Below are positions 1-64,000 of a DNA stretch of 64,000 nt, piece by piece. Numbering within the stretch: the first letter of the stretch is position 1; each line of letters starts with the position of its first letter. Location of the stretch: positions 4,503 to 68,502 of the forward strand of contig CAJTML010000002.1 in NCBI GenBank assembly GCA_910577495.1. Reading direction: 5' to 3'. Made by a program: the position numbers and the translations under genes. This DNA is from an uncultured Eggerthellaceae bacterium. Its GTDB lineage: Bacteria > Actinomycetota > Coriobacteriia > Coriobacteriales > Eggerthellaceae. The notes under the pieces were generated by a model. That model was not told the DNA's origin. It was given only the letters and a program-made list of their open reading frames with translations, and made no database searches.

Positions 1-2788
1 CCTTGCGAATATAGCGCTTGATACGCGACGAGGTCTTCACCGTGCGAAGTTTGCCCTCTTTGCCAATCACGCAAAGATCGCCTGCGCCCAATGCGTCCAG
101 GTCAATAATGATGGAGCCACGCATATCTTGCTGATGCTCATCCAAGAACGCGCGCATGCCGCCATTGTGCTCCAGCTCGGAACCCAGCGCCACAAACCAC
201 ACTTCGGTATTAATATCGGGATTGCGGAACTGATAAATCTGTTGCAGCTCGTCTTCGATCTCAATTTGGCCTGCTGCAGCGCTGGCTGCCTCTTCGACGA
301 TCTCTTTAGAATCCAGATCCGCTGATTCCATGCGGCGAACCGAGAACGCGCCACCATTCCAGCTGTCGTCTTCAAACGAACCACTGGTTGCCGAGAACTG
401 CTCGTCATAGCTATCGTAGTCGGCCGAGCGGAAGCTCTCCCAACCGCCACGCTTCGCGCCTACGCTGCGGGCGTCAAAGTCTTCGTCAACATCAAGCCAC
501 TCTTGCGGCGTTGGCTCAACATCCTTGTCCTTATGGCGAAATTTGCCGAACAAACGCTGCATGCGCGACTTCGGCATCTCAACATACCCCGGACCGGCAA
601 AAGCACCCGTCTCAGTCATGCTCTCCTGATACGCTGAGTCGTCGACATCATCAATATAAATGTCTTCCGGAGCCACATTCTCAATCAGCTCATCGCCGAT
701 GGGCGCAAATGAGCCCGTGGCTCCTGCTGGCACAAACGCACCAGCAGCATTAACGCTGGTCACGGGTACGGCCTGCGTCTGCATCGGGTCAACCGAATCC
801 GCATCTTGCGCAGTTACCTCCGGCACGCCCATAACAGGATGGCTTCCCGACCCAATCGGATCAAGGGATCCGGTGATGCTTGGAATCTTTCCGGTAGAGC
901 CCGTTGCATGCGGATCGTCCAGCGAGATTGCCGGCAACAACGTAAGCAGGCTTTTCGCTGCAGATTGCGAAGACGTCTGGGCATCGGCTAAGGGTGCTCG
1001 CTGCTTGGTGAGTTCTGCAACCGGCGTGAGGTTTGCCGTGTTCGCATCAATATCCGGAAGCTGGATCGGCGGGCGCGCGGGCTGCGCGGACTCCGTCTCA
1101 ATAGCCGGCACCATAATACGCGGCGAATGAGGATTAACCGCAGACTCAACCGTCGGAACAAACTCAACAACACCACCTTGTGCAGCGCCAGCGGCGGGCG
1201 CTCCTTCAGCCACCACGTCGGTCGTTTCCACTTCAGACACGCTTGTGACCTGCTCGGCTTGCACCGCGGGCTGCGAGCTCGTCTGGCCTGCCGACTGCGC
1301 GGTTGCCCACTGCGGAGCCTTGACTTCGCGAATTTCATCTCTGCCTGCCGCTAAGCTTTCTTCAAGCTCGTGCTCAACAATATTGTTCGCCTGGGCGAAA
1401 TGAGCCGCCGACTCAACCACCGCAGCGTCCAGCGCACTGGCGTACCGAGAGCGCTGTGCGGGTTTCTCGGGCTCGTCGGACTTTTTCGCCTTCGCTTGCG
1501 CAGCCTTAAACCAAGCCGGCACCGAATCATCTTCCTCGGGCTCGTGCACGGGCTCTGCCTGCAGCACCATTGGCGCTTCGTCAGCATGCGCATCAGGAGT
1601 TGCTAACACTTGCTGCTCAAGCGCTTCGTCAGCTTGCTGTTCGTCGGCAAACACTACCGCATCAAATCCAGCACTCTGCTCATATTCGCCATCTTCTGCT
1701 CCAAACAGCGAAGACATGGTCTGCTGCTCAAACGCCTGCGCGGCCGCAAGCGCCTCCTCTTGCTGACTCCGCTGAGCACGCGCAGCACGATTGCGCATGC
1801 GCTCAAGCTCATCAGGCGTCGGCGCGCCTTCAACTGGTTTGCCCAAAAACGCCGCCATGGCCGCCTTTGCGGACGCCAAACGCAGCTCCTCATCACCATA
1901 AAAGTCTTCGTCTTCTGCAGCAGAGGCGGATGTCGTCGGATGCGTCATGTAAGTCAGCTCGGTGTCGGGCGAAACTTCGCCACTTGCAAGCGCAGCGTCA
2001 TATCCGTGCACGACCGCATTGTCGCGACGTGCCAGCTCAGCCTCGCTCACGCACCCCTTGCCCACGCGGCGCGCAACTTCCAGAAGCACCGCGGTACCTG
2101 CGGCGTTGCAATTTGCGCCTTCGTTGTAGGGGCTCGCTTTGTGCACGATGCTCAAAATAGGCGGAATCGCGGCAATCACCAACAACACAATCGTAATCAC
2201 GCGCATCACCGTGTTGCCCATGCCTTCTGCATTGGCGAAGGCTACCGTGTTGATAGCAAGCACAATGGGCAGCAGCACAAGCGCGCCAACGATCACCCAC
2301 TGCATAATAGGCAGGATCTTGAGCAGCACCGGAGACGTTTCAGGGCGAACTTTGCCGCTGTCATAACGTGCGACGAGAATCACCTTAAGGCGACGAGAGC
2401 TTCCCGTTTGTGACGAAAAGCCCGGGTCGTATTTCGCCACGACGTTTTGGCTGATGCCGCGGCTGAGTAAATTCGACAAAATTGGCTTGTCCAGCGCCTC
2501 TAAAACGTACAGTACCGCAGCAATGGCGGTCACGACGATGGCTGCAACCCCAACAGCCGGCACAATGAGCGCGGCGATGGTGATGACGATAGCGCACAAG
2601 CAGCAGATGAGATTTGCCAAATTGAGATCGGGCGAGCCCTTGAAGTCCTCCATAACAGCGGAGAGGCCAGCTTCTTGCTGCATCTGGTCAGTAATATAGA
2701 GCGCAGCTTGCTGTTCTTCTTCAGTTCCCGCAGGGCGCGGGCCTATTTCTTGTGATAAATATGCAACATGATCAAGTATTTCAGGCAT
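1..2788 (-). CDS. M28-peptidase-like integral membrane protein; 3' end runs off the window, so it is absent from the ORF track
   Basis: Hand translation from the ATG at 2788 (GAAAGG about 8 nt upstream) stays open to position 1. It reads MPEILDHVAYLSQEIGPRPAGTEEEQQAALYITDQMQ..., then hydrophobic helices, ...VILVARYDSG..., ...YNEGANCNAAGTAVLLEVARRV..., a long A/E/Q/P-rich segment, then ...VWFVALGSELEHNGGMRAFL...IIIDLDALGAG. All minus-strand ORFs listed in 1-2800 lie in the other two frames. The motif order matches the M28 aminopeptidase scaffold. Confidence 0.6.
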   Translation of the reverse strand, partial: MPEILDHVAYLSQEIGPRPAGTEEEQQAALYITDQMQQEAGLSAVMEDFKGSPDLNLANLICCLCAIVITIAALIVPAVGVAAIVVTAIAAVLYVLEALDKPILSNLLSRGISQNVVAKYDPGFSSQTGSSRRLKVILVARYDSGKVRPETSPVLLKILPIMQWVIVGALVLLPIVLAINTVAFANAEGMGNTVMRVITIVLLVIAAIPPILSIVHKASPYNEGANCNAAGTAVLLEVARRVGKGCVSEAELARRDNAVVHGYDAALASGEVSPDTELTYMTHPTTSASAAEDEDFYGDEELRLASAKAAMAAFLGKPVEGAPTPDELERMRNRAARAQRSQQEEALAAAQAFEQQTMSSLFGAEDGEYEQSAGFDAVVFADEQQADEALEQQVLATPDAHADEAPMVLQAEPVHEPEEDDSVPAWFKAAQAKAKKSDEPEKPAQRSRYASALDAAVVESAAHFAQANNIVEHELEESLAAGRDEIREVKAPQWATAQSAGQTSSQPAVQAEQVTSVSEVETTDVVAEGAPAAGAAQGGVVEFVPTVESAVNPHSPRIMVPAIETESAQPARPPIQLPDIDANTANLTPVAELTKQRAPLADAQTSSQSAAKSLLTLLPAISLDDPHATGSTGKIPSITGSLDPIGSGSHPVMGVPEVTAQDADSVDPMQTQAVPVTSVNAAGAFVPAGATGSFAPIGDELIENVAPEDIYIDDVDDSAYQESMTETGAFAGPGYVEMPKSRMQRLFGKFRHKDKDVEPTPQEWLDVDEDFDARSVGAKRGGWESFRSADYDSYDEQFSATSGSFEDDSWNGGAFSVRRMESADLDSKEIVEEAASAAAGQIEIEDELQQIYQFRNPDINTEVWFVALGSELEHNGGMRAFLDEHQQDMRGSIIIDLDALGAGDLCVIGKEGKLRTVKTSSRIKRYIRK

Positions 2789-2847
2789 ACTATTTGCCTT
2801 TCATAGGTAGTTACATCCAACTTTGACATACACGCTTCAAGTATACG

Positions 2848-4104
2848 CTATTTGGTCTGTTTACCCAAATAATCACGAATTGCGGCATCTGAAGCCCCTG
2901 CTTGGGTTCGCGCGGCCTCAAATGCTTCGAAATCCTGCTTCGTCGCTTGGTCAAACGCCGCTTCATAAGCTGCCGTCGGGTCTTCGTCGAGACCTTGCGC
3001 AAGCTCAGCCGCCTCAGCATCTGCTTGGTTGTAGGCGTCGTTTTGTGCCTGCGCCTCTTCTTTGTTGCGATCCAGAAGTGCCTGGTCAGATGCCAGCGCA
3101 TAGCCAAGAGCTTCGACACGTTTTGTAATATAGCTGATATAAGCATCCCGATTTACCGCGGGATAGTTTTGTTGCGCTTGTGATATCAACTGGGAAGCGT
3201 TATTGAGTGCGTCAATGGCTGCCTGCGTCTGCTCCATAGACGCTTGGATGTTCTCCGGTGTGGGATCTTCAACCAACGCCGCCGCTGCGCGTGCGTCCTC
3301 GTCGGCCTCGGCAACTGCATACCACCCGTCCATCATCTGCTGTGATGCGCTCTTTGCGGTGTATGCCGCTTCCAAGATCTGCAAACCGTACGAGATCATG
3401 GATTCTCGCGAAGAAATTGCCGTCACGGTTTGACCGGCCACATCTTGCTCGTCGCTGTTTACGAGGTTTGCTGAAGCCGATTTCGCCAGCTCATCAGCCT
3501 GATCCAGTGTCGGCAACACCTCTTGTGTTGCTTGGCGAATGCTTTGCAGCTTCTCTTCGCTCACTGATTCGAAGGGGTCTTGCAACTCCTCATCTAAATC
3601 AAGCATCACTTCGTCAGTCTGCGTAAGCAGATCAATTGCGTCCGACAGCGTTTGCACGTAGCTTTGCTCAGTTTGATGCGCTTGGTACAAATACCCCGTG
3701 CCGCTTGCCAGCAACACCACGCTTATTACTATGATCACCAAAACCGCCATCAAGCTGCGGAAACGACGGCGCTTCTTACGACGAGCAATTTCCTCATCAA
3801 ATGACAGCGTCGGTTTGGCTGGTTTTGCGGGCTTAGCGGCCTTCGAGGCTTTGGACGCTTTAACACCCTTTGCGCCTTGAGCGGATTTGCCTCCGGTCGC
3901 GCTGACGCCCGCACCTCGACCTGCGGCGCTTCCACCATCTCCGCCGGCGCCTGGCGTACGCTTGCCATTTCGGGGAATGACCCTTGTAGAAGCCTTTCCT
4001 GCGGCTTTTTTTGCCCGACAGCGTGAACAATGAGACCTCGCCCACCAGCGGCAGTTCGTCGTCCCCGCCGTTGAGCTGGGCATTCTTTGCCGCATCAAGC
4101 ACAC
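2848..4104 (-). CDS. Membrane-anchored coiled-coil protein of unknown function; the true N-terminus is probably in another frame (ATG at 4186), see the A7 frameshift finding
   Basis: Listed 418-aa ORF. It has a Lys/Gly/Ala-rich basic region (…GKSAQGAKGVKASKASKAAKPAKPAKP…), one TM helix (LMAVLVIIVISVVLLASG), and an A/Q/E/D-rich helical ectodomain. The first ~33 codons (MCLMRQRMPSSTAGTTNCRWWARSHCSRC) look non-coding. Confidence 0.55.
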   Translation of the reverse strand: MCLMRQRMPSSTAGTTNCRWWARSHCSRCRAKKAAGKASTRVIPRNGKRTPGAGGDGGSAAGRGAGVSATGGKSAQGAKGVKASKASKAAKPAKPAKPTLSFDEEIARRKKRRRFRSLMAVLVIIVISVVLLASGTGYLYQAHQTEQSYVQTLSDAIDLLTQTDEVMLDLDEELQDPFESVSEEKLQSIRQATQEVLPTLDQADELAKSASANLVNSDEQDVAGQTVTAISSRESMISYGLQILEAAYTAKSASQQMMDGWYAVAEADEDARAAAALVEDPTPENIQASMEQTQAAIDALNNASQLISQAQQNYPAVNRDAYISYITKRVEALGYALASDQALLDRNKEEAQAQNDAYNQADAEAAELAQGLDEDPTAAYEAAFDQATKQDFEAFEAARTQAGASDAAIRDYLGKQTK

Positions 4105-4193
4105 TGAACGAGAGCTCGTTTGAGGTGCCCTCGGTTCGCCGCTTAATATGTGCAGCGTGGTTAAGCTTGTCGTGCCGCTTCGCCATAGATCGC

Positions 4194-7100
4194 TTACGCT
4201 TCGCCTTTCGCTGTGTGTGCAGCAATCTCAGCAATGATGTCTTGAGTAGGCATAATCTTAATCGTTTGCGAAGGCAGCGAGTTCAAAAACGTCTTGCCAT
4301 ACCCCTTCGTCACCAGGCGATTATCAGCAAGAATAAGAATGCCGGTATCGGTTGATTTGCGAATTAGGCGACCAGCTGCTTGCTTTGTTTCCAACACCGC
4401 TGCCGGCAGCACGAAATGGCGCCAGGCCTGGTCATCACGCGCGGCGCGCTCGCATGAGAGCGGATCACTCGGTTTGGCGAAGGGCAGCTTCGGAATCACC
4501 ACGCCTTTGAGCGTGGAACCAGGGGCGTCAAAGCCCTCCCAGAAACTTTTAAGCGCGAAAAGCGACAGGTGCTCGTCTTTAATGAAGTCATCGCGAAGAC
4601 CTTTGACTGACACGCCCCACTTTTGGCAGACCAGGCGAAGCCCTTCAGCTTTTAGCTGGGGTTGCGCTACATCAAAACACGATTCCATCTCTTTTCTGTT
4701 GGTGAACAGCGTTAGCATAGAGCCTTTTTGTGCCAGGTGAACGCCCACTAAGAGCTCTTGCAGCGCCGCCAAATACTGCGGGGCATTTGGCTCAGGCATA
4801 TCTTGCACCACGTACACCGTCATCTGGTTATCAAAATCGTAGCTAGAATCCACTAAACAGCTTGAAGCAGAGGAGAATTCGCCACCATTTAACCCAAGCG
4901 CTTCTTCGAATGACTTGAAGCTTTTGTTCACTGTCAAAGTTGCTGAAGCTAGCACCACTGAATGCGTATGCGCAAAGAGCTTCTCGTTGAGTTTTTCGCC
5001 AACATTAAGTAAGAGCGCCTCTAAAACGTCACTCTGGCGATCCTTCTTCTTGTTGAGCTTTGCGGCATATGCGTAGGTATCCAACGGATTAGTGAGAATG
5101 ACGTTTATTGCGCCGATCTGGTCTTTCAGCTCCATTGCCACCAGCGCAATTTCACGTTGAACCTCAGCTGCGCCCTCAATATCCTCCAAGAAACCAACCA
5201 AGTCCTGACACGCCGTAATAACCTTTTCAGCGTGGTTTTCAAGCTGAGAGCCCAACTCAACCAGTGCCTGGAACGTATCCGACGAGCGAATCTCAGTGTT
5301 AATCCAAAGCTCAACTATGTCGTATGACTTATTGCGCTTATTTGCGTCGAAAAAGAGCAGATCCTTAATATGTGCGCAGAATTCCTTCGCCACCAGCGAA
5401 TACTCTGCCGACGCCAACTTCGCCTTATTCGTTAACCCGTAGAAGAGCGTGCAGCTCTCCCCCATGAGTTTCTGCTCAACCTTACGTTCAGCGCGATTGT
5501 ACAGATTTCGCGTGGAGTCGGTTTCGCCAATCTGGCTTACCAGTCGACTGATTTCTTCGGCATTAAGTTCAACTGAGAAAGCTCGGCGCGCTTCATTCTC
5601 AGCACCGTGAGCCTCATCCAGCACCCAATAACGAAGCGGCGGCAGCAAACCACCATCAGCGGCCTGATCACAGAAGAATAGACTGTGATTAGTGACGACA
5701 ATGTTCGCCGCCTCGGCCTTCCTACGCGAGCCATACACAAAGCACGTATTACCATAAAAGGGGCATTTCCGGCGCAAACATTCCCTACTGGTCGTAGTAA
5801 TTGACCAGCGTGGCAGTGTTCGGTAGTCAATCTTGAGGCTATCTAAATCGTCGTAGTCAGATTGCTCAATATAAGACAGCAGGGCTGCATACGCAGGTGC
5901 TTGCGAAATCTCTTTGCCGGCCACCTCACGTGTTCCGATGCCGTCTCGTCCAATCCGGTCAATCTTTCGCAAACACGGATAGTGCGAAAATCCCTTCAGT
6001 GAAACAAATTCCAGCTTCCCAAACGCAGGATTTTGTTCTGCTAGCGCTTGGCGAAGCGCCGGAAGTTCATGATAAACCAGCTGGTCAAGCAACGCGTTCG
6101 TCTTGGTTGCAACACCAACTCCTATATTATTATCAAGCGAGGTCAACACCGAAGGTACCAGGTAGGCCATAGACTTGCCAACCCCTGTACCCGCTTCAAC
6201 CATGAGGTTTTCTGACGTCGCAAAAGCATTGCGTACAGCTTGCGCCATCTCTAATTGCTCTGCACGCGGCTCAAAATCATCGTATAAACACCCAACAAGA
6301 CCAGCTTGCGAAAAAGCTGCCTCAATATCTGCAGGCTCCGGAAATACGAGTTTTCGCTCTGGATCTGCAGCAATATCGTCGGCATCTAACTTCGGCTTAC
6401 CAATTACATTCGTAACTCGCGCTTTTCGCATCGTTCTGAGCGAGTAATTAACATCAGTAAACGTCGGTGCACTCTCAGTGCTCCCTGAGTCCAGCGCATC
6501 CTTATTGTTTGAACTCTCTCGCTCTGCCAGTTGCAGCTGATGCTGCTCTTTGTACTGGTTGGCGAAATACTCAAAGACAATTTGCGTTGACCACTGATCC
6601 GGCGTTGCGAGGTCAGCAATCTCACAAACTAACGCGCTCGGCATACTCGCAATAGCAGCTAATAGAATCCTGTAGATTGCACACGTAGCAGCGACGTCAT
6701 CGTCTGCCCGATGCGTTGATACTGGCGCCCCAAACGCTTTTACCAGGTCAATAAGCCGATGAGACTTCATTCGAGGAAGTGCAATGCGAGTCAAATCTAG
6801 CGAATCAATCCATTGATTCGTCAGCAGGGGATATCCACTTGGATGCTTCGTAGTAAATGTTCTATCGAATTCGGCATTGTGCGCAATTACTTTTGCGTCG
6901 CCAACAAATTCGACCAACTGAGCCAACGCTTCTTCTGGTGTAGGGGCGTCAGCCACGTCGTCATCATGAATGTTTGTAAGATACTGCACATCGTCAGGAA
7001 TGGGTTTACCTGGGTTAACAAACGTATTAAACCACCCAGTGATTTCGCCATTCTCCATCCGGGCAGCTGCAATTTGCGTTAACTCATCATGGTGGAAGGA

Positions 7101-7259
7101 AAAACCAGTAGTTTCAGTATCGAGAACTACGATATTTTGATCCAATTCACCAAATTTTGCGTGCTTTGCAATATCAGCCAAGCGCTCGTACCGAGCAATC
7201 ACGTCTTCTGGCGTTCCATCTAAGATGTATGTTGATAGTTTTGCTGATCCCATATCCAT
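4194..7259 (-). CDS. dinG: DinG-family ATP-dependent DNA helicase with an N-terminal DnaQ-like 3'-5' exonuclease domain
   Basis: 1021 aa. DEDD exonuclease motif VVLDTETTGFS...HNAEFD. Walker A GTGVGKS. DEAH box VLDEAHGAEN. Cys cluster (CLRKI…C..RKCPFYGNTC) at the Fe-S position of XPD/DinG helicases. Confidence 0.9.
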   Translation of the reverse strand: MDMGSAKLSTYILDGTPEDVIARYERLADIAKHAKFGELDQNIVVLDTETTGFSFHHDELTQIAAARMENGEITGWFNTFVNPGKPIPDDVQYLTNIHDDDVADAPTPEEALAQLVEFVGDAKVIAHNAEFDRTFTTKHPSGYPLLTNQWIDSLDLTRIALPRMKSHRLIDLVKAFGAPVSTHRADDDVAATCAIYRILLAAIASMPSALVCEIADLATPDQWSTQIVFEYFANQYKEQHQLQLAERESSNNKDALDSGSTESAPTFTDVNYSLRTMRKARVTNVIGKPKLDADDIAADPERKLVFPEPADIEAAFSQAGLVGCLYDDFEPRAEQLEMAQAVRNAFATSENLMVEAGTGVGKSMAYLVPSVLTSLDNNIGVGVATKTNALLDQLVYHELPALRQALAEQNPAFGKLEFVSLKGFSHYPCLRKIDRIGRDGIGTREVAGKEISQAPAYAALLSYIEQSDYDDLDSLKIDYRTLPRWSITTTSRECLRRKCPFYGNTCFVYGSRRKAEAANIVVTNHSLFFCDQAADGGLLPPLRYWVLDEAHGAENEARRAFSVELNAEEISRLVSQIGETDSTRNLYNRAERKVEQKLMGESCTLFYGLTNKAKLASAEYSLVAKEFCAHIKDLLFFDANKRNKSYDIVELWINTEIRSSDTFQALVELGSQLENHAEKVITACQDLVGFLEDIEGAAEVQREIALVAMELKDQIGAINVILTNPLDTYAYAAKLNKKKDRQSDVLEALLLNVGEKLNEKLFAHTHSVVLASATLTVNKSFKSFEEALGLNGGEFSSASSCLVDSSYDFDNQMTVYVVQDMPEPNAPQYLAALQELLVGVHLAQKGSMLTLFTNRKEMESCFDVAQPQLKAEGLRLVCQKWGVSVKGLRDDFIKDEHLSLFALKSFWEGFDAPGSTLKGVVIPKLPFAKPSDPLSCERAARDDQAWRHFVLPAAVLETKQAAGRLIRKSTDTGILILADNRLVTKGYGKTFLNSLPSQTIKIMPTQDIIAEIAAHTAKGEA

Positions 7260-7387
7260 AACTTGATACGTTAATCCTCTTCAATCAAATTGTGCAGTCC
7301 TCGAATTATCTCACGATTCGCACGCTTAAACCTGCATAACTTCAATTTGCTACGTTATAGTAGTTTTAAAACATGTTTGGGGGTTAT

Positions 7388-8032
7388 ATGGCTCAAGATC
7401 AATTCTTTGGAACGTACTATCAGTTCGAAACTGCCTCTAAGAAAGATGCTGGTCTTTTACTTGGTGCAGATAATCTGGTTGGAGATATTTACGATATTGT
7501 CTTCAAAAAGGAAGACAATACTACAACCGCCTGGCTCCTTAACCGCTTTGGTCAAGAGGTTGGCTTTTTTGACCAGGAGAAGTCTCGACAGTTATCCCTT
7601 CTGACTGCTAAAAACTGGGAGGTTAAGGCTATTCTTTCCTTCGTTGCTTTCACTGAAAGCCCGCAACCTGGATTTTATTGGGGCGAATGCGCTATTGTTG
7701 CTTGGTCTCATAGTATTAATGATCCAATGCAGAAGTTCTTAGCAAAGACTGCACAGCGTATTGGCGAAGGAATCAGGCCAAATCTTGATTTTGGTAAGCA
7801 AGGTATTCAGCAGATCATTGAATCTGATGGTACGTGGCAGCCTCAAAAAACTATTCCGCTTCCAGCCAAGAAACCCGGCACTGTTATCATGAAGTCTCAT
7901 CTTAAGCTTTCCGAGAAGATGATTGAACAAGGTCGCAAAGGGAATAAAGGCTGTTATATCATCAGCTGGGCGTTTCTGTTAGCGCTCGTTGCACTTGTAG
8001 TGATATTTGGAAAGTCATGTATTGGTTTTTAA
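7388..8032 (+). CDS. Hypothetical protein with a C-terminal TM anchor
   Basis: ORF 7373..8032. The ATG at 7388 follows TGGGGG (RBS-like). The C-terminus ISWAFLLALVALVVIFG is hydrophobic. I recognise no family motif. Confidence 0.5.
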   Translation: MAQDQFFGTYYQFETASKKDAGLLLGADNLVGDIYDIVFKKEDNTTTAWLLNRFGQEVGFFDQEKSRQLSLLTAKNWEVKAILSFVAFTESPQPGFYWGECAIVAWSHSINDPMQKFLAKTAQRIGEGIRPNLDFGKQGIQQIIESDGTWQPQKTIPLPAKKPGTVIMKSHLKLSEKMIEQGRKGNKGCYIISWAFLLALVALVVIFGKSCIGF

Positions 8033-8053
8033 CGTTACGTTATTCGGTGACAA

Positions 8054-8076
8054 AAAGGGGCGATTAACGCCCCTTT
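8054..8076. terminator. Bidirectional intrinsic terminator hairpin between convergent genes
   Basis: AAAGGGGCG-ATTAA-CGCCCCTTT: a perfect 9-bp stem flanked by A-run and T-run, between the 7388..8032 (+) gene and ddl (-). Confidence 0.7.
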
Positions 8077-8097
8077 CCTATTTCTTCAATATCTGGC

Positions 8098-9036
8098 TTA
8101 TGATTCTAGCGCCAGTTCTATCAACTCAGTACAAAGTTCTGAGAATGACTGACCTGAAGCACGAGCAGCATCCGGCAAGAGCGAAGTTGCTGTCATTCCA
8201 GGTAAGGTATTCGTCTCTAACGCCCAAGGTTTTCCTGAGCCGTCCAGAATAAAGTCCGTTCGCGATACTCCTTTACAGCCCAGAGCGTGATGAGCTTTAA
8301 CTGCATGTTCTTGTATCATCTCAGTTAAGTCGTCGTTTAACTCCGCAGGACATACGTGTCGTGAGCCGCCAGGCTTATATTTGGAGTCAAAGTCATAAAA
8401 ATCTCCCGTTGGAATAATTTCAATAATCGGCAATGCACGTGCATCATCGTTACCAACTACTGCAACCGTTAATTCTTTACCTTGCACATAGGTTTCTACA
8501 AGAACCTGGTCGTCAAAGGTAAGAGCTTCCTCAATTGCCTTTTGAAGCTCCTCTTTTCCTGAAACAATAAATACACCAAGTGTACTGCCTTCTTTACTTG
8601 GTTTCACTACGCACGTGTCACCCACCAGAGCAATAATCTTATCAAGATCAACATCTTCGCTTGTGGTAAGCGTAATAGATACCGGCGTATTTATACCATT
8701 ATGTGAATAAAAGACTTTTGCTTTGGCTTTATCCATCGCTAATGCGCTTGACCACACATTTGACCCAATGTAGGGGAGTCCTACAACCTCTAAGAATCCC
8801 TGCATAGCACCATCTTCGCCGTATTTGCCATGTAAGCACAAGAAAGCAATGTCAAAATCTTCATCAATGAGTTTTTTTAGATCATCTTTATTCGCAGGAT
8901 CGAGTTCTGTGACTATAAATCCAGCTTCTACAAGTGCTTCTTTCGCACCTCTTCCCGACATCAATGAAATCTGTCGCTCTCCGCTTCGACCACCAGCAAG
9001 AAGAGCTACACGAGTTTGCGAAGGGTTAATTTTCAT
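8098..9036 (-). CDS. ddl: D-alanine--D-alanine ligase
   Basis: 312 aa. N-terminus RVALLAGGRSGERQISLMSG, and an ATP-grasp pattern typical of Ddl. Confidence 0.9.
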   Translation of the reverse strand: MKINPSQTRVALLAGGRSGERQISLMSGRGAKEALVEAGFIVTELDPANKDDLKKLIDEDFDIAFLCLHGKYGEDGAMQGFLEVVGLPYIGSNVWSSALAMDKAKAKVFYSHNGINTPVSITLTTSEDVDLDKIIALVGDTCVVKPSKEGSTLGVFIVSGKEELQKAIEEALTFDDQVLVETYVQGKELTVAVVGNDDARALPIIEIIPTGDFYDFDSKYKPGGSRHVCPAELNDDLTEMIQEHAVKAHHALGCKGVSRTDFILDGSGKPWALETNTLPGMTATSLLPDAARASGQSFSELCTELIELALES

Positions 9037-9123
9037 TCCTAGTTAACCTCCTAGACTGTTATTGCACAGTCGGATTTGAAATAAGTTCATTCATTATAAG
9101 GCAGCTCATATCTCAAATAAACA

Positions 9124-9139
9124 TGTTTCACGTGAAACA
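9124..9139. promoter_or_regulatory. parS centromere-like site, 16/16 match to consensus
   Basis: TGTTTCACGTGAAACA in the ddl/rlmN divergent intergenic region. It is identical to the canonical Spo0J/ParB parS palindrome. Confidence 0.85.
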
Positions 9140-9204
9140 ATATAATCATTTAACAACATAAGACCAGGTAGATAAAAGGTTTTATAATCAGGTATAATCA
9201 AACT

Positions 9205-10248
9205 ATGAATACGTTTACAAAAAAATCTCTTAAATCTTACTCATATAACGAGTTGATTAACCTTCTCTCTCAATACAACGTACCGAAATTCCGTGCAAAA
9301 CAGTTATATGAATGGTTATATCTACACCATGTTTCAACTTTTGACGAGATGACGAATCTTCCAAAAGCTCTACGTGATACTCTTGCAAACGACTATAGCC
9401 TTTCGAATAGTACGATTATTGATACTCAGAAATCCAAAGATGGGACGAGAAAGTATCTCATTCAGCTTGAAGACGGATATCTTGTTGAGACTGTTGGTAT
9501 ACCCTCGCAAAATGGACAACGTTTAACCGTTTGTTTCTCTACACAGGTTGGATGTCCTATGCAATGCGCATTCTGTGCAACCGGTAAAGAAGGTTTTACC
9601 CGCAATCTTTTGCCTGGTGAAATATGTGATCAAATACTTCTCGTCCAAGATGACTTTCAGAAACGAGTAACGAACATTGTTGGCATGGGTCAAGGCGAAC
9701 CCTTCTTGAACTACGATAATACCCTTAAAGCCTTAGAAATTATCAATGATCCGAAGGTTATTGGTATAGGTGCACGACATATCACACTTTCAACCTGCGG
9801 TATCATCCCTAAGATTCATGAATTCTCAAACGTTAAAGAGCAGTTCACACTAGCAGTCTCGCTTCATTCTGCTATTCAAAGCACTAGGGATTCGCTTATG
9901 CCGAAAGTATCTCAATATAATCTTGAGGAGCTTAAAGACTCCCTCGTGGCGTATGTTGAGGCTACAGGGAGGCGTGTGACTCTGGAATATGCCATGATGC
10001 GAGGTGTAAACGACACTAACGAACATCTAAAGGCACTCATAGCTTTCTGCTCTGGACTTCTTTGTCATGTCAATCTCATACCTTTAAATGAAATTCCAGA
10101 TTCCGAGTATCTTCCAAGCACAACAGAAACGGGAAAACACTGGATAGATACGCTTGAATCTCACCATATCGAAACAACGCTGCGTAATTCAAAAGGCAGT
10201 GATATTGCTGCCGCTTGTGGCCAGCTTAAAAATACCTTTACTCAATAA
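9205..10248 (+). CDS. rlmN: 23S rRNA/tRNA (adenine-C2)-methyltransferase RlmN (radical SAM)
   Basis: 347 aa. CPMQCAFCATG radical-SAM cluster motif, C-terminal AAACGQL, and N-terminal ...FRAKQLYEWLY. Confidence 0.9.
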   Translation: MNTFTKKSLKSYSYNELINLLSQYNVPKFRAKQLYEWLYLHHVSTFDEMTNLPKALRDTLANDYSLSNSTIIDTQKSKDGTRKYLIQLEDGYLVETVGIPSQNGQRLTVCFSTQVGCPMQCAFCATGKEGFTRNLLPGEICDQILLVQDDFQKRVTNIVGMGQGEPFLNYDNTLKALEIINDPKVIGIGARHITLSTCGIIPKIHEFSNVKEQFTLAVSLHSAIQSTRDSLMPKVSQYNLEELKDSLVAYVEATGRRVTLEYAMMRGVNDTNEHLKALIAFCSGLLCHVNLIPLNEIPDSEYLPSTTETGKHWIDTLESHHIETTLRNSKGSDIAAACGQLKNTFTQ

Positions 10249-10250
10249 AT

Positions 10251-10277
10251 AATAAAGGGGCTTGAAGCCCCTTTATT
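10251..10277. terminator. Bidirectional terminator hairpin between rlmN and parB
   Basis: AATAAAGGGGCT-TGA-AGCCCCTTTATT: a 12-bp perfect stem with A/T-rich arms. Confidence 0.7.
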
Positions 10278-10283
10278 ATTTAT

Positions 10284-10299
10284 TGTTTCACGTGAAACA
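10284..10299. promoter_or_regulatory. parS site, 16/16
   Basis: TGTTTCACGTGAAACA, 7 nt downstream of the parB stop codon. Confidence 0.85.
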
Positions 10300-10305
10300 T
10301 TCAGA

Positions 10306-11352
10306 TTATTCTTCATTATGAGTTATCTGCTGGAAGAGGCGCTGTAAGTCCTCTTCGTCTTTAAACTCAATTTCAATCTTATTCTTACCTTTTACAGACT
10401 TAACACGCACATTAGTCTGCAAAGTCTCACGTAAATTGCGAGCCACTGTCTTAAACGTCTTAGGCATTGGCTCACGCGGCGTAGAAGAAGTGTTTTGTTT
10501 TCCTGCCAATAAACGTGCAATAGCTTCTGCTTCACGTACAGATAGCTTCTCCTGGACAAGTTTATCAGTAAGCTTTTGACGTCCTTCTTTAGTTGGAATT
10601 GAAAGGATTGCTCGCGCGTGACCTGCGGTTATCTTGTCTTCAAAGAGTAATTGCTGAGCATCCTCGGGTAATTCTAGGAGACGCAATGCATTAGCAACTG
10701 TCGAACGGCCTTTTGAAACAGCTTGAGCTACTTCGGCTTGAGTCATTCGACGACGTTCCATCATCCTTCGGTACCCATATGCTTCTTCAATAGGATTCAG
10801 GTCTGAACGCTGGATATTCTCAATAAGTGCCAGCTCTAACGCTTCATCATCGTTTGCATCTTTAATTCGGATGGGAACTTTCTTTAAACCGGCTAATTGA
10901 GAAGCCTGCCAACGACGTTCACCGGCAATAATCTGATATCGGTTGTCAGGAAGCGGACGAACCAGGATTGGCTGTAGTAAGCCATCCTTTTTAATTGAAG
11001 ATGCTAATTCTTCTAATTCTTCTTTATCGAAATTCGTTCGTGGCTGGTCAGGATTCGGTTCTACGAGCTTAATATCAACTTCGTCAGTATTCTTTTTCTC
11101 CTCAGAAGGCGCCTTTTCAGCTTTAGCTACCTTTTGAGCCTTGTTATCAGTAACCGATACTGGTTGCTTCTCAACCTCGCGCTCAACAACAATACCTTCT
11201 TCAGCAGCAAGAGGATCGATTATCGTTGAACTTTCTTCTACCTCAACACGCACCCGGTGAGGAGTGGTCTCCATAGGTGTTGCTTCCTCCATAGATCCAC
11301 TTAAAAGAGAATTTAAACCACGGCCAAGGCCTTTTTTGACATTATTAGCCAC
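10306..11352 (-). CDS. parB: Chromosome partitioning protein ParB/Spo0J
   Basis: 348 aa. ParB box GERRWQASQLAGLKKVP, an HTH region, and a C-terminal dimerisation segment. It overlaps the parA stop by 8 nt. Confidence 0.92.
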   Translation of the reverse strand: MANNVKKGLGRGLNSLLSGSMEEATPMETTPHRVRVEVEESSTIIDPLAAEEGIVVEREVEKQPVSVTDNKAQKVAKAEKAPSEEKKNTDEVDIKLVEPNPDQPRTNFDKEELEELASSIKKDGLLQPILVRPLPDNRYQIIAGERRWQASQLAGLKKVPIRIKDANDDEALELALIENIQRSDLNPIEEAYGYRRMMERRRMTQAEVAQAVSKGRSTVANALRLLELPEDAQQLLFEDKITAGHARAILSIPTKEGRQKLTDKLVQEKLSVREAEAIARLLAGKQNTSSTPREPMPKTFKTVARNLRETLQTNVRVKSVKGKNKIEIEFKDEEDLQRLFQQITHNEE

Positions 11353-12331
11353 GTTGTATCACTTCCTTTGCGAGATCTAAATAAGCTGTAGCACCTTTAC
11401 CGGTAGGATCATAAGTAATAATCGCTTGTCCATAACTTGGTGCTTCTGATAGTTTTACGGTACGAGGAATCAGTGTCTTAAATACTGATTTACCAAAGTA
11501 ATTACGTACTTCTTCAACTACCTGACGGGATAAAGTAGTTCGACCATCATACATGGTGAGCAAAACACCATAGATATCCAACGTCGGATTTAAGCGAGAT
11601 TTGACACGTTTCATTGAATCAAGAAGTTTTGTCACGCCTTCCAATGCATAAAACTCGCATTGAATAGGGATAATCAACTTATCAGACGCCACTAAAGCAT
11701 TAATAGTCAGCAAGCCGAGCGCAGGCGGGCAGTCAATTAAGATGTAATCATATTTACCGCGAAGTGATCCTGTTGCGTCCTTTAAGCGGTTTTCACGCGC
11801 CATCTCAGTCACAAGCTCTACTTCTGCACCTGCTAAATTAATAGTTGCCGGAACAATATCTACACCTTCGCAAATATCAGGAATAATTACTTCCTCAATC
11901 GGCACGTCATTTAAGAGAACGTCATAAATACAGTTCTGAATCTGACTCTTCATTACACCGAGACCACTTGAGGAATTACCTTGCGGGTCTAGATCAACCA
12001 ATAAGACTTGCTTTCCAAGTGAACCCAAAGCAGCAGCCAAATTCACCGCAGTAGTTGATTTACCAACTCCGCCTTTTTGGTTGATGATTGCGAGAATCTT
12101 TGTCTGCCCAATTACATGTTTAACGGGCGCTTTATCTTTATAAGTTTTTAAAGGGGTTACAGGAATCTCTTGAACAGGAGGTTGAACGGCTGGTCGTTCT
12201 ATAACCTCAATATACTCTTCTGCATCCACTTCGTGTTCAACTTCAGGTTCACTTGCTGACGCCTGTTGTGATGGTTGAGTTGTAAACTCGTTGTCTTTTT
12301 TGTCGCGTTTTAAGCCATCAAAGAATCCCAC
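11345..12331 (-). CDS. parA: Chromosome partitioning ATPase ParA/Soj
   Basis: Deviant Walker A INQKGGVGKST. The listed ORF extends to 12511 but would then read through a parS palindrome. An in-frame GTG at 12331 follows AAAGGGGG by 5 nt, so I call that start (328 aa). Confidence 0.85.
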   Translation of the reverse strand: MGFFDGLKRDKKDNEFTTQPSQQASASEPEVEHEVDAEEYIEVIERPAVQPPVQEIPVTPLKTYKDKAPVKHVIGQTKILAIINQKGGVGKSTTAVNLAAALGSLGKQVLLVDLDPQGNSSSGLGVMKSQIQNCIYDVLLNDVPIEEVIIPDICEGVDIVPATINLAGAEVELVTEMARENRLKDATGSLRGKYDYILIDCPPALGLLTINALVASDKLIIPIQCEFYALEGVTKLLDSMKRVKSRLNPTLDIYGVLLTMYDGRTTLSRQVVEEVRNYFGKSVFKTLIPRTVKLSEAPSYGQAIITYDPTGKGATAYLDLAKEVIQRG

Positions 12332-12376
12332 AAGGACCCCCTTTCTTATTGATTGGACAGTATACCCTGTTTTCAA

Positions 12377-12392
12377 TGTTTCACGTGAAACA
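12377..12392. promoter_or_regulatory. parS site, 16/16, at the centre of a 34-bp perfect palindrome (12368..12401)
   Basis: TGTTTTCAATGTTTCACGTGAAACATTGAAAACA equals its own reverse complement. It lies between the rsmG stop and the parA start. Confidence 0.85.
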
Positions 12393-12440
12393 TTGAAAAC
12401 AATATTTGTTTGTCGGCAAAAGAAAGCGATAAAGCAATAC

Positions 12441-13091
12441 TTAGAGTGGTTTCTTTTGAGCGAATCCTGTTTTACGAGGCAACTTGATTGTTGGTTTTGA
12501 AACTTTTTCAAATACCACTATGCAACGATGTTTGTCATAGAGCTCGAAATCACGTCTTGAAACAAGTTTCATGCCAAGTGTTTTCTCTAAACTAAGTGCT
12601 TTAGTAAATTCTTCATCTTCTAAGTTGCTTTTATAACAAATCAGGTATCCACCTTTAATAAGAAGGGGAGATGCGAATTCCATCAAAATAGATAATTGAG
12701 ACAAGGCTCGTGCAGTAATAACAGCGAAGCTCTGAGGTTGCTCTTTTGCGAGATCTTCAATTCGTCCATGATACGTCGAAACTGAAGATAAATCTAACTC
12801 TTTAATAATAGTATCTAAAACTGCGGTCTTCTTTCCAACTGAATCAACAAGAAGTGTCTCTCTTCCACTGGTGACCGCAAGCGGTATACCTGGATAGCCG
12901 GCACCACAACCAATATCAGCATAGCGCCCTTCCGGCGCTTTATTAAGCTCCTCTAAGCCAGTTAGTGAATCCTCAATATGAAATTTCTTGCCTTCATCAA
13001 ATGAATCAATGCGAGTTAAGTTAGTAATCTTATTTGCCTCTAATACCAGCTCAAGGTGTTTCTCTAACACTGACTGCGTAGTCGAATCCAT
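12441..13091 (-). CDS. rsmG: 16S rRNA (guanine527-N7)-methyltransferase RsmG/GidB
   Basis: NLTRI...HIEDSL...DIGCGAGYPGIPLA SAM-binding motif. The ORF is open up to 13169. The ATG at 13091 (MDSTTQ...) gives the usual N-terminal length, but the start is uncertain. Confidence 0.85.
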   Translation of the reverse strand: MDSTTQSVLEKHLELVLEANKITNLTRIDSFDEGKKFHIEDSLTGLEELNKAPEGRYADIGCGAGYPGIPLAVTSGRETLLVDSVGKKTAVLDTIIKELDLSSVSTYHGRIEDLAKEQPQSFAVITARALSQLSILMEFASPLLIKGGYLICYKSNLEDEEFTKALSLEKTLGMKLVSRRDFELYDKHRCIVVFEKVSKPTIKLPRKTGFAQKKPL

Positions 13092-13194
13092 ATCCCATAC
13101 CTTTAGTAGAATTATATTTTCCTTATCATAAAAAAATGTCTGGATAGTTTTCATCAACCATCCAGACATTCTATAAATACTATAAAGAAATAAA

Positions 13195-13743
13195 CTAAAC
13201 AGGCATTACCACAACGTGTCGTGCACTGCCTTCACCCTCTGAAGCGGTTTCAACGCGCTCATCATCACGGAGTGTAATATGAATAATCCTGCGCTCATAA
13301 GGAGTCATAGGACGCATCTTAATACTACGATTCTGGCTTACCGCACGATTTGCGGTTGAGTGAGCAATTGACTCCAACTTCTCACGTTGACGTCCTTTAT
13401 ATCCTTCGACATCAATCACAACCGGATAACGGAAACCAATCGTGCGAACGGTAATTGCCGAAACAAGGAATTGTAAAGCATCAAGCGTTTTACCATGTCG
13501 ACCAATAAGAACAGCAAGATCATCACCAGTGATATCGAGGATTAATTCACCCTCGTCACCTTCATACTCATCAATAGTAACTTCGCCTACATCAAAGTAC
13601 TTAAGGATGTCCTGGAGAACATTAATAGCTGTATCAGCGATATTATCAATATCTTCATCAGTCAAAGAGTCTTCTACACCGTCGTCCTCTTCAACTTCTT
13701 CGATCTCAATAATTTCTTCTTGAGATTCCAGTTCATCTGCCAT
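13195..13743 (-). CDS. khpB: Jag/KhpB-type KH + R3H RNA-binding protein
   Basis: 182 aa. KH-like LIGRHGKTLDALQFL, R3H ...MTPYERRIIHITL..., and an acidic N-terminus. It sits in the conserved yidC-jag position. Confidence 0.85.
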   Translation of the reverse strand: MADELESQEEIIEIEEVEEDDGVEDSLTDEDIDNIADTAINVLQDILKYFDVGEVTIDEYEGDEGELILDITGDDLAVLIGRHGKTLDALQFLVSAITVRTIGFRYPVVIDVEGYKGRQREKLESIAHSTANRAVSQNRSIKMRPMTPYERRIIHITLRDDERVETASEGEGSARHVVVMPV

Positions 13744-13839
13744 TTTATACTCCTTACTATTGCCAATCAGCTTACTTTAAGCTGTGAACTTCACCAAAAA
13801 CAAAACAAGGATATAGATACCTATATCCTTGCTGAAAGT

Positions 13840-14622
13840 CTATCGTTTCGAATTACTCTTTTTCTTAGGACGAGGCTTTTTATTCTTCCTCGTTACATCA
13901 ACCTCAATCGGCTTAACTTCAATAATCTCTTCTTTCTCAGCATCGCGACGCTTCATGAGACGCAAAGAGATTTGTTGCTGCGCAATTGCGAGAAGTGACG
14001 AGGTACCCCAGAACAACAATACACCCGCAGGAGATCCCCAACTAATCCACAGCATGAAAAGCGACATAACGCCGGACATAATAAGTGTCTGGTTACGTTG
14101 CGGGTTATCTTTCTGGCCACGCTGCATCAGGATCATAGGCAAGAAGGTTGCACCAGCGAATACCAGCATGAGAACTAAATACGGAACAAATGTTCCAAAT
14201 CCATACCCGAACGCTTCGGAAGGAGACATAACCAAGTTAGGAACGATGTTGTAGAACGCATAAGAGCTATTCTCAACACGAGTTGCCATCTCACGCAAAA
14301 CTTGGAACAACGCAATAAAGATAGGCATTTGCAACAACATCGGCAAACAACCTGCAAGCGGGTTAAACTTAACCTCAGCATACAGCTTTTGCATCTCCTG
14401 CTGCATACGCGTAGGATCATTAGAATACTTACGCTGAATCTCTTGGATCAGAGGTTGCACTTTCTGCATTTGATAAGACGATTTCGTCTGCTTATGCATC
14501 AGCGGGGAAATAAGTACACGGAAAATAACGGTAACAATGATAATGGCGAGACCCCAGTCACCGCAGACGTTATAGAAAAACTCGATTATGTTAAAAATCA
14601 AGTCCTTAAAATACTCCCACAT
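13840..14622 (-). CDS. yidC: Membrane protein insertase YidC/Oxa1 family
   Basis: 260 aa, multi-TM, with ...LISPLMHKQTKS...PLAGCLPMLLQMPIFIALF... and a basic C-tail. Confidence 0.9.
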   Translation of the reverse strand: MWEYFKDLIFNIIEFFYNVCGDWGLAIIIVTVIFRVLISPLMHKQTKSSYQMQKVQPLIQEIQRKYSNDPTRMQQEMQKLYAEVKFNPLAGCLPMLLQMPIFIALFQVLREMATRVENSSYAFYNIVPNLVMSPSEAFGYGFGTFVPYLVLMLVFAGATFLPMILMQRGQKDNPQRNQTLIMSGVMSLFMLWISWGSPAGVLLFWGTSSLLAIAQQQISLRLMKRRDAEKEEIIEVKPIEVDVTRKNKKPRPKKKSNSKR

Positions 14623-14667
14623 TTCCTGATATCCCTTCTATAAGCAACACAAGTCCAAAGGTTTTAC

Positions 14668-14901
14668 CTAAGGAACAGGATCATATCCATGCGGACCACC
14701 AGGGCGACACTTTAATATGCGCTTAGCAGTTAAAACGAATCCCTTTTTAAATCCGTACCGACGAAAAGCTATCATCCCATACTCTGAACAAGTAGGAGTG
14801 AATCTACAGCAGGCAGGAAATAAAGGCGAAATAGCGCTTTGGTAAAACTTAATCAGAAAAATAGCTATATCAGTTAGTAGTTTTTGAAACTTCTCCCTCA
14901 T
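14668..14901 (-). CDS. yidD: Membrane protein insertion efficiency factor YidD
   Basis: YQSAISPLFPACCRFTPTCSEYG...CRPGGPHGYDPVP. The listed ORF (to 15126) overlaps rnpA. The ATG at 14901 (MREKFQ) gives the normal ~77 aa. Confidence 0.85.
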   Translation of the reverse strand: MREKFQKLLTDIAIFLIKFYQSAISPLFPACCRFTPTCSEYGMIAFRRYGFKKGFVLTAKRILKCRPGGPHGYDPVP

Positions 14902-15238
14902 ATAATCTATCCTTCGAAATTCCAGCGTCATAAAGTGCACGATCGCATGCAGTAAGCACTTTACTATAAGTAACCTCACAAATATTTGATTTTGCAAGAA
15001 ATACCACGTTATAAGCGCTCCAGGGACCAGAAAGCTCCTGACAAATTGCACGCATGCGTCTCTTTGCTCTATTCCTCCAAACAGCGTTACCGTATTTTTT
15101 ACCCGCAACAAAAGCAACACGACCATTGAGGTCGTGCTCTTTTGTTGGCAACACTATTAATGTTAAGTATGGTGTTCTTAAACGCTTGCCTGAAGAGAAG
15201 AGATTAGCAATCTCTTCTTTCGATTTGATTGTTTCCAA
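14870..15238 (-). CDS. rnpA: Ribonuclease P protein component
   Basis: 122 aa, in the conserved rpmH-rnpA-yidD-yidC order, with a basic RNase P protein pattern (...VAGKKYGNAVWRNRAKRRMR...). Confidence 0.88.
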   Translation of the reverse strand: METIKSKEEIANLFSSGKRLRTPYLTLIVLPTKEHDLNGRVAFVAGKKYGNAVWRNRAKRRMRAICQELSGPWSAYNVVFLAKSNICEVTYSKVLTACDRALYDAGISKDRLYEGEVSKTTN

Positions 15239-15250
15239 TCAAATCTCACC

Positions 15251-15385
15251 TTAGACGCAAAGACGCTTACGGCCTTTTGCGCGGCGCGCGGCCAATACCT
15301 TACGTCCGCCTTTCGTAGCCATACGAGCGCGGAAACCATGGCATTTGGCGCGTTTACGAGTGTTCGGTTGGTAAGTGCGCTTCAT
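15251..15385 (-). CDS. rpmH: 50S ribosomal protein L34
   Basis: Not in the ORF track because it is under 60 aa. Hand translation gives [44 protein letters not shown]. Confidence 0.93.
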
Positions 15386-15558
15386 GTTAGTCCCTTTCGT
15401 TTTTACATAGCAACTTAAGAAGTATAGCTATCTCACTCAAAAAGTCAATAATTACCTTGGCTTTTAGTGAAAAATATTTTTACCGCGCAATAGAGGAGAT
15501 CCAAAGGATAGATATAAGAGACACACGAATTACTTTTGTTCGATATTTTCTGGTCGCG

Positions 15559-15923
15559 ATTCCACGGTGTTTGTTGGAAATGTTGAAAACTGTACAATCA
15601 TTCGAGGAATATTGTGGAAAACCCTTGCAAGAGGTGTAAGTCAAGTATTTTTTTGAGGTCAACTTAAGCCGCGTTTTACCAGGTCAAGTAAGTTCGCTCG
15701 ATTGTATTTTTGCTTCTGATCTGGGATTTTAGAACAAACGCCATAGTGAGGAGTGCTGGAAATTTTTTACAAACTACAGAACCCCACGTCAAATGAGAAT
15801 TACTAGTAATTGCACCCAAAGAAACACTATTTAAGGTATCTGCTCATCATTTTAATAACAAAGCTTTGTGGTTTTCCACATTCCGAATCCTTGTTATTCA
15901 TTCAATTCGGGGAGTTTTCCACA
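15559..15923. promoter_or_regulatory. DnaA-box cluster (oriC-like region I) in the 700-bp non-coding gap downstream of the divergent point
   Basis: Three exact TTTTCCACA boxes: 15613..15621 (reverse orientation), 15872..15880 and 15915..15923. Weaker variants are TGTTGGAAA and TGTTGAAAA at about 15571-15589. Gene orientation switches here. Confidence 0.6.
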
Positions 15924-16087
15924 AAGTTTGAATAAATTGTTAGTAACTTTTTGTTTCACCTGTTGATTTCGCTATTATATATTTCAGATTTACTGAATTA
16001 TTCGCATATTCCACCGGAATATCTATTCCAATAATAGAAATAATCCCTGAATACCGATACAATGACGAATAATTCTTTCAGAATTTA

Positions 16088-17158
16088 TTGAATATAGATT
16101 CAATGCCTGGAACAACTATACCGAATATGAGTGAAAACGCAGATCAAACGATGAATACAGACAACAACACTCTAACAACGCCTCCTGACTATGCCTTTGT
16201 GGATTCCGTCGCACGCATTGCACTTTACGATGATCTACTCAGTGCACCACGGATGACCGAGATCCAACCGGATGAAACAGCAGCATTTCTAGAGACACTC
16301 GCTTCAACTATCTATAATCTTTCTCATGAAATTGGTGGAACGATCCCTTACACCATTATTAGAGAAGTGAGCGAGAACTTTATTCATGCTCAATTTAATG
16401 AACCGACCGTAACCATCCTTGATCATGGCAATACAATTCAATTCACTGATCAAGGTCCAGGTATCGAGCAAAAAGAAAAGGCACTTCGCCCGGCGTTTAC
16501 TACCGCCACTAAGGAAATGAAGTCTTATATTAGAGGTGTTGGATCAGGTCTTCCTATTGTTGCTGAATACCTGGAAGTGTCACGTGGTTATATCACTATC
16601 GAAGATAATCTTGGATCTGGTTCAGTTATCACAATTAGTCTCAATAAGAATGAAGACCACGAAAGCGTACAACCGCTTTATCAAACACCACAACAGCCAA
16701 CCCAACAACCAGTACAACAGATGCAACCGGTTTTACAACCAGAACCAATACAGGCGTACGCCCCAGTTGCTGTACAGCAAACACCTCTACAGCAACCTAT
16801 ACAATACGGGGTAGGACAACCAATGGTTCCACAACAAACACTACAACAACCGCAAATGGCTCCACACGTAGTGCCGGTTTATCCCCAGCAGACACAATAT
16901 CCACCGCAACAACAAGCTACCTATATACAAGTGCCTAAGCTTGACGAAAAAGAGCGCCAGATTCTTATTGAGTTACTCCAGCAAAACTACCTTGGGGTAA
17001 CGGATCTCACGCGTCTTACTAATATTCCTCAAGCAACTGTCCATTCAAAGTTAACGAAATTAGAAAAGAATGGCATGGTTATTACCGTAGATTCACCACG
17101 AAAAGGCCTCAGAGCTCTCACTGAATTTGGAGCCACGGTAGCGAAAACGTTGTTATAG
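16088..17158 (+). CDS. GHKL (anti-sigma/histidine-kinase-like) ATPase domain, Q/P-rich linker, C-terminal winged-helix DNA-binding domain
   Basis: 356 aa. N-box-like IREVSENFIHAQ, G1-like FTDQGPGI, G2-like RGVGSGLPIVAEYL...GSGSVITISL. About 100 aa of Q/P repeats follow. The C-terminus ERQILIELLQQNYLGVTDLTRLTNIPQATVHSKLTKLEKNGMV is a MarR/ArsR-like wHTH. The start is uncertain: TTG 16088, ATG 16103 or ATG 16127. Confidence 0.6.
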   Translation: MNIDSMPGTTIPNMSENADQTMNTDNNTLTTPPDYAFVDSVARIALYDDLLSAPRMTEIQPDETAAFLETLASTIYNLSHEIGGTIPYTIIREVSENFIHAQFNEPTVTILDHGNTIQFTDQGPGIEQKEKALRPAFTTATKEMKSYIRGVGSGLPIVAEYLEVSRGYITIEDNLGSGSVITISLNKNEDHESVQPLYQTPQQPTQQPVQQMQPVLQPEPIQAYAPVAVQQTPLQQPIQYGVGQPMVPQQTLQQPQMAPHVVPVYPQQTQYPPQQQATYIQVPKLDEKERQILIELLQQNYLGVTDLTRLTNIPQATVHSKLTKLEKNGMVITVDSPRKGLRALTEFGATVAKTLL

Positions 17159-17203
17159 TTTTACAAGAGTTGAGATATTTACCAACTGAGAACAGGTAGC
17201 GCA

Positions 17204-18733
17204 ATGGATAGTAATACATTAACGCAGTCATGGAATAGTGTTTGTGAGCAAATTAAGACCTACGACGGAGTAGATCCTTCGCAAGTTGATGCATTCTTTT
17301 CACGCATTCACCCTCAAGCAATGAGCGAAGGCTTTTTAATGCTTTCTGCTGATAATGACTTTATTAAATTCTTCATCGAACGCGATTTTCTACCTCATAT
17401 CAAACGCGCTTTAGAAGAACAGTTCTCAGTTCCTTTTACCGTTATGCTGGAAGTTGATCCACTTTCATCATCAAATGTATTACCAACGACAGAAACTGCA
17501 CCAGCACCTACCGCTCCTGTAACTCCAACTCCAGCTGTTACAGCACCGCAACCACCATCACAGACACAACCTCGGACTCAAGGCTTTCCTGAGACTGAAG
17601 ATTTATTACTGAATCCCGATTTTTACACCGAAGAGGTACCTCAAACACCTCAACAAAAGTCGCCACTTCCGCAAAACAACACGCTTTCCAGTTATACGTT
17701 CGAAAACTTTGTTATCGGTGACTCAAATAGGATTCCTTACACTATGGCAGTTACGGTAGCCGAACAACCAGGCAGACAAGCCTATAACCCACTCTTTATT
17801 TATGGGCGAAGTGGCCTGGGTAAAACACACTTGCTATGTGCAATGCGCAACTATATCGAAGAAACCCGTCCTGAGTTGAATACAATCTACGTTAACGCAG
17901 ATGAATTAGTAAACAACTACACCGAATCAGCGCTTGCATACGATAAAGATAAGTCCAGCTATAAGAACTTTAAAGATTTATACGAAGATGCAGATGTCCT
18001 CTTTATTGATGACGTGCAACAGTTGCAAGGTAAAAAACAAACCCTTGATATCGTGTTTCAGATCTTTAACACCTTAATCCATAAGGGCAAGCAGGTTGTT
18101 TTATCAGCTGACCGTGCCCCCCATAACATCGACATTGATGAGCGCTATTATTCCCGTTTCAACCAGGGTGGCACCTTCGACATTCAACCACCTGAGTTGG
18201 AAACAAAGCTCGGAATTATTAAGCTCTACATTAAAGACTATAACCAGACAAACCCTTATGATACGGTCGAAATACCTGATGACGTGCAGCTCTATATCGC
18301 CGAGAACTCAGGACCGAATATTCGCGAACTTAAGAGTGCGGTTCTCAAAATTATTTCCAAAATCAAGATCGAGCATTTAACCGATATGACAATTTCCGAT
18401 GTTCGCCGCGAGTTAGAGAACCATTTCTCAGGTGGATCATTTAGGCGTTTTACATCTGATGACATCATTGACCAGGTTAAAGCATTCTATAAAGTAAGCG
18501 ACAAAGACTTAAAGTCATCCAATCGCACACACAATGTTGCGTTTGCAAGGCAAGTTGCATTCTTCCTGATTAAGCAATTTACTGATCTGACGTTTCAAGA
18601 TATTGGAAAGCAATTTAACCGTCACCACTCAACCGTTATCACCTCGGTTCAAAAAATCGAGAAACTCATGATTAGTGATAGGGAAGTGAGCGAAGAAATT
18701 GACGTACTGTCAAAAATGATTCGCGAAGGATAA
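17204..18733 (+). CDS. dnaA: Chromosomal replication initiator protein DnaA
   Basis: 509 aa. Walker A GRSGLGKTHLL, box VII, domain IV ...NRHHSTVITSVQKIE..., and a P/T/Q-rich domain II linker. Confidence 0.95.
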   Translation: MDSNTLTQSWNSVCEQIKTYDGVDPSQVDAFFSRIHPQAMSEGFLMLSADNDFIKFFIERDFLPHIKRALEEQFSVPFTVMLEVDPLSSSNVLPTTETAPAPTAPVTPTPAVTAPQPPSQTQPRTQGFPETEDLLLNPDFYTEEVPQTPQQKSPLPQNNTLSSYTFENFVIGDSNRIPYTMAVTVAEQPGRQAYNPLFIYGRSGLGKTHLLCAMRNYIEETRPELNTIYVNADELVNNYTESALAYDKDKSSYKNFKDLYEDADVLFIDDVQQLQGKKQTLDIVFQIFNTLIHKGKQVVLSADRAPHNIDIDERYYSRFNQGGTFDIQPPELETKLGIIKLYIKDYNQTNPYDTVEIPDDVQLYIAENSGPNIRELKSAVLKIISKIKIEHLTDMTISDVRRELENHFSGGSFRRFTSDDIIDQVKAFYKVSDKDLKSSNRTHNVAFARQVAFFLIKQFTDLTFQDIGKQFNRHHSTVITSVQKIEKLMISDREVSEEIDVLSKMIREG

Positions 18734-18757
18734 TTGAAGAAATTGTGCAAATTGCAA

Positions 18758-18995
18758 TGTTGATAACTTCGAACAAACCATGCGGGAAGTTTGAGGAAAA
18801 CAACGGATTTTTTCGTAATGATAATTTCACCAATAAAATTTAGACAAACCGCCACAACCTAACCTCAGAGTTATGAAGGTGCGCACGGTGTCTCTTATAT
18901 GAGGAAATAAGGAGTTATCCACAAACTAACATCCCTTATTAAGATTATGAGTAAAACAAAGTTATAAAGATAAGATAAGAAAGAAAAATTAAAGT
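18758..18995. promoter_or_regulatory. dnaA-dnaN intergenic DnaA boxes plus an AT-rich tract (oriC-like region II, candidate DUE)
   Basis: Exact TTATCCACA at 18915..18923. A one-mismatch box (TTATCAACA, reverse orientation) at 18758..18766. A strongly AT-rich run at about 18935..18995 (…TTATTAAGATTATGAGTAAAACAAAGTTATAAAGATAAGATAAGAAAGAAAAATTAAAG…). Confidence 0.55.
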
Positions 18996-19088
18996 ACACC
19001 CGCTTGATCGAGATATTTAAATCTCATCAAGGTGTGCGATACTTACAACCTACGAAAAACTAGCCGCTCAAGGGACGTGAGGATCTTT

Positions 19089-20192
19089 ATGAAATTCAGT
19101 ATCAACAAAACTGAACTCCAGAATGCATTAGCTGTAGTCATGAAGGGTACTTCCACTCGTTCAACGCTTCCTATTCTTTCGGGTGTTTATATTGAAACCC
19201 AGGAAGATGCTCTTTTACTCCAGGCCACAGACTTAGAGCTTTCTATCCAATATCACACCTCCGCCCTTATTGAGGAACCGGGGAAAACGGTACTACCTGG
19301 TAAGCTTTTCTCAGACATCGTTAAAAGCATGCCCGATGCAGCAATCCATGTTGACATCAACGATGAAGCTGCGGTTATCACCTGCGACACCTCGTCGTTT
19401 TCAATTAAGACGCTTTCTGCTGAAGACTTTCCGGGATTCCCGCATGTTGATATTCAACAAGAAATTTCGGTTCCTTTCGACACGTTTGCTTCAATGGTTA
19501 AGCGTGTGGCGCGCATTGTTTCAAAAGACGAAAGCCGCGGCGTATTGCAGGGTGTTTTGATTACACTCAAAGAAAATCAGCTTCGACTGGTTGCAACTGA
19601 CTCGTATCGTGTTGCGGTAACTGATGCAGAGGTAGAGCAAACCGAAGCTACGGATTTCCAAGCGGTAATTCTTGGGTCTTTCTTACAAGAAATTGCGTCG
19701 CTTCCGCGCAGCGAAGAACCTATCTCTATTGCACTTGCAGAAAACCAAATTGTGATGAAGTATCAGGATACGGTGTTTATTAACCGCCGCATTGAAGGTA
19801 ACTACCCTAACTATCAACAGTTGCTTCCTACGTCATATGCTACTCGCGTTGAGATTCCAACTGATATGTTACTTGCAGCAGTGAAACGTATTTCGCTTTT
19901 GAGCCCGAATAACTCACGCGTTAAATTTGACATCAATGTTGATTCGCAGACGCTGCAGCTTTCAACGGTTGCCCAAGATGTGGGTTCAGCTCAAGAAATG
20001 CTTCCGGCAACCGTATTAGGTGAAGACAATGTGATTGGGTTTAACTATACCTACATCGTGGATGGCCTTACCTCTATTGTGACCGACAAAGTGATCTTCG
20101 AAATGCAAGCTCCTAATAAACCAGGTATTTTAAAGGCGGATCTTGGCGAAGATTACTTATATCTGGTTATGCCGGTTACCTTAGACGCGTAA
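19089..20192 (+). CDS. dnaN: DNA polymerase III beta sliding clamp
   Basis: MKFSINKTELQNAL... The ATG at 19089 is preferred over the listed 19032 start. It has the three-domain clamp length (367 aa). Confidence 0.93.
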   Translation: MKFSINKTELQNALAVVMKGTSTRSTLPILSGVYIETQEDALLLQATDLELSIQYHTSALIEEPGKTVLPGKLFSDIVKSMPDAAIHVDINDEAAVITCDTSSFSIKTLSAEDFPGFPHVDIQQEISVPFDTFASMVKRVARIVSKDESRGVLQGVLITLKENQLRLVATDSYRVAVTDAEVEQTEATDFQAVILGSFLQEIASLPRSEEPISIALAENQIVMKYQDTVFINRRIEGNYPNYQQLLPTSYATRVEIPTDMLLAAVKRISLLSPNNSRVKFDINVDSQTLQLSTVAQDVGSAQEMLPATVLGEDNVIGFNYTYIVDGLTSIVTDKVIFEMQAPNKPGILKADLGEDYLYLVMPVTLDA

Positions 20193-20199
20193 CGTATTA

Positions 20200-20215
20200 G
20201 GTTTCACGTGAAACT
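20200..20215. promoter_or_regulatory. parS-like site, 14/16, overlapping the recF start codon
   Basis: GGTTTCACGTGAAACT. The central GTG (20208..20210) is the first codon of the recF ORF. Confidence 0.6.
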
Positions 20216-21350
20216 CGCACTTAAGCGCTTAGAATTTCAGAACTTTCGCAATTATCAGAAGTTTGAGCTTTCTGATATTGGTAACCTGACGATTTTTGTG
20301 GGTCCTAATGCTGTTGGTAAAACCAATATCATTGAAGGTATGCAGCTGTTGACGGCGCAGACTTCGTTTCGCCATCCAAAAATTGAGCATCTTATATTAC
20401 AAGGTGAAGAAACGGCGCACTTGCAAGCAGAGGTTCGCGATGAGCAGCGGCGTCTTGATTTTGAGCTTCACTTAGCTGAGCATACGAAGAAGCATCTCTT
20501 AAATGGAAAGGTCAAGAAAATTGTCGAACTGAAAGGTATTTTGCCTTCAGTTGTTTTTACTCCTGATGATCTTGGTCTTATGAAGGGTTCTTCTTCGGTT
20601 CGTCGTCGCATGATTGATGAACTTGGCGTTCAGCTGACACCGAATTACTATCAGATTCTCAAAGACTACGAAAAGGTGATTCGCCATAAAAATACCCTAC
20701 TGAAAGAACACGCTTCTGATGCGCTTTTGGATAGCCTTGATGACTTGGTGGTTACCTGTGGTTCTCAATTAATGTGGTATCGATCGACCTTATTTCAGAA
20801 ATTGGTATCAAAAACGCATGAGATGTATCAGGAAGTTTCACGGAATAAAGAAGTCTTTTCGGCGAGCTATATTCCGTCATGGGATAAAAATGGCGAAAGA
20901 ATTGGCGAACTTTTAGAGATACAAAAATCAGATGCGCGTAAAAAACTCATCCAAGCGCTGCAGTATTATCGAGCGCAAGAACGCCAACGTGGGTATGCAG
21001 TCGTCGGTCCTCATGCTGACAAGATTGAGTTTTATCTCAACGATAACCCGGTGAGTATATTCGGAAGTCAAGGACAACAACGTAGTCTCGTTTTAGCGAT
21101 GAAGCTTGCGGAAGTTAAACTAATAGAAGAAACGCTGGATCAAAGCCCTCTCTTTTTACTTGATGACGTTATGAGTGAATTAGATGAGCAACGCAGGGAA
21201 TCGCTCTTACAGTTGGTAAGTGAGGATGTTCAAACTTGTATAACAACGGCGCATATGTCGTACTTTAATAACGAGACGCTTGCGTCTGCACAAGTTGTAC
21301 ATCTTCCGCATACAAATAGTGATAATGAGATGGAATCTAACGCCTTGTAA
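20208..21350 (+). CDS. recF: DNA replication and repair protein RecF
   Basis: 380 aa. Walker A GPNAVGKTNIIEG, signature ...GSQGQQRSLVLAMKLAE..., Walker B LFLLDDVMSELD. Confidence 0.92.
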   Translation: MKLALKRLEFQNFRNYQKFELSDIGNLTIFVGPNAVGKTNIIEGMQLLTAQTSFRHPKIEHLILQGEETAHLQAEVRDEQRRLDFELHLAEHTKKHLLNGKVKKIVELKGILPSVVFTPDDLGLMKGSSSVRRRMIDELGVQLTPNYYQILKDYEKVIRHKNTLLKEHASDALLDSLDDLVVTCGSQLMWYRSTLFQKLVSKTHEMYQEVSRNKEVFSASYIPSWDKNGERIGELLEIQKSDARKKLIQALQYYRAQERQRGYAVVGPHADKIEFYLNDNPVSIFGSQGQQRSLVLAMKLAEVKLIEETLDQSPLFLLDDVMSELDEQRRESLLQLVSEDVQTCITTAHMSYFNNETLASAQVVHLPHTNSDNEMESNAL

Positions 21351-21611
21351 TGCAGATTTTGGAAAAAATTTGAAATAAAACCGTTTAAGAGCCATACAGG
21401 CCGTTAGAGACGTCTTAATTCGCGTAGAAAAGTATACTTCTGTAAAGCCATATGATATACTTTTCGCTCAACATAAAACGTTCTATTTCAAACTCGTAAT
21501 TCTTACTTACTTATAAGCGTGTTCTCGTAGGGGTATATAAGTAGTAATGTGCCAATTTTGGATTTCATGGAATAGAAGCACTCAAAAGCAGCTCGAGACG
21601 AAGGAGTAAGT

Positions 21612-23558
21612 GTGGCTAAATCATCTGAGCACGAATACAGTGGTGCAGATATTCAAGTCCTTGAAGGACTTGAAGCAGTACGCAAACGACCTGGCATGTA
21701 TATTGGTTCAACCGGTCCGCGCGGTCTTCATCACCTGGTGTATGAGGTTGTAGACAATGCGGTTGACGAAGCATTAGCAGGTTATTGTGATACCATTGAT
21801 GTATGGATCCGCCGTGATAATTCAATTACCGTCGTAGATAATGGTCGCGGTATTCCGATCGATAAGCATCCGAAAGAAAAAATCCCAACCGTTGAGGTTG
21901 TACTTACTATCCTGCATGCCGGTGGTAAGTTCGGTGGCGAAGGCTACAAAGTTTCCGGTGGTCTTCATGGTGTAGGTGTTTCTGTTGTAAACGCACTTTC
22001 ATCAAAGGTTGTCGTGGATGTTCGCCGTGATGGTAAAGAATACGAGATTGCTTTCGAATATGGCAAGACATCTGAAAAGCTGCACGAAGTTGGTAAGGCA
22101 AAACATACTGGTACAACCGTGTCTTTCTGGCCGGATCCGACCATCTTTACTGAGTCAACGATTTACGATTTTGATACTCTAGCAAATCGTTTCCGCGAAA
22201 TGGCATTCCTGAATAAAGGTCTTCGCATCACCTTGCATGATGAACGTGTAACTGATGCAGAGGGTAATCCTCGCACTGAATCCTTTATGTATAAGGGCGG
22301 CATTGTTGACTTTGTTCAATACCTCAACCAAGGAAAAGAGACACTTAATAAGCCGATCTATTTTGAAGCTGAAAATGACAATGGTAGCGTAGAAATTGCT
22401 ATGCAGTGGAACGAAAGCTACTCAACAAATTCAGTATTAGCTTTCGCAAATAACATTAATACCCATGAAGGCGGCACGCATCTTGAAGGCTTCAAGAATG
22501 CGGTAACTCGTACTATTAATGAGTACGCGCGCGCCAAAAAATTCTTAAAAGAGAAAGACTCAAATTTAAGTGGCGATGATGCCCGTGAAGGTTTAGCAGC
22601 TATTATCTCTGTTAAACTTCATGACCCACAATTTGAAGGTCAGACGAAAACGAAGCTTGGTAATACGGAAATGCGCGGCCTCGTACAAGACGCTGTGCGT
22701 CAAGGGTTAGCTGACTTTTTAGAAGAAAATCCAACACCAGCAAAGCGGATTATCACAAAAGCAACCTCAGCCCTTCATTTACGTGAGCGTCTTCGTAAGA
22801 TTAAAGAAACTGAGCGCAATAAATCAGGTTTAGATTCACTATCGCTTCCTGGAAAACTTGCTGACTGTTCTTCGCGTAAACCTGAAGAAAGTGAAATTTT
22901 CATCGTAGAGGGTGACTCTGCAGGTGGTTCTGCAAAACAAGCGCGTGATCGTAAATATCAAGCAATTCTGCCACTGCGAGGTAAGATCCTAAACGTAGAA
23001 CGCGTTAATCCGCATAAAGCAATGACGAGTGAAACGATCAACTCACTCATTACCGCAATCGGTACGAATGTTGGTGAGAGTTTTGATGCTGATAAAGCAC
23101 GTTATCATCGCATTATTATTATGACCGACGCGGACGTTGACGGTGCTCATATTCGCTGTCTGTTGCTGACGTTCTTCTATCGTTATATGCCTGAACTTAT
23201 TAATCGTGGCTATATCTACATTGCGCAACCGCCGATCTTTGGTTTAAAGAAAAAGAATTCTCGTAGCCCCAAGATTGAGCGTTACATCTATGATGAAAGT
23301 GCTTTGTCGTCAGTGCTGGCAGAGTATGAAGATCCCTCGAAATTCGACGTTCAGCGTTACAAGGGTCTGGGTGAGATGGACCCCGAGCAGCTTTGGGAAA
23401 CCACGATGGAACCGGCAACCCGAACGCTCTTACAAGTCAATATTGATGACGCCGCTGAAGCAGAACGTGTTGTGAGCGAGCTCATGGGCGACATTGTTGA
23501 ACCTCGTAAAGAGTTCATCCAAAAACACGCTCGCGACGTGCGTTTCTTGGATATTTAA
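21612..23558 (+). CDS. gyrB: DNA gyrase subunit B
   Basis: 648 aa. GTG start 5 nt after AAGGAG. Motifs YSGADIQVLEGLEAVRKRPGMYIGS, EGDSAGG, PLRGKILNVE. Confidence 0.96.
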   Translation: MAKSSEHEYSGADIQVLEGLEAVRKRPGMYIGSTGPRGLHHLVYEVVDNAVDEALAGYCDTIDVWIRRDNSITVVDNGRGIPIDKHPKEKIPTVEVVLTILHAGGKFGGEGYKVSGGLHGVGVSVVNALSSKVVVDVRRDGKEYEIAFEYGKTSEKLHEVGKAKHTGTTVSFWPDPTIFTESTIYDFDTLANRFREMAFLNKGLRITLHDERVTDAEGNPRTESFMYKGGIVDFVQYLNQGKETLNKPIYFEAENDNGSVEIAMQWNESYSTNSVLAFANNINTHEGGTHLEGFKNAVTRTINEYARAKKFLKEKDSNLSGDDAREGLAAIISVKLHDPQFEGQTKTKLGNTEMRGLVQDAVRQGLADFLEENPTPAKRIITKATSALHLRERLRKIKETERNKSGLDSLSLPGKLADCSSRKPEESEIFIVEGDSAGGSAKQARDRKYQAILPLRGKILNVERVNPHKAMTSETINSLITAIGTNVGESFDADKARYHRIIIMTDADVDGAHIRCLLLTFFYRYMPELINRGYIYIAQPPIFGLKKKNSRSPKIERYIYDESALSSVLAEYEDPSKFDVQRYKGLGEMDPEQLWETTMEPATRTLLQVNIDDAAEAERVVSELMGDIVEPRKEFIQKHARDVRFLDI

Positions 23559-23603
23559 AGCATGGTACGTAACTAGATTGAAGCAGAGTTGGAAAGGTAA
23601 TCC

Positions 23604-26408
23604 ATGGCAGATAATACTGAGGATTTCAACGAAGAGAATCAATCTCAAGACGATAGTTTAGATAGACTACTCTCTCGTTCTGAGGAAGAAGAATTAGATG
23701 AAGAAGAGGGCGTTGACGTAGAAGCTGGCGAAGAAGCTTCTGCTGGTGTACTTCCTTCGAATGAATATTCGGAAGAAAATAAAGCTCGCTCACTCATTGA
23801 TATGTCAACGCTTGAAAAGCCGCATGGCTCTATCGTAGAAGACGCCAATGGTGGTGAAGGCACAACCGTTATTTCGGCATATCTTGGCAAAGAGATGCAG
23901 ACGTCGTTTTTGGAGTACTCGATGTCTGTTATTGTCTCGCGCGCACTGCCGGATGTTCGCGACGGCTTAAAGCCAGTTCATCGTCGTATTTTATACGCCA
24001 TGAATGAAAGCGGTTATACGCCAAGCCGCCCCCACATGAAGTCCGCGCGTACCGTCGGTGACGTTATTGGTAAGTACCACCCACATGGTGACAGTGCGGT
24101 CTATGACGCAATGGTTCGCTTGGCTCAGCCATTCTCAATGCGCTTACCGTTGGTTGATGGTCATGGCAACTTCGGTTCTATCGACGGTGACTCCGCAGCA
24201 GCAATGCGTTATACCGAGGCTCGCTTGGATAAAGCCGCCATGGAGCTTTTGCGTGACCTGGACAAAGAGACGGTTAACTGCCAACCCAACTATGATGAGA
24301 GTTTGGAAGAGCCTGAGGTTTTGCCGGCGCGCTACCCGAACTTGTTAGTCAACGGTTCAAACGGTATTGCTGTTGGTATGGCAACCAATATCCCGCCTCA
24401 TAATCTTGGTGAAGCTATTGATGCAACGTGCCTGCTCCTGGACAACCCAGATGCATCCACTGAGGAGCTTCTCAAAGTAATGCCGGGTCCTGACTTCCCA
24501 ACGGGCGGCATCATTATGGGCCGCGAAGGTATTACGGATTACTACAACACTGGCCGCGGCTCTCTGACCATTCGTGCACGCACTGAGATTACCGAGGATA
24601 AAAAAGGTCGCGCGTCTATCGTTGTAAAAGAGATTCCGTATCAGGTAAACCGCCAGCGTCTGCTTGAAAAACTCGGAGAGCTCGTTCGCGATAAAAAACT
24701 TCCTGAGATTTCTAATATTCACGACGCAGCAGACCGTCACGGCATTGATATTATTATCGATCTCAAAAAAGGAGCCATCCCGCAAGTTGTGCTCAATAAA
24801 CTGTTTAAGCACACGCAACTTCAGGTGGGCTTCGGTGTTATCCTGTTGGCATTGGTTGATGGTATTCCTCGCGTGCTCTCGCTCAAAGAAGCACTTCACT
24901 ACTACATTGAGCACCAAAAAGAGGTTATCGTTCGCCGTACCCGCTATGAATTGGCGAAGGCGGAAGAGCGTGCTCATATTCTTGAAGGCTACATCGTTGC
25001 GCTGGATAACATTGATGAAGTTATCTCAATTATCCGCTCATCACAGACTGATAAAGAGGCAGCTGCTCGCTTAACTGAGCGCTTCAAGTTGACCGATAAA
25101 CAAACCAGCGCAATCTTGGAAATGCGTCTTCGCCGTCTTACCGGTTTGGAACGCAACAAGATTGAAGAAGAACTCAAAGAACTCAACGAGCGCATTGACT
25201 ACTATCGTCGAGTCTTGGCTGATGAAGCATTGGTTCGCGAAATCATCAAAGAGGAGCTCCAAGAGATCAAGAAGCGCTTTGCTAATCCGCGCCGCACGCT
25301 CATTTCGGGCAAGGCGAAGGATATTGACGTTGAGGACCTCATTGCTGATGAGGTTATGGCAGTGACCATGACGCGATTGGGTTACATCAAGCGTCTGCCA
25401 GTAGCAACGTATAGGCAGCAAAAACGCGGCGGCAAAGGTATGCAAGGCGTTAACCTGAAAGACAATGATTACGTTGAGCATTTGTTTGCAGCCTCAACCC
25501 ATGCCTACATGCTGTTCTTCTCTACGAAGGGCAAGGTCTATCGCAAGAAGGTTTACGAAATTCCGGAAGCATCGCGTCACGCGCGTGGCACGGCAATCGT
25601 GAACTTGCTCCACCTTGATTCGGACGAGTCAATTAGTGCAGTTATTGCCACGAAGGAATTCCCCAGTGATGAGTATCTCATGTTCGCAACTGCACAAGGC
25701 ATGGTCAAGAAGACGTCCATGGATCTATATGACCGCACCCGTAATGACGGTTTGATTGCTATTAACCTCAAGGACGGCGACGAACTGATTAGTGTTCGCC
25801 GCGTGGCTGAGGGCGAAAAGGTCATGATGGTGTCTTCTGCTGGCAAGGCAATCATGTGGGATGAGAGCGAAGCACGTTCAATGGGTCGTGACACCATGGG
25901 TGTTCGCGGTATGACGGTGCCCGTGAACGCGAAAGTGCTGGGCATGGAGATTGCTCGTCCCGAAACTGACCTGTTCGTCATCACTGAAAAAGGGTATGGC
26001 AAACGCACACCTGTGGCGGAATATCCCGTACAGCATCGTGGTGGTCAGGGCGTATTCACGATCACGATGACGGCGAAAAAAGGCCAGTTGGCGGCCATGA
26101 AGATCGTCGGTCAAGATGATGAAATCATGATCGTGTCTGAAGAGGGCGTTGTGGTTCGTACCGCGGTTTCAGGTATTTCTGAACTCGGTCGCTCCACGCA
26201 AGGCGTTCGCGTTATGAACGTTGCCGATGAGGACAAAGTGGTTGCTGTGGCAATTTCTTCCCATGGAAAGAAAAAGAAGGCAGCTGCCACGACGGGATCA
26301 AATGATGAAATTGACGACGCAGATTTAGACGATGAGACACTGGATGAGTCAGGCGAAGAAGTCGTAGAGATTGACGAAGAAATTGTCGAAGACGTTGATA
26401 GTGAATAA
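23604..26408 (+). CDS. gyrA: DNA gyrase subunit A, with acidic N- and C-terminal extensions
   Basis: 934 aa. Motifs …[22 protein letters not shown]…, [10 protein letters not shown] (catalytic Tyr), and beta-pinwheel CTD repeats. There are about 90 extra acidic residues at the N-terminus and an acidic tail. Confidence 0.96.
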
Positions 26409-26428
26409 CAATCACACAAACTGAGACT

Positions 26429-26474
26429 AGTATGGGTAAAGAGGGTACTTCACTTCTTTACCCATACTTTTTTA
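26429..26474 (+). terminator. Intrinsic terminator after gyrA
   Basis: AGTATGGGTAAAG...CTTTACCCATACT (13-bp stem) followed by TTTTTT. Confidence 0.75.
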
Positions 26475-26516
26475 TAGGGAAACCTTGTCAGTTGAAATCA
26501 CTACCCAAGGAATCAC

Positions 26517-26741
26517 ATGGTTCTTGTATTTAATCCTGATCATCCGTTCACGCTGAGAGAGCAGCAAATTCTTTACTTCGCCGCTCAAGGGCTATCGAAT
26601 AAAGAAATTGCTGATCACTTAGTGGTGTCCGAACAAACCGTGAAGACACATTTGTCACATATGCTCACCAAATCACTGCGCGCTAACAGAACATCTCTGG
26701 TGGTGTATGGGTTTGAGAGCGGGATTCTCCAGAAACGATAA
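26517..26741 (+). CDS. Small stand-alone LuxR/GerE-type HTH protein
   Basis: 74 aa: LREQQILYFAAQGLSNKEIADHLVVSEQTVKTHLSHMLTK. Confidence 0.7.
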   Translation: MVLVFNPDHPFTLREQQILYFAAQGLSNKEIADHLVVSEQTVKTHLSHMLTKSLRANRTSLVVYGFESGILQKR

Positions 26742-26785
26742 GGTATTATTCTGAAACACTCAGCACGTTAAGAGATAGAGGTATT

Positions 26786-27622
26786 GTGATTTACATCGTT
26801 CTTCTGGTTGTTTGTATCGCACTCTATATTGTTTCGGGTGTTGCTTGTGCGCTGGTGGCAGTAAAGGGGAATCAAACACTTAAACACTTCGCGAAATATC
26901 TCTATCTTGCCGCGTTTATTCTTCATTCAGTCTTTATTGGATTGAGCTCTGTATCTACAGCAGGCACGTTATTAACCGGTCCAAATATTGCAATGTTGGG
27001 GGCATGGGTGATTGCAGGCGTTGCGTTGGTGATGCTGCTCTTCAAGAACAAGGCATACACCTACGCAATGTTTTCAGCTCCGGCAATTGTGATACTCATT
27101 CTCATCTCGTTTTACCTTCACTTCAGTATGTATGGAGATGCTATTTCAAATGCCGTATATTATCGCTGGCCAATGCTTGTTGTTCATATTGTGCTCGTGT
27201 TTTTGGCGGCAGCATGTTTTATGGTCTCTGCGGCAGCTTCAGGAACTTTTCTCTATCAAAGTCACCTTATGCAAAAACATAGCGTGCAAATTCTGCGCGT
27301 TGATACCCCTGCACTTAACACCCTTTCGCGCGTCGGCCGCGTCGCAATTTTGGCGGGTGTAGTGCTCTTTTTTGTTGCCATGCTCATTGGTTTTATCAGG
27401 TTGGTGGTATTAGGTGACGCGCACGTAATCGCAAACGTCTTCACCACCGAGCAGTATCTGCTACCACGCATCATTTTTTCACTAGTCGTTTTCGCCATTT
27501 ATTGTTTGTATCTTGTGTTTGCGTATTTTATTCCGTACTCCGTAAGCGGAAAAACTCGCGCGATCTTATCCCTTATAGGATTCGTGGGCGTTGTTGTGCT
27601 GATTGTTGTGTCGGCGTGGTGA
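26786..27622 (+). CDS. HemX-like / cytochrome-c-assembly-family polytopic membrane protein
   Basis: 278 aa with about 8 hydrophobic helices. Size and position (adjacent to a hemA-like gene) match Firmicute-type hemX. I see no W-rich WWD heme-handling motif. Confidence 0.5.
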   Translation: MIYIVLLVVCIALYIVSGVACALVAVKGNQTLKHFAKYLYLAAFILHSVFIGLSSVSTAGTLLTGPNIAMLGAWVIAGVALVMLLFKNKAYTYAMFSAPAIVILILISFYLHFSMYGDAISNAVYYRWPMLVVHIVLVFLAAACFMVSAAASGTFLYQSHLMQKHSVQILRVDTPALNTLSRVGRVAILAGVVLFFVAMLIGFIRLVVLGDAHVIANVFTTEQYLLPRIIFSLVVFAIYCLYLVFAYFIPYSVSGKTRAILSLIGFVGVVVLIVVSAW

Positions 27623-28697
27623 TGTTGTGGCAGTCGTGGTAGTTGGGATCAACCCAAAAAGAGCAGTATTTCACGCACTTTCATCACTCGTCCAAACTAC
27701 TGATGGCAAAAAGCGCGTCCTGGCGAACATAGTGGAAGATCGCGCAATTCAAGAAGCAACTATTTTGTATCGACCGTATCGGTTTGAGTTGTATTGTGTA
27801 ACGAATGAGGTAACCGATACTGCTTCGACGGTCGCGCGAGCATTGGCTGATTTGAGTGCCATTTCCTTTTCGGAAGTTTTGGCAAGTTGTTATTACGCGG
27901 AAAATACTGACGCGCTTGATCATTTGGTTTCACTTGTTGCTGATAGTTGTGCTGAACTTGAGAGTAAGCCATTCGCCATTATTTCAGACGCGGGCGAGTT
28001 CACGTCGTATAACACCTATGAGGATCCAGGGTTTTTCGCCGCACTCCAAAAAGCGGCACAGGGTGTTCAGCGCAAACAAGCGGGCGAATCCACGTTAGGC
28101 TACCTGTTTGAAGCCGCGGGTAGCTTCAATCAGCAACTCCTCCAAGAGACTCAAACTCCTTCTGCGAGCAGCATTAACTTCGTTATTCAGACGCTCGTGC
28201 AGCGCATGTTTGACAATATCCCGCGCCGTGCCACGCTCTTCTTAGGCGGCAGTCACCATGCGCAAAGCGCGGCAATGGCGCTCATGGAGATAGGTGCGTC
28301 ACGCTTCGCCGTAATTGGAACAAGTCAAGAATCGCATAATCTCTCAACGCTTTTGCAGGCGCGCTTATGTGCGGAAAACGTCTTAAATCTTGAGTTGGCG
28401 AAGGCAGACATGGTTATAGTTGCAGAAACTGCGTTGGCGCCGCGTTTGGATAAGAAGATCTTTAAGCAAATTCGCAAAGACAGACGTGATAGATTGCTGT
28501 TGGTTTTAGATCTCACGCCTGAGGGTAGTGTGGACAATAAAATCACCAACTTAGATGGTGTGTATTTATATCGCGCGCAAGATCTCCTTATGATGGCAGC
28601 CTCGCTTCCTGGTGCACCCAATAACGCCGCTTCGGTTGAGACGCAAATTGCAGCAAAAGTGGTTGATCTTGCAACTGAGCTGGGTATTTCCTTGTAA
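27603..28697 (+). CDS. Glutamyl-tRNA reductase (HemA)-like protein with degenerate catalytic and NADPH motifs
   Basis: It is collinear with HemA: VVVVGINPKRA…, EATILYRPYRFELYCV (where HemA has STCNRTE), LFLGGSHHAQSA (where HemA has GAGxxG), LAKADMVIVAE, LVLDLTPEGS...LDGVYLYRAQDL. The likely start is GTG 27624, just after the upstream stop at 27620-27622. Confidence 0.55.
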   Translation: MLCRRGDVVAVVVVGINPKRAVFHALSSLVQTTDGKKRVLANIVEDRAIQEATILYRPYRFELYCVTNEVTDTASTVARALADLSAISFSEVLASCYYAENTDALDHLVSLVADSCAELESKPFAIISDAGEFTSYNTYEDPGFFAALQKAAQGVQRKQAGESTLGYLFEAAGSFNQQLLQETQTPSASSINFVIQTLVQRMFDNIPRRATLFLGGSHHAQSAAMALMEIGASRFAVIGTSQESHNLSTLLQARLCAENVLNLELAKADMVIVAETALAPRLDKKIFKQIRKDRRDRLLLVLDLTPEGSVDNKITNLDGVYLYRAQDLLMMAASLPGAPNNAASVETQIAAKVVDLATELGISL

Positions 28698-28841
28698 ACC
28701 GTTCGCAAGCAACTGGCTTCTTCACCGTATAAAAGTAATCCGTATATAACTTATTGAGCGCGCATATCACTCGGTTGGGTGATGGCCGGCATATAGAAAA
28801 TCCCTATCCTGTGGTGCACTGGAGAAATAGGGAGGTATTAC

Positions 28842-29948
28842 GTGATAGTTTCATGGATGACCACAAATAGGTGCAATCTGCGTTGCGTGCATTGCTACCA
28901 AGACGCTGAGGAAGCAACCGACAAAGAGCTTTCCACCGATGAAGCAAAAAAGATGATTAGCGAAATTGCGCGCGCAGGATTTAAGATCATGATATTTTCT
29001 GGTGGCGAGCCGCTGCTTCGACCAGATATCTTTGATCTTGTATCCTATGCCGCCTCGCTTGGGCTTCGCCCGGTATTCGGCTCAAACGGCACGCTCATTA
29101 CCCCCGAAGTTGCGCATCGTCTTAAGGAGTGCGGCGCGTGCGCCATGGGAATTTCAGTGGACAGTTTGGTTCCTGAAAAGCACGACAAATTCCGCGGCTT
29201 GGAATCTGCATATGAGCTAACCATGAAGGGCATTGACGCCTGTAAAGAAGCGGGGCTGCCGTTTCAGCTTCACACGACGGTGGTTGATTGGAACCGCGAC
29301 GAGGTGTGCGACATCACCGACTTCGCCGAAGAAATTGGTGCGCAGGCGCACTATATTTTCTTCTTAATTCCGGTTGGACGTGGCGAATACATCCAAGACA
29401 CCAGCTTAGAGGTGCTGGAAAACGAAGCGCTGCTGCGCGAGATTATGACGAAATCAGCTGAGGTTTCCATTGATGTGAAGCCGACGTGCGCACCGCAGTT
29501 CACGCGTGTGGCGAAGCAGCTGGGTATTGAGAACCGTTTTACGCGCGGGTGCCTTGCGGGACTGACGTATTGCGTCATCGGGAGCGAAGGCATTGTTCGC
29601 CCGTGTGCCTACATGACTGAAGAAGCGGGCGATGTTCGCGAACAACCCTTCGACGAAATCTGGGAAACCAGCCTCATTTTCCAACGTCTTCGCACACAAG
29701 CCTACGAAGGCGCTTGTGGCAGCTGCGATTACAAAGAGATGTGCGGTGGGTGCCGCGCGCGTGCAGCGTATTACCACGATGGCGATATCTTGGCGCAAGA
29801 CGATTATTGCGCGTATGGTCAAAACTCATCACTGAATAGGGGTTTACATGAAAAAGGTTTCAAAACAAGCAATCTTGTTGGTAGGTGCCGCACTAGCTTG
29901 CTCACTTGCGCTCTTCGGTTGCTCGCAAGCAGAGCAACCGCAGTCTGA
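28842..29948 (+). CDS. Radical SAM / SPASM-type protein of the AhbC-AhbD-NirJ (alternative heme / heme d1) family
   Basis: GTG start after GGGAGG. Motifs TNRCNLRCVHCY, FSGGEPLLRPD, KPTCAPQF, and C-terminal Cys motifs GACGSCDYKEMCGGCRARA...DDYCAY. The last ~40 codons overlap the next gene by 101 nt. Confidence 0.7.
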   Translation: MIVSWMTTNRCNLRCVHCYQDAEEATDKELSTDEAKKMISEIARAGFKIMIFSGGEPLLRPDIFDLVSYAASLGLRPVFGSNGTLITPEVAHRLKECGACAMGISVDSLVPEKHDKFRGLESAYELTMKGIDACKEAGLPFQLHTTVVDWNRDEVCDITDFAEEIGAQAHYIFFLIPVGRGEYIQDTSLEVLENEALLREIMTKSAEVSIDVKPTCAPQFTRVAKQLGIENRFTRGCLAGLTYCVIGSEGIVRPCAYMTEEAGDVREQPFDEIWETSLIFQRLRTQAYEGACGSCDYKEMCGGCRARAAYYHDGDILAQDDYCAYGQNSSLNRGLHEKGFKTSNLVGRCRTSLLTCALRLLASRATAV

Positions 29949-30906
29949 AACGGCAGACCCGACGACCGCGCCGGCCGAGCAAACTACCCCCGCTGATCAA
30001 GCCGACAACACCGCCACAGACGTAAAAGTGGATGACGAACAACCCGCCGGACCAGTGACGTTTACGGATGATATGGGTAACGAAGTCACCGTGGATAACC
30101 CCCAGCGCGTCGTTGCATGCATGGGCAGTTTCGCCAACGCGTGGGAGTTAGCAGGCGGTAAGTTGGTCGGAGTTTCTGATGATGCACTAACCTCTGATGG
30201 ATTTACGATCCAAAGTGCTGATGTTGCAACCGTGGGTGATTTTACCAACGTTAATTTGGAATCCATCGTCGCGCTTGAACCTGATTTTGTCATCATGACC
30301 AGCGGCACGGGTGGTCGCGGCGGAGACTCCAGCCAGGCAGACTTGCGCGAAGCGTTGGTGGCATCCGGCATCCCTGTGGCGTACTTTGAGGTGACCACTT
30401 TTGAGGACTACCTGCGCATGATGCGCACCTTCGCCGACATTACGGGCGACGAAGCTGCCTATGAGCAAAACGCCGGTTCATTGGAGGAGGCCGTCAAAAA
30501 AATCGTGGGCGAAGTCCCTGCTGACCAAGACGTCACCGCGCTGGTTATGACGACGTTTTCAGGTGGCACCCGCGTGCAGAATTCTGGCACGATGACGGGA
30601 GCTATGCTTGCTGACCTTGGTGTTCGCAATCTGGCCGACGAAAACCCCAGCTTGCTGAAAGACTTTAGTTTGGAATCAGTGATTGAGTTCAACCCGGATT
30701 ACATCTTTGTTATTCCGATGGGTAACGACGTTGAAGCGGCAACCGCAAACCTCAACGAAGCCACCGCCGCCAACCCGGCATGGTCAACGCTTTCGGCAGT
30801 ACAAAACGGCAACTACATCGTGTTAGATCCCATGCTGTTCTTGTCAAAACCTAATGCTCACTGGGATGACGCTTACCAGACACTCTTCGACGAACTCTAC
30901 AACTAA
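29848..30906 (+). CDS. ABC transporter substrate-binding lipoprotein, class III (iron-siderophore/heme/cobalamin type)
   Basis: Lipoprotein signal MKKVSKQAILLVGAALACSLALFGC. The body resembles the FecB/BtuF family (…VVACMGSFANAWELAGGKLVGVSDD…DFVIMT…). Confidence 0.75.
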   Translation: MKKVSKQAILLVGAALACSLALFGCSQAEQPQSETADPTTAPAEQTTPADQADNTATDVKVDDEQPAGPVTFTDDMGNEVTVDNPQRVVACMGSFANAWELAGGKLVGVSDDALTSDGFTIQSADVATVGDFTNVNLESIVALEPDFVIMTSGTGGRGGDSSQADLREALVASGIPVAYFEVTTFEDYLRMMRTFADITGDEAAYEQNAGSLEEAVKKIVGEVPADQDVTALVMTTFSGGTRVQNSGTMTGAMLADLGVRNLADENPSLLKDFSLESVIEFNPDYIFVIPMGNDVEAATANLNEATAANPAWSTLSAVQNGNYIVLDPMLFLSKPNAHWDDAYQTLFDELYN

Positions 30907-30965
30907 AAGGATCGGCGAAGGATTGGCGAAAAATCCGTGAAGGACGAGCAAGTAACGAGCGAAGC

Positions 30966-31976
30966 ATGAGCAAATCGGTGAAGTCGTCGAACAAACACAT
31001 CGTCGCATTAGCGGTGACGGTCATCCTGCTGGTTGCCGTCACCGTGGCGGCGTTTACCATGGGGTCGTCTTCGGTGAGCGTGGCGGAACTGTTCGCGTGG
31101 CTCACTGGGGGAGAACTCGCCCAAACCGCGCAAAGTATCATCGTTAATACTCGCGCGCCGCGTGTATTTGCGGCACTGTTGGCTGGTGGCGCCTTAGCTG
31201 CAGCGGGCGCTATCATCCAGGCTACGCTTGATAATCCGCTGGCCAGTCCTAATGTGATCGGCATCAATTCAGGTGCGGGTTTATTTGTTCTCATAGCAGC
31301 TTCAGTATTTCCGGGATTTTTGTGGCTACCCTCACTGGCGGCGTTTGTTGGAGCGCTTGTCAGTGCAAGTATTATCTTTGGGCTTTCTTTAGGTTCGGGA
31401 GTTTCGCGCCTGACGGTGGTCTTAGCTGGTATTGCTATCACCACCGTTTTTGGCGCGGGCATGAACACCATTCTCATCATCAATCCGGATGCCTACATTG
31501 GCTCGTCGACGTTTTTGGTGGGTGGCCTTTCAGGAGTGCTGGCGAAAGATTTAGTCTATCCAGCCATACTTATTCTCGGGGGAGTTGTGGTTGCAATTCT
31601 AACGGCGCCCGTGTTGAATATCTTGTCGCTTGGCGACGAAACCGCACACAGCCTTGGCATGAATGTCTCAATGGTACGGATGGGACTACTTGCCTTGGCT
31701 GCGGTGTTGTCGGGTGCTGCGGTGAGTTTTGCTGGATTGCTTGGTTTTGTGGGTCTGGTCGTGCCGCATGTGGTGCGCTTTTTGGTGGGGCACGACAACA
31801 AGTGGGTAATTCCGCTTTCCATTCTGGGCGGTGCGGCGTTTGTGGTGGGTTGCGACCTCATTGCGCGCACTGCCTTCGCCCCCTACGAAATTCCCGTGGG
31901 CATTTTGATGGCGTTTATCGGCGGGCCGTTCTTCATCTACCTGATTCTAAGGAACCGCAATGGCAGCCTTGATTAA
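30966..31976 (+). CDS. FecCD-family ABC permease
   Basis: 336 aa, polytopic. …RAPRVFAALLAGGALAAAGAIIQ…NPLASPNVIGINSGA… and the typical C-terminus GGPFFIYLILR. Confidence 0.85.
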   Translation: MSKSVKSSNKHIVALAVTVILLVAVTVAAFTMGSSSVSVAELFAWLTGGELAQTAQSIIVNTRAPRVFAALLAGGALAAAGAIIQATLDNPLASPNVIGINSGAGLFVLIAASVFPGFLWLPSLAAFVGALVSASIIFGLSLGSGVSRLTVVLAGIAITTVFGAGMNTILIINPDAYIGSSTFLVGGLSGVLAKDLVYPAILILGGVVVAILTAPVLNILSLGDETAHSLGMNVSMVRMGLLALAAVLSGAAVSFAGLLGFVGLVVPHVVRFLVGHDNKWVIPLSILGGAAFVVGCDLIARTAFAPYEIPVGILMAFIGGPFFIYLILRNRNGSLD

Positions 31977-32802
31977 CACGTCCACCACCACGCAAGCGGA
32001 AATGCAACAACCTGCAATTCAGCCACCCGCCATTGCATTTCAAGATGTCAGCTTTAGCTACCGACCTGATCGCGTCCTCATTGACCAGCTGAGCACGAAA
32101 ATTCAGCAAGGGTGCGTGACCAGCATCATTGGACCGAACGGCTCAGGTAAATCAACGCTTGTTAAGTTGGCGAATGGGCTTATCAAACCGCAACGCGGGA
32201 CAGTGTCAGTAGCGGGTCAAAACGTCGGTCATATGAGTGCGAAGCTGCGCGCGCAAACGATGGCGGTGCTGGCGCAAAGTATGCGTGTGCCGCAGATGAG
32301 TGTTGAGGCGTTGGTAGCGTGTGGTCGCCATCCGCACCAGAGTTTTCGCGGCGCGCCGAGCGAGCACGACAAAGCTGCTGTTGAGCGCGCGCTTCAGCTG
32401 GCAGGGGTTGAGGATATTCGCACCAGCCAGATGGCAAGTTTGTCGGGCGGTCAGCGCCAGCGTGCTTTTTTAGCTATGACGCTTGCCCAAGAAACCGATC
32501 TCATCTTACTTGATGAACCCACCACCTATCTGGATATTCGCGCGTGTCATGATTTAATGGAGCTCATTTGCACGCTTAATAAGACGCAACAAAAAACAAT
32601 CGTGATGGTTATTCATGATCTTGATCTGGCACTGCGCTATTCGGATCGGCTCCTTGTCATGGATAAAGGAACACTCCTTGGCGAAGGCACCACCGCAGAT
32701 GTTATGGCCAGTGGTGTAATAGAACGCGCATTCTCAATGGAGATCTGCCCGCATTCTTATCGGGGCGAACAGGGATATGTGCTCTATCCGTTTGAGGGCT
32801 AG
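31960..32802 (+). CDS. ABC transporter ATP-binding protein (FecE/FepC-like)
   Basis: Walker A GPNGSGKST, signature LSGGQRQRAFLA, Walker B LILLDEPT. It overlaps the permease stop. Confidence 0.88.
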   Translation: MAALINTSTTTQAEMQQPAIQPPAIAFQDVSFSYRPDRVLIDQLSTKIQQGCVTSIIGPNGSGKSTLVKLANGLIKPQRGTVSVAGQNVGHMSAKLRAQTMAVLAQSMRVPQMSVEALVACGRHPHQSFRGAPSEHDKAAVERALQLAGVEDIRTSQMASLSGGQRQRAFLAMTLAQETDLILLDEPTTYLDIRACHDLMELICTLNKTQQKTIVMVIHDLDLALRYSDRLLVMDKGTLLGEGTTADVMASGVIERAFSMEICPHSYRGEQGYVLYPFEG

Positions 32803-32807
32803 GTAGA

Positions 32808-33323
32808 CTACTCTTCCTCAAAATCCTGCGGTGCCAAGATCGCGATAAACTCGTGGAACTGATCCAGCTCCTCTTCCATATCCAGGCTGTTTTCGCGCTT
32901 TCGTAAAACATAGGGAAACGAGGCGCGCTCAAGCACACTCTCTTCAATGTAGATAGGCGCTTTTTGCCTGATGGCAAGTGCCATGGCGTCGCTCGGGCGT
33001 GCGTCCAACTCAATCAAGCGGTCATGTTGCTGTAAGGTGAGTCGGGCGAAAAAGGTTGTCCCTTTGACGTCGTTAATGATGACGTGATCAATGCGTGCGT
33101 CCAAATTGGTGAGCGCATCTAAAAACAGATCATGCGTCATAGGGCGAGAAAACCTGGTTTGTTCTAACGCCAATGAAAGCTGTGCGGCTTCATTAGTGCC
33201 AATCCAAATAGGTACCACGCGAAAAATACCAGGTTGCACTGCCTCTTCAAAAGGTTGTAAGACCACCACGGAGGAAACCGGACCGTTCGACACGATAAGC
33301 ATTTGGATGGAAACAGGAACCAC
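32808..33323 (-). CDS. Bifunctional nuclease family protein (DUF151-type)
   Basis: 171 aa. …VPIWIGTNEAAQLSLALE…RPMTHDLF…ARPSDAMALAIR…PIYIEESVLE matches the pattern of this family. Confidence 0.7.
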   Translation of the reverse strand: MVPVSIQMLIVSNGPVSSVVVLQPFEEAVQPGIFRVVPIWIGTNEAAQLSLALEQTRFSRPMTHDLFLDALTNLDARIDHVIINDVKGTTFFARLTLQQHDRLIELDARPSDAMALAIRQKAPIYIEESVLERASFPYVLRKRENSLDMEEELDQFHEFIAILAPQDFEEE

Positions 33324-33425
33324 AACGCCTTCTTTCGCCTGTGTTCAAAAAATATTTCTCCACATTATAAAATAGTTCTTGACCCGCACCTCTCGTTTGT
33401 TATAAAGTAGTCAAGCACTTTTCTT

Positions 33426-33502
<77 letters not shown>

Positions 33503-33512
33503 TTATGTTGCG

Positions 33513-33556
33513 ATAAACGCTCCACCGTGAGCCGAGTTAGCCGGTGGAGCGTTTAT
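33513..33556 (+). other. 15-bp perfect hairpin between the two tRNA genes
   Basis: ATAAACGCTCCACCG - 14-nt loop - CGGTGGAGCGTTTAT. It has no long U-tract, so it could be a processing element or a weak terminator. Confidence 0.4.
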
Positions 33557-33562
33557 TAACGT

Positions 33563-33638
33563 GGGGCGTTAGCTCAGCTGGGAGAGCGCGGGCTTTGCAA
33601 GCCTGAGGTCAGGGGTTCGATCCCCCTACGCTCCACCA
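33563..33638 (+). tRNA. tRNA-Ala (anticodon TGC)
   Basis: Acceptor GGGGCGT/ACGCTCC with the G3:U70 alanine identity pair, anticodon loop TTTGCAA, encoded CCA. Confidence 0.92.
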
Positions 33639-33647
33639 TGAAATTGT

Positions 33648-33677
33648 AAGCCGAACGGAAACGTTCGGCTTTTTTGT
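33648..33677 (+). terminator. Intrinsic terminator after tRNA-Ala
   Basis: AAGCCGAACG-GAAA-CGTTCGGCTT followed by TTTTT. Confidence 0.8.
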
Positions 33678-33692
33678 GATAAGGGACTACTT

Positions 33693-34256
33693 ATGAACCG
33701 GATTGAGGCACTGCGAATTCTTGGGTTAGACGAAGACGCCACGCAAGAAGACATCAAAACTGCCTACAAAGAGACGGTGCAAATCCTCCATCCTGACAAA
33801 TTCGCCAGCAATAAAAAATTGCAAGAGCGCGCCACAGAGCAATTCAAGAATCTCCAAGAAGCCTATGACTTTTTGACCTCAGCCAAAGGCAAACGGGCAG
33901 CAGCTAAAGAAAATCCCCGCGCCGCCAATTCAACCACCTACTCATACAGCCAGGTGGAAGCCAAGCTGGCCGGTATTGCTGCTGCGCGAACCCAGCTGGT
34001 AAAACAGCGCGACGTGGTATTGGATGAGCGACGCAACGGTATTGGCATGGCAGTCATCGGCGCGCTGGTGGCGTTGCTGTTTGGCAGACGCCCAGGCGTG
34101 TTCGCCGCGGTTGCAGGCATTGCGGGTGCGGCAGCCGTGTGGGGCATCGTGCAAATCGTGTCTTCGCAAAAAACGCTCACCACTTTAAACGAACATATTG
34201 CGCAGCTTCGCAAAGAGGAGCGCAAGTTAAGACAAAGCTTAGAAGAGGACGAATAA
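33693..34256 (+). CDS. J-domain (DnaJ-like) protein with a central/C-terminal hydrophobic hairpin
   Basis: ILGLDEDATQEDIKTAYKETVQILHPDKF (HPD motif). Hydrophobic GMAVIGALVALLFG...VFAAVAGIAGAAAVWGIVQIV. A coiled C-terminal tail. Confidence 0.75.
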   Translation: MNRIEALRILGLDEDATQEDIKTAYKETVQILHPDKFASNKKLQERATEQFKNLQEAYDFLTSAKGKRAAAKENPRAANSTTYSYSQVEAKLAGIAAARTQLVKQRDVVLDERRNGIGMAVIGALVALLFGRRPGVFAAVAGIAGAAAVWGIVQIVSSQKTLTTLNEHIAQLRKEERKLRQSLEEDE

Positions 34257-34259
34257 CCT

Positions 34260-36071
34260 ATGAAGCAGGAAAACATTCGCAACGTAGCCATTATTGCTCA
34301 CGTCGACCACGGCAAGACCACGCTGGTTGACCGTTTGCTCTACACCGCTGGTGTATTTCGCGAAAACCAACAGGTAGCAGAGCGCGTGCTTGACTCAAAC
34401 GATCAAGAGCGCGAGCGCGGCATCACGATTTTGTCGAAAAATATTTCGGTCACGTACAAAGACGTGAAGATTAACGTTATTGACACCCCGGGTCACGCCG
34501 ACTTCGGTGGTGAAGTTGAGCGCGTGCTTAATATGGCTGATGGTGCGCTGCTGATTGTGGATGCGTTTGAAGGCCCCATGCCGCAGACGCGTTTTGTGCT
34601 TCGCCATGCGCTTGATCAGGGTCTTCGCATTATCGTAGTCATCAACAAAATTGACCGCCCGGGTGCTCGTCCCGAAGAGGTGGTTGATGAGGTGTTCGAC
34701 CTCATGGTTGAACTTGAAGCAACCGATGAGCAGCTGGACTTCCCGGTCATTTACGCGTCTGCCATGAATGGCTATGCACGCTACAACCCCGAAGATGAGA
34801 ACATGAATATGGTCCCGCTTCTGGAGACCATTCTCAAGGAGGTGCCGGCTCCGGACTGCGAGCCGAACGGTCCGGTAGCGCTGCAAATTTGTACGGTTGA
34901 CCACTCAAGCTTCGTTGGTCGTATTGGCGTGGGTAGGCTGTTCAGCGGCACGATCCACAAGGCGGAGCCGGTGTTGGTTATCAAAAACGACGGCACGCGC
35001 TACAACACCAACATCAAGCAGGTCTTCACGTTTGAAGAGCTGGGCAAAAAAGAGCAGCAAGAAGTGCATGCTGGCGACATCGTTGCGGTAGTGGGTGTTG
35101 AAGACGCCGACATCGGAGATATGGTGACCAGCCGTGATAACCCGGTGCGCCTGGATCCGATTAAGGTTGAAGAGCCCACCATGGCAATTGTGTTTGAGGC
35201 TTCATCCAGCCCGCTTGTTGGTCGTGATGGCGAAATTGTCGGCGCGCGCCAACTTAAAGAGCGTCTTATGCGCGAAAAGGAGAGCAATATCTCCATGCGC
35301 ATTGAGGAGCTGGAAGACAAAACGGGTATTGAAGTTGCCGGTCGTGGCGTGTTGCATCTGTCGGTATTGATGGAGACCATGCGTCGCGAAGGCTTTGAAT
35401 TCCAGGTTGGTCGTCCGCGCGTGCTGATTAAGAAGGACGAAGCCGGCAACAAGCTTGAGCCGATTGAGGAAGCAACGGTGGATGTGCCAAGCGAGTACGC
35501 GGGCAAAGCTATTGAGGTGTTTGGCAGCGCCGGTGGTGAGATGGTTGACATGCACCAGCGCGGAGACCAGACACATCTGGTGTTCAAGATTCCGTCGCGC
35601 GGCACGATGGGTCTGCGCACGCGTCTTTTGAATGCAACGCGCGGCGAGGCCACGATGTTCCATCACTTCAGCGAGTATGGCGCGTATCGCGGAGACTTCG
35701 CTGGTCGCAAGAATGGCTCCATGATTAGCATGTCTACCGAAAAGTCGGTGGCCTATGCACTGGATACGCTGCAGGAGCGCGGCCGTCTGTTCGTCGGTCC
35801 TGGCGAGGACTGCTACGAGGGCATGATTGTTGGCGAATCTGCCAAAGAAGGCGACATGGTGGTCAACATTGCGAAGTCCAAGCAGCTGGGCAACCAACGT
35901 TCAAGCGGTGCCGACAAAGCAATTCAGCTGACCCCGCCAATTACGTTTACCTTGGAAGAGGCGCTTGAATATATCGAAGACGATGAGCTGGTAGAGATCA
36001 CGCCGAAAAACATTCGCCTTCGCAAGCGCATCTTGTCTGCGGTAGAGCGCAAAAAGGCGAACAAGCGCTAA
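34260..36071 (+). CDS. typA: Translational GTPase TypA/BipA
   Basis: 603 aa. [36 protein letters not shown]. Confidence 0.95.
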
Positions 36072-36163
36072 AGGGATCTCGCCCGCGGTTGACGCCTTCG
36101 CCATCCGCTGGCGCCGCCGCCTTCGCCAAAATTATTACAAGTGAGCGCATAAGCTCGTAATCA

Positions 36164-36206
36164 ATGACCACTTTCGCCCGTAGTTTTATGAAGCGAAAGT
36201 GGTCAT
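36164..36206 (+). terminator. 14-bp perfect hairpin downstream of typA (terminator-like, weak U-tract)
   Basis: ATGACCACTTTCGC - 15-nt loop - GCGAAAGTGGTCAT followed by ATTGTG. Confidence 0.45.
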
Positions 36207-36342
36207 ATTGTGCACAGATAAGAATAACTTGCGCCATGTGAGAAAATACCGAAGGTTTGTACACCTGTTGTTCGTGGGCAGCAAGCGTATTCCTTGCAAA
36301 TCAACTTCATATAAAACATGCCCGCGTAAAAGGAAGGGATTT

Positions 36343-37629
36343 ATGAAAACAGCACGTTTTATGAAAGCGGTGTGCGCAGTTGGCGTTGTCGCCGCGTGCT
36401 CCTGGGGTCTTGCTGGTTGCGCAAGCTCAGAGACTTCAACAACCGTTACTGATGACTCAGTAGCTGCTACCGTGAATGGCACGCCAATCCCGGAGTCACA
36501 AATTACTGATTATATTGAGGGTCTTCGCCAGCAATACAACCTGGTTGAAGAGAGCGAGTGGGGCACAAACCTGGCGCAGATGCAGATGACCCCCGAATCA
36601 CTTCGAGAGAACATCATTAACCAGTACGCGCAGATGGAAGTTATCCAGCAAGGGGCAGAAGAAGCTGGTATCACCATTGATAGTGCAGAGATTGACACCT
36701 ATGTTGACGCGATGAAGTCAAACTATGGTGATGATGCGCAGTGGCAGCAGGCATTGGAAAGTGCTGGTATCACTGAAGAGCAGTATCGCGAAGAGATTGA
36801 GAACCAGCTCAAGGGTCAGCGTTTCATGGAGACCTTCGCAACTGAGGAAGAGCCTTCAAGCGACGAGCTGCTTCAGTATGGTCAGATGTATGCACAGTCC
36901 TACGATGGTGCAAAGCGCTCATCACACATCCTGTTTGATTCAGCTGACGAAGCCACCGCAAAAGAAGTGCTTGATCAGATCAACTCAGGTGAGCTTGATT
37001 TCGCTGAGGCTGCACAGCAGTACTCAAAGGACTCCAGCGCAACCAACGGCGGTGACGTGGGTTGGGATAAGATGACCAGCTTTGTTGAGCAGTATCAGAC
37101 CGCACTTGATGGACTTGAGGTTGGTCAGGTGTCTGAGCTGGTGACCACCGATTACGGTATCCACATCATCAAGTGCACCGACGAGTTTGTGGCCGACAAG
37201 ACTACCGATGACGAGGGCAACGAGGTCGGAACCATCAGCAGCATCGATCAGCTTCCTGAAGAGTGGGTTGAGCAAATCTCCACGCAGCTGAAGAGCCAGA
37301 AGCAAAACGAGGCCTATCAGCAGTGGGTAACGACGGCAGTTGAAGAGGCTGACATCGTAATTAACCCGATGCCCGAAGGTCTGCCTTACGCAGTAGATAT
37401 GTCTCAATATGAGTCTGAGGTTGAGCAAGAGGCAATTGACGAGAACGCTGGCGTTTCCTCAAATCAGGAGACCGAGCAGGTAACCGACGTTGAGTCTGAA
37501 ACCACCGAGGTTCCGGAAGACGCTTCCGCTGACACCGCTGGTGACACGGGCGACACTGCAGCCGCTGACGGTGAAGATGGCGAAGCTGAGGCTGGCACCG
37601 AGGCTCCTGCTGAGTCAACGACCAACTAA
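36343..37629 (+). CDS. PrsA/SurA-like parvulin-type peptidyl-prolyl isomerase lipoprotein with an acidic tail
   Basis: ATG after AAAGGAAGGG. Lipobox signal MKTARFMKAVCAVGVVAACSWGLAGC. Parvulin motifs SHILF...GGDVGW...YGIHIIK. Confidence 0.8.
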   Translation: MKTARFMKAVCAVGVVAACSWGLAGCASSETSTTVTDDSVAATVNGTPIPESQITDYIEGLRQQYNLVEESEWGTNLAQMQMTPESLRENIINQYAQMEVIQQGAEEAGITIDSAEIDTYVDAMKSNYGDDAQWQQALESAGITEEQYREEIENQLKGQRFMETFATEEEPSSDELLQYGQMYAQSYDGAKRSSHILFDSADEATAKEVLDQINSGELDFAEAAQQYSKDSSATNGGDVGWDKMTSFVEQYQTALDGLEVGQVSELVTTDYGIHIIKCTDEFVADKTTDDEGNEVGTISSIDQLPEEWVEQISTQLKSQKQNEAYQQWVTTAVEEADIVINPMPEGLPYAVDMSQYESEVEQEAIDENAGVSSNQETEQVTDVESETTEVPEDASADTAGDTGDTAAADGEDGEAEAGTEAPAESTTN

Positions 37630-37669
37630 GCGTGACGCGCACCCGCGCACACTAAAAGCGATACACTAC

Positions 37670-37700
37670 GAAGACCCGCCTCGGTGCGGGTCTTCTTTTT
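37670..37700 (+). terminator. Intrinsic terminator after the prsA-like gene
   Basis: GAAGACCCGC-CTCGGT-GCGGGTCTTC followed by TTTTT. Confidence 0.8.
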
Positions 37701-37722
37701 GAGGCGAGATGAGAGGATTGCG

Positions 37723-38520
37723 ATGAAGCCGCTTCTTGAAATACGCGATGCGCACGTCGTGCGCGGAGGTAAAGAGATCCTGATCGTGGACGACTTATGT
37801 CTGGGCGTCGGGGAGAAGGTTGCGGTGCTCGGTCCTAACGGTTCGGGGAAGTCTACGCTCATTCAGTTGCTTACGCGCGAAGTGCTGCCGCTGTATCGCG
37901 AAGAGCCGCCCGTTCGCTTTAAGGGCGAAGCGCGTGCGGTGCGTGCGGATGTTCGCAAGAGTTTGGGTGTTGTGTCGTCTACGATGCAAGACGAAATCAC
38001 CGTACATCTTCCTGTTGTAGAGGTGGTCGAAGGCGGTTGTTTTGGAACGCTCGGCCTGCCGTTTCATGTGCAAAGCACACCCATCACACGTGAGCGTGCG
38101 GTGGCCGCGATGGAGCTTTTAGGCGTGAACGAACTGGCGGATCGAGACATTATGACACTTTCAAGTGGCCAAGCGCGCCGGGTGCTTATTGCGCGAGCGT
38201 TGGCTGACGACCCCGAGACGCTGGTGTTTGATGAGCCGTGTTCGGGCTTGGATCCAGAGGGGATGCATTATGTGCGCGCGGCAATGCGCCGACTTGCCCA
38301 GGTAGGCAAAGGAATTGTGCTGGTCACTCATTATCCTGAAGATATTATTCCGGAGATCGATCGCGTTATTTTGTTACAGGATGGCGAGGTAGTTGCCGAT
38401 GGAGCCAAGCTTGAAATGCTTTCTTCTGAGCAGATGTCGCAGCTTTTTGGTGTTCAGTTACTAAGCGAATGCCGAAGTGTAGATGGCGATGAATATTTTT
38501 CTCTTGTGAGCTCGTATTAG
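37723..38520 (+). CDS. Orphan ABC-type ATP-binding protein
   Basis: The ATG at 37723 is chosen because the listed start at 37684 lies inside the terminator. Walker A GPNGSGKST, LSSGQARRVLIARAL, LVFDEPCSGLD. No adjacent permease. Confidence 0.8.
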   Translation: MKPLLEIRDAHVVRGGKEILIVDDLCLGVGEKVAVLGPNGSGKSTLIQLLTREVLPLYREEPPVRFKGEARAVRADVRKSLGVVSSTMQDEITVHLPVVEVVEGGCFGTLGLPFHVQSTPITRERAVAAMELLGVNELADRDIMTLSSGQARRVLIARALADDPETLVFDEPCSGLDPEGMHYVRAAMRRLAQVGKGIVLVTHYPEDIIPEIDRVILLQDGEVVADGAKLEMLSSEQMSQLFGVQLLSECRSVDGDEYFSLVSSY

Positions 38521-38574
38521 TGTTGTATACTATCTATTCGCTGCTCAATAAATAGTTGAGCGCGCATTCGCAGC

Positions 38575-38666
38575 GGAGAGATGTCCGAGCTGGCCGAAGG
38601 AGCACGATTGGAAATCGTGTATACGCCAAAAGCGTATCTGGGGTTCGAATCCCCATCTCTCCGCCA
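38575..38666 (+). tRNA. tRNA-Ser (anticodon GGA)
   Basis: Acceptor GGAGAGA/TCTCTCC, anticodon loop TTGGAAA, long variable arm, encoded CCA. Confidence 0.9.
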
Positions 38667-38728
38667 GATTATTCTGGCTTGTTCGTTAGCCTTTTAGATA
38701 TGCCGCAATATGCGGCAATCGCCCCTGC

Positions 38729-38821
38729 GGAGGGGTGGCAGAGTGGTTGAATGCGGCGGTCTCGAAAACCGTTTCACCGGTATTCCCGGTGACGAGGGTT
38801 CGAATCCCTCCTCCTCCGCCA
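38729..38821 (+). tRNA. tRNA-Ser (anticodon CGA)
   Basis: Acceptor GGAGGGG/CTCCTCC (one G:U pair), anticodon loop CTCGAAA, long variable arm, encoded CCA. Confidence 0.9.
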
Positions 38822-39066
38822 GTATCTGACCTGGGGTTTTGTTCATTTTGCCTGGTCACAGTTCCGCGATTTTTCGTTAATTTTCCTCGTTTTTCGTCGT
38901 TTTTCTGGCAATTTTTGGCAATCAACTGTACCAAAGTACGGACAGCCTAACGGGCTCATTTCAGATACCCTACTCCTATTAAAAAGCTTTGCCGAAGCAT
39001 AGCAAAGCTAAAAGAAATACGTTGTAGCGCCACTACATTACAAGCTAATTGCTGAAGGGGTCTCTG

Positions 39067-39261
39067 ATGTTTGCCGAGTACGATAGGGTTCTATATAAAC
39101 CAAAACATAAAGCATGTCTCATTACGGATATTGATGAGGGTGTTGACGAGAAGACGGGTATACCTGGAGTGATCTATCTACTCGAAGCCGAAGATCAAAA
39201 TGATCCCGAGTGGTTCTATTGGGCAGAAGAAGATGAGTTAGAAAAACTCCCTAAACATTAA
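39067..39261 (+). CDS. Small acidic hypothetical protein (64 aa)
   Basis: The ATG is 6-7 nt after GAAGGGG. MFAEYDRVLYKPKHKACLITDIDEG...EWFYWAEEDELEKL. AT-richer than the flanks. Confidence 0.5.
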   Translation: MFAEYDRVLYKPKHKACLITDIDEGVDEKTGIPGVIYLLEAEDQNDPEWFYWAEEDELEKLPKH

Positions 39262-39336
39262 GAGTTTTGATCCATTGTGAGCCGTCAAGATAAAGTCCAT
39301 TCATTCGGAAACTTGTTAGGGAGCTGAATAGTTGCC

Positions 39337-39579
39337 ATGTTAAGTACAAGGTCAAAAAAATATTTCCCCGAATATACGAAAGCTTGCGAAGAGCATGGCC
39401 AATGGTGGGTTCGCACACACTGGCTGGATGAGGACAGAAACCCAACTCCAGATGCGCCTGAAGTATTCAGAAAAGAAATAGAGGCTAATCAAAGAAAGAC
39501 CGCTGAGGAACGCAAGCGACTATTGGGAATAGATAGCCTTAACAGTGAGTTAGAGAAAAATGATTATCCAGAAGACTGA
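39337..39579 (+). CDS. Small hypothetical protein (80 aa)
   Basis: Listed ORF with AGGGAG about 13 nt upstream. I recognise no family. Confidence 0.4.
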   Translation: MLSTRSKKYFPEYTKACEEHGQWWVRTHWLDEDRNPTPDAPEVFRKEIEANQRKTAEERKRLLGIDSLNSELEKNDYPED

Positions 39580-39601
39580 GAAGTTAAGGAAGTGAATACA
39601 G

Positions 39602-39820
39602 ATGTCTAAACATGAACTTGATTACGTAGATCGTTTGATGGACGAGTATTTAGAAAGATTTGGAGTCTGTTTTACCATTCCTTTCTTCAACGTCGACTGG
39701 ACGGATGAGGACACTATTGCAGAGATAACTTACAGCCTTGAGACTGGTATCCCTCTAGACGAAAACAGCCCGCGTTGGGTTTGGGGACACTCAGATCTAG
39801 AGGATGGCGTAGTTTGCTAG
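39602..39820 (+). CDS. Small acidic hypothetical protein (72 aa)
   Basis: ATG about 9 nt after AAGGAAG. MSKHELDYVDRLMDEYLERFG... Confidence 0.5.
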   Translation: MSKHELDYVDRLMDEYLERFGVCFTIPFFNVDWTDEDTIAEITYSLETGIPLDENSPRWVWGHSDLEDGVVC

Positions 39821-39877
39821 TTCGTAATACATAGGAACCGAACTAGACTAACAACAACAACAATAAGGAGTTTCGCC

Positions 39878-40036
39878 ATGGATAAAAAAGAAAAAGCTCG
39901 CAATAGAAAGATATCTGAGGCACTTAGCCATGACTGCAATATGGGCATGAACCCTGAATACATCAAGGCGAAAGAAGCGGCTGAGAAGAAGGCGAAGAAA
40001 GCCGCAGAGAAAGCAGCCAAGAAGAAAAACGCCTAA
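39878..40036 (+). CDS. Small Lys/Ala-rich protein (52 aa), below the ORF-track cutoff
   Basis: ATG 7 nt after AAGGAG. MDKKEKARNRKISEALSHDCNMGMNPEYIKAKEAAEKKAKKAAEKAAKKKNA*. Confidence 0.45.
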   Translation: MDKKEKARNRKISEALSHDCNMGMNPEYIKAKEAAEKKAKKAAEKAAKKKNA

Positions 40037-40067
40037 AGCCACCCTTGCAATCTGCGAACCAAATAAT

Positions 40068-40118
40068 AAGAGCCGCAAGGTCGTTCCAGGAACACCGCCT
40101 GGCGCGCTAGCGGCTCTT
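40068..40118. terminator. Structured hairpin between convergent genes
   Basis: AAGAGCCGC ... GCGGCTCTT with an inner CCAGG...CCTGG stem. The loop is long, so confidence is modest. Confidence 0.4.
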
Positions 40119-40189
40119 AAAAGCAAAACTGCAACACCAATACTACCGAGACACAGTCAAAAAATCCATAGCTCTGAGCTATGATCAAT

Positions 40190-41782
40190 TTATTCATGCT
40201 TGAACAAATTGATAAGTTCAGTCTTTCCGCTGATTCCGAGTTTTGAATACACATGTCGGCAGTGAGTTTTTACCGTGGCGTTAGATATAAATAATTCTTT
40301 CTCTATCTTTGCTTGCGTTTGACCCTGTGCTAGCAAGAACATGACCTCTTCTTCGCGAAGTGTTAAACCATAACGTCGAGCCATTCGCGCGCATTCGTCT
40401 TTCAGCAATTCGGAAGAGGATCGATGGGTTGCTGGCAGATCATGAGCTGAATTGCTGATAGGTTCTATGCCCCACGATTGATCAGTCTCGCGACTTGTTA
40501 AAAAGGTTGCGTAAGTGAGGCAAATAATGATGACCAGCACCTCTGAGACATCAAACTCACCAAGATGTATGACCATGCCAATTTCAAGTCTTCCTACGAC
40601 CTCACCAAGAAATGAGCCGAGAAATCGGAGTGCTTGCACCGGCGCAAGGAGCCAAAGAGGATTTATATTGTGGCGAAACGAAATCGTGCAAAGGGAAATA
40701 CACACGAAAAATTGGATAAACATGAACCCAATCGTTGCGCAGTAGCCTCCAAGCAGTCCAATGACTGGCGAATGATGTCCAACCAAAACAACCGCCATTA
40801 CAGCAAGCGGCAGTCCAACCCAATGGAACCACTTGAGATTGAACTTTACTTCCGTGAATGCAACGATAGCAAGCATGGCCAATGCGGTCAGTGAACCGCC
40901 GAGCAAATCAACTCGTATGCTTCCACTGGTATCAAAGAAGCACCGAGCATAGCCTGCAGTGAAAGCAAATATTGCGATCAGCAATGCTGGCTTGAGCGGA
41001 AAACTCCAAGACTTGGTTGCAGATTGCGCCTCATCTTCATCGCTGGTGCTGAGGGGTTGTTGTAGCTCAATCTTGTCAGTTTGATTTAGAAGAGCGCAAA
41101 GAGCTAAGGGCAACAAAAGACAGATCATAGAGGTCATCATTGGTGAAGATAGCGAAAAGAGAATTCCTGGAACGGCCGTAGAAATTGCATTTGAAGCGAC
41201 AAAGTAAAAAACCAGAGGAACAAACGATAGTTCAGCATACCGCGTAAGCCAGGCCATCATCAGAAATGACTGAGAAAAGCCCATGATGCTGGTAAATATT
41301 GCCAACAGGATAACAATGCCAAAACTACTCTCACCTGCGTCTACTGTTTGAATAATTGTGCAAGCGAATACGGTGCCAGTTCCAATAATGCTTGCAAGTA
41401 GTATTGCTCGGGTATTTCGCATGAGCATCAAAAATCGGCTTGCCTGAAATCCAATGAAGAGTAAGCTTGCTGATCGCGCCAGATAGAGAACGCTTGCAAG
41501 ATTGATCCAGTTTCTTAACGGTACAACGCTTGAAGTAGATTGTGAAAGCGTATTCCACGCAAACAAGAACGCAAGACCCACTAAAGGCCAGCGTGTACGA
41601 ATAAGCTTTTTCGTTAATTCGCACGCCGCGAAAACATTGCTTAGTCCATGCCGTTTTGTTTTAGCCTTTGGCGGCATTGGTTCTGTGGTTAGCGATTCGC
41701 TTAAACCAGTTGCTTCCTTCTCCACAGTAAGCCCTATCTTGGTTGTTGGCTTTTCTTCATTATACGCACTAGTTTCTGACAA
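40190..41782 (-). CDS. Polytopic membrane LuxR-family transcriptional regulator (N-terminal multi-TM sensor, C-terminal GerE HTH)
   Basis: 530 aa with roughly 10-12 hydrophobic helices. C-terminus LTLREEEVMFLLAQGQTQAKIEKELFISNATVKTHCRHVYSKLGI. The listed start is a TTG without an obvious RBS, so the N-terminus is uncertain. Confidence 0.75.
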   Translation of the reverse strand: MSETSAYNEEKPTTKIGLTVEKEATGLSESLTTEPMPPKAKTKRHGLSNVFAACELTKKLIRTRWPLVGLAFLFAWNTLSQSTSSVVPLRNWINLASVLYLARSASLLFIGFQASRFLMLMRNTRAILLASIIGTGTVFACTIIQTVDAGESSFGIVILLAIFTSIMGFSQSFLMMAWLTRYAELSFVPLVFYFVASNAISTAVPGILFSLSSPMMTSMICLLLPLALCALLNQTDKIELQQPLSTSDEDEAQSATKSWSFPLKPALLIAIFAFTAGYARCFFDTSGSIRVDLLGGSLTALAMLAIVAFTEVKFNLKWFHWVGLPLAVMAVVLVGHHSPVIGLLGGYCATIGFMFIQFFVCISLCTISFRHNINPLWLLAPVQALRFLGSFLGEVVGRLEIGMVIHLGEFDVSEVLVIIICLTYATFLTSRETDQSWGIEPISNSAHDLPATHRSSSELLKDECARMARRYGLTLREEEVMFLLAQGQTQAKIEKELFISNATVKTHCRHVYSKLGISGKTELINLFKHE

Positions 41783-41960
41783 GGGAAAACTAACGAAAAA
41801 GAGGAGGGATGATTTTTCTCAGTCCTTCGAAATCTGCTTTTCATACCTCCAGGTTTGACGCGCAATTGCAGAAATCGTGAGAGTCTAAAAACACGGCATG
41901 GTAGGAAATGCCACGCCAGTTGTTAGATAGGGGAAACCCGAATCCAAGGAGGAGAGCAGT

Positions 41961-43685
41961 ATGGAGAAGAAAATTTCACGCCGTGGTTTCATAGGCGCAT
42001 CAGCTGTCGGATTTGCTGGCATGACACTTGCAGGACTTGCGGGCTGTTCCGCTCCAGCTTCGAGCACAGATGATCTTGCTGCAACCGGCAAAGACGGCAG
42101 TGGCAACACGTCAGCTGAATTGCCCCGAGATCTTGATATGTATCAGATCAAAGACTCAATTGCAGAGATTGAACCGATTACTGAGTTTGAGGCAGAAGAA
42201 TCTTATGACATCGTGGTGGTTGGTGCTGGAACAGCGGGAACGCTTGCGGTATTAACAGCGCTTGATGAGGGTGCAACAGTGTGCTGCTTGCAAAAAGAGT
42301 CAACGCCAGTGGCGCACGGCAACGGTTCTGCTGGAATCATTCGCGATGCATCTACCGATGCTGGTATTTTGCGTTGGATGCAGAGTATTCGCAAAATGAA
42401 CAACTATCGCGTGAATTGGGATTTGTTCAAGTTCTTTACGACGAATTCTGGCGAAACACTTTGCTGGCTTGATAAGAAATCCGAAGAAGCTGGTTACCCG
42501 GCAAGCGCTCATTCTGCAGCGACGGTAGTAACGTATGACAACGGAGATGTGTGCGCACTCTGCACGCATAATTTCGGAGTAAAGCCCGAAAACAACGGCA
42601 ACCTGGTGAAAGCGCTGTGCGATATGGCAGAAAAACAAGGAGCCGTATTCCATTACAGTACGCCCGGTGTGCAGTTAGTTGTTGATAATGGTGCGGTAAC
42701 TGGCGTAATCGGTAAAACCTCGACGGGGTATATCAAAGTCAATGCCAATAAAGCTGTCATCGTGGCAACTGGTGACTATCAAAACAACCAAGCTATGGTT
42801 GAGCGTTTTTGCCCCGACGTGAAAGACCTGGCACGCAAGCAGCAAAACAAAACTGGCGACGGTCACATCATGTCTATCATGGCAGGTGGTCATATGGTGA
42901 ATGTGGGCCATGCTCATATGGTGCACGATGCAGACTCTGCAGGAAATGGTTTTTCGCCATTCCCGCTGCTGTGCCTCAATGCTAATGGCGAACGCTTCAT
43001 GAACGAAGAGATGTCAATGCCAACCTGGAACGAAGGCTGTCGCGCGAATATCAATCAAGATGATCCTGGCGTGTTTGTCCGACTGTTTGACTCTAATTAT
43101 CCTGAGTATTATCCCAAAGCGCCGGCAGCTGAAGATATGCAAATGTATATTCCAGGCGCCCAGGAAAATCCAACTGGCGTTTACAAAGATCTCATCGATA
43201 CGCATGTATGCGATACTCTTGATGAGCTTGCCGAGGAACTTCGTGTTCCGGCAGATGCGCTGAAGAAGAGTGTTGCTCGTTGGAATGAGTTGTGCGAACA
43301 GGGTTCGGACGTAGATTTCGGACTGGCACCTGAAAACCTGCATCCAATTGATACGCCTCCGTATTGGGGAATTCGTCAATGGGTGCGCGTGACCGCAATC
43401 AATGGCGGCGTTGCCGTAGATGGAAACTATCAGGCAATTGATGCTGACAACAACCCAATCCCTGGTTTGTTTGTTGTAGGTACTACCGGTGGCGACCTCT
43501 GCGGTGGACCAGACTGGAATATGGGCTCTGGTGTTTCATGCGGGCACGTTATGACCTCAGGGCGTTATGCCACAATCTATGCACTCAATGGAAATTGGGA
43601 ACCCTCCAACCCGGTGAGCTGGGATGAAGTGAAGGACAGCTATACCGACGGTATGCATGATACCGCTTGGGTGTGGCAACGTTAA
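41961..43685 (+). CDS. Tat-signal lipoprotein; FAD-dependent oxidoreductase of the fumarate-reductase/FAD_binding_2 type
   Basis: ATG after GGAGGAG. MEKKISRRGFIGASAVGFAGMTLAGLAGC has a twin-arginine motif plus a lipobox. Dinucleotide fold DIVVVGAGTAGTLA, and C-terminal GLFVVGTTGGDL. Confidence 0.8.
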   Translation: MEKKISRRGFIGASAVGFAGMTLAGLAGCSAPASSTDDLAATGKDGSGNTSAELPRDLDMYQIKDSIAEIEPITEFEAEESYDIVVVGAGTAGTLAVLTALDEGATVCCLQKESTPVAHGNGSAGIIRDASTDAGILRWMQSIRKMNNYRVNWDLFKFFTTNSGETLCWLDKKSEEAGYPASAHSAATVVTYDNGDVCALCTHNFGVKPENNGNLVKALCDMAEKQGAVFHYSTPGVQLVVDNGAVTGVIGKTSTGYIKVNANKAVIVATGDYQNNQAMVERFCPDVKDLARKQQNKTGDGHIMSIMAGGHMVNVGHAHMVHDADSAGNGFSPFPLLCLNANGERFMNEEMSMPTWNEGCRANINQDDPGVFVRLFDSNYPEYYPKAPAAEDMQMYIPGAQENPTGVYKDLIDTHVCDTLDELAEELRVPADALKKSVARWNELCEQGSDVDFGLAPENLHPIDTPPYWGIRQWVRVTAINGGVAVDGNYQAIDADNNPIPGLFVVGTTGGDLCGGPDWNMGSGVSCGHVMTSGRYATIYALNGNWEPSNPVSWDEVKDSYTDGMHDTAWVWQR

Positions 43686-43707
43686 TCACGCGCAGTTGAG
43701 CTTAAGT

Positions 43708-43743
43708 GTCGGGAAAGGACCCCTCCTCTTTCCCGACATTTTT
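43708..43743 (+). terminator. Intrinsic terminator after the flavoprotein gene
   Basis: GTCGGGAAAG - 10-nt loop - CTTTCCCGAC followed by ATTTTT. Confidence 0.75.
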
Positions 43744-43818
43744 GTGCGCACAAACACCCAAGGGGGATAACGAAACCTTACGTGTTGGATCACTCAGATG
43801 ACCTGCGCAAATAGAGCT

Positions 43819-43903
43819 AACCTACAATTTACGGAGTTTTTGACCCACCAATTGCGACGTTTTCAACCTACAATTTACGAAGATTTTGACCCACCAATTG
43901 CGA
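43819..43903. repeat. Two copies of a 39-bp direct repeat (46-bp period)
   Basis: 43819..43857 is AACCTACAATTTACGGAGTTTTTGACCCACCAATTGCGA. 43865..43903 is AACCTACAATTTACGAAGATTTTGACCCACCAATTGCGA. They match at 37/39 positions. Confidence 0.85.
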
Positions 43904-44072
43904 AACACTCAACGCCTTCGCCAATTTTGAGGGCAGCGACACTCCGCGGTACCCATGTATGTAGTCATATGGTCAATTGCGCGAATAGCTGCACTCGCGC
44001 GCGGCCTGCGCTGATATGATGAGACCACACAATTACAAGCAACAATCAAGCTTATAGAGAAAAGGATTCATC

Positions 44073-44612
44073 ATGGCAGATCGTGTTGTAGAAACTACTG
44101 AAAATGAAGTTCCTGAGATCCCGGAGATCTTGGAAAAGGTATTGCTGTTCTCCCTTGAGGAAGCAAAAGAGAAGATGGCTAATGGCGTTGACGTGGTGCC
44201 GTTTACCTCGCTGGTCGTCAAAGAAAACCTCTTCATTGAAAGCCATCCGGGCGAGTCAGCGGAGGAGTGCTTCGCCTTCGCAAAGCACACGGTTGAAAAC
44301 GCACGCGGAGCTGACGCCTATGCATTCTGCTACGACGGTTACATTGAAACCGACGACGGCGTGAAAGATGCGCTCATTGCAGAGGGCGGCGTTCCGGGTG
44401 AGGATCGCGGGTATGCCGTTGGCTACCTCTACACGCTGGCTGACGAGAAGCCGACCTTTGAAGAAGAGGTTGCCTACATTGGCGAATCACCGAACTTCAT
44501 GAGCGAGCTCAAAGATGCTGATAGCTACAGCGAAGACGAGATCGACGAGAAGTACACCGAAGAAGATGAGATTGACGAAGAAGTTGAAGAGGTCGAAGAA
44601 GACGTCGAATAA
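44073..44612 (+). CDS. Acidic hypothetical protein
   Basis: 179 aa with high GC3 and a strongly acidic C-terminus (…EEDEIDEEVEEVEEDVE). I recognise no family. Confidence 0.6.
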   Translation: MADRVVETTENEVPEIPEILEKVLLFSLEEAKEKMANGVDVVPFTSLVVKENLFIESHPGESAEECFAFAKHTVENARGADAYAFCYDGYIETDDGVKDALIAEGGVPGEDRGYAVGYLYTLADEKPTFEEEVAYIGESPNFMSELKDADSYSEDEIDEKYTEEDEIDEEVEEVEEDVE

Positions 44613-44743
44613 GACTTCGCATAAGATCTGCGTGTACTGCGCATAAGATTTGTGGGTTGTTTGCATGAGGAATGCGAGCAACCCACATTTGATATATGCG
44701 AGATTGCGCTTGGATTGCTTCGCCAAACTTCGCCAAAAATATT

Positions 44744-44759
44744 TGTTTCACGTGAAATA
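44744..44759. promoter_or_regulatory. parS-like site, 15/16
   Basis: TGTTTCACGTGAAATA in the non-coding region upstream of rpsF. Confidence 0.7.
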
Positions 44760-44948
44760 AATTCTGCTCTCATCTGTCAGGATGGACACGTTTACTCAGT
44801 AAGATCGCAGGACACAAGATAGTTGCTGCGTTAGGGTTTGCACCTTGAGACGTGTTTTTAAGGCAGTTCGGGAGTGGAATGTTGTGTGTTCAATCCGTGT
44901 AAATCAGCCGGCTGGGAACTAAAATGCCCAAAAGTTCGCACGGTTTGC

Positions 44949-45001
44949 TAGAATAGTACAGCTAATTCCTGCCCCGGTGTGTGCCTTCACCAGCCCGGGG
45001 C
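44949..45001 (+). promoter_or_regulatory. Candidate rpsF promoter (-10) and 5'-leader hairpin
   Basis: TGcTAGAAT (extended -10-like; hexamer at 44949..44954). Then a GCCCCGG...CCGGGGC stem (44971..45001), ending about 11 nt before the AAAGGAGG RBS. Confidence 0.35.
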
Positions 45002-45026
45002 CGTATAGTCCAAAGGAGGTGAGCTG

Positions 45027-45320
45027 ATGAAGGCTTATGAATTGCTGTTTATTGTCGCTCCGTCAATCGACGAAGAAACCCGTGGTGCTGTAATGGCGCG
45101 TATCGAGTCTACTATCGCCGAAGGCAAAGGTACGGTAGACAATGTCGACAACTGGGGCAAGCGTAAACTTGCTTATGAGATCGACGGTCTGACCGACGGT
45201 GACTACACTCTCATCGATTTCCATGCAGATCCTGACAATGTAGCTGAGCTCGATCGTGTTCTGCGCATCACTGATGCCGTAGTTCGTCACATGATCGTGA
45301 AGCGTACTGATCGCGATTAA
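45027..45320 (+). CDS. rpsF: 30S ribosomal protein S6
   Basis: MKAYELLFIV...NWGKRKLAYEI... Confidence 0.93.
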   Translation: MKAYELLFIVAPSIDEETRGAVMARIESTIAEGKGTVDNVDNWGKRKLAYEIDGLTDGDYTLIDFHADPDNVAELDRVLRITDAVVRHMIVKRTDRD

Positions 45321-45367
45321 GAAATTGAAGCACGAGTTTTACTCGTGCGCTGAGAAGAGGTAGAAAC

Positions 45368-45832
45368 ATGAGCATTAACCGAGTGATTATTAGCGGAAAC
45401 CTAACACGAGATCCTGAGCTTCGCCAAACCGCAAGCGGCATGCCTATTTTGGGCTTTGGTGTGGCTGTCAATGATCGTCGCAAGAATTCTCAAACTGGTG
45501 AATGGGAAGATTGCCCGAACTACATTGACTGCACGATGTTTGGTGCACGCGCCCAATCGCTTTCCCAGTATCTCTCAAAGGGCAGCAAAGTTGCCATTGA
45601 GGGCAAGCTCCGTTGGAGCCAGTGGGAGCGCGACGGCCAGAAGCGCAGCAAGATTGAAGTGATTGTTGATGAGCTTGAATTCATGTCAAGCCGCAATAAT
45701 GATTCGTCACAAGGTGCAGCTGGCGGATACAACAGCTACCAACCGGTAACTGCTCCCGCACAACCTGCACAAACGATGGCGCCGGTTATTGATGCTTCTG
45801 CTTCGGTTTATGACGAAGACATTCCGTTTTAA
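45368..45832 (+). CDS. ssb: Single-stranded DNA-binding protein
   Basis: MSINRVIISGNLTRDPELR... OB fold, and the C-terminal acidic tip DEDIPF. Confidence 0.93.
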   Translation: MSINRVIISGNLTRDPELRQTASGMPILGFGVAVNDRRKNSQTGEWEDCPNYIDCTMFGARAQSLSQYLSKGSKVAIEGKLRWSQWERDGQKRSKIEVIVDELEFMSSRNNDSSQGAAGGYNSYQPVTAPAQPAQTMAPVIDASASVYDEDIPF

Positions 45833-45851
45833 CTTTTGAAAGAGGTTAGAT

Positions 45852-46112
45852 ATGGCCGATTACGCGAAGCAGCCGCGTCGCAAGTTCTGCCAGTTCTGCA
45901 AAGAGGACACGCAGTTCATTGACTACAAAGACACGCAAATGCTGCGCAAGTATGTTACTGATCGTGGAAAGATTAAGCCCCGTCGCGTTACGGGTGCATG
46001 CACTCAGCACCAGCGCGAGATTGCTAATGCCGTAAAGCGCGCACGTGAGATGGCTCTCATGCCGTACTCAGTTCCCGCTGTGAGCGGTCGTGGCGATCGT
46101 CGCGGACGCTAG
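45852..46112 (+). CDS. rpsR: 30S ribosomal protein S18
   Basis: …[10 protein letters not shown]...IDYKD...[18 protein letters not shown]... Confidence 0.93.
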
Positions 46113-46126
46113 GGCAAGGAGGAACT

Positions 46127-46681
46127 ATGAAGGTTATCCTGCTCCAAGAGTTGAAGGGCAAAGGCGGCGAAGGTGACATCGTTGATGTAACCCGCGGTTT
46201 TGCTAACAACTACTTGCTTCCCCAGAAAATGGCTGTTGAGGCTACCCCTGGTAACTTGAAGCAGCTCGAGCAGCGCAAGCACAACATTGCTAAGCGCGAA
46301 GAGACCCGTATTGCTAACGCTGAAGCTCTGAAGGCTCAGCTGGATGCAGCTACGGTAAAGATTGATGCGAAGGTTGGCGAAGAAGGCCAGCTCTTCGGTT
46401 CAGTTACCGCTCAGATGATTGCTGATGCAATCCAAAATGATCTGGGCGTAGAGGTTGACCGCCGTCGCATTGAGATCGGCTCTCCGATCAAGACCGCTGG
46501 TCAGCACAAGGTAACCGTGTCACTGTATCGCGACATCAAGGGTACCGTTACGGCACTTGTTGGTGTTGACGAGGCACCGGTTGCTGAAGAGGAAGTTGTT
46601 GAAGAGGCTCCTGCTGAGGTTGTTGTTGAGGCAGAAGAGTCTGATGTTGATCCGGAATACCTGGAAGAGGTTTCTGAATAA
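46127..46681 (+). CDS. rplI: 50S ribosomal protein L9, with a ~35-aa acidic C-terminal extension
   Basis: MKVILLQELKGKGGEGDIVDVTRGFANNYLLPQKMA... The tail is ...EEEVVEEAPAEVVVEAEESDVDPEYLEEVSE. Confidence 0.92.
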   Translation: MKVILLQELKGKGGEGDIVDVTRGFANNYLLPQKMAVEATPGNLKQLEQRKHNIAKREETRIANAEALKAQLDAATVKIDAKVGEEGQLFGSVTAQMIADAIQNDLGVEVDRRRIEIGSPIKTAGQHKVTVSLYRDIKGTVTALVGVDEAPVAEEEVVEEAPAEVVVEAEESDVDPEYLEEVSE

Positions 46682-46795
46682 CACTTTGCAACATCTTGCA
46701 TCATAAGCTATGCCCCTTGCAGCGTTTGCAAAAGTGCTCAAGGGGCATTTTGCTAACTTACAATTTGGTTGTCATCTCAAAAGGAGACGTTTCCA

Positions 46796-48208
46796 ATGCC
46801 CGCAGCGCAGCCCTACAATCCGGATTTTGCTCCCGAAGTACCTCGAGATCAGAATCAAAAAATTGATCCGCAAAATATTGATGCTGAGAAATCGGTGTTG
46901 GCTGCGTGCATGCTGTCACAAGACGCTATTGATGAGGTCATTGCAAAGTTGGTGCCGCAAAACTTCTATCGCTTTGCGCATCAAACTATCTTTTCCTCTA
47001 TGCTGGATTTGCAGCAGCGCCATATCCCCATTGACCATATTTCGTTAGCTGACAACCTCAAAGCCCAAGGACAACTGGAAAGCATTGGCGGACGAGCCTA
47101 TTTAGCAGAGCTTGCTGACTTTACCTCAGCGCTTACCAATTGGAGAAACCACGCTGACATCGTGAAGCGCACCTCTATGCTTCGCGATCTGTCTCGTGCA
47201 GGTTCTGCTATTTCAGCGCTTGCCTACGATGCACCTGATGATCTGGACGTGGTGGTTGAAGAGGCGGAAAAGACGCTCTTTGGCGTCACAGAAAAACGCG
47301 TATCATCCTCGTTTGAGAAGATGGATGTGCTTGTACAGAATGCCTACTGCTCCATTCAAGAACTCAAGCGTAACAAGGGCCAGTTTGCTGGCGTACCGAG
47401 CGGATTTGCTGACATTGATAACTTGTTCGGTGGATTCCGTGGGGGAGAGCTCATCATTTTGGCAGCTCGTCCGGCAGTCGGTAAAACCGCCTTCGCCCTC
47501 AACTTGGCTACCAACGCTGCACGCATGGGTTCCACGGTTGCATTTCTTTCTTTGGAAATGTCGAAAGAGCAGATCGTGCAACGTATATTGGCGGCCGAAG
47601 CACGCATTGCGCTGAGCAATATCAGGTCGGGCAACATTACTGATGCTGATGAAGGCGCCATTATTCAAGCGGCCAGCACGGTATCCATGTTGCCGATGTT
47701 TTTGGATGACACCACCAATTTATCTATTTTGGAGTTGCGTGCGAAAGCGCGCCGTGAGCTGCGTGGTATAGACAAAGGCATCATCATTGTTGACTACCTG
47801 CAGCTCATGCAGCCGCCGCGAAGCCGATCAGACGGAAACCGCGCCGTTGAGGTTGCTGAGATTTCACGTGGTTTGAAGGTTCTGGCAAAAGAACTAAATA
47901 TGCCAGTTATTGCGCTGTCGCAGCTCAGCCGCAGTATTGAGCAACGCGGCAAAGACAAGCGCCCCATGCTTTCAGACCTGCGCGAATCTGGCGCTATTGA
48001 GCAAGACGCCGACATCGTTATGTTTCTAGATCGAAGCACCTCCGAGGAAGAGGCGCTCCTTGATTCACGCCCTGACCTGGGAACCGCAAAACTTATCGTG
48101 GCAAAACACCGTAATGGTGCCACGCGCGACATTACGCTTTCGTTTGTGCCTGAGTTCACCAAGTTCGGTGACTACTACGACGAATCGCGTATTGTGCAAT
48201 ATGAATAG
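46796..48208 (+). CDS. dnaB: Replicative DNA helicase DnaB
   Basis: ATG 7 nt after AAAAGGAG; the listed TTG at 46769 is less likely. Motifs …AEKSVLAACM…, Walker A ARPAVGKTAFALN, …ALSQLSR…, …IVAKHRNG…. Confidence 0.93.
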   Translation: MPAAQPYNPDFAPEVPRDQNQKIDPQNIDAEKSVLAACMLSQDAIDEVIAKLVPQNFYRFAHQTIFSSMLDLQQRHIPIDHISLADNLKAQGQLESIGGRAYLAELADFTSALTNWRNHADIVKRTSMLRDLSRAGSAISALAYDAPDDLDVVVEEAEKTLFGVTEKRVSSSFEKMDVLVQNAYCSIQELKRNKGQFAGVPSGFADIDNLFGGFRGGELIILAARPAVGKTAFALNLATNAARMGSTVAFLSLEMSKEQIVQRILAAEARIALSNIRSGNITDADEGAIIQAASTVSMLPMFLDDTTNLSILELRAKARRELRGIDKGIIIVDYLQLMQPPRSRSDGNRAVEVAEISRGLKVLAKELNMPVIALSQLSRSIEQRGKDKRPMLSDLRESGAIEQDADIVMFLDRSTSEEEALLDSRPDLGTAKLIVAKHRNGATRDITLSFVPEFTKFGDYYDESRIVQYE

Positions 48209-48216
48209 AGCGTCCC

Positions 48217-49503
48217 ATGGAGTCCAAAGTCACCTTCATCCATGCTGCTGACCTGCATTTAGGTGCGCCTTTTCGCGGGCTGCGGGCGGTATCTGATGAA
48301 TGGGCAACGCGTCTCACACATGCGCTCTACGAAGCGTATGATCGTGTGATAGCTGCAGCGCTTGAGCGTGCGGTGGATTTTGTGGTGATTGGCGGAGACT
48401 CCTTCGACCTCTCAGAAACCTCCTACGGTGACTACCTGCATTTCGTGACGGGACTCAAGAAGCTTGAAGCGGCGAATATCCCCGTCTTTATTGTGGCAGG
48501 CAATCATGATCCGCTGACATCATGGCAGCACGACTATTTTGAATTACCGGCAAACACGACGCTTTTTTCTGCAGACCGTCCCAATTTCGCCCTCGTGCGA
48601 AAAGCGGGACAGCCACTCTGCATTATTGGGGGGCGCAGCTACTTTAATCAAACCTGGCCAGAAGACGTTTCCATTGCGGAGGGCATCACGCGCTCGGCTG
48701 CCCGTGAAACGCTTCGCCCGACCAATCCAGATATTGATCAGGCGCCCTTCGCCATTGGACTTATCCACTCAGGACTCAACTTGGATCCGTATAAAGCGCC
48801 AACGACGCCTACCGAACTTGAGCGCTCGGGGATGGATTATTGGGCGCTTGGGCATGTGCACATGCTTTATTTGTGGCCAGATGCGCACGACCCGCGCATT
48901 GTTTTTTCGGGCTGTATCCAGGGACGCGACATCAAAGAGACCGGTCCGCGTGGCGTGTACGAAGTGACCCTTCGCGTGAATGCACCCGTCAAGCTTTCGT
49001 TCATCCCGACGGCGTCGGTGGTGTGGCAGCAGCTTGAGGTGGATGTGTATGATTGCGCCAATGTGCTGGATATCCAAAACAAAATCATGCGCGAGCTGTT
49101 CCGCGTGAATGGCAAAGCGCGCTGCGAAGAGATGATTTCGCGCATCACGCTGGTGGGCGCAACGCCGCTGTGTCGCTTCTTGGAAAATGAGACCACCCTG
49201 GAAGACTTGCGTGTCAACCTCAACGAGACCTACCCGTCGTTTTTCTGCGACGCCATCATCAACAAAACCATGATGCCGCTTGATAGAAGCAAACTTGCCG
49301 CGGAAGGCCTGTTCCCAAGCGTGTTTATGCGCATCGCTTCCGAGCAGCAGGCATCTGCCGATGATGAGCTCTACTATCTGGAAGAGGCGTTTACGCAACG
49401 CAACCTGTCGTCGTTGTTGACGCGGCTTAAAGATGTGGACGAGCTGGCCTCGGAAGCCGAAACGCTCGTGCTTGATTTGCTGACAAAGGATGATCGCTCA
49501 TGA
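48217..49503 (+). CDS. SbcD/YhaO-like metallophosphoesterase (DNA repair exonuclease family)
   Basis: FIHAADLHLG, VVIGGDSFD, VAGNHD, ALGHVH. Confidence 0.8.
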   Translation: MESKVTFIHAADLHLGAPFRGLRAVSDEWATRLTHALYEAYDRVIAAALERAVDFVVIGGDSFDLSETSYGDYLHFVTGLKKLEAANIPVFIVAGNHDPLTSWQHDYFELPANTTLFSADRPNFALVRKAGQPLCIIGGRSYFNQTWPEDVSIAEGITRSAARETLRPTNPDIDQAPFAIGLIHSGLNLDPYKAPTTPTELERSGMDYWALGHVHMLYLWPDAHDPRIVFSGCIQGRDIKETGPRGVYEVTLRVNAPVKLSFIPTASVVWQQLEVDVYDCANVLDIQNKIMRELFRVNGKARCEEMISRITLVGATPLCRFLENETTLEDLRVNLNETYPSFFCDAIINKTMMPLDRSKLAAEGLFPSVFMRIASEQQASADDELYYLEEAFTQRNLSSLLTRLKDVDELASEAETLVLDLLTKDDRS

Positions 49504-51671
49504 GTTCGTGGTTTTTAGAGCGCATCCATATGCTGGCGTTTGGCGCGTTTTCGCAAAAATACGTCGGTCCACTCAAATCGGGCATGAACGTGGTGTATGG
49601 CAAAAACGAAACCGGCAAAACTACCGTAGCCACGTTTGTATCCAGCGTGCTGTTTGGCTGGCCGCGCACGTCAGTTAACCAAAACGACTACAAGCCGCTT
49701 GATGGCCAGCGCGCTGGAACGCTGTACTTTGAAAGCGCGGATGGCGAAGAAGCCCACCTGGCTCGTAACCGCACGTCAACCGAGGTGCAAGGGGACACGT
49801 GGCTGTTAGACGACATCGACAAAGAAACCTTCGCAACTATTTTCTCACTCACCAGTGACGAGCTGCGCTCGCTGGCGAACACCTCAGACATCACGGCGAA
49901 GCTGCTCACTGCCGGTGCGGGAACGGCATCGTCTCCGGCGCATGCACTTCGGTCGGTACAGAAGCGCATTGACGAATATACGTCGAAGTCAAGCGCGCAT
50001 GAGCATTCCTTGGTGCTGCTGCGCGCTCAACAAAAAGAGGTTCGCGCTCACATTGCGCAAGCAGCTGAAGAGGCAAATCGCTTAAAGCATAAGGACAAAG
50101 AGTTTCATGACCTGGCCGAAGAGCGAGACGATGTGCGGTGCCGCCTCAGTGATTTGCAGATAGAACTATCTGAGTTGACGGCATGCAAGGTGTCGCTTGA
50201 GCACGCCCTTGAGGACAAGGATCGCAGCCAGCGTCGCATTGCTGATCTTCGCCAAAAAGAAGAAGGCGTGGCGCGTGAGCGTGCCTACAGTCAGGTGGAC
50301 AAAGATCCGCTGGTGGGACTTACCGAGCAACAAGACCGATCATTGCGCGATATGATTGCGCGGTTTGAGGAAGAGAAAAAGCGTCACGACCGCGCAGTTG
50401 ACCTGGCCGAAAATGATTATGCGAACTCGCTTGCGGCATATGATGCAAGTCATGAGCGCGTTGATGAGCGGGAAGCGGCACAGCATGCGCGTCGGGTGCG
50501 TGGGGTACAGATTGCTCTGTCGGTCTTTTTCCCGCTGCTCTTTATTGGAGCGGGTATCCCGCTGTTCATTCACGGACGCACCATCTCAAGCATGTCGTTT
50601 ACGGCGCTGGGTGCGGGTCTTGTGCTCTTTTCGCTCATCTTGGCACTGGCAGCTTTGGTCATGCTGTTCAGATCTGGCGGCCAGCCCATCACGCGCGAAG
50701 ACGCGCAAGAGTCAAGCGAATGGGTGCTTCGCAAAGATAAAAAGAAGCTGGAAGTACTGACTCATAAGCGGCAGGCGTTTTTGGACAAGATAAAGGCTGA
50801 GCTGGATAGCGCTGGACTTGAGCGAGCAGCGGGGTCGCTTTTTGAGGCACGCGCGCTTTTGGATCAGGCGCGGGAGCTGCGTGCTCAGCGCGATCGGTTT
50901 GAATTGGAGGCGCAGTCCCTGGTCAGCCGTCGAACGGAATACGAAAAGCGCTTGGCAGAAGCCACGCAAGATTTGCAAGCACTCTGCGAAGAACACGAGC
51001 TTGATCCGTTGCAGCCCACCATTTCGGCTGAAGTGACGTTCCAGCGCAAAGAGCAACAACGCGAGAGCCTCCAAACGCTCAGCCAAAATCTTGATAGGCG
51101 CTATGGCGAACTCAAACAAGAGCTCTTCGCAGTGCAAGACCAGATGGAGCTGGCTGACCTTAAGTTGAAAAACGAGCAGCTCACCACCCGCATTAACGAA
51201 AGCACCGAAGCGCTAGCGCGGCTTTTGTTGGCAAAACGCATGCTTGAAGGCGCCATTGCGGCATGGGATGAGACGTCGCAGCCAGAAGTGTATCGGCGCG
51301 CAAGTGAGCTCTTTGAGCTCATGACTGATGGCGCGTGGACCAAGATTTCGCTGGCACAAGATGGTCGGCTGCAGGTCACCAACGCGCTCAAACTGACGCG
51401 CGAGCCGAAAGAGCTGTCGCTGGGAACGTGCCAGCAGATGTATTTGGCACTGCGCATTGCGCTTTTGATGACCGCAGAAAACGTGGGCGCGGCGTTGCCG
51501 GTGCTGGCAGATGACATCCTGGTGAACTTCGACAACACCCGACGAGTCGGCGCGGCTAAAGCACTGATGGAGCTGGCGCGCGTTCGCCAAGTGATCCTGT
51601 TTACCTGTCACGAAGAGGTCCTTGATGCACTTCGTCTCACAGGTTGTGAACTCAACGAATTAACACTTTAG
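49500..51671 (+). CDS. SbcC/YhaN-like AAA/ABC-type ATPase with long coiled coils and an internal two-helix hydrophobic hairpin
   Basis: Walker [10 protein letters not shown]. Extended heptad-like E/R/L/Q-rich regions. Hydrophobic [20 protein letters not shown] and [24 protein letters not shown]. Signature-like [17 protein letters not shown]. Walker [14 protein letters not shown]. The start overlaps the upstream stop (ATGA). Confidence 0.75.
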
Positions 51672-51763
51672 GACACGCATATCCATACTATAATGCAAGG
51701 GTTGTAGGTAACAACCGAGGAGAACTGTTCGCCGTAAAGGCACAGCGAAAGGATGCATGCATC

Positions 51764-53080
51764 ATGCCAAGCACCGTGTTGGTTGGCGCCCAGTGGGGCG
51801 ATGAAGGCAAAGGCAAAATCACCGACCTGATTGCAAGCGATTATGATTACGTCGTGCGTTACCAAGGGGGTAACAACGCAGGACACACCGTCATCCATGG
51901 CGACAAAAAACTGGCGCTTCACTTGATGCCGTCGGGTGTTATGTATGATCATGCGGTGCCGGTCATTGGCAACGGCGTGGTGGTTGACCCCGGCGTGCTC
52001 ATCAAAGAGATGGCCATGCTTGAGGCTGAGGGCATCTCGTGCAAGAACCTCAAGATTTCGTGCGACGCGCATGTGATCATGCCGTATCACAAAGACTTGG
52101 ACGGCGCGGATGAAAAGCGCCTGGGCGAACACAAGATTGGCACCACCAAGCGTGGCATTGGACCGTGCTATCAGGATAAAGTGGCGCGCAAGGGCATTCG
52201 CATCCAAGACCTCATGGACGAAAAGATTTTCCGTCTCAAGGTTGAAACGGCGCTGGCGCAGAAAAACCCCATTCTCAAAAATATCTACGGTCTGCACACC
52301 TACACAGTGGATGAAATTTGCGAAGAGTACCTGCCGTACGCGCGCATTTTGAAGCAGTACATGGCTGAGACTGCGCAGCTGCTCAACGAGGCAGTTCGCG
52401 AAGATAAGTCAATCCTGTTTGAAGGAGCGCAGGGCACGCTTTTGGATATTGACCACGGCACCTATCCGTACGTGACCTCGTCATCATGCTGCGCAGGCGG
52501 CGCGTGCACGGGCACCGGCGTGGGACCGAAGGCCATTGATCGGGTGCTGGGCATTCAGAAAGCCTACGTTACCCGCGTTGGTGGCGGTCCTTTCCCCACT
52601 GAGCAGCGCTATCCCGAAGATGGCGGCACGGGCGAAGAAGCCATGGTGGGCGAAACCTTGTGCGAAGTAGGTCATGAGTTTGGTGTGACCACGGGTCGCA
52701 AGCGCCGCTGCGGCTGGTTCGACGCGGTCATCGCGCGCTACGCAGCTGAGGTAAATGGCCTGACCGACGTGGCACTCACAAAGCTGGACGTGCTTTCCGC
52801 CTTCGACACCATTAAGGTGTGCGTGGCCTATGAGTGCGACGGCAAGACTTATGATTACTTCCCGATGCAGCAAAGCGTGTTGTTCCACGCAAAACCGGTC
52901 TACGAAGAATTGCCGGGTTGGAAGGGCGTTGACATCACTGAGTGCCGTACGTTTGAGGAGTTGCCCGAAAACGCGCAGCGCTACGTTGAGTATATTGAGG
53001 AAGTTGCCGGTGTGCCGGTGACCATCATTGCAGTTGGACCTGACCGCGAGCAAACCATCATGCGCGGTTGGGATCGATAG
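51764..53080 (+). CDS. purA: Adenylosuccinate synthetase
   Basis: [17 protein letters not shown]..., [11 protein letters not shown]... Confidence 0.95.
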
Positions 53081-53108
53081 TTCACTGACAAGCTGAAAGG
53101 CCTGATGT

Positions 53109-54401
53109 ATGAACATTTTAGTGTTAGGCGGCGGCGGCCGAGAACATGCCATAACGTGGGCGTTGGCGAAAAGCCCGCGCACTGATGAGTTGTTTGTTGC
53201 TCCAGGTAACGGTGGCACGGATGCGCTGGCCACCAACGTTTCTGACTTGGATGCATGTGATGCTGATGCGGTGCTGGCTTTCGCCAAAGAGCACAACATT
53301 GAGCTGGTCGTAATCGGTCCGGAGGCTCCGCTGGTTGCGGGCGTGGCTGATGTATTGCGCGCGGCGGGCATTGCGGTGTTCGGTCCGGACGCGCAGGGCG
53401 CGCAGCTTGAAGGCAGCAAGGCGTACAGCAAGGCGTTCATGGAGGCCAACGACATCCCGACGGCCAAATATGCAACGTTCACTGAACTTGAGCCGGCGCT
53501 GGCATACGTTCGCGAACTGGGCGCTCCGATTGTAGTGAAGGCTGACGGTCTTGCCGCAGGTAAGGGCGTTATTGTGGCCGAGGAACTGGAAGATGCTGAG
53601 GAGGCCGTGCAAGATTGCTTCAGCGGTGCTTTTGGCGAAGCAGGAAATCGCGTGGTTATTGAGGAGTGCTTGACCGGGCCTGAGTGCTCGCTTTTGGCAT
53701 TTGTGTCCAATGGCCAGGCGCATTGCATGACCACGGCGCAAGATCACAAGCGTGCCTTCGATGGCGACCTTGGCCCCAACACCGGTGGCATGGGTGTGTA
53801 TTCGCCCGTTCCGATTGTGACTGCCGAAGAGTTGGCTGAGATGCGTGAGATCATGCAGCGCTCGGCCGAGGCAACCGCGCGCGAGCCGTTTGAGTCGGAC
53901 TATCGCGGCGTGTTGTACGGCGGCTTTATGTTGACGCCGGAAGGCCCGAAGGTGCTGGAGTTTAACGCGCGCTTCGGAGACCCGGAGACGCAGGTTGTCC
54001 TGCCGCGCCTTGAGACTGATCTGGTGGACATCATGATGGCGGTTGCTGAAGGCAGGCCGCAAGACATTGAGCTTGAATGGCAAGATCAGTGGGCGGTTTG
54101 CGTGGTTTTGGCAAGCGAGGGTTATCCCGGCGCTTACGAAAAAGGCAAGGTCATCTTGGGTGTTGACGAAGCCGAAGCCATTGATGGCGTGACGGTGTTT
54201 CATGCGGGGACCGCGAAAAACTATGACGATGAGCTGGTGACCGCAGGTGGTCGCGTGCTCAACGTGGTGGCTCTGGGTGACACGTTTGAAGAAGCGCGCG
54301 AAAAAGCCTATGAGGCATGTGCGCTCATCAACTTCGAAGGCAAGCAGTATCGCAGCGATATCGGTAAGCGCGCCTCGCTTGGCAGAGAGGCGTGGGCATA
54401 A
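53109..54401 (+). CDS. purD: Phosphoribosylamine--glycine ligase
   Basis: MNILVLGGGGREHAITWAL..., with an ATP-grasp body. Confidence 0.95.
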   Translation: MNILVLGGGGREHAITWALAKSPRTDELFVAPGNGGTDALATNVSDLDACDADAVLAFAKEHNIELVVIGPEAPLVAGVADVLRAAGIAVFGPDAQGAQLEGSKAYSKAFMEANDIPTAKYATFTELEPALAYVRELGAPIVVKADGLAAGKGVIVAEELEDAEEAVQDCFSGAFGEAGNRVVIEECLTGPECSLLAFVSNGQAHCMTTAQDHKRAFDGDLGPNTGGMGVYSPVPIVTAEELAEMREIMQRSAEATAREPFESDYRGVLYGGFMLTPEGPKVLEFNARFGDPETQVVLPRLETDLVDIMMAVAEGRPQDIELEWQDQWAVCVVLASEGYPGAYEKGKVILGVDEAEAIDGVTVFHAGTAKNYDDELVTAGGRVLNVVALGDTFEEAREKAYEACALINFEGKQYRSDIGKRASLGREAWA

Positions 54402-54403
54402 GG

Positions 54404-55765
54404 ATGCTATCAGAACGCCTGCTCAGTACCGTCGTTAGAGGCTGCACCAATCAATACCTTCGCTTAAAGCCATGCGAAGAAACGCATATTCCGGCTCCGG
54501 TACCAGGTCAGCCGTATATGCTCTATATGCACGTGCCGTTTTGCGAGCGTTTGTGCCCGTACTGCTCGTTTAACCGCTTCCCGTTTGCGGAAGATCGCGC
54601 GCGGCCCTACTTCGCCAATATGCGCAAAGAGATGCTTATGCTCAAAGAGCTTGGCTATGACTTTGACAGCGTCTACATTGGCGGCGGCACGCCAACCATC
54701 ATGCTTGATGAGTTGTGCGAGACTATTGATCTGGCGCGCGAGACGTTTTCCATCAAGGAAGTTTCCAGCGAGACGAACCCTAACCATCTGATTCCGGAGT
54801 ATCTGGATAAGTTGCAGGGGCGTGTGCAGCGTCTGAGCGTGGGCGTGCAGAGTTTTGATAACGGCCTGCTCAAGCAGATGGATCGCTATGAAAAGTATGG
54901 CAGTGGCGAAGAAATCTTGGAGCGTATCCAGGAGGCAAGTCCGTACTTTACCTCGCTGAACGTGGATATGATTTTCAACTTCCCGGCGCAGACCGAAGAC
55001 ATCTTGATTAGCGATATTGAGCGTGTGGTAGAAAGCAACACTTCGCAGACGACGTTTTATCCGCTAATGGCCTCGCCGAGCGTGGAGCGCTCGCTTGCGC
55101 GCACGGTGGGCAAAGTTGACTACGCACGTGAGCAGCTGTTTTACGAGATTATTGACGAGTTGCTGGCTGGCGGAGACAACCCACTGTTTACGCACGGCAG
55201 CGCGTGGACGTTCAATCGCAACACGGGTGTGGGCGATGCGGGCGCGTCCCATGACGAGACGCTGCTGGAAGCGGGTGCTCCGGTGGCAGAGCCGCGTGGC
55301 ATGATTGACGAGTACGTGGTGGATTACGAAGAGTACCCCGCCATTGGTAGCGGTGGCATCACCTACTTGGGCGAGACGCTCTACGTCAACACGTTTTCGG
55401 TGGTGGATTACAACAAAGCCATTGAAAGCGGCAAGATGTCACTCATGGGCAAGGCGAAGTTCTCCAAAAAGCAGCGCATGCGCTACCGCTTCATGATGCA
55501 GCTGTTTGGCCTTCGTCTTGATAAAGTGCAGTTCAAGCGTGATTTTGGCTGCTCAGTTGAAGCGGGACTTCCCGCTGAGATGGCGTTCATGATGGCTAAC
55601 GGCGCCTTCGCCACCAACACCCCCGAGGAGCTCACGCTGACTCCCAAGGGGCGTTATCTGATGGTGGTTATGATGCGTCAGTTCTTTGTGGGCGTGAATA
55701 ATCTGCGCGATCAAGCGCGCGCGGCGCTCACGGGCGAAGAGCGCACGCTTATTTTTGGTGAGTAG
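54404..55765 (+). CDS. HemN/HemW-like coproporphyrinogen-III-oxidase-family radical SAM protein
   Basis: YMHVPFCERLCPYCSFN, YIGGGTPT. The start is uncertain (GTG 54392 or ATG 54404). Confidence 0.75.
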   Translation: MLSERLLSTVVRGCTNQYLRLKPCEETHIPAPVPGQPYMLYMHVPFCERLCPYCSFNRFPFAEDRARPYFANMRKEMLMLKELGYDFDSVYIGGGTPTIMLDELCETIDLARETFSIKEVSSETNPNHLIPEYLDKLQGRVQRLSVGVQSFDNGLLKQMDRYEKYGSGEEILERIQEASPYFTSLNVDMIFNFPAQTEDILISDIERVVESNTSQTTFYPLMASPSVERSLARTVGKVDYAREQLFYEIIDELLAGGDNPLFTHGSAWTFNRNTGVGDAGASHDETLLEAGAPVAEPRGMIDEYVVDYEEYPAIGSGGITYLGETLYVNTFSVVDYNKAIESGKMSLMGKAKFSKKQRMRYRFMMQLFGLRLDKVQFKRDFGCSVEAGLPAEMAFMMANGAFATNTPEELTLTPKGRYLMVVMMRQFFVGVNNLRDQARAALTGEERTLIFGE

Positions 55766-56234
55766 CTTTCTTGCAGCATTTCTCTGGGCGTTGGCGGATT
55801 AATTCGTAGTCGACGCCCATTTCTTGGCACTGCTCAATAATCTTGTTGGTGAGTTTGTCCAGTTGGCGGATTTCCTTCTTGGATAACTTCGCCAAAATTT
55901 CATTCGCGGTGCGATTCTCGGCCGCAAAGCGCTTCTGCAGGATTTCGCTTCCCTTCGCGGTGAGCGTGCAGGTGAACCCCTTTTTGTTCGCTTTGATGGT
56001 GACATATCCATTGCGGCAGGCCTTTTTAGCCACGGCAACTGCCTGTTTGTTATCCCAGCGCAAAATCTTTTTGATCTGCTTCTTTGACAGTGAGCCGTTG
56101 CCGAATTTGTCGATAACTTTCAGCAGCGCGCCTTGGCCGCGCGTGTAGCTTTTCGGGCCATCTTTGTGAAATGCCAGCTTGGAGTAGTTGGCGGCGCGCT
56201 TGAGATTCATGAGCGTTTTGGTTGCTTCAGCCAT
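55749..56234 (-). CDS. MarR-like winged-helix transcriptional regulator
   Basis: The ATG at 56234 follows GAGG by 5 nt; the ORF is open to 56363. …RGQGALLKVIDKFGNGSLSKKQIKKIL…GYVTIKANKKGFTCTLTAKGSEIL… It overlaps the hemN-like 3' end convergently by 17 nt. Confidence 0.55.
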   Translation of the reverse strand: MAEATKTLMNLKRAANYSKLAFHKDGPKSYTRGQGALLKVIDKFGNGSLSKKQIKKILRWDNKQAVAVAKKACRNGYVTIKANKKGFTCTLTAKGSEILQKRFAAENRTANEILAKLSKKEIRQLDKLTNKIIEQCQEMGVDYELIRQRPEKCCKKATHQK

Positions 56235-56429
56235 GATTGCCTCGATTCGGGTTTGATTCGTGTTGTTGGTGGGCTTGCGCGCAAGCTCGCGGATATCTAA
56301 CTTAACGCCCACGCGCGCGGGACGGGCAAGAGAATCGCGAAGTTGTTTCAAGTTGTTTCCCAATAGTCACGATCGGGTGGCTTTTGTGACCTAGAATGAA
56401 ACCAGGCTAGTAAACGAGAGGCGGCAATC

Positions 56430-57656
56430 ATGATTGTGCTGGTAGTAAACGCGGGGAGCTCCACCCTCAAGTGTCAATTGATTCAAACTGACGGCAAGGT
56501 TCGCCTCATGAAGTGTTTGGCCGAGCGCATTGGGGACGCGGACGCGGTCATGGATGTGGCCTTCGCGCCGGATTTTGAGAAGCAGGCTTTTGACGTTGCG
56601 GGCTTGAGCGTTGAGCAGTGTTTGGAGAAGCTGCTTGAACTTTTGGCGAACGATCCGGCCTCTCCGATTGAAAGTCTCTCTGAGATTCAAGCTATCGGTA
56701 GCCGCATTGTGGCTGGTGGCGAATACTTTTCTGCGTCGGTGTTGGTGGACGACGACGCCTTTGAGAAGCTACGGCTTTGCGAAGAATTGGCACCGCTGCA
56801 CAACCCGCATGCTGACGCGTGTATTGCGCTTCTGCGCGAGAAGCTGCCCACGGTGCCGCAGGCGGCCGTTTTTGACACCGCGTTTCACCAGACCATGCCA
56901 CCGAAAGCCTACATGTATCCGCTGCCGATGCGCTACTACGACGAGTATCGCATTCGTCGCTATGGTGCGCATGGCACGTCGCATCGCTACGCTGCAGCTC
57001 AGGCGGCACATTTGTTGGGACGCCCGCTTGAGGATCTGGGCATTATCACGTGTCACTTGGGTAGCGGCGGTTCCATTACTGCGGTCAATCATGGCGAATC
57101 CATTGACACGACCATGGGTTTTACGCCGCTTGAGGGACTCATGATGGGTACGCGCTCAGGCTCTATTGATCCGGCTATTGTGACCTACATTATGCGTCGC
57201 GAAGGCATCAGCTTCGACGAAATGGATCGGATTCTGAATAAGGATTCCGGCATTTTAGGTGTGTCGGGACTGAGTAGCGACATGCGCACCGTGCTTGCCG
57301 CAGCTGATGAAGGCAACGAGGACGCCGAGCTTGCGGTGGACATGTATGTGTACAAGGTGCAAAAAGCAATCGGGTCGTTTTACGCTGCCATGACGCGCAC
57401 TGACGCGGTGGTTATGACGGCGGGTATTGGCGAAAACTCAGCTGAACTGCGCGAGCGCATTTTCGCCGGACTGGCGCACATGGGCATGATCTTGGACAAA
57501 GAGAAAAACCAGGTGGAAGGCGCAATTGGTGTGAACCGCATCGTCTCTATTGATGACAGCCCCATCAAAATTTGCGTGGTCACCACCGACGAAGAGATGC
57601 GTATTGCTCGCGAGACTGACGCGCTCGTGACCGAGCAGGAGAACGCCCGCGCGTAA
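56430..57656 (+). CDS. ackA: Acetate kinase
   Basis: MIVLVVNAGSSTLKCQL..., RRYGAHGTSH..., CHLGSGGS... Confidence 0.95.
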   Translation: MIVLVVNAGSSTLKCQLIQTDGKVRLMKCLAERIGDADAVMDVAFAPDFEKQAFDVAGLSVEQCLEKLLELLANDPASPIESLSEIQAIGSRIVAGGEYFSASVLVDDDAFEKLRLCEELAPLHNPHADACIALLREKLPTVPQAAVFDTAFHQTMPPKAYMYPLPMRYYDEYRIRRYGAHGTSHRYAAAQAAHLLGRPLEDLGIITCHLGSGGSITAVNHGESIDTTMGFTPLEGLMMGTRSGSIDPAIVTYIMRREGISFDEMDRILNKDSGILGVSGLSSDMRTVLAAADEGNEDAELAVDMYVYKVQKAIGSFYAAMTRTDAVVMTAGIGENSAELRERIFAGLAHMGMILDKEKNQVEGAIGVNRIVSIDDSPIKICVVTTDEEMRIARETDALVTEQENARA

Positions 57657-57700
57657 TGCGCAGACATTTTCGCCCGACAGCAGATACAACAAATACAATA

Positions 57701-57716
57701 GGTTTCACGTGAAAAC
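57701..57716. promoter_or_regulatory. Degenerate parS-like site, 13/16 (12-bp palindromic core intact)
   Basis: GGTTTCACGTGAAAAC between the convergent ackA and MerR-like genes. Confidence 0.45.
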
Positions 57717-57724
57717 TTGAAGCC

Positions 57725-58630
57725 TTATGCCTTGCGAACTGGCAAACAAAGTCTGAAAAACGCGTCCCTGCTTTCAAAGTTAAAAGCAGGGGTTTCGGCA
57801 ACCACGTCATCAATGTAGTCGCCGTCAATGACGTATCCTTCGCGCTGAGCGTGCTCAATCATTTCAGCAATGAGCGCACGCTCGGTATCTTTGTTTCCCA
57901 TTTCCACATTAATGCAATGTTCGCTGTAGAGCGTGAGGTATTCTCCACCCCGTACGATCTCTGCCTGATGGAACAATTCGCCAAAAGATTCATCAACGAA
58001 GACGTAGGCTTTATTAAATCTAAGGTCTCGTTCAGCAAGACGATCTGCGGTAATTATGCGACCGACGTTCCTATAGAGCGAGATAGGAAGGTTGCGTGCG
58101 CAAATTTCTTGCTTTATGAGTTTGCGAATAGGCTCCCATTGAACGCACAGAGGCTCTGGCCCATTTGGATCTTGCTCGGGAACATCAAAGATGATGGCTC
58201 GGCGCTCTGGTAGTGTTTCAATTTGCATAACATCACATTGAGGCCGATCGCTCAATCTTTCGCAGCTAGTCAAAAACTCGTCAGCCACTTTAAGCGAAAC
58301 GAGGATGTCTTGACGCTGTTTTTCTAACTGATCACGATGTTGACGAACGATTTGTTCCAGCAGTTCAAGCGAATGATTTGTTATCACCTTTTGAATTTCG
58401 TCAAGCGAAAGCCCGATTGTTTGCAGCTCAAGAATGGTATCAAGCGTAGAGCACTGGTCAATGGTGTAATAGCGATACCCTGAGGATGGATCAATGTGTC
58501 GCGGCTCCAGGATTCCTTTTTCCTGATAGATGTGAAGCGCTCTTGTGGAGACGCAGTTGAGTTGAGCCATTTGGCCACAGGTGAGGTACTGTCCAAAGCT
58601 TGTTGTCTTAAGGGATTGAGATTCATTCAT
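57725..58630 (-). CDS. MerR-family regulator with a C-terminal GyrI-like effector-binding domain
   Basis: The ATG at 58630 (MNESQSL...) is preferred; the ORF is open to 58693. HTH YLTCGQMAQLNCVSTRALHIYQEKGILEP...SGYRYY, a coiled linker, and a ~150-aa C-terminal domain of BmrR/GyrI-like size. Confidence 0.75.
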   Translation of the reverse strand: MNESQSLKTTSFGQYLTCGQMAQLNCVSTRALHIYQEKGILEPRHIDPSSGYRYYTIDQCSTLDTILELQTIGLSLDEIQKVITNHSLELLEQIVRQHRDQLEKQRQDILVSLKVADEFLTSCERLSDRPQCDVMQIETLPERRAIIFDVPEQDPNGPEPLCVQWEPIRKLIKQEICARNLPISLYRNVGRIITADRLAERDLRFNKAYVFVDESFGELFHQAEIVRGGEYLTLYSEHCINVEMGNKDTERALIAEMIEHAQREGYVIDGDYIDDVVAETPAFNFESRDAFFRLCLPVRKA

Positions 58631-58769
58631 AAGCAGCCCTTTGAGTGTTGTGGCGGCAAATCTGTTTCGCTGATTGGCAGTTTGAATGGGCAAATTTTAA
58701 GCAAAGACAGGTAATTTATCAATGCGGTAATTATGAGAAAGTACGTCAAAAAAATATCGGAATAAGGTG

Positions 58770-58800
58770 TTGACTCTGTACCTACGTAAGACTTCAAGAT
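58770..58800 (+). promoter_or_regulatory. Candidate MerR-type promoter with a 19-bp spacer
   Basis: TTGACT (58770..58775) - 19 nt containing TACGTA - CAAGAT (58795..58800). It lies upstream of a GGAGGAGGG RBS and the TTG start at 58844. Confidence 0.4.
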
Positions 58801-58843
58801 GTTCATGATGCACTGGGCATTAACGAGAGGAGGAGGGTTAACC

Positions 58844-60424
58844 TTGAAACGAGCAAAGGCAAAGAAACTCTTACTTACCGTGGGTATGAGTGCTCTTTTG
58901 GCTGTTGGCGTCTTCGCAGCAGTTGGCTGTCAGCCAAAAGCTCCCGACAACACAACGAAAGAGGAAGTGGTTGAAGCCACTGATGATACGGTGCTTCTAA
59001 AACCGCAGACAGATCCGTATAATCCGGTAGTTCGAGATTATGGCGACGGGGTGTTTGTACAGCGTACGCCGGGTGAGGATATTTCGCCCACTCAAAACGC
59101 AACAGCTCCATTCCATCATCCAACCGAGAGTGTTCCTTACAACACGTACTTCATGAATACTGATGCACGTGGCTGCAACGCATGCCATGAGGATCTGCGC
59201 CAGACCGTGAAAAACATGCCGTATGGGCACATCAATTTACCGGCAGCAACGGGCATTGAACTTACCGTTCAGATGTGCCTAGACTGCCACAATACCAACG
59301 ATTTCGGTTCGGTCATTCACAGTCTGCACGTAACTGAGGACGATCGCGCGAAGTGCATGAATTGCCATGACGCTTCTGAAATGCTTGATGCTACATCAAA
59401 TAACGCCAACGGTTCAAATACCCGGATGCCGCTTTGGGACGTTATCAAGCACACGCGCATGCGTGGCATTCTGGATGTGCCAGCAGAAGAGATCACGGGA
59501 GAATTTACGTATCGTCAAGATGAGACGTTGCCCGGCGATACCTTCTTCGACATCTCTTGGCAAAACGCTGACTCAGATTACGACCGTATGGCCAAAGCCA
59601 AAGACGGTGTCGAAGTTGACGAAAACCTCTACGATACTTGGACGATTACCGTAAGTGGTGCGGTTGATCAGGAAAAGACCTGGACGCTTTCCGAGCTTAT
59701 TGCAGCAGCTCCGAGCGAGACGTTTGTGACGAAGGAAAACTGTCTGTTGAACCCCATTGGCGGTCCGCTCATTACGCAAGTTGAGATGACGGGCATTCCG
59801 GTTGATTGGCTGTTTGAGCAGGTTGGCTTGAAAGATAGCGCCGTTGCCGTAACACTTGCCTCTTCTGATTCTTCCTTGGGTGGCGTTAATTTCTCCAACC
59901 ATCCTCGTGGTGAACAGGCTTACATTGTCTATGAAATTGACGGTAAACGACTTGAGTGGGAGCAGGGCTATCCGTGCATTTATTGCCAGACGGGTGCTTC
60001 AGCAATGACCATGTGGTTGCAGCTTTCTGACATCATCGTTGAGGAAGAAGAGATCAACGAGAACTTGGGCGTCGAAGACCCCAATGGCGTCAAGATGGTT
60101 CGCCCGAACGTTGGTTTGTTTGACCTGCGCGAAGGCCAAGTAATCAAAACTGGCGAAACCTTCCAGTTCCATGGTTATGCCGACGACAAAGAAAAGCAAA
60201 TTGTGGCAATTGAGGTGTCGATGGACCGTGGTCAGACGTGGAAGCGTTTTGAGACCCCCGATACTGATTTCATTCGTTGGGTAACGTGGACGCTTGACTT
60301 TACCCCAGAAGTTGACGGCGCATACTGTGTCTATGTTCGATCCATTAACGAAGATGGCACCATGACACCTGAACCGATTGAGAAGATGGTTGTTGCGAAA
60401 TCTGAAATGCCGGAGGTGAACTAA
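58844..60424 (+). CDS. Lipoprotein: N-terminal triheme c-type cytochrome fused to a sulfite-oxidase-family (Oxidored_molyb-like) domain and an Ig-like Moco-dimerisation-like domain
   Basis: TTG start 6 nt after GGAGGAGGG; the listed 58799 start would lie in the promoter. Signal MKRAKAKKLLLTVGMSALLAVGVFAAVGC. Three CxxCH motifs (CNACH, CLDCH, CMNCH). SO-fold pattern WTITVSGAV…TWTLSELI…ENCLLNPIGGP…TGIPVDWLFEQVGL…YIVYEIDGKRLEWEQGYP… C-terminus IVAIEVSMDRGQTWKRF…VYVRSINEDG. Confidence 0.7.
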   Translation: MKRAKAKKLLLTVGMSALLAVGVFAAVGCQPKAPDNTTKEEVVEATDDTVLLKPQTDPYNPVVRDYGDGVFVQRTPGEDISPTQNATAPFHHPTESVPYNTYFMNTDARGCNACHEDLRQTVKNMPYGHINLPAATGIELTVQMCLDCHNTNDFGSVIHSLHVTEDDRAKCMNCHDASEMLDATSNNANGSNTRMPLWDVIKHTRMRGILDVPAEEITGEFTYRQDETLPGDTFFDISWQNADSDYDRMAKAKDGVEVDENLYDTWTITVSGAVDQEKTWTLSELIAAAPSETFVTKENCLLNPIGGPLITQVEMTGIPVDWLFEQVGLKDSAVAVTLASSDSSLGGVNFSNHPRGEQAYIVYEIDGKRLEWEQGYPCIYCQTGASAMTMWLQLSDIIVEEEEINENLGVEDPNGVKMVRPNVGLFDLREGQVIKTGETFQFHGYADDKEKQIVAIEVSMDRGQTWKRFETPDTDFIRWVTWTLDFTPEVDGAYCVYVRSINEDGTMTPEPIEKMVVAKSEMPEVN

Positions 60425-61239
60425 TGGAAAAGACCGTAAAAAAGGTTGCAAGTGTTACCGGTTCGCTTATGTTGCTTGCCGGAATGACCGCACCGGGGAC
60501 AGCGGCGTTTGCAGATGAAGCAGTTCAAGGCGAAGCAGCTGAGTCGGAGTGTCCAGTACACGCAGGAGTTAATGTTGTGGATGCTTCCCAAAAAGCTGAC
60601 AAGGTATTTGGTAGCTTTTCGTATACGCAACAAGCCGTAACTTCGAACAAGACTATTGCAAAAACGCTTGGCACGGCAGCTCAATATTTATGCGGCTCAA
60701 ATCTAATATTTGCTGAAAGCGAGTCTTTGGATGCATGGGAGCTGCATGTTGGGGGCGATGTCGCCAACGAATTTAGTGCTACGTTAGATGAGTTGGCACA
60801 AGAAGAAGTATCTTCAGTCGTAATGGGTTGTAGCTGTTCTGGTAACCCGGCTGACGGAACGGCGACAGCGAATGCGCTTGTAACAGGGGTCGCTATTACG
60901 TCAATCATGGATGCCGCTGAGCTTGAAGCTGGAGTCAACACCATTGTATTCACTTCTGCCGATGGTTATGAAATGGCGCTCCCGCTGACCTATGTGGCAC
61001 AGCGCTATTCGCTGATCGTGTTTGACGTGAATGGTGCGCCTTTAGCTGATTCCGTTGGTGGAACAAATCAGTTGTGGCTTGGATCAACCTCAGCACGCTA
61101 CTTTGCACGCGATGTGACTTCAATCAGTTTCGAAACGCGCGAGGTTGCACCCCCTGCGCCTGGTAGTGCCGCTGCGCAAGACAACTACGCGAATGTACCG
61201 AATGTCGCAGTCTCCTCTGCTTCATCCGACAACGCTTAA
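60424..61239 (+). CDS. Secreted sulfite-oxidase-fold (Oxidored_molyb-like) protein, paralogous to the middle domain of the upstream gene
   Basis: TAATG stop/start overlap. Sec-type signal MEKTVKKVASVTGSLMLLAGMTAPGTAAFA with no RR. WELHVGGDV…ATLDELA…GCSCSGNP…VTGVAITSIM…IVFDVNGAPLADSVGGTNQLWLGSTSARYFARDVTSISF. Confidence 0.65.
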   Translation: MEKTVKKVASVTGSLMLLAGMTAPGTAAFADEAVQGEAAESECPVHAGVNVVDASQKADKVFGSFSYTQQAVTSNKTIAKTLGTAAQYLCGSNLIFAESESLDAWELHVGGDVANEFSATLDELAQEEVSSVVMGCSCSGNPADGTATANALVTGVAITSIMDAAELEAGVNTIVFTSADGYEMALPLTYVAQRYSLIVFDVNGAPLADSVGGTNQLWLGSTSARYFARDVTSISFETREVAPPAPGSAAAQDNYANVPNVAVSSASSDNA

Positions 61240-61335
61240 CTAATAGCTTCGAAGAAAAACTCCCCAGTTGCGTCGTTCTCCAAAGAAGTAAGCGTTACCA
61301 AATATATCTTTGAAGCAGATAAGGTAAGGCGTTGG

Positions 61336-61371
61336 AACAACAAGGGCTCGCTTAGGCGGGCCCTTGTTGTT
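61336..61371 (+). terminator. Hairpin downstream of the SO-fold pair
   Basis: AACAACAAGGGC - 12-nt loop - GCCCTTGTTGTT. There is no clear U-tract. Confidence 0.45.
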
Positions 61372-61415
61372 GTACAAAATATGTTGTACACTTATGATAT
61401 CCTTAGGAGGTCATT

Positions 61416-61706
61416 ATGAGTGATGCAATGGTAACAGGCCGTATGCCTGAAGAAAAAAAGATAGCAGCAACGCGGATTTTAGCGCGTGAAAACCTGGCAA
61501 CATCTGAAGTGATTAATCGCGTCTTTGATGAGATCATTGAAACGGGAGGTACTTCATTTTTGTTCAAGAAAGAAATCCTTCCCGAAGCGTGGCAGCGAGC
61601 AGCGCAATTTGTAGATAGCTTACCCATTAAACGGACGGGTAAATATGTTGACATGACCCTTAAGGAGGCCAAGCGCGAACGTCTCACAAACAAAGGGCTG
61701 ATGTAG
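61416..61706 (+). CDS. Type II antitoxin (small DNA-binding, RelB/DinJ- or RHH-like)
   Basis: 96 aa, preceded by AGGAGG. It ends 1 nt before the PIN gene. MSDAMVTGRMPEEKKIAATRILARENLATSEVINRVF…. Confidence 0.55.
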   Translation: MSDAMVTGRMPEEKKIAATRILARENLATSEVINRVFDEIIETGGTSFLFKKEILPEAWQRAAQFVDSLPIKRTGKYVDMTLKEAKRERLTNKGLM

Positions 61707-61707
61707 C

Positions 61708-62172
61708 ATGGCGCACGTAAAGCTTCTTGTGGACACGAATGTGCTCATTGACTATCTGAGTATGCGCGAGCCCTTTTATGAAAAGGCACGCCTCCTTATG
61801 ATCGGTGGTTATGTTGGCGAGTTTGAGCTTTGGATGTCATCATCACAAATGACCGATTTGGTATATATATTGAGCGAAGGAGGCAGTCGGCAAGATGTAC
61901 CTACGGCGCTTCGCCAACTAAAAGGATTGCGAAGTTTTGTGAATGTATATCCTGCTGGTTCCCATGAAATAGATGCGATGTTGCAAGGTGGATGGGGTGA
62001 CCCAGAGGACCATCTTATGGCAGAGGTTGCCTTGAGCCTCAAAGCGGACGCCATTGTAACGCGCAACGAATCAGACTATGCAGAAAGCCTGATTCGGGCG
62101 ATGAGTCCTGAGGCCTTTTTTACTTGGATGAAAAGCGAACACAACCTCGACTACGAAGAGGTTGAGTTTTAA
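61708..62172 (+). CDS. PIN-domain toxin (VapC-like)
   Basis: 154 aa. LLVDTNVLIDYL (first acidic PIN residue), …SSSQMTDLVYIL…, …DPEDHLMAEVA…, …IVTRNESDY. Confidence 0.7.
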   Translation: MAHVKLLVDTNVLIDYLSMREPFYEKARLLMIGGYVGEFELWMSSSQMTDLVYILSEGGSRQDVPTALRQLKGLRSFVNVYPAGSHEIDAMLQGGWGDPEDHLMAEVALSLKADAIVTRNESDYAESLIRAMSPEAFFTWMKSEHNLDYEEVEF

Positions 62173-63548
62173 TTCGTAGCCTCAAGTTCGCCTTTTGCAA
62201 TCTCTTCTTCGACAACTTCTTCTGCAGCAAGCTGCTCGGGAGCACGTTTATCAGGGATGATAAAGATAAACACGAGCAGGCTGGCAAGCAGCAGATAGTT
62301 GTAGAACAAAAACGGCATAACCTCAAAAGCGTTGATGGCAAAGCCCAGCTCAGCGCAGGCAGAAAGTGCTACGAGCATTTGAGCGCCGTACGGGATGATG
62401 CCTTGCGCAACGCACGAGAACGTGTCCAACAGCGAGGCCGTCTTGCGACGAGAAATGCCGTAGGTTTCGCCCATCTCGCGGGCGATGGGGTTCGCCATAA
62501 CGATGGCCACGGTGTTGTTTGCGGTGGCAACGTCCATAGCAACGACCAAAACGCCCATGCCCAGCTGGCCGCCCTTGCGCGTTTTGAACGTGCTGCGGAT
62601 GCCGTTAAGTAGTGCTACGAAGCCGCCGTTTTCGCGAATGAGTGCGCAGATGGCGGATACTAAAATGGCCACCATCGTGGTCTCGAACATGCCAGCCGCA
62701 CCCGAGCCCATGTTCGCCAGCAAATCGGTGGCAGCAGTAGCGCCGGTGGCAATCATGATGATGGAGCCAGAAACAATACCCAGCAAAAGCACGATGAAGA
62801 CGTTGATGCCAATGATGCCGCCTACTAGTACGATGAGGTAGGGGATCAGCTGGATGAGGTCGTAGCTTTCGTTGACGCTGCCGTTGACCGCGGAGTTCAT
62901 GGAGAGCACGAAGATGATGATGAGGGTGGCAAGGGCGGCGGGAAGTGCGATCTTGAAGTTCTCGCGAAACTTGTCGGACATCTTGCAGCCTTGCCCCTGA
63001 CATGCGGCAATGGTGGTGTCGGAAATGAACGAGAGGTTGTCGCCAAACATGGCACCGCCCATGACTGAGCCAACGCAGAGCGGCAAACTGAAGCCAGAAG
63101 CCGCAGATACCGCAACCGCAATAGGCGTGATGAGCGTGATGGTGCCAACTGACGTGCCCATGGAAATTGACACGAAGCAGCTCACCACAAAGAGCACAAC
63201 GACTGCCAACTGCGTCGGGAAGATTGAGAGGAGCAAGTACGCAACGCTTTCGGCGCTGTCGCGACCGACGGTGCCGACGAAGATGCCCGCTGTCATGAAG
63301 ATGAGGATCATGGTGACAATGGTTTTGTCGCCAATGCCTTTGCCCATGACAGAGAGTTTTTCGTCAAAGTTGAGCTTGGGGTTTTGGAAGCACGCAACCA
63401 ACAGCGCAATCAGGAAGATAACCACAATGGGGATGTTGTAAAAGCCCATGGGAATGTTCATACCGTATTCGAATAGGATGCCCAGACCCAGATATAAAAC
63501 AAGAAATACGCCGATGGGGATAAGTGCTTTGACATTGCCTTTTTGCAT
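62169..63548 (-). CDS. nhaC: Na+/H+ antiporter NhaC family
   Basis: The ATG at 63548 (MQKGNVKALIPIGVFLV…) follows AAAGAGGAA; the ORF is open to 63638. Polytopic, about 459 aa, with an NhaC-type pattern. Confidence 0.8.
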   Translation of the reverse strand: MQKGNVKALIPIGVFLVLYLGLGILFEYGMNIPMGFYNIPIVVIFLIALLVACFQNPKLNFDEKLSVMGKGIGDKTIVTMILIFMTAGIFVGTVGRDSAESVAYLLLSIFPTQLAVVVLFVVSCFVSISMGTSVGTITLITPIAVAVSAASGFSLPLCVGSVMGGAMFGDNLSFISDTTIAACQGQGCKMSDKFRENFKIALPAALATLIIIFVLSMNSAVNGSVNESYDLIQLIPYLIVLVGGIIGINVFIVLLLGIVSGSIIMIATGATAATDLLANMGSGAAGMFETTMVAILVSAICALIRENGGFVALLNGIRSTFKTRKGGQLGMGVLVVAMDVATANNTVAIVMANPIAREMGETYGISRRKTASLLDTFSCVAQGIIPYGAQMLVALSACAELGFAINAFEVMPFLFYNYLLLASLLVFIFIIPDKRAPEQLAAEEVVEEEIAKGELEATN

Positions 63549-63765
63549 TGGTTCCTCTTTGTGGTTCGTATGATGTGATCTATTTGCATGAGGCAGGACG
63601 TTCGCCAAAGTACAGCGATCAAGCGCGTGTCCTCTCATGTATGACGCGATTTTGCGGCTTCATAGTATAAAGCAACGCACACAGCGCAACTCATAAATGC
63701 TTTCGAAGGGTGTGCTGAGTGGGTGGTTGGAGGCAGTAGTGAAGCTGGGCGTGTCAAGGATTTTG

Positions 63766-63843
63766 GATATTTTGGTGTTTAACGTTTGCATCCAGAATAC
63801 TGTATATTTATACTAATAACCAAAATATCAAGAATTCTGGATG
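63766..63843. promoter_or_regulatory. Two interleaved inverted-repeat pairs upstream of the XRE gene (candidate operators)
   Basis: Pair A: GATATTTTGGT (63766..63776) and ACCAAAATATC (63819..63829). Pair B: CATCCAGAAT (63789..63798) and ATTCTGGATG (63834..63843). Confidence 0.5.
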
Positions 63844-63852
63844 GAGTCTTTT

Positions 63853-64000
63853 ATGTGGACTAATTCTTATGACCTTGAGCAGCTGGGAGCCTTTTTGCAA
63901 GAGGCGCGTAAAGAAAAGGGGCTCCTGCAAACTGAGTTCGCAGCGAAGCTCGGTGTGTCTCACACGACGTTGTCCAACCTCGAACAAGGAAAGAATACAT
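63853..64000 (+). CDS. XRE/Cro-C1-type HTH regulator, 5' part only (runs off the window)
   Basis: MWTNSYDLEQLGAFLQEARKEKGLLQTEFAAKLGVSHTTLSNLEQGKNT…. Confidence 0.7.
   Translation, partial: MWTNSYDLEQLGAFLQEARKEKGLLQTEFAAKLGVSHTTLSNLEQGKNT

Follow-up and report, generated by a model that had tools for sequence, protein, structure and literature searches.

What is encoded between a cluster of DnaA-box-like sites and dnaA, and does its product act on its neighbors? Within the 64,000-nt window (the whole stretch of DNA that was analyzed), the interposed ORF, here termed X, encodes a protein whose N-terminal GHKL domain is connected through a Q/P-rich linker, predicted to be disordered, to a winged helix at the C-terminus. 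A sequence-only reading of this DNA had proposed X as a candidate regulator of initiation, of dnaA transcription or of origin organization, a role that we likewise infer from context.

Conservation and distribution of X

The coding region is defined as follows.

16088..17158, + strand: ORF X, 356 aa from a TTG start, with alternative starts at ATG 16103, 16127 and 16151

The start codon of X is uncertain. The database copy begins at ATG 16127 (343 aa), and ATG 16151 is also possible because an in-frame TAG breaks the N-terminal extension of X in the close relative A. agrestimuris. Whichever codon is used, the first ~33 residues show no conservation. X is nonetheless a real, conserved protein: 3797 homologs were recovered by database search at E<=1e-3, and mean column identity across the N-domain is 79% in an alignment (A2) of 13 diverse sequences selected for the purpose, results that together argue against a chance ORF.

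A profile of the N-domain, searched against a collection of 1.84 billion (1.84e9) proteins, gave 1492 matches at E<=1e-3 and 305 clusters at E<=1e-30. By these sequence criteria the X family is discrete. It occurs in at least 571 species genomes, with lineages in Eggerthellaceae, Coriobacteriaceae, Atopobiaceae and environmental MAGs, and all named members among the best 80 loci and 150 representatives belong to Coriobacteriia. Source databases label the homologs "ATP-binding protein", with one member termed "MarR family transcriptional regulator". Searches of the literature and of curated families found no paper and no curated family for X, and comparison of X with DnaA found no homology.

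Domain architecture

Profile and structure searches found both a GHKL and a winged-helix fold, as had been proposed, and divide X into three parts.

16187..16648, + strand: stand-alone GHKL (HATPase_c) domain, residues 34-187 (Pfam, invariant columns, AF2, Foldseek)
16364-16390, + strand: motif I (N box) EVSENFIHA, residues 93-101 (E93-x3-N97, H100)
16448-16465, + strand: G1 box DQGPGI, residues 121-126 (D121, G123 and G125 invariant)
16535-16555, + strand: G2 box GVGSGLP, residues 150-156 (G150, G152, G154 and L155 invariant)
16649..16927, + strand: Q/P-rich low-complexity linker, residues 188-280 (composition, predicted disorder)
16928..17155, + strand: C-terminal winged helix-turn-helix (HTH_24/TrmB/MarR/Csa3-like), residues 281-356

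Residues 88-187 match Pfam HATPase_c (PF02518) with an E value of 7.9e-10 and 39.6 bits, above the gathering score of 26.4, and the Pfam cut-off is exceeded in 23/23 family members. The N, G1 and G2 motifs first picked out by eye are borne out by their invariance: E93/N97, D121/G123/G125 and G150/G152/G154 are unchanged among 23 family sequences, and the N box additionally has invariant E96 and H100. Foldseek pairs the domain with the catalytic domains of HK853, PDK2 and CckA (probability 1.0, E 4e-5), and its modeled fold is an alpha/beta sandwich whose lid and last strands are predicted with low confidence. Confidence in the full-length AF2 model is low at the ATP lid and throughout the C-terminal half of the domain; a domain-only AlphaFold model was poorer (pLDDT 62.8, C-terminal half <50).

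The lead-in to the ATPase core (residues 34-88) is predicted from AF2 secondary structure to be a conserved beta-beta-alpha element with no DHp hairpin, and residues 34-62 within it are extremely conserved. Consistent with the earlier claim that X has no phosphoacceptor domain, no HisKA/DHp-type Pfam family matched X even at E<=1, and no invariant His lies N-terminal to the N box among aligned homologs. By Pfam and AF2, no transducer domain follows the ATPase domain, which passes directly into the disordered linker, and motif I alone aligns with MutL (E 0.004). GyrB/MutL-type enzymes hydrolyze ATP with a transducer lysine. Because this lysine is absent from X, its GHKL domain may merely bind ATP without hydrolyzing it. 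PADLOC defense-system models gave no match to residues 1-280.

The linker contains 30% Q and 19% P and is predicted to be disordered (AF2 pLDDT <50). It had been described as a Gln/Pro repeat region; the Q/P richness stands, and the repeat does not, as Tandem Repeats Finder detected none in the linker DNA. The linker is a compositional bias with no true repeat. Its length among homologs ranges from 19 to 156 aa; some members have a very short one or carry the low-complexity stretch at the N-terminus instead.

The C-terminal winged helix, also anticipated from sequence, is the best-modeled part of X (pLDDT 90-97). Residues 285-339 exceed the cut-offs for HTH_24 (26.5 bits; cut-off 21.9) and TrmB (25.8 bits; cut-off 25.6), and profile search found the domain in 22/23 family members. 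BpsR, AdcR and AspA superpose on it with rmsd of 1.2-1.6 A over 67-75 residues in Foldseek, with TM-scores of 0.69-0.76 for AspA when normalized to the target. X was rejected as a MarR-family regulator proper. MarR profiles fall below cut-off (MarR 17.4 versus 24.6; MarR_2 20.8 versus 27), and the AF2 domain of only ~75 aa lacks the N- and C-terminal flanking helices through which MarR proteins dimerize. The best match of the winged helix was to the Csa3/CARF-wHTH models of PADLOC (E 1.3e-8), proteins built on the same logic as X, with a nucleotide-sensing part preceding the wHTH.

Linkage and co-transcription with dnaA

Downstream of X on the same strand lies dnaA.

17204..18733, + strand: dnaA, 509 aa, beginning 45 nt after the X stop codon

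No terminator-like site was found in the 45-nt gap. On the other side of X, rpmH is encoded on the minus strand at ~15254-15385. The co-directional position immediately upstream of dnaA, noted originally for the window, proved general. X directly precedes dnaA on the same strand in 85/86 loci representing all sampled Coriobacteriia lineages, with a gap usually < ~160 nt, and homologs are not scattered over other genomic positions. Of the 80 species loci included (the best 80 listed), 79 are linked, and X is likewise directly followed by dnaA in Collinsella, in three divergent lineages and for a common type-B protein. The exception is a MAG locus (L056) where X is followed by rpmH, without dnaA. 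In one clade the rpmH-dnaN segment is inverted: the block of DnaA boxes, X and dnaA moved together, and the neighbors rpmH and dnaN were exchanged. The genes beside X are rpmH (or dnaN where inverted) and dnaA in 85/86 loci, with no response regulator among them, and no STAS or sigma-factor gene adjoins X in the window or related loci. X also lies close to parA, but its tight operon link is with dnaA and not parAB.

Transcripts were examined in four RNA-seq runs of Gordonibacter isolates from two studies (Logan contigs) and in a mouse-gut metatranscriptome containing the window's own organism. A candidate promoter element precedes X in the window.

16058..16063, + strand: TACAAT, candidate -10 element of the X-dnaA promoter; two close relatives conserve it

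A single Gordonibacter contig, running from 5961/5980 to 8751, spans X, the gap and dnaA. Mean depth is 72-129 by run, a single mean per contig that does not resolve the profile along the operon. Depth falls to ~0-4 just upstream of the contig (5727-5887) in the two paired-end runs, and the contig's 5' end is 6 nt after a TACAAT, the same hexamer as the one preceding X in the window. One mouse-gut contig also bridges X and dnaA; the contigs of this data set, at 2-5x, are too shallow for transcript ends and could include DNA carry-over. With one Gordonibacter RNA contig covering both genes, X and dnaA form a two-gene operon in which X is promoter-proximal, in agreement with the co-transcription that had been suggested. 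The operon is conserved across Coriobacteriia and sits right next to the main DnaA-box cluster.

DnaA boxes and the origin region

The 700-nt rpmH-X intergenic region contains four DnaA-box-like sites of the form TTTTC[CA]AC, at 15582, 15614, 15872 and 15915, so that X does lie between a DnaA-box cluster and dnaA (17204), as first described. These sites and other elements of the region are listed below.

15573..15621, - strand: DnaA-box module 1, TTTTCCACA-N22-GTTTTCAACA+TTTCCAAC, a single box plus tandem boxes
15872-15880 and 15915-15923, + strand: two GTTTTCCACA DnaA boxes, proximal to the X promoter
16006..16022, no strand: inverted repeat ATATTCC-ACC-GGAATAT, a candidate operator just upstream of the candidate -35
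18734..19031, no strand: dnaA-dnaN intergenic region, with one perfect TTATCCACA box at 18915 and, after it, a stretch of 78% AT

Module 1 recurs in the same orientation ~580 nt upstream of X in 13 other loci, which include both gene arrangements. Overall, the density of DnaA-box-like sites is 6.65/kb upstream of X versus 0.17/kb elsewhere in the loci. The k-mers enriched across 60 non-redundant regions upstream of X were the DnaA-box-like GTTTTCCACA, GTTTTCAACA and TTTATTCA. In this same set no X-specific operator emerged, all enriched elements being DnaA-box-like, and no other motif was enriched when the analysis was repeated on the proximal 300 nt with DnaA boxes masked. The ATATTCC-N3-GGAATAT palindrome is conserved in the window's clade only, with a similar one in Senegalimassilia; palindromes of this kind occur in 15/72 loci versus 3.2 in shuffled sequences, the hits being phylogenetically clustered. 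Rfam scans of the window and of 15200-19200 revealed no RNA family in the intergenic regions.

Cumulative GC skew reaches its minimum at ~19.5 kb, but the Q/P/T codons of X and dnaA make both genes C-rich. The dnaA-dnaN intergenic region is possibly the second half of a bipartite origin. A literature search found no paper describing a Coriobacteriia origin. From sequence comparison, likely features of one are the consensus GTTTTC(C/A)ACA, the conserved tandem-box module and an invertible block of boxes, X and dnaA.

Candidate functions of X

The likeliest reading, to which we give an even chance, is that X modulates dnaA expression or initiation at the adjacent origin through ATP-dependent binding to DNA. 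X would be a one-component, ATP-dependent DNA-binding protein. Other GHKL proteins dimerize upon ATP binding, and X probably does so too when its GHKL domain takes up ATP. Dimerization would control engagement of DNA in the origin and dnaA-promoter region by two tethered winged helices, and in this way X would adjust transcription of its operon with dnaA, the action of DnaA at oriC, or both. The protein would be made from DnaA's own mRNA, right beside its site of action. A more ambitious version, which we regard as rather unlikely, casts X as a hitherto unrecognized, Coriobacteriia-specific initiation factor, a co-initiator or ATP-gated brake. Under this version X would be the first GHKL-type ATP-binding protein to work alongside DnaA at an origin in bacteria. 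Its gene would lie within a bipartite oriC, a single mRNA would yield the two proteins in stoichiometric amounts, and X would probably be essential.

Three alternatives, each of them distinctly improbable and none favored over the others, compete with the main reading. X could be a SpoIIAB/RsbW-type kinase or partner-switching factor. Its GHKL domain would bind a protein partner, DnaA or a different initiation factor, and might phosphorylate it, with the winged helix serving only as a tether near the origin. Like the anti-sigma serine kinases, X has a stand-alone GHKL domain of ~150 aa without a DHp, and it shows weak similarity to the TIGR01925 anti-sigma F factor profile (E 7e-4) and to SpoIIAB structures (E ~0.5). 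The extremely conserved residues 34-62 could form a protein-binding surface, and X and DnaA arise from the same mRNA. However, the TIGR01925 score of 19.6 bits is far below the family cut-off of 135, Pfam detects no HATPase_c_2 match in X, and adjacent STAS or sigma-factor genes are absent.

A second low-probability proposal makes X an origin-proximal chromosome-organization factor. It would work either as a DNA clamp or bridge driven by ATP, in the manner of MORC, or as a winged-helix protein of the centromere type. Its effect would be on the shape or placement of the origin region, with initiation and dnaA transcription outside its control. GHKL ATPases that dimerize on ATP and entrap DNA are known, among them MORC and topoisomerase VI. 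Long flexible tethers suit bridging, and the gene sits beside the origin and close to parA. Against this, neither a MORC-type (HATPase_c_3) nor a transducer domain was found in X, its ATPase domain is closest in sequence to histidine-kinase catalytic domains, and the operon partner is dnaA and not parAB. The likeness of its winged helix to the centromere-binding protein AspA is generic to small winged helices, with MarR proteins scoring equally.

With similarly little probability, X is an ordinary one-component transcription factor having a replication-unrelated regulon, and it adjoins dnaA simply through inheritance of the gene order, with no functional meaning. Gene order near an origin can stay conserved for reasons unconnected with a common function. 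A sensor joined to a wHTH is the domain logic of ordinary regulators, one source does label a member as a MarR family regulator, and the k-mer searches near dnaA yielded no X-specific operator. Speaking against simple inheritance are retention of the pair in 85/86 loci across three families and environmental lineages, its joint movement through an inversion, the short gap, co-transcription, and the unusually strong conservation of the N-domain. Finally, the notion that X is no real gene, or is the remnant of a decayed histidine kinase, is refuted: it draws on an uncertain start codon and on the one third of X that is low-complexity, but full-length homologs exist by the thousands with invariant catalytic motifs, X is transcribed, and its GHKL and winged-helix domains both exceed Pfam cut-offs.

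Among the Coriobacteriia are Eggerthella lenta, Gordonibacter, Adlercreutzia and Collinsella, which abound in the gut and metabolize drugs and polyphenols. DnaA control varies between lineages, and we know of nothing established about it in this class. Its place upstream of dnaA across Coriobacteriia, on the same mRNA, makes X a strong and testable candidate for controlling chromosome replication in a lineage-specific way. Adjacent to dnaA in every sampled lineage and co-transcribed with it, X offers an entry point to DnaA control in these bacteria.

Relationship to known systems

X is an uncharacterized protein made of known domains. Its best sequence and structure matches are the CA domains of histidine kinases (HK853, 3dge; KinB, 3d36; CpxA, 4biu), which have a Bergerat fold with the same N/G1/G2 boxes. 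Unlike two-component histidine kinases, X lacks a DHp/HisKA domain, a phospho-acceptor His, membrane or sensor modules and a nearby response regulator, and is fused to a DNA-binding domain. With SpoIIAB/RsbW it shares a small stand-alone GHKL domain without DHp, an ExxxN motif I and weak profile similarity, but it is far below the family thresholds, is without sigma-factor or STAS partner genes, and carries a wHTH. Csa3/CARF-wHTH proteins also place an N-terminal nucleotide-binding sensor before a C-terminal winged helix; the sensor of X is GHKL rather than CARF, its tether is long and disordered, and there is no CRISPR context. GHL ATPases of the GyrB/MutL/Hsp90/MORC type differ in having a transducer domain.

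The architecture had been thought undescribed. That holds in that no paper or curated family was found, but not for the domain order, for which there is precedent elsewhere: in DIP2311 (PDB 3lmm; AlbA_2/HATPase_c_4/wHTH, a type labeled "putative regulators"), a GHKL-like domain is likewise followed by a winged helix. Foldseek aligned X with 3lmm over 348 columns (E 1.1e-3) with a low TM-score, and X has no AlbA_2 or HATPase_c_4 Pfam match. The DIP2311-type family has no characterized function and, to our knowledge, no link to dnaA. Archaeal Orc1/Cdc6 is a conceptual analogy only: there too an ATPase module precedes a C-terminal winged helix, the part in contact with origin DNA; its ATPase is AAA+ and not GHKL, there is no homology, and X coexists with a normal DnaA.

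In its proposed role, X resembles other clade-restricted proteins that act on DnaA or the origin. Lineage-specific regulators of this kind include YabA, SirA, Soj and DnaD of Bacillus, DiaA/HobA, Hda, SeqA and CtrA, along with the actinobacterial MtrA and AdpA, the latter with reported ATP-sensitive binding to oriC. The Pfam and NCBIfam matches of X include no known family of DnaA/oriC regulators (YabA, SirA, DiaA, HobA, Hda, SeqA etc.). We know of none among these regulators that is a GHKL protein or that is encoded upstream on the dnaA mRNA throughout a class, nor of any GHKL-type nucleotide-binding module that has been linked to bacterial initiation. If X does use ATP to gate initiation or the expression of dnaA, it would represent a new mechanistic class of DnaA regulator and a clade-specific handle on the growth of Coriobacteriia.

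X is a GHKL domain tethered to a winged helix

The plus-strand ORF at 16088-17158, hereafter X, encodes 356 aa when read from TTG, as the sequence-only reading had described, and has the following neighbours:

~15254-15385, minus strand: rpmH, on one side of X
17204-18733, plus strand: dnaA, on the same strand as X and 45 nt downstream of it

A terminator-like site was looked for in the 45-nt X-dnaA gap and none was found. The TTG start is uncertain. A public copy of the identical protein begins at ATG 16127 (343 aa), residues 1 to ~33 show no conservation in an alignment with 23 homologues (43-75% identity), and an in-frame stop within the N-terminal extension of a close relative would favor ATG 16151.

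The alignment divides X into an N-terminal domain (residues 34-187), a linker, and a C-terminal winged helix that is ~75 residues long and conserved. Pfam HATPase_c matched residues 88-187 (E 7.9e-10; 39.6 bits, gathering score 26.4) and no HisKA-type Pfam family was detected even at E<=1. The three ATP-binding motifs quoted in the sequence-only reading were located at nt 16364-16390, 16448-16465 and 16535-16555 and are intact, with invariant E93, E96, N97 and H100 in motif I (N box), D121, G123 and G125 in G1, and G150, G152, G154 and L155 in G2. Mean column identity over the N-terminal domain was 79% in 13 selected, diverse sequences, and its lead-in segment (DYxFVxxVARIALYDDLxSAPRxTEIxP) is nearly invariant. 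AlphaFold2 modeled residues 34-120 confidently (pLDDT 74-93) and the ATP lid with low confidence. Foldseek searches of the PDB matched the domain to the catalytic domains of HK853 (E 4e-5), CckA and CheA (P4), and to PDK2, while its profile matched KinB, HK853, CheA, the motif-I region of MutL and, marginally only, SpoIIAB.

At the C-terminus, residues 285-339 matched Pfam HTH_24 (26.5 bits, cut-off 21.9) and TrmB (25.8, cut-off 25.6), residues 280-356 were modeled confidently (pLDDT 90-97), and Foldseek aligned the fold with MarR-type and AspA winged helices in the PDB at an rmsd of 1.2-1.6 A over 67-75 residues. Matches to PADLOC models were confined to the winged helix, the best being Csa3/CARF-wHTH regulators (E 1.3e-8). 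The Pfam, AlphaFold2, Foldseek, profile and PADLOC results thus show X to consist of a stand-alone GHKL nucleotide-binding domain to which a small winged helix is tethered.

The linker (residues 188-280; 30% Gln, 19% Pro) is predicted by AlphaFold2 to be disordered. Its Q/P bias had been recognized from sequence; the repeats ascribed to it were not borne out, Tandem Repeats Finder returning nothing. The linkers of homologues are 19 to 156 residues long and show no sequence conservation. Family proteins P0153 and P0159 and a further locus, L085, carry a low-complexity Q/P-rich stretch (~215-235 aa) N-terminal to the GHKL domain and have a short wHTH linker; a disordered Q/P-rich segment is retained in the family despite its shifted position. 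DnaA domain II (window 17204-18733, residues ~90-165) likewise has a P/T/Q-rich low-complexity linker of similar composition, and comparison of X with DnaA revealed no homology.

The X family is discrete

A word-indexed search returned 3797 homologues at E<=1e-3. The best 120 of these, which come from Arabiibacter, Rubneribacter, Adlercreutzia and Eggerthellaceae, share one architecture throughout; those that carry a name are called 'ATP-binding protein' or, in a single case, 'MarR family transcriptional regulator'. NCBIfam holds no family-level model. When 1.84 billion representatives were searched exhaustively with HMMER, the N-domain profile matched no more than 1492 proteins at E<=1e-3 (463 at 1e-10, 305 at 1e-30); the family that it marks is therefore discrete and does not take in GHKL domains at large. 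More distant members listed, from Collinsella and Atopobiaceae, keep both domains with longer linkers. Relatives occur in at least 571 species genomes when one genome per species is scanned. Bins labeled Prevotella, Methanomethylophilaceae archaeon, Butyrivibrio, Akkermansia muciniphila, Agathobacter rectalis or Eubacterium show a typical Coriobacteriia origin locus, and these bins (loci L025, L036, L042, L052, L072 and L022) are probably mislabeled or contaminated.

X heads the dnaA operon

Among the best 80 of at least 571 species loci, 79 have dnaA as the next gene downstream of X, on the same strand. The same position was found in Collinsella (16-nt gap), a very common type-B protein (arrangement below), an environmental MAG (30-nt gap), an N-terminal-IDR variant and a JGI environmental contig. 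The earlier query of whether X always adjoins dnaA in Coriobacteriia is thus answered by 85 of 86 loci overall. The sole exception, at the end of a MAG contig (L056:6-1576), has X (385 aa) followed by rpmH with no dnaA between, which reflects either a genuine rearrangement or an error of assembly.

Two arrangements were seen. Type A, that of the window, reads rpmH(-), X dnaA dnaN recF gyrB. Type B, carried by the Adlercreutzia/Enterorhabdus/Parvibacter/Ellagibacter/Enteroscipio group, reads gyrB(-) recF(-) dnaN(-), X dnaA, rpmH rnpA yidC, and equals type A with the X-dnaA segment inverted relative to rpmH and dnaN. In both, a long intergenic region (630-1190 nt) always lies upstream of X, where DnaA-box-like TTTTC[CA]AC sites number 6.65 per kb as compared with 1.67 downstream of dnaA and 0.17 in the rest of the loci, so the DnaA-box cluster, X and dnaA behave as a single evolutionary unit. 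The inversion breakpoints exactly flank this module (L001-L080; window 15387-19031).

Co-transcription with dnaA, proposed for testing in the sequence-only reading, was evident in a Gordonibacter isolate, where four RNA-seq runs from two studies yielded one RNA contig (L045:5961/5980-8751) covering X (TTG 6010 to 6858), the gap and dnaA (to 8561). Logan, the source of these contigs, gives one mean depth per contig (72-129 by run) and does not resolve the profile along the operon. Just upstream, at L045:5727-5887, depth was ~0-4 in two paired-end runs. The contig 5' end is 6 nt beyond a TACAAT hexamer (L045:5950-5955), consistent with transcription starting there and a leader of ~49 nt. TACAAT also occurs at window 16058-16063 and is conserved in the window's two closest relatives. 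Metatranscriptome contigs from the window's organism are thin; one (17066-17300) spans the X stop and dnaA start codons. X and dnaA thus form a single operon in Gordonibacter, as they very probably do in the window; class-wide, this operon sits beside the main DnaA-box cluster.

In Gordonibacter, the DnaA-box region between rpmH and X (L045:5266-5766) shows low transcription (depth ~15 versus ~75 for X-dnaA). Depth is higher and contigs break at a 32-nt element (L045:8722-8753) within the dnaA-dnaN spacer, which is therefore probably a repeated sequence.

The origin region

In 60 non-redundant upstream regions the Coriobacteriia DnaA-box consensus is apparently GTTTTC(C/A)ACA, with T and not A at box position 3, and TTTTCAACA is another variant that occurs often. 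An TGAATAAA element is enriched between two convergent boxes ~170-280 nt upstream of X, and a conserved module, TTTTCCACA-N~22-GTTTTCAACATTTTCCACAAT, lies ~580 nt upstream. The window has:

15573-15621, minus strand: origin-like module of one box, a ~22-nt spacer and two abutting boxes, GTTTTCAACA+TTTTCCACA

The module recurs in 13 other loci, always pointing away from X in both arrangements, has an invariant TTTTGTTCGATATTTT beside it in the window's clade, and may be the core of oriC. With an origin upstream of X, transcription of all flanking genes would be co-directional with replication in both arrangements. The cumulative GC-skew minimum of the window is at ~19.5 kb, and the dnaA-dnaN spacer holds a perfect TTATCCACA, after which comes a stretch of 78% AT. 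Bacillus subtilis has a bipartite origin; by analogy, one flanking X-dnaA would fit both observations, and X would then be encoded inside the origin.

Across the window (1-64000), G+C is ~40-42% from ~8 kb to ~24 kb (parA to gyrB, origin-proximal core genes) and 50-58% in the flanks. The longest parA ORF (11345-12511, minus strand; 388 aa) reaches ~130 residues N-terminal to the conserved ParA core, and this upstream stretch may be an extension or may not be coding.

Possible roles of X and comparison with known systems

The architecture and setting of X suggest a one-component, ATP-dependent DNA-binding protein that would act in the region of the origin and the dnaA promoter. It is common for GHKL domains to dimerise when they bind nucleotide (GyrB, MutL, Hsp90, MORC). 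Because of this, and because the winged helix as modeled is too small for its own dimer interface, nucleotide-controlled pairing of two tethered winged helices would be the simplest mechanism. The Csa3-like winged helix fits a 'nucleotide sensor then wHTH' logic. No class-wide DNA motif other than DnaA-box-like elements was found upstream of X, so X might recognize one box variant, such as the TGAATAAA element, bind DNA with low specificity, or act mainly via DnaA. We give even chances to X acting on dnaA expression or initiation, and regard a truly new class of initiation factor as conceivable but doubtful.

Three alternatives are each unlikely, and equally so: a DnaA-directed kinase or partner switch, an origin-organising clamp, and an unrelated regulator. 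X lacks both a DHp domain and a response regulator, and so is not a histidine kinase; neither score nor context places it among SpoIIAB-type kinases, and the missing transducer domain sets it apart from GyrB/MutL/MORC-type enzymes.

The HATPase_c and wHTH parts, and sensor-plus-wHTH regulators as a kind, are already known. A full-text literature search found no paper on the X family; new are the family itself, its restriction to Coriobacteriia as far as sampled, and its fixed place as first dnaA-operon cistron. Described DnaA regulators in Pfam and NCBIfam are unrelated to X, and Foldseek matched X weakly, from end to end, with DIP2311 (PDB 3lmm), a protein of unassigned function in which a GHKL-like domain is likewise combined with a wHTH.

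Follow-up and report, generated by a model that had tools for sequence, protein, structure and literature searches.

A gene for a protein resembling glutamyl-tRNA reductase (GluTR, HemA) in a mouse-gut Eggerthellaceae bacterium raises the question of what such a protein does once its catalytic motifs are gone. The gene lies in the window (the whole 64,000-nucleotide stretch of DNA analysed here), within a module of five parts at 26517-32802 that comprises a GerE/LuxR regulator, a HemX-like protein, the HemA-like protein, a radical SAM enzyme and an ABC importer. The last four had been pointed out in an earlier note, and all were present where that note had placed them; the GerE gene (26517-26741), absent from it, also belongs to the conserved module. 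The features are as follows.

26429..26468, + strand: strong intrinsic gyrA terminator (16-bp stem, then a T run)
26517..26741, + strand: stand-alone GerE/LuxR-type HTH protein of 74 aa (PF00196, 58.7 bits)
26786..27622, + strand: HemX-like 8-TM membrane protein with a CcsA/CcmF fold (PF01578, 34.4 bits)
27627..28697, + strand: HemA-like, putative GluTR-derived pseudoenzyme of 356 aa from a GTG start (family scans, alignments and AF2)
28767..28785, + strand: weak candidate operator, the best PWM match in window 26.3-33 kb (8.9 bits)
28842..29948, + strand: NirJ2-type radical SAM/SPASM enzyme (TIGR04055, 518 bits)
29848..30906, + strand: substrate-binding lipoprotein (SBP) of a haem/siderophore/B12-class ABC importer (PF01497, 101 bits)
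30966..31976, + strand: FecCD-family ABC permease (PF01032, 278 bits)
31960..32802, + strand: ABC ATPase, the right edge of the module (PF00005, 102 bits)

The gyrA terminator is the left edge of the inserted module. In two congeners (G001 and G003), gyrA directly abuts DNA matching the window from about 32845 onward, and congener synteny picks up again at about this position, past the ABC ATPase gene. In Adlercreutzia, Enterorhabdus and G087, the gene in this position encodes at every locus a protein 66-73% identical to GerE of the window; identity to the GerE protein that heads canonical Ahb operons was 57-61%.

The HemA-like protein is clearly of GluTR descent, as its collinearity with GluTR had suggested. 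It matched GlutR_N (PF05201; 34.2 bits, cut-off 27), Shikimate_DH (PF01488; 36.5 bits) and the GluTR model TIGR01035 (E 4.6e-23, 81.8 bits), the last well below the equivalog cut-off of 209.55, whereas canonical Eggerthellaceae HemA proteins scored 444-456 bits. Its family profile matched the GluTR structure 1GPJ at E 4e-37, its AF2 model had a pLDDT of 88, and the top seven PDB folds retrieved with this model by Foldseek were all GluTR (E 2e-15 to 3e-13). The catalytic motifs were mapped by aligning the protein to canonical GluTR, 1GPJ and 4N7R, a check that the earlier note had proposed, and neither the cysteine nor GxGxxG was in register. The sequence LYRPYRFE aligned with (S/T)xCNRxE, whose cysteine is Cys48 in M. 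kandleri and Cys50 in E. coli; here it is replaced by Pro58 (ORF numbering), while the arginine and glutamate are retained. The NADPH motif, reading GGSHHAQ, aligned through GGSHHA with GAGxMG, and its first glycine alone is invariant in the family. The GExQI block, described in the note as unrecognisable, is absent and a variable, low-confidence insert stands in its place. The dimerisation domain PF00745 gave no match in the HemA-like protein, in keeping with the C-terminal truncation that had been noticed, although the shortfall relative to the canonical GluTR end is about 80-100 residues rather than 60-80. The close coupling to the HemX stop codon (TGA, 27620-27622) was also borne out, with a different start from the one assumed: the reading frame is open from TTG 27603, and the probable start is GTG 27627, 4 nt past the stop. 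A start of this kind is also used in a 99%-identical database protein (P0005) and at every related locus, which makes TTG 27603 the less likely start. On these alignments, the protein is predicted to be a GluTR derivative that neither forms the thioester intermediate nor binds NADPH in the normal way.

Some of the glutamate pocket survives: Arg60 is nearly invariant, and Glu62 and His107 are invariant, in canonical and Cys-less proteins alike. Together with the GGGxxC sequence that two Cys-less members (P0018 and P0020) retain at the Rossmann position, this could be taken to mean that the protein still acts on glutamyl-tRNA, tRNA(Glu) or a carboxylate ligand, with altered chemistry or by binding. 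However, the nucleophile is gone in every member, the NADPH motif in most, and GExQI has given way to a disordered insert. Moreover, canonical hemA, hemL, hemB, hemC and URO-D, for which the earlier note had also suggested a search, were not found in the source genome (94% complete), leaving no hemL, hemB or hemC to take up any product. We consider such an activity quite improbable.

The losses extend well beyond this one protein. About 28 Cys-less HemA-like proteins group in a single clade (SH-aLRT 100) that lies within Eggerthellaceae HemA and is sister to the Eggerthellaceae/Coriobacteriales HemA of the siroheme-dependent (Ahb) haem operon. All 28 members lack a cysteine at the catalytic site, and the other full-length matches among the 150 best all carried the canonical motif (CNR, or CHR in two), as scored by regular expression or by eye in the printed stretch. 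The cysteine, GxGxxG, GExQI and the dimerisation domain are lost across the family, the NADPH motif in most members. As far as sequence comparison can tell, loss of the catalytic cysteine, the NADPH motif and the dimerisation domain arose once. The parental operon has the order GerE-hemX-hemA-hemC-cobA/hemD-ahbC, followed by ahbD, hemB and ahbAB, each of which was present in one or both of two loci; the HemX orthologue (36-38% identity) adjoins canonical hemA in G012 and G007. Cys-less genes occurred in at least four genera, always directly behind GerE and HemX.

One rival explanation is that hemX and hemA-like are functionless remnants of the lost Ahb operon, whose reading frames stay open by chance or because downstream genes need the read-through. 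Several catalytic motifs are indeed gone, the pair is missing from six congeners, two of which carry the same NirJ2-ABC cassette without it, and its evolution is much more rapid than that of the genes around it (median dN/dS of 0.46 and 0.31, versus 0.10-0.19), with 24-50% identity between genera versus 84-88% for NirJ2. Close pairs of HemA-like genes nevertheless gave dN/dS values of 0.19-0.28 (at dS 0.43-0.54), so that the gene is not decaying. The reading frames are intact in at least four genera despite divergence to 24-33% identity, the 4-nt hemX/hemA-like junction is conserved, the AF2 models are confident, and 22 alignment columns show no variation at all and are concentrated at the predicted HemX interface described below; one strain, A. 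equolifaciens DFI.6.87, retains the pair without any adjacent cargo. A relic is thus highly improbable in our judgement, and the fast divergence of the pair compared with NirJ2 implies that constraint is confined to a few surfaces. Family-wide losses of single origin combined with purifying selection instead support the repurposed, non-catalytic HemA-HemX pair that the note had proposed.

Such a pair has no pathway to serve in its host. In a sample of 151 Eggerthellaceae genomes, hemB was missing in all eight genomes with a Cys-less HemA-like protein and present in 48 of the 50 with canonical HemA. Neither hemB, hemC nor URO-D was found in four Adlercreutzia genomes, and ferrochelatase was present in all five genomes (the source and these four). 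A requirement for haem is evidenced by the cytochrome c maturase genes ccmC and ccmF, which in the source genome are encoded apart from the HemX-like gene (G000:C113). Taken jointly, the pseudoenzyme, its origin in an Ahb operon, the auxotrophic host and the conserved module are conclusions in which we have high confidence.

The cargo of the module points to tetrapyrroles as well. The radical SAM enzyme (28842-29948) scored above the NirJ2 cut-off of 500 bits and reached 340 bits against AhbD (TIGR04545), below the equivalog cut-off of 500; it also matched PF04055 (104 bits) and SPASM (PF13186, 36 bits), and the expected CxxxCxxC lies at residues 11-18 (cysteines 11, 15 and 18). It was 84-88% identical to Adlercreutzia copies and 39% identical to AhbD of canonical Eggerthellaceae operons, and is probably an anaerobic coproheme decarboxylase, with AhbD as its closest characterised kind. 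The importer proved to be of the class previously assigned, with the SBP (which carries a lipobox signal peptide and scored 62 bits against IsdE-type haem SBPs and 32 bits against BtuF), permease and ATPase all present. Anaerobic Gram-positives are known that have AhbD but not the remaining AHB enzymes (PMC13564367); unlike AhbD, the NirJ2-type enzyme of the window is tied to an ABC importer, in a host without the AHB or CPD upstream steps, and the combination therefore indicates salvage rather than synthesis. Across relatives, the head GerE-HemX-HemA-like precedes varied cargo, namely NirJ2 with the ABC genes, NEAT-Shp-ABC haem uptake, or nothing, so that apart from the cargo-less A. equolifaciens strain the pair always lies beside tetrapyrrole modification or uptake genes, as had been surmised. 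In the congeners G004 and G005, a MerR regulator stands in the place of the head before NirJ2-ABC.

The HemX-like protein passed the cut-off for PF01578 (Cytochrom_C_asm; 29.9 bits) and has eight hydrophobic segments, in agreement with its initial description. Its AF2 model (pLDDT 82) had CcsBA (7s9y, TMq 0.63) and CcmF (6zmq) as best folds. With CcmC and CcmF encoded separately, it fits a HemX that does not serve as cytochrome c synthase. Modelled together, as had also been proposed, the HemX-like and HemA-like proteins were predicted to be in direct contact with an ipSAE of 0.71, against 0.01 for the best control. Among solved complexes, 58 of 80 attained this mark, as did 2 of 110 mismatched pairs; these rates are a rough guide, since own alignments were used. 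At least 98% of the contacts agreed between runs, and the pLDDT of the partner was at least 72. On the HemX side, the contacts fall at invariant residues in loops 158-181 and 246-256, and on the HemA-like side at invariant residues including F195, the basic R286-R289 loop, D310, Y315 and D319. No solved structure was found among the sequence relatives of HemX, and the pass is therefore not the recall of a known complex. The models thus support direct binding of the two proteins.

The predicted complex would fit equally well with a purely haem-handling role, in which HemX-like is a membrane haem handler, HemA-like its cytoplasmic docking or chaperone partner, and the pair, with no part in transcription, delivers haem, whether imported or salvaged, to haem proteins that are exported or sit in the membrane. 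The CcsBA and CcmF folds argue for this, as do H134 (invariant) and H47 (nearly invariant), both located in TM helices in the family alignment. However, the WWD motif was not found in the HemX-like protein, and the family alignment of HemA-like proteins, with no invariant cysteine and one invariant histidine, holds no conserved haem-ligand pattern. Congeners that share this cargo and the ccm genes manage without the pair, and the sole documented role of HemX is the control of GtrR abundance (PMC5801465).

Regulatory placement bears on haem handling and sensing alike. A 19-nt operator, TAGSCCGWWYGGGYGATG, recurs in relatives, some 20-25 nt ahead of a -10-like box. Adlercreutzia has it upstream of hemX and of nirJ2 (nirJ2-ABC) or the NEAT-Shp haem-uptake operon, as well as at rluD-hemH, ccmE-ccmF and DUF454 genes, and in relatives it also precedes canonical hemX; the MerR-type NirJ2-ABC cassettes lack it. 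The weak site in the window contains ATCAC-N8-GTGAT, lies 75 nt upstream of the nirJ2 start and matches the position of the strong Adlercreutzia HemA-NirJ2 sites, although the source genome has 43 sites of at least 11 bits elsewhere, compared with 8.9 bits here. In a PWM scan of the source genome, no operator was found for ccm, hemH or hemX. The hemX-hemA-like pair of the relatives lies downstream of the operator, in one regulon with uptake, hemH and ccm genes; being a regulon member, it could thus be a working haem-handling component as well as a sensor. Weighing this evidence, we regard haem handling alone as unlikely. The GerE partner, the Ahb-operon origin, the operator shared in relatives and the predicted complex favour a regulatory or sensing role of the HemX/HemA-like module, which we hold to be somewhat better than an even bet (probability of roughly 0.55).

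To our knowledge, how HemX controls glutamyl-tRNA reductase has been a standing question since 1994. HemX is reported to lower GtrR abundance post-transcriptionally in response to haem (PMC5801465, PMC10991733), by a mechanism that reviews still describe as undiscovered (PMC10991733) and with no partner reported (PMC5801465). Our module is best read as a variant of the HemX-GtrR system not seen before. As in Bacillus subtilis (hemAXCDBL) and Staphylococcus aureus, the genes of an 8-TM CcsA-family protein and a GluTR-family protein are neighbours, and in Eggerthellaceae, too, the ancestral position is at the head of a haem operon. Unlike in those systems, hemX here precedes hemA across a 4-nt junction, the GluTR-family partner has neither the cysteine, the NADPH motif nor the dimerisation domain, and the host lacks hemB, hemC, hemL and URO-D; a GerE-type regulator forms part of the module, which precedes salvage or uptake genes rather than biosynthesis genes. 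Compared with GluTR itself (TIGR01035; 1GPJ, 4N7R), the HemA-like protein shares the fold of both the catalytic and the NADPH-binding domain, the glutamate-pocket Arg, Glu and His and a position inside the HemA tree, but differs in Pro58, in lacking GExQI, GxGxxG and the dimerisation domain, and in scoring far below the cut-off. The radical SAM enzyme resembles AhbD/NirJ2 (TIGR04545/TIGR04055) in its radical SAM and SPASM domains and its score above the NirJ2 cut-off. A looser parallel is the coproheme decarboxylase ChdC of Mycobacterium tuberculosis, reported to be a negative regulator of haem uptake (PMC12962153) and thus likewise an actinobacterial haem-pathway protein with a regulatory tie to uptake; ChdC belongs to another family and is still catalytic, unlike the apparently dead, HemX-paired protein described here.

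Under the sensing reading, GerE, HemX-like and HemA-like would be the control head of the ancestral Ahb haem operon, kept after tetrapyrrole synthesis was lost. The HemA-like protein would retain its docking surface for two cytoplasmic loops of HemX, 5 and 7, and the complex may report haem or porphyrin status. Adjacency makes GerE the candidate DNA-binding output of the module; we infer that haem is what is sensed and that this small protein binds the operator, so that it and the complex would together set expression of the downstream salvage cassette. The importer would take in an iron-porphyrin or porphyrin, the inferred substrate being most likely coproheme or coproporphyrin III; a stand-alone ferrochelatase, encoded elsewhere in the genome, would metallate imported porphyrin, and the AhbD-like NirJ2 would convert coproheme to haem b by O2-free decarboxylation, supplying c-type cytochromes and other haem proteins of the host. 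More tentatively, and with the odds rather against it, GluTR may have had an ancestral second role in a haem-sensing switch, partnering HemX from the cytoplasm, and this would be the sole role to survive in haem-auxotrophic gut Eggerthellaceae. Depending on haem, HemX would capture the dead GluTR or bring about its turnover; this would set GerE activity and hence a one-operator haem regulon covering porphyrin/haem import, anaerobic coproheme decarboxylase, ferrochelatase, cytochrome c maturation and DUF454.

Overall, the HemA-like family offers a natural separation of function, in which catalysis, cofactor binding and dimerisation are gone and invariant residues lie at the predicted HemX interface. 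The mode of action of HemX on GluTR is thereby made testable, with defined residues for mutation in Eggerthellaceae, Bacillus or Staphylococcus. The reported rule that hemX always accompanies gtrR and haem synthesis (PMC5801465, PMC10991733) meets an exception here, in that hemX/gtrR occurs without haem synthesis. For laboratory-culturable Adlercreutzia species, the shared operator marks a candidate haem regulon. ABC import followed by ferrochelatase and NirJ2 is a possible anaerobic salvage route in common gut Actinomycetota, which may explain the haem supply for their many respiratory reductases; if the more tentative switch reading were true, these bacteria could live on host- or neighbour-derived coproporphyrin/coproheme or haem.

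Downstream of gyrB and gyrA, a strong terminator is followed by seven genes on the + strand, including the HemX-like protein, HemA-like protein, radical SAM enzyme and ABC importer described in the earlier note, all of which were confirmed by profile matches.

Features of the module (window coordinates, strand, description)
26429-26468, strong terminator behind gyrB and gyrA
26517-26741, +, GerE/LuxR HTH protein, 74 aa (PF00196, 58.7 bits)
26786-27622, +, HemX-like membrane protein, eight hydrophobic segments (PF01578, 34.4 bits)
27603-28697 (ORF), +, HemA-like protein (TIGR01035, E 4.6e-23)
28842-29948, +, NirJ2-type radical SAM/SPASM enzyme (TIGR04055, 518 bits; cut-off 500)
29848-30906, +, lipoprotein substrate-binding protein (SBP), lipobox signal peptide (PF01497)
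30966-31976, +, FecCD permease (PF01032)
31960-32802, +, ABC ATPase (PF00005)

The HemX-like and HemA-like genes are adjacent, as had been claimed, but the proposed coupling of the HemA-like start to the HemX stop needs correction: the start is most likely GTG 27627, four bases past the HemX stop codon, because this arrangement recurs in every related locus and in a 99%-identical database protein. The last 101 nt of the NirJ2 ORF (29848-29948) overlap the SBP gene; a clear lipoprotein signal peptide pins down where the SBP begins, and the C-terminal ~40 residues of NirJ2 fall outside the family model. Behind gyrA of two congeners (G001 and G003), the DNA of window position ~32845 resumes within about 270 nt; therefore, the module in its entirety (about 26.4-32.8 kb) was either inserted here or deleted in the congeners. 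The right border (32808-33638) holds a bifunctional-nuclease-domain gene on the minus strand, followed by tRNA-Ile(GAT) and tRNA-Ala(TGC). DNA of the locus was present in mouse gut metagenomes and isolates, while four mouse-gut runs labelled as metatranscriptomes, three of them probably DNA libraries, yielded only 151-351-nt locus fragments as contigs, none bridging a gene junction. Elsewhere in the window, the G+C content of positions 8000-22000 was 0.40-0.42 (0.51-0.58 to the left and 0.44-0.55 to the right), and this stretch may represent a foreign island.

The HemA-like protein is a glutamyl-tRNA reductase (GluTR) relative without the chemistry of that enzyme. It scored 81.8 bits against TIGR01035 (cut-off 209.55; 444-456 bits for canonical Eggerthellaceae HemA), and the seven best PDB matches of its AF2 model (pLDDT 88) were all GluTR, in agreement with the collinearity noticed earlier. 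The degeneracy of its motifs was likewise borne out by alignment with six canonical proteins and by profile alignment to 1GPJ and 4N7R. The position of the catalytic Cys is occupied by Pro58 (numbered on ORF 27603-28697), with the Arg and Glu of CNRxE and the pocket His retained; a variable insert, the sole low-confidence part of the AF2 model, replaces the GExQI block; GGSHHA stands where GluTR has GAGxMG; and the C-terminal dimerisation domain is entirely absent. With these retained residues on one side and the lost motifs on the other, we regard a cryptic binder or enzyme as improbable. No canonical hemA, hemL or hemB was found in the window's own genome.

A word-based protein search retrieved only the HemA-like protein itself and three weak canonical HemAs. 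With HMMER, 1.84 billion representative proteins were searched exhaustively, yielding 942 matches. Among the best 150 of these, ~14 clusters lacked the catalytic Cys, and the remaining full-length matches carried the canonical motif (CNR, except two CHR), as judged by regex or by inspection of the printed stretch. With further copies from genomes added, 28 Cys-less sequences formed one clade (SH-aLRT 100, stem length 1.0), sister to the HemA of the operon for the siroheme-dependent haem (Ahb) pathway in other Eggerthellaceae and Coriobacteriales. Several independent origins of the Cys-less state were ruled out, as a single change suffices on the tree. A very long branch leads to the window's protein, whose closest relative is 33% identical.

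In two genomes of other Eggerthellaceae genera (G012 and G007), the Ahb operon runs GerE-HemX-hemA (canonical)-hemC-cobA/hemD-ahbC and continues with ahbD and ahbA/B in G012 and with hemB and ahbA/B in G007. Their GerE and HemX were 57-61% and 36-38% identical to those of the window, respectively, and the shared GerE-HemX-hemA head implies that the window keeps the head of the Ahb operon, the body having been lost. The locus is the HemX-GtrR system in changed form. G012 carries two canonical hemA genes (L014:6858-8138 and L012, G012:C4:48604-49614), one in the GerE-hemX-headed Ahb operon and the other on a separate contig, close to hemB and ferrochelatase.

Among Adlercreutzia species, the median dN/dS (NG86), inflated by dS saturation, was 0.46 for HemA-like, 0.31 for HemX-like and 0.10-0.19 for GerE, NirJ2, SBP, permease and SecDF. 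The three closest species pairs (dS 0.43-0.54) gave 0.19-0.28 for HemA-like, indicating that the HemX/HemA-like pair is fast-evolving yet not decaying. That the pair, for all its lost motifs, is a relic is therefore highly improbable. Its fast evolution fits constraint confined to a few surfaces.

Two alignments (A2 and A3) diverged too far to yield search patterns, and a pattern scan of the genome contigs with P0002 gave no match. The HemX alignment was usable instead and led to 16 loci, each belonging to Adlercreutzia, Enterorhabdus or other Eggerthellaceae. Cys-less HemA-like genes were carried by 8 of 151 Eggerthellaceae genomes in 4 genera: the window's genus (this genome only), Adlercreutzia (4 of 4), g18 (1 of 3) and g79 (2 of 2). 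None of the eight carriers encoded hemB, compared with 48 of the 50 genomes with canonical HemA. Neither hemC nor URO-D was found in the window's genome (94% complete) or in the four Adlercreutzia genomes, all of which retain ferrochelatase; the window's own copy (G000:C14:11387-12358; L049:6370-7383; TIGR00109, 239 bits) stands alone among housekeeping genes. Across the 151 genomes, ferrochelatase occurred in 125 and hemB in only 52, and the lone ferrochelatase of most pathway-less Eggerthellaceae suggests porphyrin salvage or another role.

The organism needs haem, since its genome encodes ccmC and ccmF. These lie on another contig, which rules out the HemX-like protein as the organism's cytochrome c synthase; both genes are also present in congeners without HemX-like, and ResB, looked for in this connection, was not found.

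Co-folding of HemX-like (15-row alignment) with HemA-like (21 rows), a check proposed in the earlier note, predicted contact in three runs, with a complex score of 0.71 (0.73, 0.71 and 0.71) against 0.01 for the best control. Among 80 solved complexes, 58 attained the 0.71 mark, as did 2 of 110 mismatched pairs; these counts are only rough because our own alignments were used. The runs shared at least 98% of contacts, with partner pLDDT of at least 72. On HemX, the predicted contacts involved residues 158-181 and 246-256; the published topology (N-out, 8-TM; PMC5801465), taken with the positive-inside rule, makes these cytoplasmic loops 5 and 7. On HemA-like, they involved residues 186-196, 283-290 and 307-327 (counted from GTG 27627). 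Most invariant residues of both families fall in these stretches (Y157, L161, S166, P175, L180 and P250 of HemX; F195, R286, R287, R289, D310, Y315 and D319 of HemA-like). Several of these invariant HemA-like residues are also conserved in canonical GluTR, and thus the contact may be ancestral. The HemX-like profile had no match among PDB sequences; with no solved structure among HemX sequence relatives, the prediction does not simply reproduce a known complex.

In relatives, the GerE-HemX-HemA-like head is preceded by SecDF and a DUF1292 gene. The latter encodes a conserved 107-aa protein in Adlercreutzia/Enterorhabdus (L016:2897-3220 and the same place in 15 loci) and is absent from the window's module. 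Behind the head lies either NirJ2-SBP-permease-ATPase (11 loci and the relative G087) or a convergent NEAT-Shp-SBP-permease-ATPase haem uptake operon (3 loci); A. equolifaciens DFI.6.87 has no such cargo. The congeners G004 and G005 carry a stand-alone NirJ2-SBP-permease-ATPase cassette behind a MerR-family regulator (L044:6084-11711 and L045:4649-9882), with GerE, HemX and HemA-like absent at that locus. The C-terminal domain of this regulator (~200 aa) was not assigned to a family.

A 19-nt operator, TAGSCCGWWYGGGYGATG, marks a candidate haem regulon in Adlercreutzia, comprising hemX-hemA-like, nirJ2-ABC or NEAT-Shp-ABC, rluD-hemH, ccmE-ccmF and DUF454 (YbaN-like). It lies ~20-25 nt ahead of a -10-like box and occurred in the GerE/hemX and hemA-like/nirJ2 gaps of all NirJ2-type Adlercreutzia loci, in the GerE-hemX gap only of G087, upstream of the NEAT gene in Shp-type loci, and ahead of hemX in G012's canonical operon. 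Genome-wide sites in Adlercreutzia lay upstream of rluD-hemH (three genomes) and of ccmE-ccmF and DUF454 genes (three genomes); the MerR-type cassettes had none. DUF454 lies directly behind HemA-like on contig L023.

Operator sites (contigs of relatives)
L024:9902-9919 and 11888-11905
L025:17764
L053:9156 and 3271
L050:2844
L055:2804
L056:585
L057:896

GerE is the sole regulator always adjacent, and we infer that it binds the operator. The operator is not conserved in the window: the best match within 26.3-33 kb was weak (8.9 bits at 28767, corresponding in position to the site ahead of nirJ2 in relatives), the Adlercreutzia PWM picked up nothing convincing at ccm or hemH of the window's genome, and the exact palindrome ATCAC-N8-GTGAT occurred there twice, about its chance frequency.

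The window's NirJ2 shared 84-88% identity with its Adlercreutzia counterparts and 83% with that of G087, but only 78.5-79% with the MerR-linked copy of congeners; this greater closeness to other genera hints at lateral acquisition. The idea that it is a surviving AhbD from the old operon was not supported, as it was 39% identical to the AhbD of the canonical operon and fits the NirJ2 model, not that of AhbD. AhbD is an oxygen-independent coproheme decarboxylase that also occurs in Gram-positives without other AHB enzymes (PMC13564367). Since ferrochelatase stands alone and the earlier pathway steps are absent, salvage is the simplest reading: coproheme or coproporphyrin III, the putative substrate, would be taken up and, once metallated where necessary, decarboxylated to haem b.

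Alongside such genes, the pair might serve haem trafficking, which we consider possible but unlikely; haem-status sensing or regulation is the function we favour, with a probability of about 0.55, and the varied cargo, the MerR regulator of congeners and the operator shared among relatives speak for such a regulatory role. The earlier proposal of a repurposed, non-catalytic HemA-HemX pair tied to tetrapyrrole modification or uptake is supported and extended by its origin, GerE, the salvage genes and the auxotrophy: a GluTR-derived pseudoenzyme is kept with HemX and GerE in tetrapyrrole auxotrophs, ahead of genes for porphyrin/haem salvage.

Follow-up and report, generated by a model that had tools for sequence, protein, structure and literature searches.

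The gene pair g1-g2, found in an uncultured Eggerthellaceae bacterium, represents a large conserved family of Eggerthellaceae and several Clostridia. In this family a triheme cytochrome c is fused to a sulfite oxidase (SUOX) fold with the cysteine of the molybdenum-ligand position, and a second SUOX-fold protein is encoded downstream. The two signal peptides of the pair lack twin arginines (RR), and relatives are linked to Sec, cytochrome c maturation and molybdenum genes. MerR-g1-g2 is here interpreted, with a probability of roughly 0.5, as an inducible gene set encoding a SUOX-fold oxidoreductase that is extracytoplasmic, membrane-tethered and heme-wired, and whose cofactor would be loaded after export.

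In the window, i.e. the whole stretch of 64,000 nucleotides that was analysed, a divergent MerR-family regulator gene on the minus strand is followed by g1 and the TAATG-coupled g2 on the plus strand, and the open reading frames and their coordinates were confirmed on the sequence (Table 1). The first-pass annotation had described the locus as AT-richer than the flanking ackA, and the lower-GC block held, with a GC content of 0.45-0.51 over 57.5-62 kb vs 0.53-0.60 in the flanks. The low-GC block ends at a RelB/PIN toxin-antitoxin pair, which lies outside the enzyme system and occupies the place of g3 in relatives. No copy or remnant of g3, which encodes a 92-aa Ig-like protein and normally completes the module, was found in the window. 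The gene is present in a relative that is 78% identical (L094), and DNA homology between the two stops at the end of g2. With g3 missing and the most degenerate g1 pocket, the window copy could conceivably be impaired. Both g3 and the Clostridial accessory operon described below had been overlooked by the first-pass annotation.

Table 1. Features of the MerR-g1-g2 locus (positions in the window).
Feature	Position	Strand	Details
MerR-family transcription regulator, 301 aa (public records)	57725..58630	-	ORF extendable to 58693
Candidate MerR-type g1-g2 promoter	58770..58800	+	TTGACT, 19-nt spacer, CAAGAT; function inferred
g1, lipoprotein precursor: triheme cytochrome c, SUOX fold, Ig-like dimerisation domain, 526 aa	58844..60424	+	
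g1 signal peptide	58844..58930	+	MKRAKAKKLLLTVGMSALLAVGVFAAVG followed by C; lipobox Cys29, no twin arginine; direct reading
g1 triheme c module	59141..59458	+	CxxCH at 59174-59188, 59276-59290, 59354-59368
g1 SUOX-fold (Oxidored_molyb) domain	59630..60052	+	Pfam E 2.1e-14
g1 Ig-like domain related to SO dimerisation domain	60104..60400	+	IEVSMDRGQTW...
g2, secreted SUOX-fold protein, 271 aa	60424..61239	+	translationally coupled to g1
g2 signal peptide	60424..60513	+	MEKTVKKVASVTGSLMLLAGMTAPGTAAFA followed by DE; Tat-like shape, twin lysine
g2 SUOX-fold domain	60727..61140	+	Pfam Oxidored_molyb E 2.4e-15
RelB-like antitoxin and PIN toxin pair	61416..62172	+	Pfam RelB 0.002, PIN_3 4.6e-16

A four-part g1 (lipoprotein signal, three heme c sites, SUOX domain with ligand cysteine, Ig-like domain) and a coupled, secreted SUOX-fold paralog had been claimed from the letters of the DNA; the former held by Pfam, alignment and Foldseek, and the latter by sequence, Pfam and fold match. 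The profile searches gave a significant match to the sulfite oxidase family and sub-threshold scores for the multiheme models (MtrC/MtrF II-IV 4e-4, cytochrome c7 9e-4) and for Mo-co_dimer (E 0.014), with weak similarity also to OmcA/MtrC decaheme models. The CxxCH sites of g1 (C111/C114/H115, C145/C148/H149 and C171/C174/H175) and the further, distal histidines H129, H159 and H162 are invariant in an alignment of 24 homologs. Loss of CxxCH in orthologs would have refuted the claim and was not met, since 103 of the 106 full-length g1 cluster representatives contain exactly three such motifs.

Translation of g1 starts at TTG 58844, 8 nt downstream of GAGGAGG, and the public gene calls place the start identically (P0001, 526 aa). 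An upstream start providing RR, another possible refutation, was looked for at every possible g1 start and none was found; the alternative ATG at 58799, which would add MFMMHWALTRGGGLT, lacks RR as well. A lipobox-like motif occurs in 73 of the 106 g1 family representatives and RR only sporadically, with a consensus SRRRFIK motif in a single homolog (P0363). The g1 signals have a mean h-region hydrophobicity of 2.48, which is Sec-like and of the ordinary hydrophobic lipoprotein type. The ATG of g2 overlaps the g1 stop codon and is preceded by GGAGGTG. In the g2 family only 1 of 120 signals contains RR (K:R = 257:29), the n-region is a fixed [ST]-K-K-x-A-G in which arginine is strongly avoided, and the hydrophobicity of 1.93 is comparable to that of neighbouring true Tat signals. 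Unlike the g1 and g2 families, related exported outgroup SUOX proteins, for which sequences were fetched, carry RR Tat motifs.

Reading of these motifs suggests that g1 and g2 are exported unfolded by Sec, an inference that rests on sequence alone. Some g1 variants additionally carry FMN_bind, complete with an ApbE flavinylation motif, and this further cofactor attached outside the cell was counted as support for Sec export. The first-pass annotation had invoked the rule that Moco is inserted in the cytoplasm before Tat export, which held (PMC10609526), and had called a Sec-routed combination of heme c and SUOX fold topologically paradoxical, which is supported to the extent that the routing is inferred. 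Extracytoplasmic loading of Moco would be required because both SUOX domains are proposed to fold outside the cell; to our knowledge, there is no precedent for Moco insertion outside the cytoplasm.

An unlikely alternative is that Moco is loaded in the cytoplasm, the folded protein crosses by an atypical route and the hemes are added later, either because Tat accepts the twin-lysine g2 signal while g1 stays partly unfolded, or by way of a specialised route dependent on a SecA paralog. The low hydrophobicity, fixed n-region and arginine avoidance of the g2 signals, the SRRRFIK homolog and the linkage of a dedicated SecA paralog to the system in Clostridia speak for it, and SecA2 systems elsewhere have been reported to handle early-folding proteins. 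However, twin-lysine substitution is a standard block of Tat recognition, used as negative control (PMC5449189), the g1 signals are ordinary lipoprotein signals, and neither the window nor any of the Eggerthellaceae loci examined yielded the SecA paralog. SecA paralogs, moreover, work via the narrow SecY channel.

The closest sequence and fold matches are SorA, SoxC and SorT. The g1 family profile matched SorA (2blf) with E 6e-25 over both the Mo and dimerisation domains, Foldseek of the AF2 model gave SorA with E 7.5e-20, and the Ig-like domain, modelled with pLDDT >90, gave a phmmer match to SorT over residues 456-528. Cys300 of g1 (59741-59743; ENCLLNP, motif C-L-L-N-P-I-G-G) and Cys138 of g2 (60835-60837; GCSCSGN) both occupy the Mo-ligand position and align to SorA Cys104. 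The g2 SUOX-fold domain also has the invariant motif GGTNQLWLGSTSARYFARD. For g2, Foldseek returned SorA (2.6e-10), YedY (2e-8) and the PruR structure 7kom (E 2e-6).

These top matches would be in line with a plain sulfite dehydrogenase of the SorAB/SoxCD kind with its cytochrome fused to the catalytic subunit, which is nevertheless very unlikely. All NCBIfam equivalog scores fall far short of their cut-offs (SorA 40.6 vs 600, SoxC 39.5 vs 420, SorT 20.4 vs 570), and the arginine after the ligand cysteine (SorA R109) and the tryptophan of ARWRG, which we take to be chicken SO W204, are missing in both families. Furthermore, several paralog pairs per genome, with MerR, AraC or Crp regulators, suggest varied organic substrates, and the hosts are strictly anaerobic and have many reductases. 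The location of multiple pairs per genome amid LuxR-controlled flavin reductases was read as the setting of a respiratory reductase, in support of the favoured interpretation. SorAB and SoxCD share with the pair the SUOX-fold Mo domain, the Ig-like dimerisation domain, the aligned cysteine, a heme c partner and the extracytoplasmic location. In contrast, SorA and SoxC use Tat and have a separate Sec protein as cytochrome, while g1 is a single Sec/lipoprotein precursor in which a module with three MtrC-like hemes forms the N-terminal part, ahead of the SUOX fold. Sulfite-pocket residues are absent from g1 and g2, and the place of the homodimer partner is taken by another subunit with a SUOX fold.

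In both families the ligand-position cysteine is invariant and the columns C..N, G and D(G) are retained. The tryptophan of ARWRG is lost together with HGFPxR, PG and KW, the lysine of the latter being kept in 83% of g1 proteins and replaced by leucine in the g1 of the window and by arginine in g2. Because several canonical invariant residues are lost, the pocket might not bind standard Moco. Under a further possible but less likely explanation, the SUOX domains are Mo-free and, like PruR, bind pterin, flavin or another ligand outside the cell, or serve only as substrate-binding domain or scaffold, with redox chemistry left to the hemes or conserved cysteine(s). PruR, which has a SUOX fold and is exported by Sec, binds pterin (PMC11194511), acquires this ligand outside the cytoplasm and is among the g2 fold matches. 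In addition, both families lack several canonical pocket residues, the signals are of Sec type, and DUF364 of the Clostridial operon has been suggested to synthesise a flavin or pterin derivative (PMC2954201). On the other hand, PruR (~150 aa) has tryptophan for the cysteine that is invariant here, a truncated hairpin, no heme partner and a signalling role with DcpA; the top fold match is SorA, not PruR, and the Clostridial kit adjoins Moco riboswitches, modAB and Moco biosynthesis genes.

The survey of neighbours showed the pair to be conserved, with g2 after g1 in 62 of 69 genomic g1 copies and g3 then following in the canonical module; g3 and a long form of g2 gave repeated Mo-co_dimer matches (E 0.001-0.03). 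In Clostridia the pair adjoins a conserved operon of a distinct SecA paralog (~692 aa), DUF364, ResB, CcsA and a histidine phosphatase, of which ResB/CcsA are taken to be System II cytochrome c maturation. This operon is immediately followed in L091 by a Moco riboswitch and modA/modB/moeA/MoCF/moaA, and in L056 a Moco riboswitch lies 3 kb from g2, with no other Mo enzyme within the 18-kb locus. Adjacency to Moco genes was limited to these two Clostridial loci, and a scan of 16 Eggerthellaceae loci gave no such case. The riboswitches, modAB and moeA/moaA beside the Clostridial kit led us to lean towards a real Mo/pterin cofactor with an unknown maturation route. This is only tentatively favoured among the options of the first-pass annotation (a cofactor-less or differently cofactored fold, an unknown export or maturation route, a new extracytoplasmic redox enzyme), with both cofactor content and export route being inferred.

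The divergent MerR regulator was likewise confirmed (MerR_1 9e-12, MerR-DNA-bind 1.7e-6), with an N-terminal HTH and coiled coil followed by a ~170-aa C-terminal domain whose fold is unassigned. The label GyrI-like for the latter is unverified, as no Pfam or PDB-profile match was obtained there; the top PDB relatives BmrR, BrlR, EcmrR and SkgA match the N-terminal part only. BmrR-type proteins do possess a GyrI-like domain. They resemble the regulator in HTH and coiled coil, a length of ~300 aa, a C-terminal effector domain and a promoter with 19-nt spacer, and differ in that its C-terminal domain has no detectable match to GyrI-like models. MerR-activated promoters are typified by spacers of 19-20 nt, and that of the candidate promoter holds the imperfect dyad CCTACGTAAG. 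TTGACC-19 nt-TAnnnT also precedes the g1 homologs of L008, L032 and L081, and 13 of 67 loci have a MerR homolog as neighbour of the pair.

According to the favoured interpretation, g1 would cross the membrane unfolded through Sec and be tethered by a lipid at Cys29, and its three putative bis-His c-type hemes would be attached outside by System II (ResB/CcsA). The likewise Sec-secreted g2 would pair with the SUOX/Ig part of g1, plus the small g3 in most genomes, and this heterodimer would mimic the homodimer of the sulfite oxidase family. Electrons of the quinol pool may enter via a separately encoded membrane cytochrome, no quinol dehydrogenase being encoded in the module, and would travel via the three hemes to a pterin-metal site with Cys as ligand, which most likely lies in g2, whose pocket is better conserved. 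There a small molecule other than sulfite would be reduced as acceptor, presumably the one to which the BmrR-like MerR activator responds. The cofactor, Mo-molybdopterin or a derivative, would have to reach the proteins and be inserted once they are outside the cell. The heterodimer, the path of the electrons, the reductase direction, the identity of the cofactor and its loading after export are all inferred.

Other known systems share single aspects with this arrangement. In heme b-MoCo fusions of the Sco3746 type and in MsrPQ (YedYZ) a heme module is likewise joined to an exported SUOX-fold domain, and this polytopic type also accounts for the outgroup loci nearest to the SUOX domain of g1 (short C-[IV]-S-N-P-x-G-G loop). 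These proteins have heme b in transmembrane helices and, before the last helix, an RR by which the MoCo domain is passed in folded form to Tat (PMC5449189), whereas g1 carries covalent heme c and neither a transmembrane segment nor RR was found between its heme and SUOX modules. MtrC/OmcA and the flavinylated extracytosolic reductases of Gram-positive gut bacteria resemble g1 as lipoprotein-anchored multiheme wires on the outside of the membrane, and in the FMN_bind of some variants. However, g1 has only three hemes with sub-threshold similarity, and a SUOX fold serves as its catalytic module instead of a flavoprotein or DMSO-reductase-family enzyme. The pair is set among the reductase arsenals of Eggerthellaceae, a survey of which does not mention the sulfite oxidase family (bioRxiv 10.1101/2022.12.26.521950). 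A prior functional characterisation, which would also have counted as refutation, was not found for this fusion family in the full-text literature searched. The pair constitutes a widespread, uncharacterised enzyme system of gut bacteria that apparently runs against the accepted assembly rule for molybdenum enzymes.

The best-supported reading of the gene pair g1-g2 is that of an inducible, extracytoplasmic, heme-wired oxidoreductase with a sulfite oxidase family (SUOX) fold; a probability of about 0.5 is assigned to this reading, in which routing, cofactor, complex and catalytic direction are inferred from sequence and context. The first gene, g1, encodes a lipoprotein-type triheme cytochrome c joined to a SUOX fold and an Ig-like domain (526 aa), while g2 encodes a second exported SUOX-fold protein (271 aa). 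The start of g1 is identical in public gene calls (P0001, 526 aa). The GC content is 0.45-0.51 across 57.5-62 kb versus 0.53-0.60 in the surroundings. On its upstream side the MerR-g1-g2 group is flanked by purD, a radical-SAM gene, an ORF of 204 aa and ackA, and on its downstream side by a toxin-antitoxin pair of RelB/PIN type and the gene of a Na+/H+ antiporter; the uncultured MAG GCA_948687225.1 matches the window.

Features of the g1-g2 locus and the basis of their assignment
Feature	Position	Strand	Basis and details
MerR-family gene	57725..58630/58693	-	ORF reading
Candidate MerR-type promoter	58770-58800	+	TTGACT, 19-nt spacer with imperfect dyad CCTACGTAAG, CAAGAT
g1	58844..60424	+	ORF reading; start TTG, GAGGAGG 8 nt upstream
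g2	60424..61239	+	ORF reading; ATG overlaps g1 stop (TAATG), own GGAGGTG

The 204-aa ORF (55749-56363, minus strand) lies between the radical-SAM gene and ackA, is rich in Lys and is listed with 200 aa in public records; a Pfam search returned no family above threshold for it. The antiporter gene ends at window position 63638. Past it, and mostly beyond the window end (locus L085:15010-20582, same contig onward), the genes of a HipBA toxin-antitoxin system are found together with those of a ferredoxin and an FAD_binding_2 reductase under LuxR (GerE) control, and the module therefore sits in a typical Eggerthellaceae reductase island.

Residues 1-29 of g1 (MKRAKAKKLLLTVGMSALLAVGVFAAVG/C) form a lipoprotein signal without twin arginine (RR). 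In 24 diverse g1 homologs three CxxCH motifs and three further His residues are invariant, so that three bis-His hemes c are expected. By CxxCH, distal His, signal peptide and the adjacency of ResB and CcsA genes in Clostridial loci, g1 meets the criteria for a c-type multiheme cytochrome, heme attachment itself being inferred; the heme module matches the MtrC/MtrF domain II/IV and OmcA/MtrC decaheme models weakly. Pfam Oxidored_molyb (PF00174) was found above gathering score at g1 residues ~263-403 (E 2.1e-14), and the g1 family profile aligned to SorA (2blf) with E 6e-25; this alignment spans both the Mo and the dimerisation domains and places C300, which is invariant across the family, on SorA Cys104. 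In the AlphaFold2 model of g1 the pLDDT exceeds 90 for most residues of the SUOX and Ig domains, and Foldseek searches with it retrieved SorA (E 7.5e-20), Thermus SO, chicken SO, SorT, SoxC, plant SO, nitrate reductase and YedY, with E-values from 7.5e-20 to 1e-8. The C-terminal dimerisation domain PF03404 (Mo-co_dimer) remained sub-threshold in g1 (Pfam, E 0.014), and the profile matches to SorA and SorT extend over the Ig-like domain.

In g2, a 30-residue signal (…GTAAFA/DE) precedes the SUOX fold, for which PF00174 was again above gathering score (E 2.4e-15). The motif GCSCSGN is invariant in the g2 family, and its second Cys (C138) aligns with SorA Cys104; a long invariant motif, GGTNQLWLGSTSARYFARD, was also identified. 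Foldseek ranked SorA (2.6e-10) and YedY (2e-8) above PruR (2e-6). With a mean column identity of 51% versus 38% for g1, g2 is the more conserved partner. Both proteins thus meet the fold and Mo-ligating Cys criteria of the SUOX family.

A word-indexed search yielded 52 homologs of g1 and 410 of g2; every named one (Eggerthella, Rubneribacter, Gordonibacter, Raoultibacter, Adlercreutzia and others) is annotated as 'molybdopterin-dependent oxidoreductase'. An exhaustive search of 1.84 billion cluster representatives with the g1 profile gave 449 matches at E<=1e-30, and 106 full-length representatives were used for motif counts. A heme c module with exactly three CxxCH is present in the same polypeptide in 103 of these, a lipobox-like motif in 73, and an additional FMN_bind/ApbE motif in five. 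This extra FMN_bind domain, N-terminal and bearing the flavinylation motif for ApbE (EAVTGATITS), was seen in L093:3501-5321, P0346, P0367, P0377, P0382 and P0400, combining FMN, three hemes c and a SUOX fold within one exported polypeptide. Among species-representative genomes, the g1 family occurs in Slackia, Gordonibacter, Adlercreutzia, Raoultibacter, Paraeggerthella and other Eggerthellaceae as well as in Oscillospiraceae, Lachnospiraceae, Christensenella and other Clostridia, commonly with several copies per genome. A g2 gene follows within 1.5 kb on the same strand in 62/69 g1 copies, and three of the seven remaining copies are truncated by contig ends. The family comprises at least 100 clusters at 50% identity from human and animal gut Eggerthellaceae and Clostridia; cultured carriers include Slackia exigua ATCC 700122, Eggerthella sinensis, Raoultibacter timonensis, Paraeggerthella hongkongensis DSM 16106 and Adlercreutzia species.

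Periplasmic Mo enzymes receive their cofactor within the cytoplasm, ahead of Tat translocation (PMC10609526). c-type cytochromes must cross the membrane unfolded, via Sec. The signals of the g1 family are of the ordinary lipoprotein/Sec type, with a mean maximal 12-residue hydrophobicity of 2.48 and about equal numbers of K and R, and a convincing Tat consensus was detected in only 1/106 representatives (P0363, MESSRRRFIKP…). The signals of the g2 family follow an unusually conserved consensus, M…[ST]KK[IL]AG.(A/T)GS.L.L..MG.G…A[FLY]A; RR is present in just 1/120, and the ratio of K to R in the first 12 residues is 257:29 despite high-GC lineages. Their hydrophobicity of 1.93 equals that measured for the genuine RR signals of reductases encoded nearby (1.6-2.1). 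The closest canonical SUOX proteins retrieved by the same scan are either cytoplasmic or equipped with a clear RR, which is N-terminal or internal after a polytopic domain (the Sco3746 type of Tooke et al.). With no RR at any start of the window genes and with lipobox or KK signals across the families, g1 and g2 consequently fail the SUOX-family criterion 'cytoplasmic, or Tat RR if exported'. Atypical export of folded protein, one of the two main rivals to the heme-wired, unfolded-export reading, would preserve cytoplasmic cofactor loading; it is regarded as unlikely.

Three side observations concern the signals. The g2 signals (window 60424-60513; homologs P0055-P0174) are Tat-shaped with a twin lysine and strong avoidance of arginine; this resemblance is inferred from sequence alone, and no explanation is offered for it. 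The metagenomic triheme-SUOX homolog P0363 carries a consensus Tat motif (MESSRRRFIKPVVAG…) and in its ligand region C-I-D-D, not C-x-x-N, and represents a mirror-image paradox of heme c on a Tat-type precursor. The nearest canonical kin of the g1 SUOX domain (L064, L069, L070, L073, L078 and L080, from Thermomicrobiales, Nitrososphaerales, Halobacteria and Actinomycetota) are polytopic with RR just before the SUOX domain.

Two ways of providing Tat export were considered and rejected. Firstly, the only longer reading of g1 (ATG 58799) contains no RR and has no ribosome-binding site, and the start of g2 is the first after a stop codon, which excludes an upstream RR-bearing start. Secondly, proteins of the Sco3746 type, which join heme b and MoCo modules, have a polytopic heme b domain and, ahead of its last TM helix, an RR that passes the folded MoCo domain to Tat (PMC5449189), whereas the stretch from the last CxxCH of g1 to its SUOX domain has neither a hydrophobic segment nor RR, which rules out such an internal hand-over.

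The first-pass annotation had described a Sec-routed fusion of heme c and SO fold beside an SO-fold paralog, to be checked by profile searches, and had named as refuting cases a conserved upstream RR Tat start, loss of CxxCH in orthologs and an existing characterisation of the fusion family. Oxidored_molyb proved significant in g1 and g2, with Mo-co_dimer and multiheme models only weak in g1. No RR-bearing start was found for g1 or g2, exactly three CxxCH are kept (103/106), and no existing characterisation was found in the literature searched. Likewise, no study of the fusion family, its export or its accessory operon was found there, and the SO family goes unmentioned in a published survey of reductases in Eggerthellaceae.

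The pterin pocket was compared by aligning the g1 and g2 families to 14 canonical sequences, which come from archaea, actinobacteria, cyanobacteria and Thermomicrobiales and include a SorA fragment. Common to g1, g2 and the canonical proteins are the ligand Cys, the Gly after Asn, the Asp of (L)DG and several structural Gly/Trp. The Asn three residues past the ligand Cys is kept in both families and absent from some Clostridial g2. The short C-x-x-N-P-x-G-G loop of g1 is not an aberration, since the RR-bearing polytopic outgroup has the same loop. Missing from both families are W269, H354, R359, P363, G367, W374 and W395; the canonical invariants lost in this way include Trp in ARWRG (which we take to be chicken SO W204), His and Arg in HGFPxR, the PG motif and Trp in KW. 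Lys in KW (K373) is present in 83% of g1, Leu in the window g1 and Arg in g2. By tentative assignment, the missing residues make contacts to the Moco phosphate or pterin, with Arg and Lys at the pterin phosphate. The same losses in g1 and g2 suggest a common, already divergent ancestor. As judged from the sequences only, they make a sulfite substrate less likely and would fit an altered mode of cofactor holding.

A plain sulfite dehydrogenase is rejected as very unlikely. The SorA, SoxC and SorT equivalogs of NCBIfam score 20-41 bits against cut-offs of 420-600, and the equivalents of R109 and Trp in the sulfite pocket of SorA are missing from both families. Moreover, in SorAB and SoxCD the cytochrome c is a separate Sec-exported subunit, whereas in the g1 family it is fused. 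The second main rival, according to which the SUOX domains hold a non-Mo ligand in the manner of PruR, remains possible. PruR is the one known non-Moco SUOX fold; it has lost the Cys altogether (replaced by a PW motif), with a truncated hairpin, ~150 aa and a dcpA neighbour, while g1 and g2 retain the Cys, have larger domains and lack a DcpA-type neighbour. An actual PruR-like protein was rejected because of the retained ligand Cys.

The g2 of the window is without a C-terminal Ig-like dimerisation domain. In Eggerthella sinensis and Rubneribacter the gene order is MerR, g1, g2, g3, the last being a small gene (92-93 aa) for an Ig-like domain akin to the g1 C-terminus, and in Clostridia a g3-type domain is fused onto g2 to give proteins of 334-350 aa; similarity to Mo-co_dimer is sub-threshold in g3 and long g2 (Pfam, E 0.001-0.03). 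A tblastn search of the window for a g3 remnant found none, the sole match being the Ig domain of g1. The g3 position (61240-62172) is filled by the RelB-like/PIN pair, after which the low-GC block stops. Locus L094, whose g1 protein is 78% identical, retains g3 (L094:8569-8844) in a different neighbourhood. Because DNA homology between the window and L094 is confined to g1-g2 and the flanks differ, the module appears to behave as a movable cassette, of which the window holds a two-gene version.

Neighbours of all g1-g2 loci were clustered, and antisense ORF artefacts from greedy longest-ORF calling in high-GC loci (clusters 1 and 3) were disregarded. Seven Clostridial loci have ResB- and CcsA-like genes beside the pair, and four have a SecA-like gene there. 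The SecA-like proteins form a clade of ~692-707 aa with at least 48% mutual identity and at most 44% identity to any other SecA/SecA2, scoring under every NCBIfam SecA and SecA2 cut-off. All six diverse members examined share one operon: (DUF4491), SecA-like, DUF4213/DUF364, ResB, (CcsA) and His_Phos_1. The g1-g2 pair lies directly upstream in three of the six loci (L090, L092, L093); the MAG with the L088 operon carries g1-g2 pairs elsewhere, and the L091 operon is truncated at the upstream contig end. The clade or kit was observed at L088-L093, L012, L037, L042, L056 and L059 (e.g. L091:635-6352), with a CobC-like histidine phosphatase. In the literature searched, no description was found of a SecA paralog that serves only the maturation of cytochromes c by System II.

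At L091 the operon runs into a Moco riboswitch (RF01055, 6404-6532, 62.5 bits), behind which stand modA, modB, an ATPase gene, moeA, a MoCF_biosynth gene and moaA. At L056 a second riboswitch of this class (13436-13554, 61 bits) stands ahead of an ABC transporter 3 kb from g2; its ABC protein has 542 aa with an ATPase domain of the corrinoid/heme/siderophore importer type, and no other Mo enzyme was found in this 18-kb locus. At L093, Ahb-type heme-synthesis genes lie upstream. The authors of a DUF364 structure proposed synthesis of flavin or pterin derivatives, linked to molybdate/tungstate transport (PMC2954201). No Moco riboswitch was found in 16 Eggerthellaceae loci and nine further Clostridial loci, and an Rfam scan of window 50-64 kb (E<=1) gave no riboswitch match. 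Searches of the window for the SecA paralog, DUF364, ResB, CcsA, histidine phosphatase and mod/moe genes gave zero matches, and kit genes were likewise absent beside the Eggerthellaceae g1-g2 copies; the Eggerthellaceae carrier genomes themselves encode numerous c-type cytochromes and Mo enzymes.

The window regulator contains Pfam MerR_1, MerR-DNA-bind and MerR, as do all 11 MerR members tested, and its profile best matched the solved structures of BmrR (E 8e-22), BrlR, EcmrR and SkgA, MerR proteins with a C-terminal effector domain. Of the earlier label, a MerR regulator with a GyrI-like C-terminus, the MerR part held by both Pfam and the BmrR match; the GyrI-like part is plausible yet not shown, since only the N-terminal ~150 residues align with these relatives and no Pfam or PDB-profile match was found past residue ~165. 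A 19-nt spacer with a dyad is typical of MerR-activated promoters, and besides the candidate promoter in the window, TTGACC-19 nt-TAnnnT, with matching hexamers and spacing, precedes the g1 homologs of L008, L032 and L081. A MerR homolog stands beside the pair in 13/67 loci; Clostridial copies have AraC- or Crp-like neighbours instead.

In the preferred reading, g1-g2 would form an inducible, lipid-anchored oxidoreductase outside the cytoplasm, in which g1 as a triheme wire with one SUOX subunit pairs with the better-conserved SUOX subunit g2 (usually plus g3), mimicking the SO-family dimer. Both subunits would cross the membrane unfolded, the hemes being attached and the SUOX domains folding outside. 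A Mo/W-pterin cofactor is modestly favoured, because the ligand Cys is invariant and the Clostridial kit stands in a Mo-related context, Mo-molybdopterin binding being inferred. Combined with unfolded export, such a cofactor would require post-export loading, for which there is, to our knowledge, no precedent. The substrates may possibly be small organic acceptors, as suggested by the expansion of paralogs beside LuxR-controlled flavin reductases and by the BmrR-like regulator.

A bolder reading, which we hold to be less likely than not, is that some anaerobic Gram-positives export SUOX apo-enzymes unfolded by Sec and load Mo-pterin or a modified (e.g. dephosphorylated) derivative outside, in parallel to heme c, covalent FMN and PQQ. 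In Clostridia, the dedicated operon (DUF4491, SecA paralog, DUF4213/DUF364, ResB, CcsA, CobC-like histidine phosphatase), which in some cases precedes genes for Moco biosynthesis and for Mo transport under riboswitch control, would serve this loading. If true, this would be the first exception to the rule that Moco enzymes go by Tat and would imply an unknown step of cofactor export or insertion. The linked SecA paralog/DUF364/ResB/CcsA/phosphatase operon supplies concrete candidate genes.

The SUOX superfamily is known; the architecture of the g1-g2 family, with heme c and SUOX modules in one Sec-type lipoprotein plus a second Sec-type SUOX subunit, is new, its biogenesis is unresolved, and databases give only 'molybdopterin-dependent oxidoreductase'. 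Either outcome would be new biochemistry, namely an exception to the rule by post-export loading or a new route, or an intact-Cys SUOX fold with a different cofactor. The family constitutes an unrecognised class among the substrate-inducible respiratory reductases of gut Eggerthellaceae and bears on drug and diet metabolism.
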